Source of the DNA: Nanobdellota archaeon | GTDB taxonomy: Archaea; Nanobdellota; Nanobdellia; Woesearchaeales; GW2011-AR4 | Assembly: GCA_038046385.1 (NCBI GenBank) | Contig: JBBSWH010000018.1 | Span: 1 to 20,054, forward strand | DNA: 20,054 bases | Direction: 5' to 3' | Shown: positions 1 to 20,054 of the stretch, in pieces | How the letters are laid out: each line of letters opens with the position of its first letter | Numbering within the stretch: position 1 is the first letter of the stretch | Notes under the pieces: model-generated | Databases searched by the model: none | Told to the model about the DNA's origin: nothing | Seen by the model: the letters and a program-made list of their open reading frames with translations, nothing else | Position numbers and translations under genes: made by a program

Positions 1-17
1 CGTTGCTTTTACCTAAA

Positions 18-53
18 GGAAACTCCACCCTTTAGGGTGCGAGAGGAGGTCAT
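18..53 (+). mobile_element. Probable IS200/IS605 (tnpB) family right end / 3' end of omegaRNA scaffold
   Basis: GGAAACTCCACCCTTTAGGGTGCGAGAGGAGGTCAT: hairpin CACCCT-TT-AGGGTG (26-39) followed by GAGGAGGTCA, the typical layout of IS605-family right ends. The element body would lie left of the window. Confidence 0.6.
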
Positions 54-64
54 TATAGACCATT

Positions 65-952
65 ATGCAGAATCTACGACAAAAACATTTAATAAGTGAT
101 AGTCATCACTCAATAATAAATAAAATGACAGAAATTAGCTCAACAGGTAATTCCCTTGAAGCCCTTTTAAGACAAAAAGGGAAGATAAGGCTTACTGATG
201 AGGAAGTCAGAAGAATAATATCTCTAGCTGGAGCTTTGCACGATAGTTCTGATGAATCCGGAACACCTTTAATGAATTTAGATAGGGTGGCAGATATCTC
301 GGCTCAAGTTGGAATCAATTCTCCTTCTTTGGTAATCGCAGCGCAAACAGTGCTTGACGAAAAAGCATATAATGCAGAACAAGCAGGATTATTTGCAGAT
401 GACTTGTCCCAAAAAGTTTCAGCCCTTGAACAGAGCCTCATAATGTTTGCAAGACAGTTTAGAGTGCTTGCAAAAGAAACTAATCGTTCCCATATAGTAC
501 ATTCTATACAAATAGATGGAAGTTCCAACAATGTTGCTTATGACCTAGACTTCAATAAGGGTGGAAATTATGCTTTGGATATATCTGTAACGACTGACCC
601 TTTCTATAGTTCAATGTTCAGATTAATTGTCGGCCCAAAATTCAAGGAAAACTCCGTACATTATTGGGCTGATAGGATTACCTCATTTGCAAAACGAGAA
701 ATGGGAAATTTCCCCCAGTATATGGTAAATCTGCTTATCAAAAACCATACACACCCTCAAGCAGATAATTGGTTTACAAGAGATTTAAGGGAGTTTTACA
801 GAGAAGTGATGGAAGATAGAGTTAACTATCTACCATATTATAAGATAACCGGGAAACATTTCAAATTTGCATTAGATAATCTCCCAAGAATAATTGCAGA
901 TTATTTCCGCGCCCAAGATGCAAAATACAGGCAACTCAGAACAGGATTATAA
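65..952 (+). CDS. Hypothetical protein (start may be ATG 125)
   Basis: 295-aa ORF with no motif I recognise. Confidence 0.7.
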   Translation: MQNLRQKHLISDSHHSIINKMTEISSTGNSLEALLRQKGKIRLTDEEVRRIISLAGALHDSSDESGTPLMNLDRVADISAQVGINSPSLVIAAQTVLDEKAYNAEQAGLFADDLSQKVSALEQSLIMFARQFRVLAKETNRSHIVHSIQIDGSSNNVAYDLDFNKGGNYALDISVTTDPFYSSMFRLIVGPKFKENSVHYWADRITSFAKREMGNFPQYMVNLLIKNHTHPQADNWFTRDLREFYREVMEDRVNYLPYYKITGKHFKFALDNLPRIIADYFRAQDAKYRQLRTGL

Positions 953-981
953 ACTATTGATAATACTGTCCAATAGTAACC

Positions 982-989
982 TTTAAATA
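982..989 (+). promoter_or_regulatory. Archaeal TATA box of purA (probably leaderless)
   Basis: TTTAAATA ending 23 nt before ATG 1012; the same spacing recurs at several genes in the window. Confidence 0.6.
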
Positions 990-990
990 A

Positions 991-2250
<1,260 letters not shown>

Positions 2251-2302
2251 ACTGGGGATACACTTATTTTTTATTGATCATATAATTTAAAACAGATTAA
2301 AG

Positions 2303-2339
2303 TATAACATAGTTATATTTTTTTAGGAATCTTTAAATA
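2303..2339 (+). promoter_or_regulatory. Palindrome (possible operator) and TATA box upstream of the RelE-like gene
   Basis: TATAAC-ATA-GTTATA at 2303-2317; TTTAAATA at 2332-2339, about 23 nt before ATG 2363. Confidence 0.45.
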
Positions 2340-2362
2340 AAGTAAACTCAATAATTCTTAAA

Positions 2363-2680
2363 ATGTACAAAGTTATTGGAACAGATACTTATCTCAAAGA
2401 AATCAAAAAATGGCCTAAACCTGATTTTGAAGCGGCAAACAGGCTTCCAAAACAGCTTGCAGAAAACCCGCTTACCGGAAAGCCCTTAAGTTATACCTTT
2501 CTAAGAGAGAAAAAGATACGGGAAAAGAGAATATACTATCTTGTTTATGAAGATTTGGAAATGGTTTTGCTTGTAGCTGTAAGCGGCAAAAAGGACCAGC
2601 AGGCAACTATAGACCATATAAAAGAAAATTTGAAAGAATACAGAAAAGTTGCAGAAGATGTTTCTAAGCAAGCCTTTTGA
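2363..2680 (+). CDS. RelE/ParE-superfamily toxin
   Basis: 105 aa, basic; L.ENP..GKPL....LREKKI...RIYY.V pattern of RelE-fold toxins. Confidence 0.75.
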   Translation: MYKVIGTDTYLKEIKKWPKPDFEAANRLPKQLAENPLTGKPLSYTFLREKKIREKRIYYLVYEDLEMVLLVAVSGKKDQQATIDHIKENLKEYRKVAEDVSKQAF

Positions 2681-2798
2681 ATCTGCCCTGCTTTAAGTCT
2701 TCTAAACTAGCGGAAAACTGTCTTATCAAGTCAAAATCAAGCTCTTCCAGCTTCTTAAGTCGCTGATACTCTTTTTTTGATATTGTGATTGTTTCCAT
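2664..2798 (-). CDS. Small putative antitoxin (44 aa, not in ORF track)
   Basis: My translation: METITISKKEYQRLKKLEELDFDLIRQFSASLEDLKQGRFKRLA. Resembles small archaeal antitoxins (..SLEDLK.GR..). TATA-like TTTATATA lies about 22 nt upstream on the minus strand. Confidence 0.7.
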   Translation of the reverse strand: METITISKKEYQRLKKLEELDFDLIRQFSASLEDLKQGRFKRLA

Positions 2799-2840
2799 TA
2801 TACTGCTTAATTGGGCTTCTTATATATAAAAATTGCTGTT

Positions 2841-3824
2841 TTAAACAATCTTATAAGTTCCAGGCAGCATGAATACTTTTTCTGTCTTGACCGCTACTCC
2901 TTTAAGGTTCATCATAGCTTCTGAAGAAATCTGGGCTTTTCCGATTGCAACAAGCTCATTTTTTAATGACATGATTGCGACATTATCATCTTTCAGTATT
3001 TTATCGTTAAGCTTGCTTATGCCGGGAACTTTCAAATCGACACCGTGGCACATGCTTTCAATCGTTGTGTCAAATACCCATATTTTTGGGAGATGATTAA
3101 CGGCATTTTCCATTGGCTGGATTACTTTTCTTATCAATTTGTCATTGTTTTCATTTTTCCAGTAATGGTATGCATCTGTCAGTTCCTGCATTGTGCATAA
3201 AGTCGATTCTTCAAATGGGCCTGCTTTTGTACGCCGCAACTCGGCCATGTGGGCGCCGCAGTCTAATCTTAACCCAATGTCATGGATAAGTTTTCTTATG
3301 TAAGTTCCTGCTTCTGTTCCTGTTTTAAACAAAACATCCTGCCCGTCAATCTCGAGAATGTCAAGATAATAAATGCTTCTTGTTCTTAACTGCCTTTTTA
3401 CAGAGCTTTTTATCGGAGGCAATTGCCTTATCTTTCCGAGGAATTCATTTCTTATTGTTTCTCTTAATGTTTTTTCTTCAATTTCCTTATGAAGATGCAT
3501 TATCGCAACATATTCTTTTCCCGCTGTCAGAAGATATTCAACAACTCTTGTCGCTCTTTGGAGTGCAACCGGCAAAACGCCTGTAACTGCCGGATCAAGT
3601 GTTCCTGAATGCCCGCTTTTTTCTATGTTTAGAATTTTTTGAACATAATCTGAAATTTGATGGGACGTTGGGCCTTTTGGCTTGTCTATGTTTACGATGC
3701 CATACTGTATCAATTCTTCTGTTTTTCTTTCGTTTGGATTGCAGCCGTACTTCTCTTCGGTTTCAGCTTCTTTTCTTACGAGAATACTTCGCTTTACTTG
3801 TTCAAACGGCAATAAATTATACAT
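2841..3824 (-). CDS. cbf5: H/ACA RNA-guided pseudouridine synthase Cbf5 (TruB family)
   Basis: IDKPKGPTSHQ, GHSGTLDPAVTGVL, GTYIRKL, ELRRT and a C-terminal PUA domain. Confidence 0.96.
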   Translation of the reverse strand: MYNLLPFEQVKRSILVRKEAETEEKYGCNPNERKTEELIQYGIVNIDKPKGPTSHQISDYVQKILNIEKSGHSGTLDPAVTGVLPVALQRATRVVEYLLTAGKEYVAIMHLHKEIEEKTLRETIRNEFLGKIRQLPPIKSSVKRQLRTRSIYYLDILEIDGQDVLFKTGTEAGTYIRKLIHDIGLRLDCGAHMAELRRTKAGPFEESTLCTMQELTDAYHYWKNENNDKLIRKVIQPMENAVNHLPKIWVFDTTIESMCHGVDLKVPGISKLNDKILKDDNVAIMSLKNELVAIGKAQISSEAMMNLKGVAVKTEKVFMLPGTYKIV

Positions 3825-3861
3825 AATACGAGAATAGATTATGGTTTAATAAATGTATTTG

Positions 3862-4788
3862 TTAGCTTTTTTGGTGCAATTCCAGCATTGCATTAAGGCC
3901 GCCTTGAATTGCTCTTTCTATAGCAGAATCATAATCAGTTAAGAAAGTTCCAGCTGGCCTGTTGGCAACTATTACGCATACTGTTCCGCTTCTGTATCCC
4001 ATCTGAGCCGTCAGGTGGAAGATGAGGCTTGATTCCATTTCAAAATTTACAACCCTATGACCGTCCACTTCTAATGTTGCAAGATGCTCTTGCAGTTTGG
4101 GAATAGTAATTTCTAGCCCGGGAATTTCCCTTCCTTGATTTCCAAAAAACCCAGACGCAGTTGTCGTTATGCCTGTAACATACCCTTCTCCAATGCCATT
4201 TTTGAGCGCCTCAACAACTTCTGGAGAAGATCTTGAAGCATAAGGGTATATTTTTCCCTTGAATCTTCTGCCATCCGGAGTTGCATCTGTTATCAGCCTA
4301 TATGCTTTCTCCTCAATTCTCAATACGGTGCTGTCAGGCACCGGTGCATTATAAAATAATCCTGTGTTATCCAGGCCCAATCCATAAGTGCTTATGGCCA
4401 ATGTTCCGGGCTCAACAGCTCTTTGAATACCACCTGAAGTTCCTATTCTTATGACTGTCAACGGCTTTGCTCCTTCTTTCTTGATTCTTGCTTCAAGATC
4501 TATTTCATTGACTCCGTATGCCTCAACTAATGTAATCTCATTGTTGTCTGTTCCAATTCCGGTCCCGATGACTGTAACAGGCATTCCCCTGTAAGTTCCG
4601 GTTCTGGTCATATATTCTCTATTGTTTACCTTATCCTCAACAGAATCAAAATGATCTGCAACTTTGTCTGCCCTGTCAGGATCTCCGACTAAAAAAATAT
4701 TTCTTGCAAGCTGGCTAGCATCCAATCTAAGGTGGTAAACTTTGCCGTCAACAATTACCAATTCCGAATCTTTTATTGGTTCTACCAT
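3862..4788 (-). CDS. udp: Uridine/nucleoside phosphorylase (PNP/UDP family)
   Basis: YHL, VGDPDRA, REY, GTGIG, IRIGTSGG and NFEMESS motifs. Confidence 0.85.
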   Translation of the reverse strand: MVEPIKDSELVIVDGKVYHLRLDASQLARNIFLVGDPDRADKVADHFDSVEDKVNNREYMTRTGTYRGMPVTVIGTGIGTDNNEITLVEAYGVNEIDLEARIKKEGAKPLTVIRIGTSGGIQRAVEPGTLAISTYGLGLDNTGLFYNAPVPDSTVLRIEEKAYRLITDATPDGRRFKGKIYPYASRSSPEVVEALKNGIGEGYVTGITTTASGFFGNQGREIPGLEITIPKLQEHLATLEVDGHRVVNFEMESSLIFHLTAQMGYRSGTVCVIVANRPAGTFLTDYDSAIERAIQGGLNAMLELHQKS

Positions 4789-4837
4789 CTTGCCTACAAT
4801 CTAATAATATCACAGAACTCTTTTTTTGAATGTAAAC

Positions 4838-5362
4838 TCAAGCGCTCTTAGGAGCAACGTTATGGACAATGTTCTCCTTTGCAGGCTTTGTCATCTTTGT
4901 AGCATGAACTTTTGGATGCTCTTTCTTCAATTCTTTAATTTCTTCCTTTTCTATCTTCTTTGCTTCTGTCGCCTTTTCTTCTTTTGCTTCCTTTACTTCA
5001 GCTTCAAGCTTTTCTTCTTTAGTGTCTGCCTTTGTTTCCTTCTTTGAAGATTTTTTTTCATCAACTTTAGGAACATCTATTTTAGCGCCGAACAATTCAG
5101 CAACAACTTTGCCTTTGTCGTCTTTTGTTACTGTTACTTTAATGTGATGCGGAGGATTTTTCATTCCATGCTCCCACAATTTCATGTTCAAATGCCTTCC
5201 AAGGTAAACATCTTCCGATTTCATGTGCTTTGTTAGGAATTCCCGTACTGCTCTTACAGCTTTCTTTGCTTTTCTGTAAGGAGGAACTTTCAAAGTCTTG
5301 CTTCTAAGCGGGATTATATAGGTTCTTTCCAATACTTGCTTTGATTCTTCTTTCTTTGCCAT
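4838..5362 (-). CDS. rpl31e: 50S ribosomal protein L31e with long Lys/Glu-rich C-terminal extension
   Basis: LERTYIIPLR...RKAKKAVRAVREFLTKHMK...LNMKLWEHG..NPP; follows rpl39e. Confidence 0.95.
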   Translation of the reverse strand: MAKKEESKQVLERTYIIPLRSKTLKVPPYRKAKKAVRAVREFLTKHMKSEDVYLGRHLNMKLWEHGMKNPPHHIKVTVTKDDKGKVVAELFGAKIDVPKVDEKKSSKKETKADTKEEKLEAEVKEAKEEKATEAKKIEKEEIKELKKEHPKVHATKMTKPAKENIVHNVAPKSA

Positions 5363-5364
5363 GT

Positions 5365-5538
5365 TTAAGCCTTCGTCTTTGTCCTTCTCCAGCTTCTCTT
5401 CTTTTTAGTGTGACGTCCTGGGTGGACTTTTCTTGATTTGCCGTATATCTTTGGAACTGTCCAAAAAGGAGCCCATCTGGTTTGCTTTCTAAGCTTAGCC
5501 AGCCTTTTCTTCCTGCTTGGATGTTTGTATCTTGCCAT
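5365..5538 (-). CDS. rpl39e: 50S ribosomal protein L39e (57 aa, not in ORF track)
   Basis: My translation: MARYKHPSRKKRLAKLRKQTRWAPFWTVPKIYGKSRKVHPGRHTKKKRSWRRTKTKA; canonical position before rpl31e. Confidence 0.93.
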   Translation of the reverse strand: MARYKHPSRKKRLAKLRKQTRWAPFWTVPKIYGKSRKVHPGRHTKKKRSWRRTKTKA

Positions 5539-5681
5539 TTTGTTTTTTTGAATTTGATTTTATGTTTGTTATTAATTTTTTGAGTTAATGTTATCCGTTA
5601 ATGAGTTTGTTTTATTTGTTTTTTCCGTTGCTTCGCAACAATATTTTGGCTCGCCACATTGCTCGCCTATTTATTGTATCG

Positions 5682-6071
5682 CTAAACTCTGCTGATTTTG
5701 AATTCTTTCTTTTTAGGTTCCATCTGCTCAAGCAGTTTCTTGAGCATTGCGTCGTCAACTTTGCCTTTTATCTGGCCTTTTTGCATTGCCTGCAAAAGCA
5801 CCAAAAGCAACTGGACAGCTTTTTCCTGATGGGCTGTTTTAAGGTTTCCGTACCTTGCCAATGCTTCTTTTGTCAAAACCCGCTTGACAACTTCTTCGAT
5901 TTGCGCAATCTGCTGCTGCATCTGCGCCTGCTCGTTTGACTGATTCTGCAGCTTTTCCTGCTGCATACTCATCATCTCGCTAAAAAATCCCTCGGATTTT
6001 TGGCGCCCAGAAACACTTTGTGTTTCTCGGGCTTCGAGTTTTCTTTTTTTAATCTCTTCAAGCGTCGGCAT
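5682..6071 (-). CDS. PDCD5/TFAR19-like DNA-binding protein
   Basis: LEEIKKRKLE...VLTKEALARYGNLK...GQIKGKVDDAMLKKLL...EFKISR; conserved position after rps19e. Confidence 0.9.
   Translation of the reverse strand: MPTLEEIKKRKLEARETQSVSGRQKSEGFFSEMMSMQQEKLQNQSNEQAQMQQQIAQIEEVVKRVLTKEALARYGNLKTAHQEKAVQLLLVLLQAMQKGQIKGKVDDAMLKKLLEQMEPKKKEFKISRV
5976..6038. repeat. Double-hairpin palindromic element inside the PDCD5 coding sequence
   Basis: CGCTAAAAAATCC-CTC-GGATTTTTGGCG and GCCCAGAAACAC-TTT-GTGTTTCTCGGGC, bracketed by CTCG/CGAG. Confidence 0.6.
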
Positions 6072-6528
6072 TTGCCTTCACTTCTTTCGGCTTCTGCGAT
6101 GCAGTTCCGTTTATTTTTGAAGCGATTTTGTCTAAAAATGATTTTCCTTTTGGAGTTATGATTCTTCCTTTGTGAACCCCTTTGTCTTCATACCTTACAA
6201 GACCTGCTTTGTCAAGCTGCTGCAAACATTTTCTTAAAATGCTGCCAGAGCCGTCATAGTGATGTTCTTTCTTGACTCCCCTATTCTTCTTTCCGCCGTA
6301 TTTTACCCTTAATTTTGAAACGCCGATTGGACCCATCCTGTAAACTGTTCTTAGCACAGAAGCTGTTCTCATGTACCACCAATCATTGCTCATTGGAGGC
6401 CTTTCCTTGTGCGCGCCTGTCTTTACGAAAGCAGCCCATGTTGGAGGCTTTACTTCCGGCACTTTTTTCAGCTCTTGAGCTGCTCTTTCTATAAGCTCCT
6501 GCGGATCAACATCATACATGCTTGTCAT
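6058..6528 (-). CDS. rps19e: 30S ribosomal protein S19e
   Basis: PTWAAFVKTGAHKERPP..DWWYMRTASVLR..GPIGVSKLR..YGG..GSGSILRKCLQQL..GRIITPKGKSFLD. Confidence 0.97.
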   Translation of the reverse strand: MTSMYDVDPQELIERAAQELKKVPEVKPPTWAAFVKTGAHKERPPMSNDWWYMRTASVLRTVYRMGPIGVSKLRVKYGGKKNRGVKKEHHYDGSGSILRKCLQQLDKAGLVRYEDKGVHKGRIITPKGKSFLDKIASKINGTASQKPKEVKANADA

Positions 6529-6560
6529 TTTTTTAGTTTTAAATTTTTATTTTGTTTTCT

Positions 6561-6655
6561 TTGCAACGACCCGCCTATTGATTATAATTAATCAATAACG
6601 AATCTTGTATTTGCACACCTTGCGGTGTAAGAGTGGCTAAGATTACTTAGCAACA
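6561..6655 (-). promoter_or_regulatory. Structured 5' leader (or small ncRNA) upstream of rps19e
   Basis: Three minus-strand hairpins (6636-6651; 6614-6629 with a GCAA loop; 6568-6604 with G-U pairs) downstream of TATA-like TTTTTAAA (6677-6684). Confidence 0.5.
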
Positions 6656-6694
6656 TAGAAATGGAATATCTGACGGTTTAAAAAGGTTGTTGTT

Positions 6695-7222
6695 TTATAT
6701 CGGCTGATGCGTTAAGAATCCCCATGGCACTTTAGCAGGGTCTATTATTTCAGGCTCTACTCCTTCAATGTGCGGAATTCCCATAGTTCTGGGGTCTACG
6801 CCATTCTGTTCATAGCAGATTACCCTGGCAAGTTCTCCAATAACTTTATCAGTATAAAATGTTGGGGTAAAAACTGAAGTTGAATGAGAACTTGAACTAT
6901 GCATGCCGTTTAAATTTTTAGTGTTTACATACCCTGGTAAAGATACCACATAGCCGGAATCTTTGTCTCCTGCACTGCCGACATAGCCGGCTACAAAAGT
7001 TGCGACAGCCATGTTAGTGTCATTTAATACAACCACTGCTATGTTTCCCGGCTTTGAAGCTTGAACAGGCTCAGATCCAAGAATCCTGCTTACTTCTGCA
7101 ATAGGTATTCCGCTCATAAAACCAAAGAACCCGTTATTTAATAAAAACCTGATGTTATTATAGTAACAAAATTGTAATGCAACTGTTTCCATTTTGAACG
7201 GCACATGCAAATATACAAACAT
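6695..7222 (-). CDS. Hypothetical protein (true start probably ATG 7117)
   Basis: The ORF looks protein-like from MSGIPIAEV onward; the first 35 codons run through AT-rich intergenic-like DNA. Confidence 0.6.
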   Translation of the reverse strand: MFVYLHVPFKMETVALQFCYYNNIRFLLNNGFFGFMSGIPIAEVSRILGSEPVQASKPGNIAVVVLNDTNMAVATFVAGYVGSAGDKDSGYVVSLPGYVNTKNLNGMHSSSSHSTSVFTPTFYTDKVIGELARVICYEQNGVDPRTMGIPHIEGVEPEIIDPAKVPWGFLTHQPI

Positions 7223-7269
7223 ATTTATAATAAATTAGTAATTATCAGAATATCTATCGGGGTGAAAAA

Positions 7270-7536
7270 ATGGCATTAAACGCTTTAGGACATGATATCA
7301 TGCACATATTGATTGCGGCATTGGCCGGTATATTGTTTATCGTTTCTTTACTGGCTTATATTAGGACAAAAAGAACTAAGTTTATGTACATCTGCGGGGC
7401 TTTTTTGGTGTTTTCCATCAAGGAAACAATACTCGCAATTAACATAATATCTTTTGGAACTGACCCGATGATGATGCTTACTCATTTTTTTGACTTGGTA
7501 ATCCTTGCTCTTTTTGCTTTTGGCATATTCAAATGA
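7270..7536 (+). CDS. Small three-TM membrane protein
   Basis: 88 aa with three hydrophobic segments; GGGGTGA RBS; ATGA overlap with the downstream regulator. Confidence 0.8.
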   Translation: MALNALGHDIMHILIAALAGILFIVSLLAYIRTKRTKFMYICGAFLVFSIKETILAINIISFGTDPMMMLTHFFDLVILALFAFGIFK

Positions 7537-8069
7537 TTCAAGATTATTTTAAACCAGGAAAAGGGGATTTGCTGCTGGATGCCAGAAAAAGAATATATCT
7601 CACTATCGAGAAATTTCCAGGCCTGCATTTTCGGGAATTGCAGAGGATGAATAACCTGGGAATTGGAAACCTGGACTATCATTTGAACTATCTTGAAAAA
7701 AATAACCTCATCAAAGCAGAGAAATCAAAAGCCAACAAGCGATTCTACCCCCTGGGTTTAAACGATCGCGAACGCAACATCTTAGGCATATTAAGGCAAA
7801 GGAATTTCAGAAAAATAATATTAAAGCTGCTGGAAGAAAAAAATATCACTCATAAGGGAATTGCAGATTATTTAAAGATTTCTCCTTCTTCCGCAACATG
7901 GTACCTTAACCAATTATTAAGCAGAAACATCTTAATTATTTTTAAAAAAGAAAAGCGAAAGCAATATCAATTAAAAAATAAGGACGAGATAATAAAAGTT
8001 CTTATAGCCTATAGGGAAAGTTTTGTTGATAACCTGGTGGACAGTTTTGTTGAAGCATTTGAAAAATAG
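7533..8069 (+). CDS. Double winged-HTH transcriptional regulator
   Basis: RKRIY..IEKFPGLHFRELQR...GNLDYHLNYLEK plus a second HTH (THKGIADYLKISPSSATWYLNQL). Confidence 0.88.
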   Translation: MIQDYFKPGKGDLLLDARKRIYLTIEKFPGLHFRELQRMNNLGIGNLDYHLNYLEKNNLIKAEKSKANKRFYPLGLNDRERNILGILRQRNFRKIILKLLEEKNITHKGIADYLKISPSSATWYLNQLLSRNILIIFKKEKRKQYQLKNKDEIIKVLIAYRESFVDNLVDSFVEAFEK

Positions 8070-8161
8070 CAGTTCTATAATTGTTCCAACACCTATATAA
8101 GGTCAAAGTTTGCAATTCTCGCAATACATATTACAAAAAAATTAAGAGAGGGAAATAAAAA

Positions 8162-9244
8162 ATGAAAGAGCCTACACTAGATAAAAAAGAGCAGCCAGAC
8201 AAAGAAAGTTATACACATTTTAATCACGAACACAACAGAAAAATTGCATTTAGGCCAGAACACCATAAATTGAAAAAAGCAAGAACATGGCAGATTGTGT
8301 CTGCTGTTTTGGGAATTTTATTGATTGTTTCTTTTTTTACAGGAAACTTTTTTGGGCCAAAGGCATCAGACTCAAACAAAAATATAGTGGCTGATAATAC
8401 TATTAAATATATCAACCAGAACCTTCTGCAGGGAAAAGGGACTGCAACATTAACGAATGTTGAAGAGTCAAATGGGTTATATTATCTTAAACTGAAAATT
8501 AATGGCCAGGAGATGAATTCTTATGTAACTCCAGACGGCAAATTGCTGTTCCCTCAGGCAATAGACTTGACAACAACCCCTCAAATAGAAAGTACACCGC
8601 AAGCTCCATCCAATATTCCTAAATCCAGCAAACCAAAAGTGGAATTGTTTATCATGTCCCATTGCCCTTACGGCACGCAAATCGAAAAAGGGATTATCCC
8701 TGTTGTAAAAGAATTAGGGAACAAAATCGATTTTGAAGTCAAGTTCGTAAACTACGCCATGCACGGAGAGAAAGAGCTGGATGAACAACTGCTGCAATAC
8801 TGCATTCAAAAGGATTATAAAAATAAATATATGGCTTATCTTGCCAAATTCCTTGAAAATGGAGATTCTAAAGAAGCTTTAACTGCTGCAGGGCTAACTG
8901 AAACTGCTTTGGCTAACTGCATTGCTGAAACTGACAAAACCTACAGGGTGACTGAATTATTTAATGATCCGCAAAAGACCATGTGGAGCGGCAGATTTCC
9001 TCCATTCAAAGTTTATGACGCAGAAAACAAAAAATACGGCGTGCAAGGATCACCAACACTTGTAATCAATGGAGAGCAAGCAGACACCGGAAGAGACGCG
9101 CAAAGTCTTCTTGCAGCAATCTGCAGCGCATTTGATGATAAGCCTGCAGAATGCAAAACAGACCTTTCTTCAGCCGGCAACCCGGCCCCGGGATTTGGGT
9201 ATGATACGCAGGGCGGTTCAGCAACAGCCGGATGCGGGGCTTGA
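8162..9244 (+). CDS. Membrane-anchored thioredoxin-fold (DsbA/DsbC-like) protein
   Basis: N-terminal TM helix, YVTPDGKLLF, VELFIMSHCPYG and YGVQGSPTLVING (cis-Pro loop). Confidence 0.8.
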   Translation: MKEPTLDKKEQPDKESYTHFNHEHNRKIAFRPEHHKLKKARTWQIVSAVLGILLIVSFFTGNFFGPKASDSNKNIVADNTIKYINQNLLQGKGTATLTNVEESNGLYYLKLKINGQEMNSYVTPDGKLLFPQAIDLTTTPQIESTPQAPSNIPKSSKPKVELFIMSHCPYGTQIEKGIIPVVKELGNKIDFEVKFVNYAMHGEKELDEQLLQYCIQKDYKNKYMAYLAKFLENGDSKEALTAAGLTETALANCIAETDKTYRVTELFNDPQKTMWSGRFPPFKVYDAENKKYGVQGSPTLVINGEQADTGRDAQSLLAAICSAFDDKPAECKTDLSSAGNPAPGFGYDTQGGSATAGCGA

Positions 9245-9399
9245 AGTTAACAACGGAATTTAACACAGTTTTTTCCATCGAAAATTTCCCCTCGAAGTTT
9301 GAGGCAACCCACAAACTTCAGAGATGGAGAATTTTTCAGAGCTGGCAAAAATTTGGGAGAGCAAGTGCAACGCAGCGAACCGCCTAATTCCTGTTAAGT
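9245..9399 (-). repeat. attC-like site 1 (terminal site of the array)
   Basis: + strand AGTTAAC-AACGGAATT ... ATTTGGGAGAG (9351) ... TAATTCCT-GTTAAGT. Arms pair with a 2-nt bulge; internal hairpins; begins right after stop codon 9244. Confidence 0.75.
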
Positions 9400-9548
9400 T
9401 CGTTTCCCATACGAAGTGTGGGAAACCTGCGTCCGCAGAGTAATTTTTAGTTGCTCGTGTTCTATCAAATGAGCGAAGCGATGCATCAAGAACAAGAATC
9501 AAGGGGGACATTTCGTAGTAGTTGTTAGTGATGGATTGTTCTGCTTAA

Positions 9549-10085
9549 TTATTCATATAACTCTTTAGGGACTTTAAACTCTTTATCAGAAAAAACTATC
9601 TCTTCTGCCTGAGAAATCGCCTTTTTACATACGTCCGTCATATGATCATATTTGCTTTTAACCTCTTTGCTGGTGATAGATGAGCTATATCTTGCAGTCT
9701 CTCTTTCATCCACATCTGATTTTTCCTCTTTCGTGCTGTACACCGTTATTCTGTCTATAAATTTGTCGTCGTATTCTATCAATCCGCCATCTTTAGCGTA
9801 TCTTAGGAAAAAAGAAGTGCACTTCTGGCTTCTGCTTTCAATTCCGAATTTTGTCAGGATAGCCAACGCACAATAGTAAAGGGTGTAAAACCATTCTTCA
9901 GGGATCTTATAGTCAAATCCTTTTTCCTTATAGAAATCGCAAAGCTGCAAGTTCACTTTTGCTTTTTGAATATATCCTTCTGCTGCCTTATTGTCCGGTT
10001 TTCCAACAAGAAGTCCCTTATGCTTTTTGCCTTTCTTCTCATCCTTTGCGGCGAGCACAAAGCAATCTCTCACTTCTTTTTTCAC
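9549..10085 (-). CDS. HEPN-domain protein (toxin of a HEPN/MNT pair)
   Basis: YIQKAK.NL...FYTLYYCALAIL.KFGIESRSQKCT...RETARY; coupled to the MNT gene by a 4-nt overlap. Confidence 0.8.
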   Translation of the reverse strand: MKKEVRDCFVLAAKDEKKGKKHKGLLVGKPDNKAAEGYIQKAKVNLQLCDFYKEKGFDYKIPEEWFYTLYYCALAILTKFGIESRSQKCTSFFLRYAKDGGLIEYDDKFIDRITVYSTKEEKSDVDERETARYSSSITSKEVKSKYDHMTDVCKKAISQAEEIVFSDKEFKVPKELYE

Positions 10086-10681
10086 TTTCTTGATATCTCC
10101 CTTATGAACTTAATAAATTTTTCCTGCCCGAATAAGATTATCCCTTTCTTTATAGCATCAATAAATATTTTGTTCGGATTTTCAAGCTCCTTTTTCAATT
10201 CTGATTGTGTAAAATTCAATGCATGTATTTTTTTAATCTGTGTCTTCTGTATTTTTTTAAGTGATTCTTCTATTTCCAAAAATTTATTCTTATTAGTTAC
10301 TCCTACAATATCAATGTCATTAGCTTCTTTTGGAGAATGGATAATGCTGCCATAGATCAAGAGGAAGTCCACTTTATTCCTTAATTCCTCAAAATTGCTC
10401 AGCCACCTTTGATTTTTTTGGGCATCTTGGGTTAATGCAAGGGATAATGTCTTTTCTACAATGGGATTTTCCCAGTTCAGGCTTATGCTATTGGCACTTG
10501 TCTTGCCTTCACCTATTGGAGAAAGAGTGAGTAGTTTCTCTGCTTCTAGCTTCTTAAGGATCTTCCACGTTCCTACCCTGCTTAATCCTATTTCTTTAGC
10601 TAAGCCAGTTATGGTTGGATTTATTGTAAAATCCTTTAGCAAGATTTTCAGGATTTTGATGCTTGGCTTTGTTGTTTCCAT
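10082..10681 (-). CDS. wHTH-fused minimal nucleotidyltransferase (MNT antitoxin)
   Basis: TITGLAKEIGLSRVGTWKILKKLE HTH; LIYGS....EANDIDIV Pol-beta motif. Confidence 0.85.
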   Translation of the reverse strand: METTKPSIKILKILLKDFTINPTITGLAKEIGLSRVGTWKILKKLEAEKLLTLSPIGEGKTSANSISLNWENPIVEKTLSLALTQDAQKNQRWLSNFEELRNKVDFLLIYGSIIHSPKEANDIDIVGVTNKNKFLEIEESLKKIQKTQIKKIHALNFTQSELKKELENPNKIFIDAIKKGIILFGQEKFIKFIREISRK

Positions 10682-10684
10682 TTT

Positions 10685-10724
10685 GTTAATAGTTATTAAC
10701 TGATGGTTAATACATGTATTTAAA
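10685..10724 (-). promoter_or_regulatory. Overlapping inverted repeats (putative autorepression operator) and TATA box of the MNT-HEPN operon
   Basis: GTTAATA-GT-TATTAAC (10685-10700) overlapping TATTAAC-TGATG-GTTAATA (10694-10712); minus-strand TTTAAATA at 10717-10724. Confidence 0.55.
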
Positions 10725-10803
10725 GGTTTTGGTTGTTGGCTTGAATAAGAAGAAGGTTAGGGCTATGGCATTTGATGGATAGATAATCGAGCGACTCTTA
10801 TCA

Positions 10804-11037
10804 TTAATTTTCATTTTTTTGAGTATCACTATAGACTATTACACCAATAGCTCCCGCAGTCCACGAAAGAGAATTTTCAATTAGATTCATAACTGCTTCT
10901 GCTTCTTGTAAATGGGTTCTAGCAAATGTTTGATTTTTAGTTTTATATTGGATTGGTACTATTAAAATTCCTATTGCTTTTGGATTTATTTTTTGACCGG
11001 CAGCAATTTTAAGAAAATCGTGAACAACTCGTATAAC
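10804..11037 (-). pseudogene. 5'-truncated gene, possibly the C-terminal half of a BglII/BstYI-like restriction endonuclease
   Basis: 77 open codons VIRVVHDFLKIAAGQKINPKAIGILIVPIQ...AIGVIVYSDTQKNEN* beginning at the GTT of site 2, with no upstream start. Family call is by motif resemblance (D.LK...IGILIVP) only. Confidence 0.65.
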
Positions 11038-11118
11038 AATGGACTTTGGTGAAGTCGCCGAAGGCGATTTGGGTGGAGAAACCCGTAAGGTTTCAGAGTC
11101 GGTTAAGCCCTGTTAAAT
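11031..11118 (-). repeat. attC-like site 2
   Basis: GTATAAC-AATGGACTT..GAAGT-CGCCGAAGGCG-ATTTGGGTGGA-GAAACCCGTAAGGTTTC..TAAGCCCT-GTTAAAT. Confidence 0.8.
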
Positions 11119-11986
11119 GCCCCGACGACCGAAGGGAACCTTACTGTTCACCGGAACAAGGATTTGAGAGATTTATCGTTCTCTTTAGATAAATTTTGAA
11201 GGACCTGAAATATTAGTTCACAATTCGAAGCCCATATGCCTAATAAATGAAGTGAGATCCCCGCGTCCTAGAAGAAGATTCGGCATCTTGATGCTAGTAA
11301 CGTATGCTTCTCTCTCCTTATTGTTATCTTCTCTAACGTAGACTTTGATGAGCATACTGCAGGGGTATTCCTCTTCAGGATTTTTTGAGTCAACCCACGC
11401 ATCACTTGCTTTTTGGATGGCATCTGGGACGTAGTATCCGCTCCCAGAATCATAGAATGAAACCAGCATAGCCCCTTCAGGTGTAGCACTTATGAAATAA
11501 TCATCATGGGAATGCTTCCAGCGGCGACGCAGATCTCCAGAAGCAACTTCCCCGCGCGGATTAATTATTGGAGCCAACAGCCCGGGATAGAATCTTAGTG
11601 AGATGTCATAAGGACTCTCATCTCCTTCATCGGAAAGACTCTCTCTTTTCAAGTACTTAACCTGGATAAACTCTTGAATTTGGATGTTATGAGGAGGATT
11701 TCCACTGTAAAAATGATTCACTCCTTGCGGAAACAGAAGCCAGTACTCGGCGCTTGAGTTATGAAGAACAGCGCCTAATCCAGGCATAGTTTTTAGCGGC
11801 AATTGCTGATGGAGACTTAAGAATTCTTCAATCCCGAGCGCATCAAAACCACCTTCCCTAATTCTTTCCAGAGTCGCATTAAAAGCCTGTGCGATATTAT
11901 TTTCCAAAGGCATACTACTGGGAAGTAATCCTTAGTTTATAACGGTTTTGAAACATCCACCGGATATTGACACGCGAGGTATTTAA
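11037..11986 (-). mobile_element. Gene cassette B (single unknown gene)
   Basis: Ends GTTAAATGCCCCG (11112-11124) and CGAGGTATTTAAC (11975-11987) are complementary with one G-T and one mismatch. Confidence 0.7.
11218..11913 (-). CDS. Hypothetical cassette protein
   Basis: 231-aa ORF filling cassette B; TTATAAA TATA-like box about 23 nt upstream. Confidence 0.8.
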   Translation of the reverse strand: MPLENNIAQAFNATLERIREGGFDALGIEEFLSLHQQLPLKTMPGLGAVLHNSSAEYWLLFPQGVNHFYSGNPPHNIQIQEFIQVKYLKRESLSDEGDESPYDISLRFYPGLLAPIINPRGEVASGDLRRRWKHSHDDYFISATPEGAMLVSFYDSGSGYYVPDAIQKASDAWVDSKNPEEEYPCSMLIKVYVREDNNKEREAYVTSIKMPNLLLGRGDLTSFIRHMGFEL

Positions 11987-12095
11987 CATCGCGGTTTTCT
12001 GAAGTTTTTTGGCGAGGCATCCCACGCCAAAAAATTTGGGAGAGCTACGAACGAGCTTGGCGAGCGAGAAGTGAGCCAGTTAACCGCTGTTAAAT
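11981..12095 (-). repeat. attC-like site 3
   Basis: ATTTAAC-ATCGCGGTT..GAAGT-TTTTTGGCG..CGCCAAAAA-ATTTGGGAGAG..TAACCGCT-GTTAAAT; GCGGTT/AACCGC pair perfectly. Confidence 0.82.
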
Positions 12096-12260
12096 GCCTT
12101 TGCCCTGCGGAGTGGGGCAAAGTTTCGTTCGAAAAGTTCGAAAACCCGCCGTACGTAAATCCCCGTTGTCGCCGCAGCCCCCTCTTAGACTACCACTGGA
12201 CATCTCTGGGCAAGGTTTATAAAGCAGTTCTATATAATATATGAAAATAAAGGAAGGGAT

Positions 12261-13118
12261 ATGCCAAACAATATTTTAAGGGGAATCTTGAATATAGCTT
12301 CATTTAAGAATAATGACCTAAAAGGCTATGCTTCTACTTACTTAAATAGAATCAATGCAGTTGGTGAACAATTAGAATTTTACATTAAAGATGCAATTGC
12401 CTCTTCCTTCAAGCTGCCTCATGAAAAAAAGCAAGAAGCATATTCTAAAGTTTTTGCTTGGCTTGGCAACCAAAACCACCCTCCAGACATTATAATCAAG
12501 AATGGGGACGCTTTTGAGATAAAGAAAATTGAAAGCTTAAAAAGTGCGCTTGCCTTGAATAGCTCTCCGCCAAAAAATAATCTTCTTGCTGATGACATCA
12601 GAATAACAGCTGACTGCAAAAAATGTGATGGTGGAAATTGGAAAGAAAAAGAGTTATTTTACGTTATTGGCAATGCCAAAGGAGGCATTATAAATTACCT
12701 TTTCTTTGTTCATGGCACTTGTTACGCCGCGGATCATGAAGTTTATGAGAAAGTTCACAGCCCAATAAAAAAAGAAGTTGATTTTGTCCTTGATTCTCTT
12801 GGATTGGAAAAGGGCGAAACTGTAGAATTAGGAAAAGTTAAAAGAGTAGACCCTCTTGGAATCACTGAACTAAGAATCAGGGGGATGTGGAGCATAGAAA
12901 ATCCACTTAATGTTTTTGAAGACTTTTGCCAAATTGAAGATAACAAATTTCATTTATTTGCGTTAATAAGGAAAGATAAGTATCTTTCTTATCCTAAAGA
13001 AGACATCAAAGAATTGGAGTCCAATAAGGAAATTTCTGTTAAAGACGTAAAAATTAAAAGCCCAAATAACCCTGCTAATCTAATGGAGGCAAAGCTAATA
13101 GCTTTTACAATAAAATGA
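12261..13118 (+). CDS. Type II restriction endonuclease, NgoPII family (likely GGCC)
   Basis: NRINAVGEQLEFYIKD, LGNQNHPPDIIIKNGDAFEIKKIES, LALNSSPPK, VDPLGITELRIRGMWSIENP; overlaps a C5 MTase gene. Confidence 0.88.
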   Translation: MPNNILRGILNIASFKNNDLKGYASTYLNRINAVGEQLEFYIKDAIASSFKLPHEKKQEAYSKVFAWLGNQNHPPDIIIKNGDAFEIKKIESLKSALALNSSPPKNNLLADDIRITADCKKCDGGNWKEKELFYVIGNAKGGIINYLFFVHGTCYAADHEVYEKVHSPIKKEVDFVLDSLGLEKGETVELGKVKRVDPLGITELRIRGMWSIENPLNVFEDFCQIEDNKFHLFALIRKDKYLSYPKEDIKELESNKEISVKDVKIKSPNNPANLMEAKLIAFTIK

Positions 13119-14155
13119 AAATAGCATCATTTTTTTCAGGAGCCGGAGGATTGGATTTAGGCTTTACTAATGCAGGCTTTAAGCTAGCTTTTGCAAATGA
13201 CAATTGGGAAGGCTGCTGGGAAACTTTTGAAAAAAACCATAAAATACCAATCAATAAAAAATCAATCACCAAAATAAAAGCTGATGAAGTCCCTGATGTT
13301 GTTGGATTTGTTGGCGGGCCGCCTTGCCAAAGCTGGAGCCTTGCCGGGGCGATGAGAGGAATAAATGACCCAAGGGGCAAAGTGTTTTATGACTATGTGA
13401 GGCTAATTAAAGGCAAAAAGCCATTATTCTTTTTAGCTGAAAATGTTGCAGGGCTATTATCGAGCAGCCATTACCCTGAATTTATGAAAATAGTCAATGC
13501 TTTTAAGGGAATTGGATACAATGTTTCATTTAAAATGCTTGATGCAAATGATTATGGCGTTCCACAAGAAAGGAAAAGAGTAATTGTTGTTGGCTACCAT
13601 GAGAAATTAGGAAAAAAGTTTGAGTTTCCAAGCCCATTAAGCCAAAAGCTAACACTAAAAGATGCAATTTCTGATTTGCCAGAGGCCACTCCCGCAAGCC
13701 ATTATAATAAAACAAATGGAAAATTAGATATTTATAACCACGAATACATGAATGGCGGATTTTCTACTATTTATATGTCAAGAAACAGGGTAAGAAACTG
13801 GGATGAGCCTTCATTTACAATTCAAGCAGGCGGCAGGCATGCCCCTTGCCATCCAAAAGCCCCAAAAATGAAGCTAGTTGGGGAAGATAAAAGAGAATTT
13901 ATTAAAGGCAAAGAAAACCTTTATAGAAGATTATCAATAAGAGAATGTGCCAGGATACAAACGTTTCCGGATGATTTTGTATTTCATTATGATAATGTTG
14001 CTGATGGCTACAAGATGATTGGAAATGCTGTCCCTGTTAGATTGGCTGAAGCGCTGGCAAAGCAGATTATGAAAGACCTTAAAGAAATAAAAACCCAAGA
14101 AAAATGGCAGACAAATTTAGCAAGGCAAAAAGAAGCGCAATTATGTCTAGAATAA
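13115..14155 (+). CDS. dcm: DNA cytosine-5 methyltransferase (M.HaeIII/M.NgoPII-like)
   Basis: FSGAGG, GGPPCQSWS, ENV, QERKRV, TRD FSTIYMSRNRVR.WDEPSFTIQAGGRH, YKMIGNAVP. Confidence 0.96.
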   Translation: MKIASFFSGAGGLDLGFTNAGFKLAFANDNWEGCWETFEKNHKIPINKKSITKIKADEVPDVVGFVGGPPCQSWSLAGAMRGINDPRGKVFYDYVRLIKGKKPLFFLAENVAGLLSSSHYPEFMKIVNAFKGIGYNVSFKMLDANDYGVPQERKRVIVVGYHEKLGKKFEFPSPLSQKLTLKDAISDLPEATPASHYNKTNGKLDIYNHEYMNGGFSTIYMSRNRVRNWDEPSFTIQAGGRHAPCHPKAPKMKLVGEDKREFIKGKENLYRRLSIRECARIQTFPDDFVFHYDNVADGYKMIGNAVPVRLAEALAKQIMKDLKEIKTQEKWQTNLARQKEAQLCLE

Positions 14156-14511
14156 GGTCAAAAAATACTTCTTTAGAGGTTGAGTTCAGGAAGCTACTTT
14201 GGAAAAATGGTCTTGGGCGGTACCGCATTCATTATAACTTGCCCGGTAAGCCTGACATTGTTTATGTTTCTAAAAAAATTGTAATTTTTCTTGATGGCGA
14301 CTTTTGGCATGGCTACAATTGGAAAAAATTGGGCAAAGTGCCGCCTAGAAAATACTGGCAGAAGAAAATACAAAAAAATATTGACAGGGCTAAAAAATAC
14401 AACAAGATGCTTAAAAAAGATGGCTGGAAAGTTATTAGGATTTGGGAGCATGATGTGAAGGAAAGTCCCGAAGAGTGCATCAGCAAAATAATAAATATTC
14501 TTAATTTTTAG
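14104..14511 (+). CDS. vsr: Very short patch repair endonuclease
   Basis: MADKFSKAKRSAIMSRIRSKNT..E, LPGKPDIV, IFLDGDFWHG, GWKVIRIWEH. Confidence 0.95.
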   Translation: MADKFSKAKRSAIMSRIRSKNTSLEVEFRKLLWKNGLGRYRIHYNLPGKPDIVYVSKKIVIFLDGDFWHGYNWKKLGKVPPRKYWQKKIQKNIDRAKKYNKMLKKDGWKVIRIWEHDVKESPEECISKIINILNF

Positions 14512-14516
14512 TAAGG

Positions 14517-15035
14517 TTAGCATAATTTATTTTTCAAATAATCTACAAAAAACAATGCTGATTTGTATAACTCATAAATCTCTACTGAAGTTTTCTCTAA
14601 GAAGAAAGTAGCAAAATTTTGATGTATTAGCCTATCCCTTGTTAATCCTATTTCGAGGAAAGACTTAATCCCTTGCTCTAACTCTGGCGTTGATTTTACA
14701 TCGTCCTCAGCTTGTTTTTTAAATTCATCTCCAAAAATTTTAAAGAATCTATTGGCATTTTTGTCTGTGTCAAAGTCAAAATAAGTGTAGTATTGGCGAT
14801 TAATCCCCTTAAACTTACTAAAAAATACCAATCTGCCATCTTTTATTTTTGTTTCTACAAACTTATTCAATATATCCAAAATTTGTTGCTCAAAATAACT
14901 AGCAATCGCTATAACTAAAACTTTTTTAAAATTATTATCCGCCTCACTTCTCAGTGAAGGTTCTTCTTTTTCTTCTAAATAATGTAATAATTCCAAGTGC
15001 CTTTTATAGAATTCATCTATTATGCTGTCTACCAT
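14517..15035 (-). CDS. HEPN-domain protein (RiboL-PSP/MAE_28990-like)
   Basis: IASYFE N-terminal motif and RDRLIH (RxxxxH); directly downstream of the DUF262 gene. Confidence 0.8.
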   Translation of the reverse strand: MVDSIIDEFYKRHLELLHYLEEKEEPSLRSEADNNFKKVLVIAIASYFEQQILDILNKFVETKIKDGRLVFFSKFKGINRQYYTYFDFDTDKNANRFFKIFGDEFKKQAEDDVKSTPELEQGIKSFLEIGLTRDRLIHQNFATFFLEKTSVEIYELYKSALFFVDYLKNKLC

Positions 15036-15044
15036 TGAAAATGA

Positions 15045-16211
15045 TCATTGCAATAAAATTTCTTGGGCTCTTTTTATTCTTGTTAAGACATTCTTTTTAC
15101 TAGTGGTTTGTCTTTGAATTGCCTCACTAAAATCTTTGTCTTCCCTAAGTGTGTTAAGCTTATCAGCATCAATTACTTGAACATCAGTATCATCACTTTG
15201 ATAAGGTTCATATGTAGCAGCAACAAAAACAGCCTCAAACATTGAAACATTAAATTGACCTGATTGTGTTAAAAAAACTTTATTAGGTAAACCACCACAC
15301 GCATCTAAAAATTTTTCAAATAACTCTTTTAAGTTGTTTATTTTTTGTATAGTGAAGGTTTTACTTTTTTGAGAAAATGAATTAAGAAATTTAACCATTG
15401 AAGGCTTATAACTTTCATTTTCCATTAACATACCAAACCCCCTAACTATGATTTCTATATCCTTCATATGTAAATCTGGTTCTGGTTTTGTTAATCTTCT
15501 CCACTTACTATCCAAGTTTAATTTTGAAAGCATATCATAGAAATCTGAATGGTATAAACTAGCTCTTATTTCTTGTGGATTTAAATTCATCCCGCCAGTG
15601 TTTAACCTGTAAAATATTTCGTACATTGCAGAATGATCGTCTGGTGGATGACTTTGTTTTATTATAACAATTCTTATAGTTCTTAAGTCGAATGTTTTTT
15701 TATCATTATCCTCTAAAGTTGAATAATTTAAATCATCTAGCCTGTTATTAAGTTCAGGAACTAGTTCCGTCAGCTTTAGATTAAAATCTGTAAAATAATT
15801 ATTATTTTCAAGGAGCCTATCTGGAATTTTACCTTCAGTGTCAAAGACTTTTCTTAATTCAATCCTCTTATCTGGTCTAGGGAATCTTTTTTTAATAAAA
15901 TAATAGATTGTCATAAGTCTTTGTTGACCATCTATTACCAGAAAGTCATTCTTATCCTTTTCGTATAAAAATACTTGAGGAACTGGCAACCCCATAATTA
16001 TGGACTCTATTAATTTGGAAGCTCTTTTTATGTCCCAAACATAATTTCTTTGAAACCCGGGAATCTTAACTATGCCCTTTTCCATAAAATCAAATATGGT
16101 TTTTGTATTAAAATCATTTGGAGATGAAGTTATATTATATTCTAGAGGTGTATCTTCTCCTTCATAATCATCTTCCTCAGGCATTACCCAATTTTCTTCA
16201 TTATTTGCCAT
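15045..16211 (-). CDS. DUF262 (GmrSD/ParB-like) domain protein
   Basis: IPGFQRNYVW, LIESIIMGLPVP, VIDGQQRL, IFYRLNTGGMNLNPQEIR. Confidence 0.92.
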   Translation of the reverse strand: MANNEENWVMPEEDDYEGEDTPLEYNITSSPNDFNTKTIFDFMEKGIVKIPGFQRNYVWDIKRASKLIESIIMGLPVPQVFLYEKDKNDFLVIDGQQRLMTIYYFIKKRFPRPDKRIELRKVFDTEGKIPDRLLENNNYFTDFNLKLTELVPELNNRLDDLNYSTLEDNDKKTFDLRTIRIVIIKQSHPPDDHSAMYEIFYRLNTGGMNLNPQEIRASLYHSDFYDMLSKLNLDSKWRRLTKPEPDLHMKDIEIIVRGFGMLMENESYKPSMVKFLNSFSQKSKTFTIQKINNLKELFEKFLDACGGLPNKVFLTQSGQFNVSMFEAVFVAATYEPYQSDDTDVQVIDADKLNTLREDKDFSEAIQRQTTSKKNVLTRIKRAQEILLQ

Positions 16212-16327
16212 AAATACTGGAGGTCTTTAACAGTTTAAATTATTTACTATTATTTATCGCACTAAGTAGGTGACAACATAAAGGGGATTTACGTTTTAGT
16301 ATCAGGGTAGGCGGGTTTTCGAATTGC

Positions 16328-16466
16328 ATTTAACATCGGCGTTTGGCGAAGTTTCTAGGGCGTGCTTTAAAGCAAGGCTAGGGAGTTGCGAAGCAAAAAT
16401 TTGGGTGGAGTGGAGTTCGGCTACGAAGTGGACGAACGGAACGTAACCTCATAATTCCTGTTAGCC
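16328..16466 (-). repeat. attC-like site 4
   Basis: ATTTAAC-ATCGGCGTTTGGCGAAGT...ATTTGGGTGGAG (16399)...TAATTCCT-GTTAGCC. Confidence 0.82.
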
Positions 16467-16558
16467 GACCGAGCCTACGAAGTGGGCGAGGCTTGAGTTT
16501 TCTTACTGCCGAGAATCAGATAGGTGCCGTAGTTTTTACTTACTTTAATATCAATAAC

Positions 16559-17513
16559 TGCGAAGCAGAGTATTGTTTAGAGAGAGCTTTTTTTATCGAA
16601 ATCTTGATTGTTATTTATGTATTCGTTTGAATAATTTTTCAATATTAACCATGACATTATCAATATGTTTTTTAAGTAGTTTAACTATTAGGTATCTTCC
16701 AATAGCAATTATTACAATTGTAAAAAATACGTATGACCATTTAAATGAATAACTAAAAGCCACTCCTGGTTTATAATAATTTAATGTATTTTGAGACATG
16801 GATTCATCTAGAAGAGATTTATCATAAGATAGAATTAGTTGCCCATCAAGGTAATCTTCATTTGCTGGCTTTGATATAATGGGATTATAACTTCTTTTAA
16901 ATAAAAAACATTCTGGCAAAATTAGATTTATTTTCCTTATTCTGTTATCTAGCATGATGGTTTCGAAGGTAAATTGCTTTTTACCATCAATTTTTTTTAC
17001 ATAGTCTTTAACTTCATATGCAGTAATTAGATAAAACTCATTGAAAGGGGGAATTTTAGTATTAGAAATGTCCAATATATAATAATTGAAAGCATCATCA
17101 TTGTAGTAATAAAATTGATTTGAACGATCAATTTGGTTATTGTCTATGGATTTAATTAACTGTGAATTCAATATTTTATTTACACCAAAGGTATAATAGT
17201 TTTCTTTCAAGTCTAGTATAGAATTATTATAATTAGGTATATGGAAATGTCTTGTTACAGTTATATCGTTAGAGAAGCAATGTAATTTAAGTTCTATGTC
17301 AGTAAATGATTTGATGTCGTTAATTCCTGCAGATGAAAAACTAGATAATAAAAGGATGAATATGATTAAACTGATGATTGTTTTCATTATATAATGGATT
17401 GTTTAGTTATATATAAAACATTTGATACTCTATTAACTGTTCTGAACTAATTAATTTATTAAAGGAAAATAATCTTTAATAAATCATTGCGAAGCAGACT
17501 AGTGTTTAGAGAG
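16559..17513. repeat. 26-bp imperfect direct repeats flanking the 258-aa gene
   Basis: TGCGAAGCAGAGTATTGTTTAGAGAG (16559-16584) vs TGCGAAGCAGACTAGTGTTTAGAGAG (17488-17513), 24/26 identical. Confidence 0.8.
16611..17387 (-). CDS. Exported protein with signal peptide and C-terminal TM anchor, function unknown
   Basis: MKTIISLIIFILLLSSFSSA signal-like N-terminus; YVFFTIVIIAIGRYLIV TM followed by a basic tail. Confidence 0.8.
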   Translation of the reverse strand: MKTIISLIIFILLLSSFSSAGINDIKSFTDIELKLHCFSNDITVTRHFHIPNYNNSILDLKENYYTFGVNKILNSQLIKSIDNNQIDRSNQFYYYNDDAFNYYILDISNTKIPPFNEFYLITAYEVKDYVKKIDGKKQFTFETIMLDNRIRKINLILPECFLFKRSYNPIISKPANEDYLDGQLILSYDKSLLDESMSQNTLNYYKPGVAFSYSFKWSYVFFTIVIIAIGRYLIVKLLKKHIDNVMVNIEKLFKRIHK

Positions 17514-17687
17514 GGGGCTGTTTTTGGTTCTTTTTCTGAAAAAGAAAATTTATGCTAGGACATTAGGGAGTGATTCAAACGTCCTAACTCACTAAGTAGT
17601 AGATTGGTAATCTACCGAGTTTGACAACTTCTCTACCCCAGTATATTAGATATGAGAATAAATAATTAATTTGAAATATTTTAACAT

Positions 17688-18176
17688 TTAAAATTTTTGT
17701 TCAAATAGCTCATCTAGTAAGTCATATATTGATTTAAAGTCCTTAAACTTTTTAGGCTTTTTGATGCACTTCTGTAAAGAACTCTTGTCTAGGTTTCTAA
17801 TTTCTTCAATTAGTTGCCTACTTAAATTAGGTTTTTTATCTCTATACACTTTTCTTGTTTTATGACAATCCAAGAAACCTTCAAAATTTTCTTCACTAAA
17901 ATAGATATAATTTTTATGTTCTTTAATTTCATCAGTTATCTTCTTTTGATTCTTGAAAGTGTCTGAATCGTAAACATAAACTATTATTACAGATAAGCCT
18001 TTTAAAAATTTTGATTTTCTTATGGCATTCACTATATCATTTGTTTTAGAATTGGGCTTTAATACATAATTATTTGAGATTATTTTGTTACCCTTTAATG
18101 CTTCAAAATAGTTTTTTTCAGAATCCCCTTCACAATATATGTGAACTATTTTTTTACTCATTCTCTTTATATACAT
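17688..18176 (-). CDS. RloB/AbiLii-like (TOPRIM-like) protein
   Basis: IYCEGDSEKNYF, YVYDSD and SEENFE motifs; overlaps the ATPase gene (start probably ATG 18161). Confidence 0.8.
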   Translation of the reverse strand: MYIKRMSKKIVHIYCEGDSEKNYFEALKGNKIISNNYVLKPNSKTNDIVNAIRKSKFLKGLSVIIVYVYDSDTFKNQKKITDEIKEHKNYIYFSEENFEGFLDCHKTRKVYRDKKPNLSRQLIEEIRNLDKSSLQKCIKKPKKFKDFKSIYDLLDELFEQKF

Positions 18177-19383
18177 GGGGAAATCCTCCTAAAACACCTT
18201 CTCTGTAATACTCCCCATAATCTTTGTTGATTTTAGGATTATTCTTAACGACATTATGAAGATTAATTATTTTGCTAACTGAATCATCTTTTTCAATTAT
18301 ATTAATTTGATCACTCCTTAAATAGTTTAATACTTCTGGTTGGTGTGTCGTAAACAAAAGTTGAGACCCGTTATCTTTTTTTGAAAAACTATTTAGGATA
18401 AATTCTACTATTTCGATATTATAAGATGTTTCAATTTCATCATAAAGAATTATGGAGTCTTTTGATAATTTTAATAAGTTATAAAATATTAAAATAAACT
18501 TTTGTGTTCCACTAGATTCCGCGTTGAAATTAATCTTAATAGTTTTATTTTTATGTTTGTGGATTAAATCTAAATCCATAATTTCTTTCTCACTTATTTT
18601 TTGGTTCATGGTTCCTTTATCATCTGTTTGGATAAGTTCAATTGTCTTAATCTTTCTTTTAACTAATTCTAAATCACTAATCGAAAAATCAGCAAATGAT
18701 AAATTATCCAAAAGGTTGCCTTTCAACTTTTTATCTTTTAATAATTCAAAGTCTGGTGGCATATTGAACAAAGTATTAATTACAATTATTTTAGAAAAAA
18801 AATCATATATGGGTTTCAGTGTTTTTGAGTTTAATTGTACTGCTCTTGAAAGCATTAAAGTTTGAGGTATGACACTATGTGTTAATAGTTTTAATTCCTT
18901 CTCAAATTTTTTATTAGTAAATTGAAATCTTTTGTTAAGATTATCTTCATCCCTTGTAAAAATCTCTTTTGGTTTTTGTGTTTCATAAACTATTGCAAAT
19001 TCTTTTACTATTTTTTTATTTGTGTATGAAAACCCATAAACATATTTTTTATTTTCAGATATAAATGTTAGTTCAAATTCAGTAGGTTTTCCTTGTTCTG
19101 TAATAAAAGGAGAATACCTAATATTAGTGTCTACATTATGTTTTTGAGAATTTAAAACCATCTCTTTCATAAAGTTCAAACCTGAAAGTAAAGATGTTTT
19201 TCCTGAACCATTAACACCTACAAGTCCGGAAGTCTTTAAAATATCTAAACCATTTATTTTAGTTATAAACTTTGTTCCAGTTTGTTCTTTAGATTTTCTT
19301 TCAAAGCTTAAAACATCCCCTTCTTTGTATGAGTTATAGTTTTTTATTTTAAATTCAATTATCATATTCTTAGGAATGTACAT
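18154..19383 (-). CDS. RloA/AbiLi-like AAA_21 (ABC-type) ATPase; true start probably ATG 19365
   Basis: IEFKIKNYNSYK, Walker A GVNGSGKT, ESSGTQK, Walker B ILYDEIE, QLLFTTH, YREGVLGGFP. TTTAAATA at 19388-19395 is 23 nt from ATG 19365. Confidence 0.9.
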   Translation of the reverse strand: MYIPKNMIIEFKIKNYNSYKEGDVLSFERKSKEQTGTKFITKINGLDILKTSGLVGVNGSGKTSLLSGLNFMKEMVLNSQKHNVDTNIRYSPFITEQGKPTEFELTFISENKKYVYGFSYTNKKIVKEFAIVYETQKPKEIFTRDEDNLNKRFQFTNKKFEKELKLLTHSVIPQTLMLSRAVQLNSKTLKPIYDFFSKIIVINTLFNMPPDFELLKDKKLKGNLLDNLSFADFSISDLELVKRKIKTIELIQTDDKGTMNQKISEKEIMDLDLIHKHKNKTIKINFNAESSGTQKFILIFYNLLKLSKDSIILYDEIETSYNIEIVEFILNSFSKKDNGSQLLFTTHQPEVLNYLRSDQINIIEKDDSVSKIINLHNVVKNNPKINKDYGEYYREGVLGGFPHVYKENE

Positions 19384-19578
19384 CTAGTATTTAAATGTTT
19401 GCATTTTATTCATTATTTTCCTGTTTTCTTTTAAAAAATAATGGAAAATGAGAAAATAAGTCTTTTTTTAAACTTATTTTATTTTTAGAGCAACGAAATT
19501 GTGAGTATATATGTGCGTAGTGCCAGCCCCCTCTCAGTCTAAAGTAAGTAAAAATTTGGGTGAAGCGAAGCGTAACCG

Positions 19579-19890
19579 TTAAACTAATGTTAGAAAAATT
19601 CCTCTTACATTCTTCACTGCTTGAGTGATTAGTGCAGATATTAGAGAACTGATTGCTCCACCAATATACCCATAAATTAATGTTATAATCTGCTGTGAAA
19701 GTAAATCTGCGAAAGCTGAGTCTCCAGAAGCAGCAACTGTTACCGTCTTAAGTGAAAACATAATCAAAGGAACTGCACCAGCTACACCTGCAACCGTTCT
19801 AAGATCTTTAACTATCTTATTTGAAAAAGCAAAACCGAGTCCAGCACTACCTAATATATCAATAATTAATACAAATACATCAATTTCCAT
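19579..19890 (-). CDS. Small three-TM membrane protein
   Basis: 103 aa hydrophobic; stop codon lies inside GTTTAAC. Confidence 0.75.
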   Translation of the reverse strand: MEIDVFVLIIDILGSAGLGFAFSNKIVKDLRTVAGVAGAVPLIMFSLKTVTVAASGDSAFADLLSQQIITLIYGYIGGAISSLISALITQAVKNVRGIFLTLV

Positions 19891-19996
19891 ATATAACAGG
19901 AAATAGTTACACTTTTTATTTTTTTCTACAGTTTAACGAAGGCACCTATCTAAAGGATTCGAGGTTTACCGACGGAGGAGGCAGTAAGAAAATTTT

Positions 19997-20054
19997 GGCT
20001 AACATCGGAATTTGGCGAAGTCGTTTAAGTTCCGCAGAACATTAAATGATTTGG
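19997..20054 (-). repeat. attC-like site 5 (cut by window end)
   Basis: GGCTAAC-ATCGGAATTTGGCGAAGT-CGTTTAAGTTCCGCAGAACATTAAATG-ATTTGG. Confidence 0.8.

Follow-up and report, generated by a model that had tools for sequence, protein, structure and literature searches.

Integrons, including those of Archaea (Ghaly et al. 2022, PMC9668308), are among the closest described counterparts of the locus analysed here. In both, the gene for a tyrosine recombinase points away from an attI-like site, and a cassette array on one strand follows that site. The cassettes terminate in imperfect palindromes with AAC...GTT cores, folding favours one of the two strands, and the cargo comprises accessory, toxin-antitoxin (TA) and defence genes. 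The crossover lies inside the core in both, and therefore arms are shared between neighbouring cassettes. However, the recombinase is here a XerA paralog without the IntI-specific insertion, and the attI-like site appears to be derived from dif. Where attC has unpaired central spacers, the stems here carry a 2-nt bulge; they also possess a conserved branched centre (GAAGT...ATTTGGG) and continue into the cassette ends. Moreover, the cassettes reach 6.8 kb, their open reading frames (ORFs) lie in both orientations without bias, and a promoter of its own is present in at least one cassette.

In CTX-type IMEX, single-stranded DNA of a filamentous phage folds to form attP, and XerCD recombines it at dif. 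As in the present locus, the enzyme is of the Xer family, units stack in tandem at the target, and a bulged dif mimic arises when two inverted dif-like cores of a single strand pair with each other, a pairing that is proposed for the sites described below. The differences are that a dedicated paralog with its own target beside its own gene is proposed here, that phage functions are absent from the units, which are gene cassettes, and that the arrays consist of many units. The pdif modules of Acinetobacter plasmids are likewise discrete gene modules bounded by Xer-type sites. On these plasmids the sites are short XerC/D duplexes whose orientation alternates, and to our knowledge they lack long structured palindromes, a recombinase-adjacent array and a neighbour-arm rule.

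Resolution of chromosome dimers by XerA at dif in Archaea (PMC2958812, PMC8371274) shares with the present locus the protein family (NF040815 being the best model) and, in the sections of these papers used, a target of arm, 6 nt and arm with cleavage inferred at the arm/centre junction. According to the same sections, dif is not adjacent to xerA in Thermococcales, whereas here a site lies just upstream of canonical and array-type genes alike; moreover, the array-type lineages are linked to cassette arrays and do not belong to the canonical group. A search of the literature retrieved no description of a comparable system.

The window, i.e. the whole stretch of 20,054 nt that was analysed, is the entire contig C18 and probably holds the distal portion of an integron-like platform for gene capture. 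By its sequence, the array appears to be built like an integron with sites that derive from dif and a recombinase that is a relative of XerA. We infer that such a platform, with sites folded as single strands, probably evolved from Xer/dif and is not a classical integron. This supports the main proposal of a preliminary description of the contig, namely that the array resembles an integron whose attC-like sites are atypical and branched.

Sites of the window

All five elements listed in the preliminary description were recovered where it had placed them on the + strand, four of them complete and one cut. Site 1 (9241..9403; TAACA 9248-9252, TGTTA 9392-9396; E 2e-11) is composed of the left arm TTGAAGTTAA, the core TAA|CA, a branched centre with ATTTGGGAG, L' AATTCC, TGTTA and the right arm, and it is the most distal site detected in the array. 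It is followed by site 2 (11027..11122; TAACA 11034-11038, TGTTA 11111-11115; E 2e-14), the shortest of the complete sites, by site 3 (11977..12099; TAACA 11984-11988, TGTTA 12088-12092; E 1e-15) and by site 4 (16324..16470; TAACA 16331-16335, TGTTA 16459-16463; E 1e-9). Only the 5′ half of site 5 is present (19993..20054; TAACA 20000-20004), as the contig stops within ATTTGG and TGTTA is missing; it matched positions 1-48 of the covariance model with the 3′ end cut (E 0.0012). The skeleton TAACA-NN-GNNNTT...GAAGT-hairpin-ATTTGGG(T/A)G...TAANNNC-TGTTA was seen as proposed, with CACAG in place of GAAGT in site 1. The inner arms were found to pair in sites 1 and 3 (6/6) and site 2 (5/6), and only imperfectly in site 4, where GGCGTT and AATTCC form one mismatch and one G-T pair.

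When the 1.28 Mb assembly was scanned with covariance model R1, no match was obtained beyond the four full sites of the window (E values of 1e-15 to 1e-9). Thus, the REP-like scatter that would have spoken against an array was not seen, and the element is confined to the array in its host genome.

Distribution of the site family

A covariance model built from seven sites was used for the family search, and it detected the sites in other genomes: 67 of 151 genomes of the order (65 of 144 genera), with the sites of an array all on one strand, and 17 of 41 genomes of the genus. In a phylum-level draw the family was present in 62 of 151 genomes, ten rows labelled 'same class' among them, and other orders of the class also carry it. 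Hence, the same system is found in about four in ten of the related small archaeal genomes sampled. A strict pattern gave no match in 61 genomes in the reversed control.

Structure of the sites

On the + strand, each site is an imperfect palindrome of roughly 85-200 nt. In an alignment of 73 sites, which had been fitted to the model, 94.4% of the cells were paired (28-53% in slid controls), both sides changed at 13 of 20 pairs, and 195 compensatory cells were observed versus 50 ± 5.5 in shuffles. The G-T pair of hairpin 1 is retained in 65 of the 73 sites. For sites 2-4 the fold of the + strand is more stable than that of the - strand, and the mini-hairpin motifs are strongly asymmetric (CGNAG, 109 versus 9 on the opposite strand; GCGAAGC, 16 versus 0); such DNA mini-hairpin loops are described as very stable (PMC13037366, PMC3201870). 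The sites extend outward as cassette-specific inverted repeats, and 33 of 43 of these cassette-end repeats lie above the 95th percentile of the control.

The site would fold as single-stranded DNA with an outer stem in which arm and TAACA pair with TGTTA and arm, followed by the 2-nt bulge, a covarying 6-bp inner stem and a branched centre with the GAAGT...ATTTGGG hairpin, which is conserved and abounds in C-GNA-G mini-hairpin loops. Once folded, the stem could mimic the arm / 6-nt centre / arm layout of dif, and folding of the single strand probably takes place in vivo. The + strand may instead fold as RNA. The stable and conserved fold would be accounted for by an element that plays no part in recombination, either a dispersed repeat of the REP/MITE kind or a structured RNA such as a separate gene or part of a 3′ UTR, and an undescribed RNA family would escape Rfam. 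This explanation is nevertheless very improbable, as the element is not dispersed, occurring only in arrays adjoining a recombinase, and as it leaves both the neighbour-arm rule and the matching arm of the attI-like site (see below) unexplained.

It is also quite unlikely that recombination involves double-stranded DNA only, with the right core as a duplex Xer-type site and the palindromes acting, for example, as bidirectional terminators or insulators. The right core does read TTTAA-CAGnnn-TTAAnnn on the - strand, i.e. arm / 6 nt / arm, and the - strand of the centre reads CCCAAATTTTT, whose oligo-T run could terminate transcription of - strand genes. Against this stand the covariation of arms that are 80-200 nt apart, the specific inverted repeats at cassette ends, the strand asymmetry of the GNA loop motifs together with the conserved G-T pair, and the neighbour-arm rule, which requires both cores to be paired in a circular form.

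Neighbour-arm rule and crossover

The right arm of a site is the complement of the left arm of the next site and not of its own left arm. Full 5-nt complementarity was found in 31 of 49 neighbouring pairs and was absent in the other 18, the pair of window sites 1 and 2 included; the mean score was 4.1 of 7, compared with 2.5 for a site's own arms and 2.1 for random pairs. The complementarity described earlier for the window thus holds in part: it was found between sites 2 and 3, between sites 3 and 4 (right arm of site 3, TTAAATGC) and nearly in full between sites 4 and 5 (right arm of site 4, TTAGCC), and was absent between sites 1 and 2 both computationally and by eye. For the left arm of site 1 no partner was found further left.

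A duplicated 300-bp cassette in genome G064 positions the crossover within T-T-T-A-[A/T]|C|A, and cargo boundaries in relatives fall at the cores, as had been predicted. The mobile unit would accordingly be CA-[site body]-TG-TTA-N5 ... cargo ... TTG-N'5-TAA, with N5 complementary to N'5, and it probably extends from CA to TAA. Circular intermediates and exchange of one strand are likely steps of its movement. In public runs, which yielded short contigs, no circular form was seen; weak joints were supported by one contig each with sides of 21-35 letters, none of them at the core. Across arrays, ORF orientation is unbiased (37 versus 43), and many cassettes measure 0.1-0.9 kb, some of them without genes, the largest being 6.8 kb.

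Recombinase and attI-like site

An integrase had been expected to the right of the array. Twenty array regions were retrieved solely on the basis of site position; ten contained a XerA-family gene on the TGTTA side, on the same strand and 0.3-7 kb from the array, and none had such a gene on the opposite side. About eight of the ten regions without the gene reach the contig end on the TGTTA side, and in the well-assembled arrays G064:C2 and G070:C1 no recombinase was found within about 10 kb. The same geometry was seen at 13 further loci, chosen because the site and recombinase lists named the same contig, which brings to 23 the loci examined outside the host genome that have a candidate recombinase on the side predicted. 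The IntI I2 insertion that had been expected is absent from this enzyme, a XerA-family paralog in which the catalytic residues R-K-H-R-H-Y are retained in 30-31 of 31 cases.

In an unrooted tree, in which one row (L105) was relabelled after the first tree, 20 xerA genes remote from arrays formed one side of a branch with moderate support (85/87), and the array-type recombinases fell outside this canonical group. In the host genome, a XerA-family recombinase gene opens contig C1 and clusters with the genes next to the arrays in G149 and G088 (support 99/92). Contigs C18 and C1 are not physically joined; most likely the assembly broke inside the array, and the gene at the start of C1 is most likely the host's array recombinase. 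A classical integron with IntI and standard attC, or a cluster of attC sites without an integrase (CALIN), as reported in Archaea, would be compatible with the cores TAAC...GTTA (RYYYAAC/GTTRRRY), and archaeal integrons have been published (PMC9668308). Yet the two XerA-family genes of the host lack the IntI insertion, a third match to PF00589 is weak, and arm geometry, bulge and branched centre differ from those of attC. Prevalence is 44% of the order here versus 75 of 6718 archaeal genomes in the part of the survey consulted (PMC9668308), and a classical integron is thus a highly improbable source of the array.

Upstream of array-type recombinase genes lies an attI-like, dif-derived site, TAA|CAnCTA|TTAAnCG, whose left arm complements the right arm of the last site at at least 7 of 8 positions in 14 of 22 loci; a matching arm is absent in the other eight. 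Canonical xerA genes have a plain dif-like palindrome instead, with no array sites nearby. In the integron-like platform proposed here, cassettes would be mobilised by a dedicated tyrosine recombinase of the XerA family, whose gene lies on the TGTTA side with its transcription directed away from the array. This enzyme would cut the + strand where arm and centre meet, at TAA|CA. The cut strand would be exchanged with the attI-like site just upstream of the recombinase's own gene, and cassettes would enter there and then stack outward. Both recombination itself and the action of this enzyme on array sites are thus predicted.

As a competing explanation, independent CTX-like hitch-hikers may have piled up in tandem at a dif-like site by means of the host Xer/dif system, with no dedicated platform involved. 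The dif-like layout of the attI-like site and the two inverted dif-like cores of the array sites would agree with this, and several array-type genes score at or near the cut-off of the XerA model (221.6 versus 220 in G064). In G064 and G170, furthermore, the sole XerA-family gene is the one adjacent to the array, and a dedicated and a housekeeping enzyme are therefore not clearly separable there. We consider such a pile-up unlikely, given that canonical xerA has its own plain dif without sites nearby where both genes are present, that the canonical XerA group does not include the array-type genes, and that the cassettes, many of them small and some gene-less, contain no replication or transfer genes.

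Cargo of the window

Unit 1 encodes, on the - strand (9549..10681), a 178-aa ORF without family and an HTH protein of 199 aa that matches PDC-M05A and, weakly and below the Pfam cut-off, DUF6932. Unit 2 carries a 231-aa ORFan (11218..11913, - strand), for which no homologs were found in 150 other genomes of the order. Unit 3 possesses its own promoter (12194..12240, + strand) 5′ of the restriction gene, consisting of the host motif CACTGGACA, 13 nt and the TATA box TTTATAAA; the motif occurs 35 times genome-wide, mostly ahead of TATA boxes. The first part of the unit 3 cargo (12261..14511, + strand) encodes an NgoPII-type restriction endonuclease, a C5 cytosine methyltransferase and a Vsr nuclease, and the second part (14517..16211, - strand) a HEPN (RiboL-PSP) protein and a DUF262/GmrSD_N protein matching NsnA.

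The region between sites 4 and 5 had been described as one cassette; it is instead a fusion of at least two. A relic 3′ half-site on the + strand at about 19548-19597, with ATTTGGGTG, a GCGAAGC mini-hairpin and TTAAACTAA-TGTTA, has lost its left core and marks the fusion of former cassettes. An AbiL module (17521..19458, - strand), comprising AbiLii/RloB (17688-18176) and AbiLi/AAA_21 (18154-19383), has its own end repeats GAGAGGGGGCTG and CAGCCCCCTCTC and shares 72.6% identity over 1980 nt with a cassette that two sites flank in the array of genome G042, which belongs to a different family. A 258-aa ORF without family (16611..17387, - strand) lies between this module and site 4, and a small hydrophobic 103-aa ORF with a weak match to DUF2975 is located at 19579..19890 on the - strand. 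The cargo is thus rich in defence genes in the window, as had been claimed, and mixed in arrays elsewhere.

A thioredoxin-like gene (8162..9244, + strand) adjoins site 1, and its stop codon lies within the left arm of that site. It is present in one of 40 other genomes of the genus and is accessory rather than core; in G055 a homolog sits between two sites.

Cassette sites in the window and in related genomes

The 20,054 bp of the window make up the entire contig C18 of a 1.28 Mb bin (19 contigs, 85% complete, 38% G+C), and core genes for the ribosomal proteins S19e and L31e lie in its left third. From 9241 rightward four complete sites and one truncated site were found, the contig stopping within site 5; the site positions of the preliminary description were all exact. 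Read on the + strand, a site begins with a 10-nt left arm ending in TAA, followed by CA, 2 nt and the 6-nt arm GNNNTT. In the centre a hairpin is opened by GAAGT and closed by the ATTT of the invariant ATTTGGG(T/A)G, and after one or two more small hairpins the 3′ end is formed by TAA-NNN-C, TG-TTA and the right arm.

A covariance model (R1) was built from seven sites, four of the window and three from two relatives. In the own assembly the sites were confined to the window array, both by simple word searches and by R1, and a REP or MITE was rejected because the sites occur nowhere else in it. A CRISPR-like array was rejected on account of the irregular spacing and the genes inside. A permissive Rfam search of the window returned chance-level matches only and nothing for the sites.

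A strict site pattern matched in 4 of 60 relatives and its reversed control in none. Scanning genomes with a new covariance model, as had been suggested, revealed a widespread family: R1 matched 67 of 151 genomes in an even draw of the order (65 of 144 genera), a tally that includes the unpublished genome G168 and is 66 of 150 without it, as well as 17 of 41 genomes of the genus. In a phylum-level draw 62 of 151 genomes had a match, all listed matching rows being labelled 'same order' or 'same class' (10 'same class'). The matches cluster on one strand (8 sites in 6 kb on contig C3 of G109, 6 on C2 of G102 and 5 on C2 of G042), and many are located at contig ends, as in the window. In G014, a genome of the same genus, a site was found at a distance of 8.8 kb from the ribosomal-protein cluster that the window also carries, and the content in between is unrelated.

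Fold and strand specificity of the sites

Base pairing was counted in 73 model-aligned sites, an alignment that leans towards the model: 94.4% of the cells were paired, both sides changed in 13 of 20 pairs, and 195 compensatory cells were counted versus 50 ± 5.5 in shuffles, with pairing of only 28-53% in slid controls. Four positions of the inner arms are free to vary yet stay complementary, and 65 of the 73 sites retain a G-T pair in hairpin 1. For window sites 2-4 the fold of the + strand was 6-17 kcal/mol better than that of the - strand when calculated with RNA parameters. Words of the form C-GNA-G were found 109 times on the site strand versus 9 times on the other (CGAAG 64 versus 3, GCGAAGC 16 versus 0).

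The + strand of the sites might alternatively fold as RNA. According to the accessible parts of PMC13037366 and PMC3201870, GCGNAGC and d(GNA) loops form DNA mini-hairpins of extraordinary stability, and the abundance of GNA-loop words, together with the stability of such loops in DNA, was taken to favour folding of the + strand as single-stranded DNA. Like attC, the sites are imperfect palindromes with cores of the RYYYAAC...GTTRRRY type (TAAC and GTTA) that would fold as one strand, judging by the covarying stems and the strand asymmetry. In the classical attC the central spacers are unpaired, extrahelical bases lie between the R and L boxes and the loop is variable and not conserved. The geometry found here is different, with a fixed 2-nt bulge, which lies in the 5′ arm only, and with a conserved (GAAGT...ATTTGGG), branched centre.

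Cassette boundaries and position of the crossover

For 49 neighbouring site pairs from 17 arrays, including that of the window, the arms of adjacent sites were compared. The right arm of site n (TG^TTA-N5, with ^ as the division) was fully complementary to the left arm of site n+1 (TTG-N5-TAA^CA) in 31 of the 49 pairs. Neighbouring arms matched at a mean of 4.1 of 7 scored positions, 2 of which never pair; the mean was 2.5 for the two arms of one site (at least 5 in 7 of 69) and 2.1 for random arm pairs. Failures were mostly gaps of more than 1.5 kb or mis-registered matches. In the window the rule holds from site 2 to 3 and from 3 to 4, nearly holds from 4 to 5 and fails from 1 to 2; a partner of the left arm of site 1 was sought further left in the window, and none was found.

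In G064 a gene-less 300-bp unit is duplicated beside the recombinase gene, and the differences between the two copies, together with the terminal site, place the exchange point within T-T-T-A-(A/T)^C^A of the left core. The variant core TATCA of this genome covaries with TGATA as the neighbour-arm rule predicts. As in integrons, the crossover is located inside the core according to the neighbouring pairs, the duplicated G064 cassette and the arm match of the attI-like site described below, so that each cassette would carry the outer part of its neighbour's core.

Cassette-specific complementarity was also observed in the 110 nt inside the two cassette ends, with a mean local score of 12.3 versus 7.7 for mismatched ends and 33 of 43 cassettes above the 95th percentile of the control, so that a circular unit would fold its site into a long rod with branches. 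Between families, the end modules (57-81 nt) share 90-98% identity. The stretches 9433-9510 and 16493-16574, just inside cassette ends of the window, are 90-98% identical to cassette ends of G082, G170 and G171, which belong to other families, and are far more conserved than the proteins of these genomes.

Public read data comprised 16 runs, all from groundwater or unlabelled metagenomes and in the form of short Logan contigs, and four of them (X4, X6, X8 and X9) were compared with the window. The few joints observed are uninformative: one contig joins 9395 to 16496, and two runs join 16580 to 19541 across 7 extra letters, with sides of 21-35 letters and no joint at a core. We infer that the cassettes recombine.

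The array-type recombinase

Three PF00589 genes are present in the own genome. One of them, for a protein of 271 aa, lies 175 bp inside the beginning of contig C1 and is directed into the contig. Twenty array regions of other genomes were fetched by site position alone. Ten of them carry an XerA-family gene at a distance of 0.3-7 kb from the last site, on its TGTTA side; the gene shares the strand of the sites and is read outward from the array. The other side carried such a gene in 0 of 20 regions. About eight of the remaining 10 regions reach the contig end on the TGTTA side, and no XerA-family gene was found within ~10 kb of the arrays on C2 of G064 and C1 of G070. The same geometry was seen in 13 of 13 further contigs, which were picked for co-occurrence by comparing the site list with the XerA-family list (the tally of the latter includes the unpublished genomes G168 and G148, which enter the analysis through the tallies alone). 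The side predicted for the recombinase in the preliminary description thus agrees with 23 loci of other genomes, where the gene shares the strand of the array, lies towards TGTTA and is read outward. XerA-family genes with lower scores are very frequently located 150-900 bp from a contig start and directed inward, like the C1 gene.

Of the 31 array-type proteins, which are encoded beside an array or at a contig start, 30-31 retain the catalytic residues R-K-H-R-H-Y. An insertion of the IntI type, an extra domain near patch III in integron integrases, had been expected and is not present in the own C1 recombinase. This protein aligns end to end with XerA structures including 4a8e and in two pieces with IntI4 (2a3v), the break falling at the IntI insert, and the integron-integrase model TIGR02249 gave 198 bits, split in two stretches, versus a cut-off of 265. 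In length the 31 array-type proteins do not exceed 20 canonical XerA proteins, whose genes are far from arrays. With the archaeal XerA equivalog NF040815 (curated cut-off 220 bits) the own C1 protein scored 200 bits, below the cut-off, and the own C11 protein 265 bits, above it; the array-type proteins of G064, G042 and G149 reached 222, 217 and 207 bits, respectively.

An unrooted maximum likelihood tree of 51 proteins, for which row L105 was relabelled from 'far' to 'contig start' after a quick tree had been seen, placed the 20 genes far from arrays on one side of a branch (support 85/87, present in 87% of bootstrap trees) and the array-adjacent and contig-start genes outside this group, in several well-supported lineages. 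The own C1 gene groups with array-adjacent genes of G149 and G088 (99/92). No single alignment column was found that separates array-type from canonical recombinases. The arrays could alternatively be IMEX, elements that use the housekeeping Xer and the chromosomal dif, and this would suit G064 (100% complete) and G170, where the array-type gene is the sole XerA-family gene; the position of the array-type genes outside the canonical group argues against it.

Two genomes (G121:C1:217262-217828 and G132:C19; loci L090 and L089) have a broken array-adjacent recombinase gene, one through a stop and the other through a frameshift, and these arrays may be frozen. In a named genome collection the C1 recombinase retrieved only ~40%-identical Bacteroidota genes (L020-L043), several of them near contig ends, and no sites of the R1 family were found at these 24 loci. 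A protein atlas gave generic integrase clusters only, with neighbours that include candidate-phyla bacteria; for S19e it gave a weak hint of Nanobdellota.

An attI-like site with the layout of dif

The dif of archaeal XerA is a single site with 11-nt inverted arms and a 6-nt spacer. Within ~100 bp upstream of canonical xerA, a dif-like palindrome (TTCGTATAA-TGTATA-TTATACGAA) was found for at least 11 of 21 genes, among them the own C11 gene (palindrome at 47142) and the genes of L097, L100, L101, L104, L107, L109-L111 and L115. The plain palindrome was found upstream of canonical genes only, and R1 detected no sites at 17 canonical xerA loci. The location directly upstream of xerA differs from that in Thermococcales, where dif lies elsewhere and is not adjacent to xerA according to the accessible part of PMC2958812.

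Array-type genes are preceded by (T)TAA^CAnCTA^TTAAnCG and then by an inverted copy of the right arm. This candidate insertion site, here called attI-like, keeps the dif layout of two arms around a 6-nt centre, and the centre and the right arm differ from those of dif. In 14 of 22 loci its left arm is complementary (at least 7 of 8 positions) to the right arm of the final cassette site, over distances of up to 6.9 kb. Xer-type enzymes cut at the junction of arm and centre, as stated in the available text of PMC8371274, and the arm match together with the dif layout suggests that TAA^CA of the cassette core corresponds to this junction. In the modelled fold the 2-nt bulge would give the + strand a 6-nt centre, and the right core on the - strand is a second, inverted dif-like core. 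As in integrons, the attI-like site lies beside the recombinase gene, which faces away from the cassettes.

Cargo and expression of the cassettes

The window cargo comprises an HTH/PDC-M05A candidate, an ORFan, a type II restriction-modification set with Vsr, an NsnA-like DUF262 protein with HEPN, and AbiL. Homologs of the 231-aa cassette ORFan were found in 0 of 150 other genomes. A cassette in the array of G042 shares 72.6% identity with the AbiL module (17521-19458), and a relic half-site at ~19548-19597 indicates that unit 4, the last cassette of the window, is a fusion. In 48 other cassettes of 93 to 6815 bp (median ~720 bp), 80 ORFs of at least 70 aa were counted, including those for 5 SAM methyltransferases, 4 Fic proteins, 2 ParE, 2 type IIG enzymes, NsnA, AbiL and regulators. 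Cassettes of integrons are mostly single ORFs that lack a promoter, share one orientation and are read from Pc. The pattern here is different: 37 of the 80 ORFs are on the site strand and 43 on the other, the window includes multi-gene units, and unit 3 has a promoter of host type (12194-12240) consisting of CACTGGACA, 13 nt and a TATA box.

The motif CACTGG(A/T)CA, sometimes doubled, occurs 35 times in the own genome 12-14 nt before TATA boxes, including 12194-12240 of the window and C1:120. In several genomes array-type recombinase genes are preceded by the doubled form. The motif belongs to a promoter or operator of the host.

Nature and significance of the system

The architecture is that of an integron in mirror image, built from Xer/dif parts. 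A classical IntI integron was rejected, as two defining features, the IntI insert and the classical attC geometry, are absent; since co-oriented promoterless cassettes are missing as well, the system is regarded as integron-like and not as a member. A duplicated XerA paralog would capture cassettes at a dif-derived attI located at its own promoter. The cassette sites, ~100-300 nt long, would fold as single-stranded DNA into a bulged dif mimic stabilised by GNA mini-hairpins, and the platform would store defence, toxin and methyltransferase genes and swap cassettes across families. CTX-type elements likewise fold single-stranded DNA into a dif mimic. We consider the chances about even that a whole class of small-genome archaea, probably DPANN, has independently turned XerA/dif into an integron, with a paralog, a dif-derived attI, folded cassette sites, presence in ~40% of the genomes sampled and cross-family exchange.

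Integrons are the textbook gene-capture machine of bacteria, and their integrase is thought to descend from Xer recombinases; we know of no intermediate between the two. Here the full integron architecture would rest directly on an XerA-type enzyme and a dif-like target, in a system that is common (67/151 genomes of one order) among archaea whose genomes are very small. If correct, the integron principle would have arisen a second time, by convergence; the system would be a living, testable model of how IntI/attC arose from Xer/dif, and it would support folded single-stranded DNA as a general substrate of tyrosine recombinases. It could also explain how small-genome archaea store and swap defence and toxin genes, and why assemblies break at array loci.

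In the openly accessible articles searched, no Xer-type cassette arrays were found, only archaeal integrons of the IntI type. The latter are reported from 75 of 6718 genomes in the accessible part of PMC9668308, and some of the archaeal attC calls described there could overlap with the present site family. Standard integron finders rely on the IntI insert and on the classical model of attC, so they probably miss the array system, and surveys of archaeal gene mobility may therefore undercount.

Further observations left of the array

The stop codon of a thioredoxin-like gene (8162-9244) lies in the left arm of site 1. The gene is present in 1 of 40 other genomes of the genus, and in G055 a homolog is flanked by two sites; at an earlier time the array may have extended further to the left. 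At the left end of the window, positions 1-54 carry a 54-nt sequence (CGTTGCTTTTACCTAAAGG...) that recurs at the ends or starts of six other contigs (C2, C7, C12, C14, C16 and C17) and probably represents an insertion sequence or some other repeat at which the assembly breaks. In Rfam, positions 1-66 gave a weak and partial match to HgcC (E 0.52). Two further end-repeat families close other contigs of the own genome.

Follow-up and report, generated by a model that had tools for sequence, protein, structure and literature searches.

We find that the right half (9.2-20 kb) of the window, as we call the whole 20,054-nucleotide stretch from a Nanobdellota archaeon analysed here, is an integron-like gene-cassette array on a Woesearchaeota (DPANN) chromosome, and that the second of its six related plus-strand sites adjoins a nuclease-gene remnant truncated at the site's left core. 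The best explanation, to which we assign a probability of about 0.6, is that a recombinase deletion in this Woesearchaeota cassette array brought the core of site 2 together with a GTTA inside a BamHI-like nuclease gene. The family and fold of the truncated protein can be recognized, the core complementarity normally found between neighbouring sites has been lost at this point, and the polarity of the array, together with the region in which its units cross over, can be read from related loci. The coordinates of the features discussed are collected in the table.

Table. Features of the cassette array and of the remnant next to site 2; entries beginning with L are loci of related genomes.
Feature	Coordinates	Strand	Remarks
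Site 1	9243..9401	+	Last of array; 2 bases past the stop of a 360-aa housekeeping-side gene; right flank AGTTC, without a partner at site 2
Extension right of the site 1 right core	9397..9530	+	...AAACCTGCGTCCGCAGAGTAA...; common to relatives
Other copies of the extension	L034:8740-8900; L036:8365-8520; L035:8737-8950
Overlapping genes, 199 aa and 178 aa	9549..10681	minus	In the unit of the remnant; same pair in 6 relatives
Nuclease-gene remnant, 77 codons + TAA, without start	10804..11037	minus	From frame reading, homology and fold
Left core TAACA of site 2	11034..11038	+	Junction of site and gene DNA; AAC at 11035-11037 is the minus-strand GTT
Site 2	11029..11120	+	5-base flank, TAACA, bulge AT, L arm, GAA-loop hairpins, L arm, TGTTA at 11111-11115, flank AATGC
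231-aa ORF	11218..11913	minus	Belongs to the unit of site 2; without Pfam match
Site 3	11979..12097	+	Best folder, DNA fold z -6.0 on the plus strand
Site 4	16326..16468	+	Left and right L arms pair poorly
Site 5	19492..19590	+	Decayed: left core GCAAC, right core TGTTAG
Site 6, left arm	19995..20054	+	Ends at contig end; preceding cassette end common with genome G354
GTTA-bearing internal stretch of the nuclease family			...GTTAAACG... or GTTATACG
dif-like unit borders in relatives	L053:795-815; L053:2265-2285; L054:2340-2375

On the minus strand the remnant reads GTT-ATA-CGA... from the GTT at 11035-11037 through 77 sense codons to the TAA at 10804-10806. A preliminary description of this DNA had noted these codons and the lack of a start codon before them, and our reading of the minus strand with its start codons and open reading frames bears out both. 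It had also placed the beginning of the gene exactly at the GTT, which applies to the homology described below and not to the frame itself: the frame is open past the GTT, extending 25 codons further into site 2 as far as a TAA at 11113-11115 within the right core, so that "beginning at the GTT" does not refer to a stop codon. These 25 codons include no ATG, GTG or TTG, none occurs ahead of Met50, the first Met would give only 28 aa, and the ORF listing of the window contains no ORF of at least 40 aa in the remnant's frame. When the remnant's 234 bases were shuffled, 23 of 20000 shuffles gave 77 stop-free codons. The remnant is a pseudogene.

Searching 1.84 billion representative sequences with the remnant peptide (phmmer) returned seven matches at E<=0.001. 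Six are proteins of 176-313 aa, to whose extreme C-terminus residues 2-70 or 2-73 of the query align (in one homolog of 295 aa, for example, the aligned part is 227-294), and the seventh is a fragment of 53 aa with 78% identity. Three further full-length family members came from a second search, and all are metagenomic. We built a profile (A3) from nine full-length homologs, leaving out the window's own row. Of its 271 positions, 197-269 align with the read-through (102 residues) at residues 23-95, with E 3.8e-38, while positions 1-196 have no match in it. V1 of the 77-aa peptide is residue 26 of the read-through, which puts the onset of homology at most 3 residues from the GTT; the K-S-I preceding V1 is coded by the L arm and bulge of site 2, and since these residues derive from the site's own DNA we take the aligned K there to be chance. 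Protein homology resolves the break to about 3 codons at best, and it is within V1 +/- 3 residues that the proposed start at the GTT stands. The peptide thus has homologs, as the preliminary description had anticipated, and the homology sets in mid-protein at V1 and ends at the site. The full-length homologs begin ~100-240 residues upstream of V1 and not at the internal Met, which disposes of the case that would have spoken against a truncation.

The remnant is the C-terminal quarter to third of a member of a rare family with a BamHI/OkrAI-like fold. An AF2 model of the homolog P0005 (pLDDT 88.6) gave OkrAI, BamHI, BglII and BstYI as best Foldseek matches in the PDB (OkrAI 3odh, E 1.7e-5, TM 0.58; BamHI 1bhm, TM 0.59), and this fold bears out the earlier label "restriction-endonuclease-like". 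The elements of the model are H50-68, E70-78, E86-93, E98-103, H108-124 and E127-134, and the full-length homologs have the alpha-beta-beta-beta-alpha-beta core of PD-(D/E)xK enzymes with acidic residues on strands 2 and 3. D88, E102, E104 and K105, invariant in the family, lie just upstream of the break, which falls in the homologs at an E-V-K-R directly after the catalytic ExE(K). The remnant begins at the equivalent of residue 108, so it lacks the catalytic strands (three core strands are gone) and retains the final helix-strand-helix-strand; the catalytic core upstream is present in all six long homologs. The family is alike in fold to BamHI, OkrAI, BglII and BstYI, and its acidic D...E-x-E resembles the acidic motif of BamHI, but its sequence identity to these enzymes is 10-15% and the window copy is without the catalytic part.

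The three long homologs that we scanned matched no Pfam or NCBIfam family. Among 400 other genomes of the order the family profile had no match, and its sole match in the genome of the window, which is 85% complete, was the remnant; a metagenome scan with the peptide gave no relative. Three candidate similarities of the peptide were discarded: a genome-scan match to a histidine kinase, which has only the words VMNLIENS in common with it and is not a relative; a match at E 0.004 among solved structures searched by sequence; and a sub-threshold Pfam match to Sugar_transport. The last two we judged to be chance.

At the junction, 20 of 24 bases of site 2, counted rightwards from TAACA, are the same in the site 6 left arm, and leftwards of the same TAACA the homology to the nuclease family starts. 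Position 11037 is bridged by Logan contigs from two other samples, one covering 10563-11083 with 1 other letter (X3 record 5) and one, from a separate study, covering 10301-11080 with 0 other letters (X4 record 12); a third, X7 record 27, reaches only 23 bases beyond the junction and was not counted, and X5 gives no cover of 10776-10997. Because the junction recurs in contigs of two other samples, misassembly is excluded. The 5-base flank of the site 1 right TGTTA complements that of the next left TAACA, of site 2, at 0/5 positions, and the other three site pairs of the window score 4/5, 5/5 and 4/5, both imperfect pairs being T·G on the plus strand; the remark that this is the only cassette with mismatched cores is therefore accurate. 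The locus has the features of a secondary-site scar, in that the junction lies at a core, the target carries the core triplet, an unrelated gene is truncated and the normal partner is lost.

The description of the sites draws on 87 motif hits from the window and the fetched loci and on a comparison of 37 neighbour pairs. In the consensus, xxxxx-TAACA is followed by a bulge of 2 bases (mostly TC), an L stem of 11 bp, hairpins that often carry GAA loops, the returning L arm and TGTTA-xxxxx, and the bulge directly after the left TAACA is the sole constant unpaired feature. The 30 distinct 11-bp L stems comprise 330 positions, of which 296 form Watson-Crick pairs, 16 G·T pairs on the plus strand and 2 A·C pairs, and compensatory variants are numerous. 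The sites thus have, like those of integrons, inverted AAC/GTT cores and paired L boxes that can fold as a single strand. They also have daisy-chained cores, compared as the first bases of a cassette against the inner core of its own site: complementarity of at least 4/5 was found in 24/37 neighbour pairs against 7/37 same-site controls, and the only pair at 0/5 is that of sites 1 and 2. The 13/37 pairs that complement poorly, and the 3 of 9 orphan cores described below that do so, may in some cases reflect sites missed by the search pattern. Among 401 sampled genomes of the order, 121 (3 of them unpublished) contain the left-arm site motif TAACATCGG..TTT..CGAAGT, and the reversed control pattern is rare.

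Several further features of the sites and the array were noted. To the right of many right cores lies an extension of ~130-230 bases that is 85-100% conserved though the adjacent genes differ; it may belong to the site, act as a terminator or be an RNA. In relatives, some units are bordered by short dif-like sites with two inverted cores 8-13 bases apart and no L stems. Mini-hairpins with GAA loops, a stable motif, occur on the plus strand at 11055-11070, 16383-16390, 19565-19575 and 9474-9482 (e.g. GCGAAGC, CGCCGAAGGCG). In a hybrid site (L040:3076-3170) the left arm is of one subtype, and the right half with 230 bases beyond is 100% identical to L035:8649-8740, of another subtype; exchange inside sites thus also occurs, and the arrays are reshaped by other recombination too. 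No Rfam family reached its gathering score in the window and none reached E<=1 in 17400-17760; ARAGORN called no tRNA in the window.

For the polarity of the array we compared 16 regions fetched from 12 genomes. Core complementarity and ORF direction do not discriminate between the two orientations of an array, and neither was used. With the sites read as plus, a gene for a XerA-like recombinase (252-296 aa) lies to their right, on the plus strand, in 9/16 regions (9/12 genomes), and in none to their left; in a tenth region (L046) an integrase-like ORF stands at a distance on the opposite strand. All nine loci carry an orphan TAACA(C/T) 33-235 bases before the recombinase start, after which the sequence is unlike a site arm (6-12 identities in 22) and contains a different inverted repeat in at least 6 loci. 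The 5-base flank of the orphan fits the right core of the last full site at 5/5 in 4 loci and at 4/5 in 2, with no match in 3. This is the arrangement of an integron, where a distinct attI near the integrase has only the crossover core in common with the attC sites. We note as a candidate attI the orphan TAACA(C/T) with its inverted repeat, e.g. CTATTAAACGAA...TTCGTTTAATAG, ahead of the recombinase (G000 C1:1-991, which is L002, and L034-L049). Between the window (19933-20006) and genome G354 the sequences are nearly identical through TAACATC and then part into the site 6 arm in one and a recombinase-side hairpin in the other, and three blocks of between-genome homology each extend to the right from a left TAACA.

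The position of the recombinase, the orphan left cores and the cassette end common with G354 together point to units being joined in the left TAACA(TC). As read from these sequences, each mobile unit begins with the C of a left core and extends to the right as far as the TAA of the following one, a crossover within the left TAACA (minus strand G|TTA) is supported, and new units would enter at the right-hand end, beside the XerA-like recombinase. The suggestion that the crossover lies at the left AA|C of each site is upheld as to the left TAACA; since GTTA is common to site and gene, the exchange is placed within TAACA(TC) and not at a single bond G|TT. The minus orientation of the array, proposed at the same time, agrees with the recombinase gene standing to the right of the sites in 9/9 loci, with the orphan left cores and with the G354 comparison. 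The same three observations led us to reject a crossover in the right core (a plus-oriented array), which the bulge on the plus-strand 5' arm had first suggested. A crossover in the centre of the site, suggested by the hybrid at L040:3076 and by the poor L pairing in sites 1, 2 and 4, was rejected as a general rule because the L arms within one site covary in relatives. The plus strand would be the one that acts as a folded single strand, and the 16:2 excess of G·T together with the GAA-loop (purine-loop) mini-hairpins on that strand fits this. The plus strand had been equated with the folded "bottom" strand of integron sites; the 16 G·T against 2 A·C in 30 L stems favours the folding, and the analogy itself is inexact because the bulge lies beside the crossover core, on the arm opposite to that in attC. 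In classical attC sites the extrahelical bases belong to the L'' arm and not to the arm with the R' box at which the bottom strand is cleaved (PMC5027507); those of the present sites are not so placed.

The window contig (C18) ends inside site 6 and carries no recombinase gene. Contig C1 of the same genome starts ...TTTTAACAT... 150 bases ahead of a gene for a 271-aa XerA-like protein (C1:176-991), followed by an Lhr-type helicase gene, and the array recombinase of G354 has the same Lhr-type neighbour; by synteny it is likely that C18 joins C1, with the recombinase beyond site 6. This candidate scores 198.2 bits against the integron integrase model TIGR02249 (cut-off 265), in two stretches. 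Likewise none of the recombinases of 5 relatives is above the cut-off, and they match positions 5-179 and 237-315 of the model with 7-11 codons between; a two-piece match so spaced means that the IntI-specific insertion, the additional domain around patch III, is absent. The enzyme at work was thus probably not an integron integrase, as had been supposed, but a XerA-like recombinase of ~270 aa, to judge from these sequence comparisons. Nor do the genes follow the integron pattern of mostly promoter-less ORFs that face one way and are read from a common promoter, since both strands of the window and of the relatives carry ORFs. The array works like an integron yet departs from one in two defining respects.

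The unit in which the remnant lies also contains the overlapping 199-aa and 178-aa genes. The 199-aa protein has matches to wHTH and DUF6932, both sub-threshold, and the pair would be toxin-antitoxin-like. In 6 relatives the pair has 67-86% DNA identity to that of the window, and in all six the homology stops near window position 10737. The two-gene unit of L053 opens with TGTTAAGTTCG, as at site 1, and the units of L053 and L054 (2 of the 4 loci inspected) close with TTGAACTTAA(A/C), the exact partner of the TGTTAAGTTCG core; the natural end of the unit in relatives reads GAACT-TAA. The window has no unit end of the TTGAACTTAA type and has instead 67 bases, the remnant, the flank TCGTA and the site 2 core. 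Between the gene pair and the remnant (10741-10765) lies CTTGAATAAGAAGAAGGTTAGGGC, which resembles a decayed short site (compare TTGAACTTAA-ATTTG-GTTAAAAG in L053); if that site is real, the remnant came from a separate unit.

In the sequence of events that we propose, the nuclease gene would originally have stood upstream of the 199-aa/178-aa pair, and the recombinase would have joined the site 2 core to a look-alike GTTA inside it; the E-V-K-R of the homologs at the target position can be spelled GTTAARC. The event would most likely have been an intramolecular deletion, in which the 5' part of the gene and the natural end of the unit were lost and the two downstream genes would have kept their own upstream region. 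The preliminary description had likewise held that site 2 recombined into a GTT of the gene and removed its 5' part, and the truncation at the core agrees with this. It had also suggested looking for the missing 5' half elsewhere in the genome, where the family profile recovers the remnant only. The 5' half, a reciprocal product and a pre-event allele were sought in the window's own genome (85% complete), the 400 genomes of the order and the metagenome and genome scans, and none was found; because the 5' half is missing from all of these, deletion as the form of the event is something that we infer, as is the recombinase as its agent.

A deletion could also have arisen without the enzyme, by slippage or illegitimate recombination between the TGTTA of the site and the GTTA of the gene, the coincidence with the core then being microhomology. 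The partners do have 4-5 bases in common, and the hybrid sites attest to non-canonical exchange in these arrays, but we consider this account unlikely: the endpoint falls on the same 5-7 bases that join units in 9/9 recombinase-linked loci and in the comparison of the window with G354, and at 36% GC such microhomologies are so ubiquitous that a random one would not be expected to land on a core. Alternatively, the same enzyme may have acted in another way, inserting a block through a secondary site or opening a circle at the GTTA of the gene, with the 5' half lost later. The junction would look identical, and relatives do gain units at varied places. An insertion, however, predicts a 5' half beyond the inserted block or beyond site 1, and extra steps would be needed. 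A normal site 3, its flank paired with that of site 2, stands to the right of the neighbouring unit, and the 360-aa housekeeping-side gene ends 2 bases left of site 1; we regard such an event as rather improbable.

It is very improbable that the frame functions as a short gene for the C-terminal domain alone, starting in an unusual way, or that the junction is an assembly artefact. Its 77 codons are still stop-free and the identical allele is present in samples from different years, but no ATG, GTG or TTG precedes Met50, the six long homologs all have the catalytic core upstream whereas the remnant has lost three core strands, and independent contigs span the junction.

We noted defence-type cargo in the arrays, namely an NgoPII-like restriction-modification system with Vsr, GmrSD_N with a RiboL-PSP HEPN protein, and AAA_21 with RloB. 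A methyltransferase/endonuclease operon (12816-14051) is 75% identical to that of G354 (L040:1039-2271) and inverted relative to the sites, so the orientation of cargo in the arrays is not fixed. The stretch at 17560-17650 (minus strand) is conserved in genome G006 (L043:3370-3455), beside RloB/AAA_21 genes; ARAGORN calls the G006 copy as an 86-base long-arm tRNA with anticodon ACC, and leaves uncalled the window copy, the T arm of which looks decayed. A 35-base direct repeat, 86% identical (...TGCGAAGCAGA..TGTTTAGAGAG), at 16550-16584 and 17479-17513 flanks a 258-aa ORF (16611-17387) and may mark a separate small insertion within the unit between sites 4 and 6.

As a pseudogene the scar is minor, but as a marker of the cleavage position and of target tolerance it is of modest use. 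Together with the orphan cores and the one cassette end that has two partners, it indicates the place of exchange, the direction of growth and the probable folding strand, and so adds new, modest natural evidence on the cut position and direction of a little-known recombination system. It also suggests that such platforms can cause off-target damage to genes, here that of a restriction enzyme, which would be one route of defence-island turnover in archaea with tiny genomes. A wider reading, which we hold tentatively and rate nearly as probable as its contrary, is that the arrays are an undescribed class of cassette platform, widespread in Woesearchaeota, with a plain XerA-like recombinase lacking the IntI insertion, that exchange takes place in TAACA next to the 2-base bulge, on the folded plus strand's 5' arm, and that the remnant is an off-target footprint of it. 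If so, the integron-specific domain and the classical extrahelical bases would be dispensable for integron-style cassette capture, and the scar would be a first pointer to the cleavage position and target tolerance of the XerA-like enzyme.

Sedentary chromosomal integrons such as the Vibrio cholerae superintegron have site bodies that are alike within a lineage, daisy-chained cores, and toxin-antitoxin and defence cargo. The present array is likewise chromosomal, with lineage-alike site bodies, complementary cores and toxin-antitoxin/defence cargo, and differs in having ORFs on both strands, units of up to 4-7 kb that are operons, an 11-bp L stem, a bulge of 2 bases next to the crossover core and a conserved extension of ~200 bases after the right core. 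Another class of mobile units comprises the Xer/dif modules, known from archaeal XerA/dif and from the pdif modules of Acinetobacter plasmids. The arrays resemble these in their plain Xer-family recombinase and in the short dif-like unit borders of some relatives, whereas most sites here are folds of 80-190 bases with covarying stems, and the units are stacked beside a dedicated recombinase gene.

Early work on IntI1 secondary sites is said to be that of Francia (1993) and Recchia (1994). Off-target recombination by IntI1 at GTT/GNT secondary sites, leading to rearrangements, is documented (PMC10127599). The remnant resembles the cases given there in that a short core look-alike in unrelated DNA serves as partner of a structured site or attI, the junction lies at the conserved triplet and genes can be cut or rearranged (PMC10127599); here, however, the array is archaeal, the probable enzyme is without the IntI domain, and the scar is a fixed natural one and not an experiment. 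In the literature searched on integrons of Woesearchaeota and on DPANN tyrosine-recombinase cassettes, we found no description of this type of array. Archaeal integrons were reported in 75 of 6718 genomes, with six IntIs that all have the additional domain (Ghaly et al. 2022; PMC9668308). Those arrays, as that survey describes them, are like the present one in being folded, attC-type and mostly without a detected integrase, in archaeal MAGs that include DPANN/Nanoarchaeota carriers (PMC9668308). Set against that account, the site motif here is found in 121/401 genomes of a single order, and the linked recombinase is Xer-like.

What the first reader, a model, noticed from the sequence alone, without database searches (positions are those of the whole stretch)
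12089..16334. Cassette C ends are complementary far beyond the 7-bp core, across 4.2 kb
Seen, in nested order: 12089-12097 with 16326-16334 (9/9); TTCGAAAACCCGCC 12137-12150 with 16310-16323 (14/14); ACGTAAATCCCC 12153-12164 with 16283-16294 (12/12); GTTGTCGCC 12165-12173 with GGTGACAAC 16269-16277 (one G-T). The blocks are separated by side hairpins or bulges, so this looks like a folded stem, not a transposon TIR. The sequence is specific to this cassette. Established: classic cassettes show only about 7 bp of such complementarity. Inference: a cassette-specific long-range ssDNA clamp brings the two flanking sites together to direct excision of large cassettes, or extends the attC stem in the circular form.
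Basis: partly seen in the sequence, partly recalled or inferred. Interest (0 to 1): 0.88.

Follow-up and report, generated by a model that had tools for sequence, protein, structure and literature searches.

The report
Paired end-repeats on archaeal gene cassettes
The two ends of this 4.2-kb defence-gene cassette in a DPANN archaeon carry a conserved inverted-repeat module, also found on many other cassettes in related archaea, that most likely base-pairs to lengthen the hairpin used for cassette recombination.

Summary
They exceed chance: end-to-end alignment scores 35 against a maximum of 26 in 300 shuffles.

The same arms, 92-98% identical, flank unrelated cargo in Woesearchaeota and Aenigmatarchaeota contigs. 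A metagenome scan returned at least 120 stretches.

The arms sit directly beside the core sites of attC-like hairpins. Homology between related cassettes stops exactly at G|TTAAATGC.

The 14-nt block occurs in six unrelated sequence versions, each complementary within its own cassette. The partner lies across the cargo in 23 of 39 cases and across the attC in 3 of 38. Two side hairpins also covary.

No transposase or target duplication is present. No canonical integron integrase was found; a XerA-like recombinase adjoins related arrays.

Best reading: a conserved cassette-end stem that extends the attC hairpin, a new variant of integron cassettes. What it does is inferred, not shown.

The parts
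11981..12095 (+). attC-like site 1, an imperfect palindrome. It has ATTTAAC at 11981-11987 and GTTAAAT at 12089-12095, with inner pair GCGGTT/AACCGC and a 2-nt bulge.
   Evidence: Read. A repeat family with the sites starting at about 11031, 16328 and 19997. Folds as a hairpin.
12089..12097 (+). Block 1, left core GTTAAATGC. This is the crossover core; homology between related cassettes starts here.
   Evidence: L061 homology begins at 12088.
12098..12122 (+). Side hairpin H1 (CTTTGCCC..GGGCAAAG stem, loop TGCGGAGT). Present on the left arm only.
   Evidence: 39 of 42 distinct left arms fold with at least 6 bp, using 22 distinct stem sequences.
12123..12136 (+). Conserved motif / mini-hairpin H2, TTTCGTTCGAAAAG (family consensus TTTCGTCCGAAAAG).
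   Evidence: Variants TTGCG..CGCAA and CTTCG..CGAAG covary.
12137..12150 (+). Block 2, left (TTCGAAAACCCGCC).
   Evidence: Six sequence classes of this block are each complementary to their own partner.
12153..12173 (+). Blocks 3 and 4, left (ACGTAAATCCCC, GTTGTCGCC).
12261..13118 (+). Cargo: NgoPII-type restriction endonuclease.
   Evidence: Pfam PF09521, E 5e-86.
13115..14155 (+). Cargo: C-5 cytosine DNA methyltransferase.
   Evidence: Pfam PF00145, E 3.5e-94.
14104..14511 (+). Cargo: Vsr-type mismatch endonuclease.
   Evidence: Pfam PF03852, E 3.4e-24.
14517..15035 (-). Cargo: RiboL-PSP HEPN-domain protein.
   Evidence: Pfam PF18735, E 3.9e-11.
15045..16211 (-). Cargo: GmrSD N-terminal (DUF262) domain protein.
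   Evidence: Pfam PF03235, E 6.8e-33.
16269..16294 (+). Blocks 4' and 3', right (GGTGACAAC, GGGGATTTACGT).
   Evidence: The L142 homologue has GGCGACAAC, so the window's G-T pair is a single derived change.
16295..16309 (+). Right-arm spacer. In most family members this is a small covarying side hairpin, such as TATCGTTGATAG or TTTCTCGACGAGAAAG.
16310..16323 (+). Block 2', right (GGCGGGTTTTCGAA).
16326..16334 (+). Block 1', right core GCATTTAAC. Homology to L142 stops at 16329, inside this core.
16328..16466 (+). attC-like site 2 (ATTTAAC ... GTTAGCC).
16498..16534 (+). Left arm of the next unit ('D type'): TTTTCTTACTGCC .. AGATAGGTGCC. A different sequence with the same architecture.
   Evidence: Score 27; 2 of 300 shuffles reach it.
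19935..19992 (+). Right arm of the 'D type' unit: GGCACCTATCT .. GGCAGTAAGAAAA, followed by TT and the core TTGGCTAAC of the next attC.

Best explanation
The window's right half is an integron-like cassette array in the chromosome of a DPANN archaeon. Cassette C carries a restriction-modification system, Vsr, a HEPN protein and a GmrSD-like protein. At each end it has one copy, in inverted orientation, of a conserved cassette-end module. The module runs: crossover core GTTAAATGC, a 14-nt block, an 8-12-nt block, and a 9-nt block. The left copy also carries two small side hairpins.

The module is not private to this cassette. It is a widespread family that brackets unrelated cargo in many DPANN archaea.

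Most likely mechanism (inferred): when the strand is single, or when the cassette is excised as a circle, the two arms pair. Together with the core pair they prolong the attC hairpin outward by about 35-45 bp. This gives a roughly 270-330-nt imperfect hairpin with a four-way branch next to the cleavage point. That hairpin is the substrate, or a stabiliser of the substrate, for a tyrosine recombinase.

Shown:
- The repeats exist and are conserved.
- The two arms of one cassette co-vary.
- The arms lie against the cores.
- Homology between related cassettes breaks at G|TT of the cores.

Inferred:
- Pairing is the selected property.
- The recombinase is the XerA-like enzyme found beside related arrays.
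- The relevant form is the circle or local hairpin and not a 4-kb clamp.
For: (1) The same arms flank different cargo.
- L006 (Aenigmatarchaeota) has the left arm at 81-146 and the right arm at 1908-1976 around a DndB-like gene.
- L005 (Woesearchaeota) has arms at 5297-5384 and 2406-2473 around four other ORFs. Arm identity to the window is 92-98%.
- 10 of 401 genomes of the phylum, counting the window's own, match the left arm.
A flank-context filter passed 114 arms in 93 loci.
- The largest ORFs of ten such cassettes were scanned: 5 of 10 had Pfam matches above threshold (NUMOD3 with endonuclease I, NHL repeats, DUF7090, a phosphate-binding domain, DUF475/TerC), 1 only a sub-threshold match, and 4 none.

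(2) Covariation.
- The 14-nt block has six unrelated versions, each complementary to a block placed directly before 'TT + core' at the other end of the same cassette. They are TTCGAAAACCCGCC, TTTTTGGATTTGAG (L094), TAAATTTGGAATCC (L024), TCGGGAGAAGGGGC (L027), TCGCGAAGGGACAC (L028) and TTTTCTTACTGCC (window D).
- The reversed-sequence control found 0 hits in 13.
- The core's variable positions co-vary between the ends of a cassette in five versions.
- Inner blocks: own-partner score 14.67 against 11.71 for other partners, with 0 of 5000 permutations reaching the observed sum. Within the common class alone (n=19) it is 16.33 against 14.25, again 0 of 5000.

(3) The partner lies across the cargo in 23 of 39 left arms with room. 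It lies across the attC, in the neighbouring cassette, in only 3 of 38. The unit is therefore the cassette and not an intergenic palindrome.

(4) Side hairpin H1 folds in 39 of 42 distinct arms with 22 different stems. H2 variants covary.

(5) Folding.
- The in-silico circle junction gives -65.9/-52.4 kcal/mol with attC2 and -72.7/-66.8 with attC1. The real linear C|D junction gives -29.5/-23.3.
- A natural contiguous junction with matching arms (L039) gives -77.9, z -10.1. A natural cargo-less element (L109) gives -46.7, z -7.8.

(6) Site-specific breakpoints. Homology stops 6-10 nt outside the right-type 14-nt block, which is at G|TTAAATGCAA, in 5 independent pairs. One of these is L005/L111, 100% identical up to that point. 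On the left-type side it stops at the core in 5 groups (alignments).

(7) A XerA-like recombinase of 261-271 aa lies just past the last arm in L071, in the same relative orientation in L053 and L026, and at the start of the genome's own contig C1.
Against: - No direct evidence for single-stranded DNA, a circle or excision. Contigs of four public runs show no joint at 12089 or 16334. Contigs cannot exclude rare forms.
- The commonest arm class is strongly conserved in sequence across phyla. Pairing alone does not require that, so it points to added sequence-specific protein recognition or to recent spread.
- The arms are not universal. Cassette B of the window matches only over the core (11/13; score 16, and 189 of 300 shuffles do as well).
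- 16 of 39 left arms had no partner within the sequence held. Three of these (L093, L105, L149) had more than 5 kb of room.
- Mismatches between arms show no strand bias, 7 against 5, so the folded strand cannot be named from them.
- My metagenome pattern fixed block 2 and part of block 4. Conservation of those blocks in that sample is therefore partly built in.
- The recombinase link rests on adjacency in three loci and a contig end. In L057 the orientation differs.
Confidence: 0.55

Rival explanations
1. The arms are terminal inverted repeats of a non-autonomous, cargo-carrying transposable element (MITE-like). A transposase encoded elsewhere recognises them as double-stranded DNA, and the element prefers attC cores as targets.
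For: - The main arm class is highly conserved in sequence across different archaeal phyla.
- A cargo-less copy, L109, looks like a MITE: left arm, 27 nt, right arm. No recognisable attC is visible on either side of it.
- Arms are mosaic and recombine among themselves. L005 cassette Y is a chimera, and some homology breaks fall inside arms, 8-18 nt from the block, in 4 groups.
Against: - No transposase in the cargo of cassette C, nor among the ten largest cargo ORFs scanned from other cassettes.
- No target-site duplication.
- Six unrelated versions of the 14-nt block keep the same position and stay complementary within a cassette, two of them in one genome. That would need several co-evolving transposases.
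- Breaks fall at G|TT of an integron-type core.
- Asymmetric covarying side hairpins point to a folded strand.
- No match in plasmid or phage collections.
Confidence: 0.15
2. Within the integrated array, the arms pair across the whole cassette in single-stranded DNA. This brings the two flanking attC sites together and promotes excision.
For: - The complementarity is across the cargo and not across the attC: 23 of 39 against 3 of 38.
- In bacteria, excision needs both attC sites folded at the same time and falls with cassette length in some settings (PMC5371416, passages read).
Against: - Arms are found on cassettes with cargo from 27 nt to 4.9 kb, so they are not a device for large cassettes.
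- Pairing of the 9-bp core across the cargo removes the partner that attC1 needs for its own R box (sequence logic).
- A 4-kb single-stranded stretch is unlikely at an archaeal fork, where Okazaki fragments are short. This last point is recalled, not checked here.
- No computation here separates this reading from the circle form.
Confidence: 0.15
3. A by-product without function. Both strands of these near-symmetrical attC sites recombine, so each end of a cargo is a 'cassette start' that inherited the same leader sequence. Gene conversion between the arms keeps them alike.
For: - Breakpoints occur at the cores on both sides of the attC interior: 5 pairs on the right-type side and 5 groups on the left-type side.
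- The attC interior is exchanged independently of cargo plus arms. Window and L142 have different attC after the same right arm. L061 has a different attC before the same left arm.
Against: - This does not explain why six unrelated block sequences each stay complementary at a fixed distance from the core.
- It does not explain the conserved covarying side hairpins on one arm only.
Confidence: 0.1
4. Chance complementarity in an AT-rich region.
For: Many weak inverted matches are found in the AT-rich cargo.
Against: - 0 of 300 shuffles reach the observed alignment score.
- Folding z-scores are -11.4 and -8.3.
- The same arms recur in many other loci.
Confidence: 0.01

Closest known systems
Integron gene cassettes and attC sites, including archaeal integrons and CALINs (Ghaly et al. 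2022, PMC9668308; passages read)
   Same: - An array of promoter-poor cassettes with diverse and defence cargo.
- Cassettes are separated by imperfect palindromes that begin with ..YAAC and end with GTTRRRY.
- The first bases of a cassette are complementary to the start of its own attC.
- Homology breaks at G|TT.
- The array is in a chromosome, and most archaeal examples lack an integrase nearby.
   Different: - Complementarity of the cassette ends runs about 45 nt further, in three more blocks, with side hairpins.
- The arms are a conserved sequence family shared by unrelated cassettes.
- Breaks occur at the cores on both sides of the attC interior.
- The neighbouring recombinase is XerA-like and lacks the IntI-specific segment.
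- The main text of PMC9668308 has no occurrence of 'inverted repeat', 'palindrom' or 'stem'.
Folded single-strand attP of CTX-type phages used by XerCD (recalled, not checked here)
   Same: A Xer-family recombinase acting on a long forked hairpin. The hairpin is formed by two inverted sites in single-stranded DNA, with one strand exchange.
   Different: That is a phage genome integrating at dif. Here it is a chromosomal array of many cassettes, and no dif site or phage genes are seen.
pdif (Xer) modules of Acinetobacter plasmids (recalled, not checked here)
   Same: Gene modules bracketed by inverted recombination sites of a Xer-type enzyme and found with varied cargo. Segments between sites are exchanged independently.
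   Different: pdif sites are simple 28-bp duplex sites. Here the sites are long hairpins with an attC-like interior and covarying arms.
MITEs / foldback elements
   Same: Long terminal inverted repeats. A cargo-less palindromic copy exists (L109).
   Different: No target duplication and no transposase. The ends coincide with integron-type cores, and the arm sequences covary instead of being fixed.

Membership tests
Integron (cassette array with attC sites) | Integron integrase (tyrosine recombinase with the IntI-specific extra domain) next to the array | tested here: not met
   TIGR02249 finds no match above its cut-off in the genome. The best scores are 129 and 120 bits against 265. The two hits align to model positions 1-179 and 236-315, or 6-175 and 229-313, skipping the middle. 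The genome is 85% complete and the array runs off the contig, so an IntI may lie in unassembled DNA. The recombinases beside related arrays score best as XerA_Arch, at 211 and 200 bits against a cut-off of 220.
Integron (cassette array with attC sites) | Repeated imperfect palindromes bounded by RYYYAAC ... GTTRRRY between cassettes | tested here: met
   Sites at about 11031-11118, 11981-12095, 16328-16466 and 19997 to the contig end. attC1 folds with a 10-bp R pair, a 2-nt bulge and a 6-bp inner pair. The standard attC covariance model was not available to me.
Integron (cassette array with attC sites) | Crossover between G and TT of the core | tested here: met
   Inferred from homology breakpoints. 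There are 5 independent pairs at G|TTAAATGCAA, including a 100%-identical pair, and 5 groups at the left core. This is indirect; no recombination product was observed.
Integron (cassette array with attC sites) | Strand-selective folded site with extrahelical bases; only one core of each attC is a crossover point | tested here: inconclusive
   Breaks are seen at both cores. The + strand folds more stably in the junctions and in 27 of 42 H1 hairpins, against 8 where the other strand does. Arm mismatches show no bias, 7 against 5.
TIR transposon / MITE | Target-site duplication flanking the inverted repeats | tested here: not met
   The flanks are ..AACCGCT | GTTAAATGC and GCATTTAAC | ATCGGCG. 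There is no direct repeat.
TIR transposon / MITE | Transposase in the element or in autonomous relatives | tested here: not met
   There is none among the five cargo genes or among the ten largest cargo ORFs scanned from other cassettes. A trans-acting enzyme elsewhere was not searched for.
Invertible segment (inverton / shufflon) | The same segment found in both orientations between its inverted repeats | not tested
   In the lists, left-type arms regularly follow an attC 3' end and right-type arms precede an attC 5' end, with two mixed cases (L100, L133). I did not count orientations of shared cargo.
Xer/dif-type module | Simple duplex site: two short inverted binding arms around a 6-8-bp spacer | tested here: inconclusive
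   In L005 and L132 the two cores are separated by only a few bases (..GCATTTAATTCTTGTT..), which resembles such a site. In most junctions 60-130 nt of attC interior lies between them.

The most novel reading that the evidence does not exclude
DPANN archaea carry a distinct class of integron-like system with three features. A XerA-like recombinase without the IntI domain serves the array. Each cassette brings its own pair of covarying arms, which turn the attC into a hairpin of about 300 nt with a four-way branch at the cleavage point. This could let the site extrude from duplex DNA without long single-stranded stretches. Both strands are used, so the cargo and the attC interior are exchanged as separate modules. 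The cargo-less palindrome (L109) would then be the empty 'vector' into whose apex new genes are placed, which bears on the open question of how cassettes arise.
Probability: 0.25. Interest if true: 0.85.

Novelty: new variant of a known kind. Interest (0 to 1): 0.7.

Why it matters
Integron cassettes are defined by a short core and an attC hairpin. Nothing outside the attC is thought to belong to the recombination site, and how cassettes are made is unknown.

Here the site appears to reach about 45 nt further into the cassette on both sides. It has its own covariation and side hairpins. The same end-module is re-used on many unrelated cargoes across DPANN archaea, beside a Xer-like enzyme and not a canonical integrase.

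If the arms are functional, three things follow:
- Tools that find attC sites by a bounded model miss part of the site.
- Archaeal arrays may follow different rules for strand choice and hairpin extrusion.
- The cargo-less palindrome gives a concrete, testable candidate for a cassette precursor.

The finding also shows that multi-gene defence islands (restriction-modification with a GmrSD/HEPN pair) move as single cassettes in these archaea.

Tried and rejected
- **Chance.** Rejected.
- **Known RNA family.** None at gathering scores in the window. At E up to 1 on 11900-12300 there was only a meaningless mir-606 hit of 17.7 bits.
- **Known plasmid or phage sequence.** No match.
- **Copies elsewhere in the genome.** The arms and attC sites occur only on this contig.
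- **Intergenic palindrome** (right arm, attC, left arm as the unit). Rejected, because a neighbouring cassette's arm matches in only 3 of 38 cases.
- **Promoter module duplicated at both ends.** Considered because the cargo genes converge. Rejected because L006 has one gene and L005-X has four genes in one direction, yet both have both arms.
- **RNA-level pairing.** Thought unlikely, because TATA-like boxes lie inside the arms (12216-12223). Not tested.
- **Strand choice from G-T wobbles in the arms.** 7 against 5, no result.
- **Generic seed-cluster scan for inverted repeats.** Noisy in AT-rich DNA, with 15 clusters against 4 in shuffles for the window. Used only as a pointer.
- **Formal pair counting on alignment A2.** Given up because MAFFT placed a gap so that two hairpin classes were out of register. 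Each hairpin was folded on its own instead.
- **Public runs.** 20 runs listed, mostly groundwater metagenomes, all kept as contigs.
  - Four runs were laid. No joint appears at the cassette C borders, which says nothing about rare circles.
  - A joint 16580->19541 is seen in 3 runs with only 21 letters on its shorter side. It may come from a related organism.
- **Closed resources.** Supplements of PMC9668308 (lists of archaeal attC sites and genomes) were closed, so they may already include these loci.
- **Claims of 'not in print'.** These rest only.

Full report
**What is there**

The window is the whole of contig C18 of a 1.28-Mb metagenome-assembled genome, 19 contigs and 85% complete.

- Its left 9.3 kb holds core archaeal genes: ribosomal proteins L31e and S19e, a Cbf5-type pseudouridine synthase and adenylosuccinate synthetase.
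- From about 10.8 kb to the contig end it is an array of cassettes. They are separated by imperfect palindromes of the attC type, at about 11031-11118, 11981-12095, 16328-16466 and 19997 to the end.
- Cassette C lies between the second and third site. It carries an NgoPII-type restriction enzyme, a C-5 cytosine methyltransferase and Vsr on the + strand. It carries a RiboL-PSP HEPN protein and a GmrSD-N/DUF262 protein on the - strand.

**The observation**

All four blocks are exactly as described: 9/9, 14/14, 12/12 and 8/9 with one G-T. They are nested and collinear.

- The left arm has a 39-nt insertion between blocks 1 and 2. The insertion is a 10-bp hairpin (12098-12122) followed by the motif TTTCGTTCGAAAAG (12123-12136). 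The right arm has a 15-nt insertion between blocks 2 and 3.
- The end-to-end alignment scores 35, against a maximum of 26 in 300 shuffles. Mismatched ends (C with D) score 14.
It forms the predicted extended stem on both strands, at -65.9 and -52.4 kcal/mol. With the left arm shuffled the values are -35.9+-2.6 and -29.2+-2.8.
- The real linear junction between cassettes C and D folds at only -29.5 and -23.3.

**The arms are a family, not a private sequence**

- A pattern made of blocks 2 and 3 found two records among one genome each of 185,579 species. One is a Woesearchaeota contig (L005) and one an Aenigmatarchaeota contig (L006).
- In both, a left-type and a right-type arm bracket a cassette with other cargo. 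L006 carries a DndB-like gene and L005 four other ORFs. The arms are 92-98% identical to the window's.
- The left arm matches 10 of 401 genomes sampled from the phylum, counting the window's own.
After a flank-context filter set aside chance hits, many of them visibly GC-rich in the listing, 114 arms in 93 loci remained.
- I scanned the largest ORF of each of ten cassettes with both arms. Five of the ten had Pfam matches above threshold, one had only a sub-threshold match and four had none. The matches include a NUMOD3 protein with an endonuclease I domain, an NHL-repeat protein, DUF7090, a phosphate-binding domain and a DUF475/TerC membrane protein.
- Cargo length runs from 27 nt to 4.9 kb.
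- One locus, L109, has the left arm, 27 nt and the right arm with nothing else between. This natural cargo-less palindrome folds at -46.7 kcal/mol, z -7.8.

**Position relative to the recombination site**

- Left-type arms follow the 3' end of an attC (..CTTGTTAAATGCC). Right-type arms precede the 5' end of the next attC (..TTGCATTTAAC).
- Homologues of cassette C itself exist. L061 (83%) begins to match at window 12088. L142 (87%) stops matching at 16329 and continues with a different attC. L086 (87%) matches from 11984, so it includes attC1.
- In a census of all related pairs, homology stops 6-10 nt outside the right-type block 2, which is at G|TTAAATGCAA, in five independent pairs. One of them is 100% identical up to that base. 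On the left-type side it stops at the core in five groups, inside the arm in four, and beyond the attC in window/L086.
- The cores on both sides of an attC interior therefore behave as exchange points. The interior is swapped independently of cargo plus arms.

**Covariation**

I located left ends by the H1/H2 motif, which does not depend on what follows. This turned up cassettes whose 14-nt block is quite different. In four of them (L094, L024, L027, L028) its reverse complement, with 0-2 mismatches, sits directly before 'TT + core' at the other end. The reversed, non-complemented control gave 0 hits in 13.

The window's next unit, D, adds a sixth version.

- Among 51 distinct left ends, the partner of block 2 is found across the cargo in 23 of 39 with room. 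It is found across the attC in 3 of 38.
- The variable positions of the core co-vary between the two ends in five versions.
- The inner blocks, which were not used for detection, match their own partner better than other cassettes' partners: 14.67 against 11.71, with 0 of 5000 permutations reaching the observed sum. Within the common class it is 16.33 against 14.25, again 0 of 5000.
- Hairpin H1 folds in 39 of 42 distinct arms with 22 different stems and a conserved loop. H2 shows paired changes, TTGCG..CGCAA and CTTCG..CGAAG.

Related sequences share changes by descent, so these numbers overstate independence. The six unrelated block sequences are the strongest point.

**Limits and contrary results**

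- Cassette B of the window has only the core match, 11/13.
- 16 of 39 left arms had no partner in the sequence held, three of them with more than 5 kb of room.
- Arm mismatches show no strand bias, 7 against 5.
- My metagenome pattern fixed block 2 and part of block 4.
- Contigs of four public runs show no joint at the borders of cassette C.

**The enzyme**

- No integron integrase above threshold is in the genome. The two best hits skip the middle of the model.
- A recombinase of 261-271 aa that scores best as archaeal XerA (211 and 200 bits, cut-off 220) lies directly after the last right arm and a short palindrome in L071. It lies in the same relative orientation in L053 and L026. It also lies at the very start of the genome's own contig C1, which opens with attC-like sequence.
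- If this is the array's enzyme, its 5' end faces the array, as in integrons. The array's 'top' strand would then be the window's - strand. The more stably folding + strand (H1 in 27 cases against 8) would be the 'bottom' strand. This is inference.

**Interpretation**

The data fit a cassette-end module that pairs with its mate to extend the attC hairpin.

- A natural junction with matching arms, L039, folds into one continuous hairpin of about 300 nt at -77.9 kcal/mol, z -10.1.
- The circle form needs no long single-stranded stretch and no competition with the neighbouring attC for the core. I therefore prefer it to the 4.2-kb clamp, but nothing here decides between them.
- Strong sequence conservation of the main class suggests that a protein also reads the arms.
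- A transposon reading is weak: no transposase, no duplication, covarying ends.

**Compared with what is known**

Archaeal integrons, mostly arrays without an integrase, were described in 2022 (PMC9668308; passages read).

- The main text of that paper does not contain 'inverted repeat', 'palindrom' or 'stem'.
- My other searches found no description of cassette-end complementarity beyond the core, or of Xer-like enzymes beside such arrays.
- I therefore rate this a new variant of a known kind.

Noticed in passing
window 10799: Contigs of three public runs (X2, X4, X8) match the window to the right of 10799. To the left they continue with a different sequence that ends like an attC 3' end (..TTTGTTAAATCTG). 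In other cells of the population the array seems to go on where this genome joins chromosomal DNA.
   Followed up: no
window 12194-12203; contig C1 (L002) about 121-139; L053 about 975-995: The motif CACTGGACA(T) lies just upstream of the TATA-like box of the restriction-modification operon. It lies as a tandem pair upstream of the XerA-like recombinase genes of C1 and L053. This may be a shared regulator site linking cassette expression to the recombinase.
   Followed up: no
window 16550-16596, 17479-17525 (direct); 12175-12190 and 19523-19545 (inverted): A second conserved module, ..TGCG.AGCAGA.TAG..TTTAGAGAG(G)GGGCT.., recurs in the array and in many related loci, for example L020, L021, L005 and L115. 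In L020 and L021 it also forms a further nested inverted pair inside the arms.
   Followed up: partly
window 17688-19383 (- strand): The neighbouring unit carries an RloB-like protein and an AAA_21 ATPase, a pair typical of OLD/abortive-infection-type defence. The array is rich in defence genes.
   Followed up: no
window 19546-19996: A short attC-like 3' half (..AAAAATTTGGGTGAAGCGAAGCGTAACCGTTAAACTAATGTTAGAA) lies inside the D unit. It is followed by a 103-aa membrane-like ORF and then the right arm. The same short site precedes the right arm in L020, L021/L039, L005 and L071. The right arm may at times be a separate ORF-less cassette.
   Followed up: partly
L005 about 2395-2415; L132 about 1960-1985: At some junctions the two cores are only a few bases apart (..GCATTTAATTCTTGTT..), with no attC interior. 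This looks like a simple dif-type duplex site or a deleted attC.
   Followed up: no
window 16580 -> 19541: Contigs in three runs (two studies) join these two places with 7 other letters between them, skipping 2960 nt. The shorter side has only 21 letters, so the contigs may come from a relative with an emptier D unit.
   Followed up: no
contig C1 1-175 of the same genome (L002): The contig starts with attC-like sequence and a palindrome (GTTTAAC..GTTAAAC) right before the recombinase gene. It may be the continuation of this window's array after an assembly gap.
   Followed up: partly

Follow-up and report, generated by a model that had tools for sequence, protein, structure and literature searches.

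The nested inverted repeats that frame cassette D of an archaeal gene array are probably the left and right sides of one long, branched stem of a recombination site belonging to an integron-like cassette. The window that we analyzed, 20,054 nucleotides in length, is an entire contig from the 1.28-Mb genome of a small Woesearchaeota-like groundwater archaeon, and an integron-like array of Y-shaped attC-like sites begins at its position 9245. Within the window, model R1 detects 5 sites, each of them on the + strand; it detects none on any other contig of this genome, and it recovers 57 sites in the first 21 sources; the 5' motif of the sites was found in 68 of 401 genomes of the order (one of them the unpublished G336). 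The layout had been described in a first-pass annotation of this DNA as one without any known counterpart. This claim has to be withdrawn, given that the layout is that of an integron-like array, whose cassettes normally pair R' with the R'' of the site that belongs to them, as the outermost pair does here.

Sites located between cassettes take the form xxxTAAC-ATC-L''-AAGT-[hairpin A]-ATTTGGG-[hairpin B]-L'-T-GTTAxxx. In the site alignment, the L boxes form an 11-bp, nearly invariant, and fully paired helix in which no extrahelical bases were seen; a spacer-like 3/1 bubble (3 nt versus 1 nt) and a variable apical part complete the picture, and the two strands are made asymmetric by the GGG, a G.T pair, and mini-hairpins. 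Site 2 forms a single long hairpin when folded with DNA parameters, and the L' box of site 3 (AATTCC) is a better match for the L'' box of site 4 than for that of site 3 itself. Each right-hand box has a variable part that corresponds to the left-hand box of the following site, so that a cassette bears both halves of its own R box. The 7-mers of R' and R'' are perfectly complementary in 34 of 45 cassettes, with GTTAGCC/GGCTAAC as the pair of cassette D, though a comparison of sequences cannot tell which box is cut. All coordinates are compiled in Table 1.

Table 1. Array sites, stem arms, and genes of cassette D, with positions counted from the first nucleotide of the window.
Feature	Position	Strand	Remarks
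attC-like site 0	9245-9399	+	model R1, 56.1 bits; first of the array, immediately following a thioredoxin-like core gene
attC-like site 1	11031-11118	+	model R1, 66.5 bits
attC-like site 2	11981-12095	+	model R1, 68.7 bits
attC-like site 3	16328-16466	+	model R1, 55.5 bits; left border of cassette D
box R' GTTAGCC	16460-16466	+	final 7 nt of site 3
H1 branch	16467-16497	+	co-fold: local hairpin with ACGAAGT mini-hairpin loop, bulging from the long stem
stem a, left arm	16498-16510	+	AGT + 13 nt; predicted first outer helix, family-wide
stem b, left arm	16518-16528	+	specific to the D-type frame
stem c, left arm	16533-16547	+	preceded by CGTAGT, which resembles the canonical-site junction CGAAGT
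module M, copy 1	16550-16596	+	GCGAAGC mini-hairpin + TTTAGAGAG + T run; degenerate d block
258-aa ORF	16611-17387	-	between the two M copies
module M, copy 2	17479-17525	+	12 other genomes have copies with 90-100% identity
stem d, left arm	17509-17520	+	within module M copy 2
degenerate tRNA-like gene copy	17557-17650	-	mean column identity of 86% with a tRNA called in G006
AbiLii / RloB-like, 162 aa	17688-18176	-	Pfam RloB 1e-07; PADLOC AbiLii 1.2e-11
AbiLi / AAA_21 ATPase, 409 aa	18154-19383	-	Pfam AAA_21 2e-26; PADLOC AbiLi 2.1e-61
degenerate inner site	19454-19595	+	model R1, 11.7 bits, E 0.31, filters off
stem d, right arm	19524-19535	+	dispersed module CAGCCCCCTCT; 3 genome copies, all in the window's array
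stem c, right arm	19540-19554	+	continues into the inner site's junction motif AAATTTGGG
9/9 stem, left arm	19577-19585	+	L'-box motif of the inner site
103-aa ORF	19579-19890	-	weak DUF2975 match; in the 'slot' loop of the inner site
9/9 stem, right arm	19930-19938	+	L''-box-like motif AGTTTAACGAAGG versus canonical AATTTAACGAAGT
stem b, right arm	19941-19951	+	specific to the D-type frame
stem a, right arm	19980-19992	+	13 nt + ATT, immediately upstream of R''+2
attC-like site 4	19997-20054	+	model R1, 33.5 bits; 3' end lost at the contig end
box R'' GGCTAAC	first 7 nt of site 4 (from 19997)	+	complements 16460-16466

The six inverted pairs claimed for cassette D are exact reverse complements at their coordinates and mutually nested. 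By length alone, the stem pairs are unexceptional: In 200 dinucleotide shuffles of 16460-20003, exact inverted repeats of at least 11, 12, 13, and 15 nt arise on average 8.4, 2.65, 0.85, and 0.10 times compared to 15, 4, 2, and 1 observed, and 40 further exact inverted repeats of 10-12 nt are spread across the genes of the same interval, so that the 9/9, 11/11, and 12/12 pairs are meaningless in isolation. By position, the stem pairs are far from chance. As a measure, we scored the gapped complementarity alignment of the 120-nt flanks of each cassette with the R boxes excluded. The score of cassette D (40.1) is reached by 0.15% of 2000 random pairs of genome segments separated by 3.4 kb and, among 1980 non-cognate pairs of cassette ends, by 0.35%; that of cassette C (47.8) is reached by 0% and 0.15%, respectively. 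Cassettes A and B of the array score no better than chance, with fractions of 0.38 and 0.65 in the genome controls. Over all cassettes, flank complementarity without the R boxes places 30 of 45 in the top 1% of the 1980 non-cognate pairs. Co-folding of 16460-16600 with 19890-20003 as DNA gains -29.0 kcal/mol over the monomers versus -7.6 +/- 1.8 for 100 shuffles, and co-folding of 16460-16600 with 19500-19600 gains -14.7 versus -8.0 +/- 2.0 for shuffles. The shuffle check named in the first-pass annotation is answered in two parts. Shuffled sequence does yield comparable counts of exact 10-13-nt inverted repeats, among them 11-13-mers, but position, collinearity, co-fold energy, the comparison of cognate with non-cognate ends, and conservation in other genomes go beyond chance, and it is highly improbable that the pairs are mere coincidental matches in AT-rich DNA. 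Chance is already contradicted for stems a, b, c, and d, while the 9/9 pair alone is rescued only by the comparison with relatives.

Across all 1.28 Mb of the genome, block a (16498/19980), block b (16518/19941), block c (16533/19540), and block d (17509/19524) are each found as this one pair only, compared to 4 occurrences of CGTTAAACT and 33 of GTTAGCC. Among the inner pairs, d/d' is a dispersed module and the 9/9 stem an L-box motif of the degenerate inner site.

In ~70% of cassettes, the inverted ends share one geometry in which R'+2 pairs with R''+2, a hairpin branch of 27-71 nt follows, and AGT plus 13 nt then pair with 13 nt plus ATT before R''. With at least 13 of 16 matching positions required, this first outer helix is present in 31 of 44 cassettes (20 genomes) compared to 20 of 1892 non-cognate pairs, and it is missing in the other 13, including A and B of the window's array. 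The architecture hence recurs in other cassettes as had been anticipated, and the complementarity is collinear. There are 40 distinct 16-mers among the 44 cassettes that nevertheless stay complementary at constant helix geometry, which amounts to massive covariation. In 30 of the 31 helix-bearing cassettes, AGT is paired with ATT, so that the + strand carries a G.T. Mismatches in imperfect stems are mostly transversions (58 of 86), and those of the G.T type number 18 on the + strand versus 10 on the - strand, an excess that is not significant. Stem a of cassette D corresponds to this predicted first outer helix of the family.

Stems b, c, and d, which make the stem longer, are components of a D-type frame with the R boxes GTTAGCC/GGCTAAC. 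The first-pass annotation had noted that the blocks differ from those of cassette C; they are, however, not private to cassette D. At least 28 other genomes have the frame, with 82-98% conservation, around defense cargo that varies. Seven fetched loci contain both frame arms in the same order around different cargo, and the annotated cargo consists of restriction-modification, AbiL, and methylase genes. Arms a-c of cassette D are 92-98% identical in fetched loci from other families, a level that exceeds the need of pairing alone and points to protein recognition or recent transfer, and that leaves hardly any variation with which these three stems could be tested for covariation. The only changes observed, single G to A exchanges in stem a of L196 and L201, are uncompensated. 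By direct reading of the sequences, compensatory variants occur in the a-b interval, with GAAAATC/GATTTTC in L198, L199, and L200, GAAGAAT/ATTCTTC in L197, and GAATC/GATTC in the window, L158, and L196. They also occur in d/d', where the window has GAGAGGGGGCTG/CAGCCCCCTCTC, related frames have GGACGAGAGA/TCTCTCGTCC, and the AbiL cassette of G006 is surrounded by GAGGGGGAGTCC/GGACTCTCCCTC (11 of 12).

The conservation of the frame arms around changing cargo, the uncompensated changes in stem a, and the unequal spacings between blocks in the two arms of cassette D, which are reminiscent of transposon ends, could also be accommodated if the arms worked as duplex DNA, be it as inverted protein-binding sites (accessory or arm-type sites for the recombinase), terminal inverted repeats of a frame resembling a transposon, or homology arms for cargo swapping by homologous recombination, and no pairing were needed. 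We regard this as unlikely. The annotated cargo includes no transposase, direct reading of the sequence shows no target duplication at the a/a' ends, and the arms always adjoin sites with which they have R boxes in common. Outer helices that differ in sequence from cassette to cassette yet remain complementary are not expected of binding sites, and the strand bias of the mini-hairpins described below would be without meaning in duplex DNA.

Inside the frame, the two copies of module M (direct repeat D7, 86% over 35 nt) enclose the 258-aa gene, for which a family search gave no match, and relatives have the module once. The tRNA-like gene at 17557-17650, not called by tRNA calling in the window, goes with the AbiL pair, which in G006 stands alone as a cassette and has an inverted repeat to itself. 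Preservation within the degenerate inner site is good in the 3' half (19548-19595), which comprises AAATTTGGG, a hairpin, CCGTTAAAC, TAAT, and GTTAGAA; a motif scan finds 3 mismatches in 17, and a homologous block is found in relatives. The slot of this site, occupied by the 103-aa gene in the window, measures only ~40-55 nt in seven relatives with the same closing stem. Relatives that lack individual loops at the stem bases, as the first-pass annotation had proposed to look for, thus exist for the slot, for module M, and for the AbiL pair.

These same observations invite the reading that cassette D is a fusion of several cassettes by site decay, in which b, c, d, and the 9/9 stem are leftovers and only the R boxes and stem a matter. 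The inner site is degenerate, c' adjoins its ATTTGGG junction, the CGTAGT that joins b and c is site-like, the AbiL pair can stand alone, the 258-aa gene has a duplicated module on either side, and L196 bears a 24-nt minimal site scar. We nonetheless find such a fossil origin of the inner stems very doubtful. The entire frame including the inner site retains 76-100% identity in many families of the order, more than neutral fossils would keep, and the a-b helix and d/d' have compensatory variants.

Signs of single-strand folding fall on the + strand, the strand that had been named in advance. Among 73 sites with their 80-nt leaders, x-CGNAG-x' motifs number 158 on the site (+) strand versus 4 on the other, a density of 10.9 per kb versus 0.5 per kb in the genome, which corresponds to a ~20-fold enrichment and a 40:1 strand bias. 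GNA loops are described as extraordinarily stable as DNA and much less so as RNA, and origins of single-stranded DNA are among the places where they are found (PMC13037366; PMC3201870). The array shares with the d(GCGNAGC)/d(cGNAg) hairpins of such origins the loop motif, the C:G closing pair, and one more complementary pair, and it differs from them in that its mini-hairpins would build the scaffold of a recombination site, whereas those of origins build a priming signal (PMC13037366; PMC3201870). The bias of CGNAG motifs favors single-stranded DNA folding of the + strand, where the mini-hairpins may nucleate folding or exclude single-strand-binding protein.

It is quite unlikely that the stems act in RNA instead, where the 5' end of a cassette-spanning transcript would pair with its 3' end to allow processing or circularisation or to confer stability or insulation, in the manner of the long processing stems around archaeal rRNAs. 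Covarying helices, a conserved G.U-compatible pair on one strand, and the T runs that follow module M on the + strand would all fit such a role, but the structured strand is not consistently the mRNA strand, with cargo in antisense in 3 loci (the window, L198, and L199) and in sense in 5 (L158, L196, L197, L200, and L201). A search of the region against Rfam gave no match, no RNA run containing the region was found, and the CGNAG/GNA mini-hairpins are reported to be far stabler as DNA than as RNA (PMC13037366).

A XerA-like recombinase gene lies 3' of the site strand and co-oriented with it at 9 of 9 loci that have array and gene on one locus. In 3 more genomes, including that of the window, the gene sits at a contig end and faces outward; it is missing in five array loci with at least 5 kb of downstream sequence, and in L203 it lies on the opposite side of the array. 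The best family is archaeal XerA NF040815 (197-237 bits, cut-off 220), and the closest solved chains are XerC-like, XerA, and IntI4, the latter over the C-terminal stretch only. An assignment as IntI was rejected, given that TIGR02249 matches in two stretches only, without profile positions ~180-228, and scores 183-200 bits against a cut-off of 265. Synteny suggests a link between recombinase and sites. The sole XerA-like gene found in G261 and in G329 sits at the array, so that host XerA and array recombinase may be identical in these cases.

In the reading that we prefer, the stems would pair within a single-stranded + strand, whether this is part of the array or of an excised circle, and thereby zip the two ends of one cassette together. 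Zipping would complete a fully paired R arm beside the 11-bp L arm and the 3/1 bubble, and the completed arms would offer a dif-like duplex core to the neighboring XerA-like recombinase. As pairing would draw the two flanking sites together, a single cassette could be excised or kept as a unit, and further recombination at inner degenerate sites might add modules within the frame. The origami-like compaction of multi-kb single-stranded DNA put forward in the first-pass annotation is a conjecture. More tentatively, and with less confidence than doubt, we propose for DPANN archaea a XerA-driven integron-like system in which each cassette possesses its own "zipper" of covarying helix, hairpin branch, and one-strand mini-hairpins that closes the cassette in single-stranded DNA and builds the core for the recombinase, while the D-type frame may serve as a second-order platform whose inner site takes up defense modules as nested loops.

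In a large group of tiny groundwater archaea, array sites continue into cassette-specific helices, the arrays lie beside an ordinary-looking XerA-type recombinase, and multi-gene defense systems are housed inside a conserved nested frame. If the proposal is true, it would provide a simple physical rule for how cassette ends meet and would illustrate how integron-like gene capture could recruit a Xer-type enzyme. The rule would also offer a sequence signature with which to find such cassettes and their defense cargo in metagenomes.

Integrons are the textbook example of recombination via folded single-stranded DNA, for which a specialised integrase is needed, and the pairing of classical attC sites is not known to extend beyond the R box. 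The array shares with published integron attC arrays, both bacterial and archaeal, the tandem imperfect palindromes with outer boxes ending in AAC or starting with GTT (PMC9668308; Nivina et al. 2016, PMC5027507), an inner pair of L boxes, an unpaired spacer, and a variable apical structure (PMC5027507), one strand richer in G.T pairs and purine-rich loops (PMC5027507), and cassettes that hold the second half of their own R box (PMC9668308; PMC5027507). Defense genes have been reported as cargo of chromosomal integrons (10.1101/2024.07.02.601686) and are likewise found here. The main text of a study on archaeal integrons (Ghaly et al. 2022; PMC9668308) uses neither "stem" nor "inverted" (0 occurrences). 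Unlike integrons, the array is accompanied by a XerA-like recombinase without the IntI-specific insert, and some cassettes of its family are multi-gene frames of 3-10 kb with an inner site. Its sites further differ from integron attC in their Y shape with conserved AAGT and ATTTGGG junctions, in 11-bp L boxes that are nearly invariant and fully paired with no evident extrahelical bases, and in a cassette-specific helix with hairpin branch that extends past the R box. A transposon or MITE with terminal inverted repeats was also considered and rejected, given that no direct repeat flanks a/a', that no transposase was seen in the annotated cargo, and that blocks a-d occur once each in the genome and adjoin sites in relatives. 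Another relevant precedent is the cholera-toxin phage, whose attachment site is a forked hairpin formed by a folded single strand and used by XerCD. There as in our proposal, a Xer-type enzyme would act on a duplex core made from a folded single strand, and two arms of ~9-11 bp surround a small unpaired center. The archaeal system differs from this phage in having no phage genes and in forming long tandem arrays of exchangeable cassettes beside a dedicated XerA-like gene.

The genome that carries the array (G000) comprises 1.28 Mb on 19 contigs at 85% completeness, and the window is all of its contig C18. Core archaeal genes occupy 1-9244 (adenylosuccinate synthetase, a Cbf5-type pseudouridine synthase, and ribosomal proteins L31e and S19e), while from 9245 to the contig end the + strand bears an array of repeated, imperfectly palindromic, attC-like sites that delimit cassettes A to D (see table). 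The sites were located with R1, a covariance model built from 25 relatives' sites and 4 window sites, and an R1 search of the G000 genome revealed no further such sites elsewhere. Rfam gave nothing relevant on the window or on 17480-17720, and ARAGORN called no tRNA in the window. The region occurs in 16 public runs, all of them DNA from groundwater metagenomes with contig pieces of 200-970 nt, and these gave no usable sign of excised circles or of empty sites.

Coordinates and contents of features in the window and in related loci (L, fetched loci)
Feature	Locus	Position	Strand	Detail
attC-like site 0	window	9245-9399	+	R1
attC-like site 1	window	11031-11118	+	R1
attC-like site 2	window	11981-12095	+	R1
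attC-like site 3	window	16328-16466	+	R1
attC-like site 4	window	19997-20054	+	R1; cut by contig end
Cassette A	window			two ORFs, one with PDC-M05A candidate match
Cassette B	window			one ORF
Cassette C	window			NgoPII restriction enzyme, cytosine methylase, Vsr, HEPN protein, NsnA/GmrSD-like protein
Cassette D	window	16460-20003		258-aa ORF, AbiLii/RloB, AbiLi/AAA_21, 103-aa ORF
Stem a	window	16498-16510/19980-19992
Stem b	window	16518-16528/19941-19951
Stem c	window	16533-16547/19540-19554
Stem d	window	17509-17520/19524-19535
9/9 stem	window	19577-19585/19930-19938
Block a, b, c + start of module M	window	16495-16580		77-98% identity, 28 other genomes
Block d	window	17508-17551		80-100% identity, 12 other genomes
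Block d', c' + inner half-site	window	19503-19596		76-95% identity, about 21 other genomes
Block b', a'	window	19914-20003		71-97% identity, 12 other genomes
Frame cargo	L158, L200			type III restriction-modification
Frame cargo	L197			methylase + GHKL-type ATPase
Frame cargo	L196			EcoRI-type methylase + GmrSD-HNH
Frame cargo	L199			two methylases
XerA-like gene beside array	L158	3550-4398	-
XerA-like gene beside array	L163	7576-8370	-
XerA-like gene beside array	L197	4579-5382	-
XerA-like gene beside array	L200	2228-3025	-
XerA-like gene beside array	L173	9043-9858	+
XerA-like gene beside array	L181	7643-8461	+
XerA-like gene beside array	L169	3349-4080	+
XerA-like gene beside array	L166	5735-6551	-	match in two pieces; gene may be broken
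XerA-like gene beside array	L204	11709-11999	+

Of 401 genomes sampled within the order to which G000 belongs, 68 (the unpublished G336 among them) contain a 22-nt motif taken from the site's 5' half; a reversed control pattern matched in 6, with one match each. Aligned relatives define the canonical site as xxxTAAC-ATC-GGAATTTAACG-AAGT-(hairpin A, 11-90 nt)-ATTTGGG-(hairpin B)-CCGTTAAATTCC-T-GTTAxxx; its parts are a Y-shaped apex, an L helix of 11 bp, a 3/1 bubble and an R helix. R1 yielded 57 + type sites in the window together with 20 fetched loci; another 19 loci added 23. It was used instead of a home-made palindrome scanner, which was too strict and missed 3 of the 4 complete window sites. 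The pattern ATTTGGGWGRGN{25,52}CTGTTA was too loose: its 120 stretches in a scan of the genome collection were mostly single chance matches in unrelated bacteria, and R1 matched only L063 and two Woesearchaeota records, L005 and L075. The named records bearing the same site are Woesearchaeota assemblies.

At cassette ends, the outer 7-mer boxes R' (right end of one site) and R'' (left end of the next) are perfectly complementary in 34 of 45 cassettes, an integron signature with the crossover predicted inside the R box. The pair GTTAGCC/GGCTAAC, which the first-pass annotation took as the outermost of the nested stems that close the modules of cassette D, is this ordinary R'/R'' feature of integron-like cassettes. 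Site 3 is hybrid (16447-16466 and 19997-20011), as its inner box L' (AATTCC) mismatches its own L'' (CGGCGTT) and fits the L'' GGAATT of site 4; C and D may have been joined by something other than a clean R-box crossover, or site 3 may have been patched. In L156 (8001-8642, minus strand), a 143-nt site is present in three tandem copies, 249 nt start to start, separated by cassette units of about 120 nt including boxes that hold no ORF and in which all boxes are GTTAGAA/TTCTAAC.

Beyond the R box, cassettes with significant end complementarity share a near-constant geometry. The first 9 positions past the crossover (R'+2) pair with the cassette's last 9 nt (R''+2), the left strand then runs through an unpaired 27-71-nt branch of small hairpins (H1), and after it a stretch of "AGT" and some 13 nt finds its complement in some 13 nt ending in "ATT" immediately upstream of R''+2. 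When the 16 nt before R''+2 were compared with their best ungapped complement in the left 120 nt, at least 13 of 16 positions matched in 31 of 44 cassettes versus 20 of 1892 non-cognate pairs, and at least 14 in 28 of 44 versus 14 of 1892. Stem a of cassette D is this family-wide outer helix, and the recurrence in other cassettes that the first-pass annotation had proposed to check was found. The 16-mers of the 44 cassettes come in 40 different forms with a mean pairwise identity of 6.4/16, and AGT lies opposite ATT in 30 of 31 cassettes, which gives a G.T pair on the site strand. This pattern is large-scale covariation, with selection for the helix as a helix and a sequence specific to each cassette. 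The outer helix of cassette C, for example, is GGCGGGTTTTCGAATT/AGTTCGAAAACCCGCC, and in L198 the first helix of a related cassette with identical R boxes has co-varied to AGGCGAGAAAAATATT/AGTATTTTTCTCGCCG. Cassettes A, C and D open with a hairpin whose loop is (T)ACGAAGTG or TGCGGAGTG (9400-9460, 12098-12122 and 16467-16497), and CGCAGAG-T(A/T)ATTTT ends many leaders in relatives; leaders are assembled from a few reused modules.

All six inverted pairs proposed for cassette D are exact and mutually nested, and blocks a, b, c and d are each present once, as that pair, in the whole genome. Dinucleotide shuffles of 16460-20003 contain on average 8.4 exact inverted repeats of at least 11 nt and 0.85 of at least 13 nt, and 40 other 10-12-nt inverted matches are scattered through the genes of the real cassette. 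Pair length alone therefore proves nothing; it is the position of the pairs that does. Repeats of similar length do arise in shuffles, as the first-pass annotation had named as a possible refutation, but the end complementarity of D and C exceeds that of random and non-cognate pairs. In the 120-nt ends of D and C, R boxes excluded, complementarity is higher than in 99.85-100% of 2000 random genome pairs and higher than in 99.65-99.85% of 1980 non-cognate cassette-end pairs; the ends of A and B are at chance level in the same test; flanks were scored by gapped alignment, as ungapped local alignment is blind to bulged stems. Co-folding the left end of D as DNA with 19890-20003 gains -29 kcal/mol versus -7.6 +/- 1.8 for shuffles. 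That the pairing arose by chance is, in our judgment, extremely improbable.

The D blocks are shared beyond their cassette: in a BLAST search of 16460-20003 against the 401 genomes, the stem-bearing blocks recur across the order, and the AbiL genes gave only 69-83% matches located elsewhere. Seven fetched loci (L158 and L196-L201) show the same block order around 5.5-10 kb of differing cargo, namely site, leader, a-b-c-M-d, cargo, d'-c', inner half-site, slot, L''-like motif, b'-a' and GGCTAAC. The D frame is thus conserved with varying cargo, and cargo genes lie on either strand relative to it. With arms 92-98% identical, these loci offer almost no variation in which a, b and c could covary; stem a has two single changes, both uncompensated. 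Compensated variants lie around them: the short a-b helix is GAAAATC/GATTTTC in L198-L200 and GAAGAAT/ATTCTTC in L197, the window, L158 and L196 share GAATC/GATTC, and d/d' has three forms, each still complementary. Arms this similar could serve as duplex protein sites or as homology arms, which we consider unlikely. L196 (G250:C22) has in place of the expected full site a "minimal site" of 24 nt (GTATAAC-ATC-GGTTCC-T-GTTAGCC; minus strand, near 11160-11185, some 75 nt ahead of the left arm), which looks like a site with its entire interior deleted; within 16 kb of it there is no other site and no recombinase, and L196 may be a frozen D-type frame. Two weak joins come from metagenomes: one contig of the public run X4 (depth 2, shorter side 21 nt) links 16580, the end of the left arm, to 19541 in stem c' with 7 other letters, and may be a cargo-less D-type frame of another strain or organism, and another contig links 9395 to 16496.

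Within the frame lies a degenerate site, 19454-19595 (R1 11.7 bits, E 0.31, filters off), whose 3' half is well kept (AAATTTGGG, hairpin, CCGTTAAAC, TAAT, GTTAGAA; 3 mismatches in 17 against the canonical 3' half). The 9/9 stem joins the L' box of this site to an L''-like motif (19926-19942). Seven relatives have the same stem, 10/10 in L158, around a spacer of only about 40-55 nt; the window's loop contains the 103-aa ORF. Because c' directly abuts the ATTTGGG junction and b and c are joined by CGTAGT, resembling the CGAAGT junction, c/c' would occupy the place of a site's hairpin A with the cargo as its loop. Module M plus d is single in relatives and double in the window (16550-16596, with a degenerate d, and 17479-17525), where the two copies flank the 258-aa ORF. 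In genome G006, two canonical sites flank the AbiL pair, which forms an ordinary cassette there and is accompanied by a tRNA gene and an inverted repeat of its own. Modules in nested loops had been predicted to be missing from relatives at stem bases, and descriptively the 103-aa slot, the single M plus d and the free-standing AbiL cassette bear this out. Inner stems that are functionless fossils of earlier sites, as the degenerate site might suggest, seem quite improbable to us beside the three complementary forms of d/d'. The G006 tRNA gene (L204 5370-5455, minus strand, just downstream of AbiLii) is called by ARAGORN as tRNA-Gly with anticodon ACC and scores 38.8 bits with Rfam tRNA; a tRNA-like copy in the window (17557-17650, minus strand), not called as a tRNA, has 86% mean column identity to it, a compensatory change in the anticodon stem and a damaged T arm.

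Concerning the strand that folds, we counted x-CGNAG-x' motifs (a GNA triloop closed by C:G and one further complementary pair) in 73 distinct sites and their 80-nt leaders, 14.5 kb in total, and found 158 on the site strand versus 4 on the opposite one, a density of 10.9 per kb versus 0.5 per kb per strand genome-wide. Such mini-hairpins are described as extraordinarily stable in DNA but far less so in RNA, and as occurring at single-stranded DNA origins, with one hairpin region unbound by single-strand-binding protein (PMC13037366; PMC3201870); classical attC bottom strands are likewise described as richer in G:T pairs and purines (PMC5027507). The strand bias of the mini-hairpins, the attC parallel and the conserved G.T pair together favour folding of the + strand as single-stranded DNA. 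Stem mismatches overall comprise 18 of G.T type versus 10 of A.C type, which is not significant, and 58 transversions. The covarying helices and their G.T pair could also be read as stems acting in RNA; given hairpins of a kind much weaker as RNA, we give this reading a low probability.

No integrase gene lies within the window. G000 has two XerA-like genes, one of which opens another contig, C1 (G000:C1:176-991, + strand), with its 5' end facing outward, and in two more genomes a XerA-like gene likewise faces outward at a contig end. Nine loci, from nine other genomes, have array and XerA-like gene on the same piece; the gene follows the last site at 0.2-7 kb and, in 9/9 loci, lies 3' of it on the strand of the sites. 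Besides this synteny, one locus has the gene on the opposite side of a D-type arm, and five array loci with at least 5 kb of downstream sequence have no XerA-like gene. Array-side proteins match archaeal XerA (NF040815) with 197-237 bits (cut-off 220), and the integron-integrase model matched in two pieces only, without the IntI-specific insert. Four of them cluster at 45-60% identity with a common N-terminal deletion, and the C1 protein is nearer to its genome's second XerA-like gene (45%). The recombinase of L158 and L197 adjoins the D-type frame as its nearest cassette, with GGCTAAC followed by about 200 nt without a site and then the gene. A CACTGGACA(C)TGGACA repeat, which may be an operator or promoter element, lies upstream of array-side recombinases (G000:C1:118-140; in L197 about 150 nt before the gene start), and a single copy is found in the cassette C leader (12193-12204). 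That L197 and C1 have this repeat in common suggests that C1 continues the window's array. With the XerA-like gene as reference, the window's + strand is the counterpart of the classical bottom strand, which is described as recombined in integrons (PMC5027507).

From the array with its R-box logic, the cassette-specific outer helix with its branch and the strand-biased DNA hairpins, we propose that, once the + strand is single-stranded, both ends of one cassette would zip together. The stack would consist of the L helix (11 bp), the 3/1 bubble, the R helix (9 bp), the H1 branch and the outer helix (at least 16 bp); in D, stems b, c and d would extend it and the inner site would branch off to the side. 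The result would be a fully paired two-arm core resembling a Xer substrate. Within an array, the left site's 3' half and the right site's 5' half would stack with the cassette looped out, and in an excised circle the same stack would be capped by hairpins A and B. Zipping would link excision to the cassette's own ends and stabilise the R arm. We consider this proposal probable.

In classical attC sites, pairing is not known to extend past the R box. Integrons have already been described in Archaea, where attCs are said to fold like bacterial ones, IntIs to carry the IntI-specific domain and most arrays to have no integrase nearby (PMC9668308); the words "stem" and "inverted" have 0 occurrences in the main text of that study. 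Our literature searches on archaeal integrons and attC sites (for PMC9668308, its main text) turned up no account of such frames, of a XerA-type partner or of any helix continuing past the R box. Archaeal integron arrays as such are thus known, and what appears new here, our searches having found no description, are the helices beyond the R box, the XerA-type partner and the nested frames.
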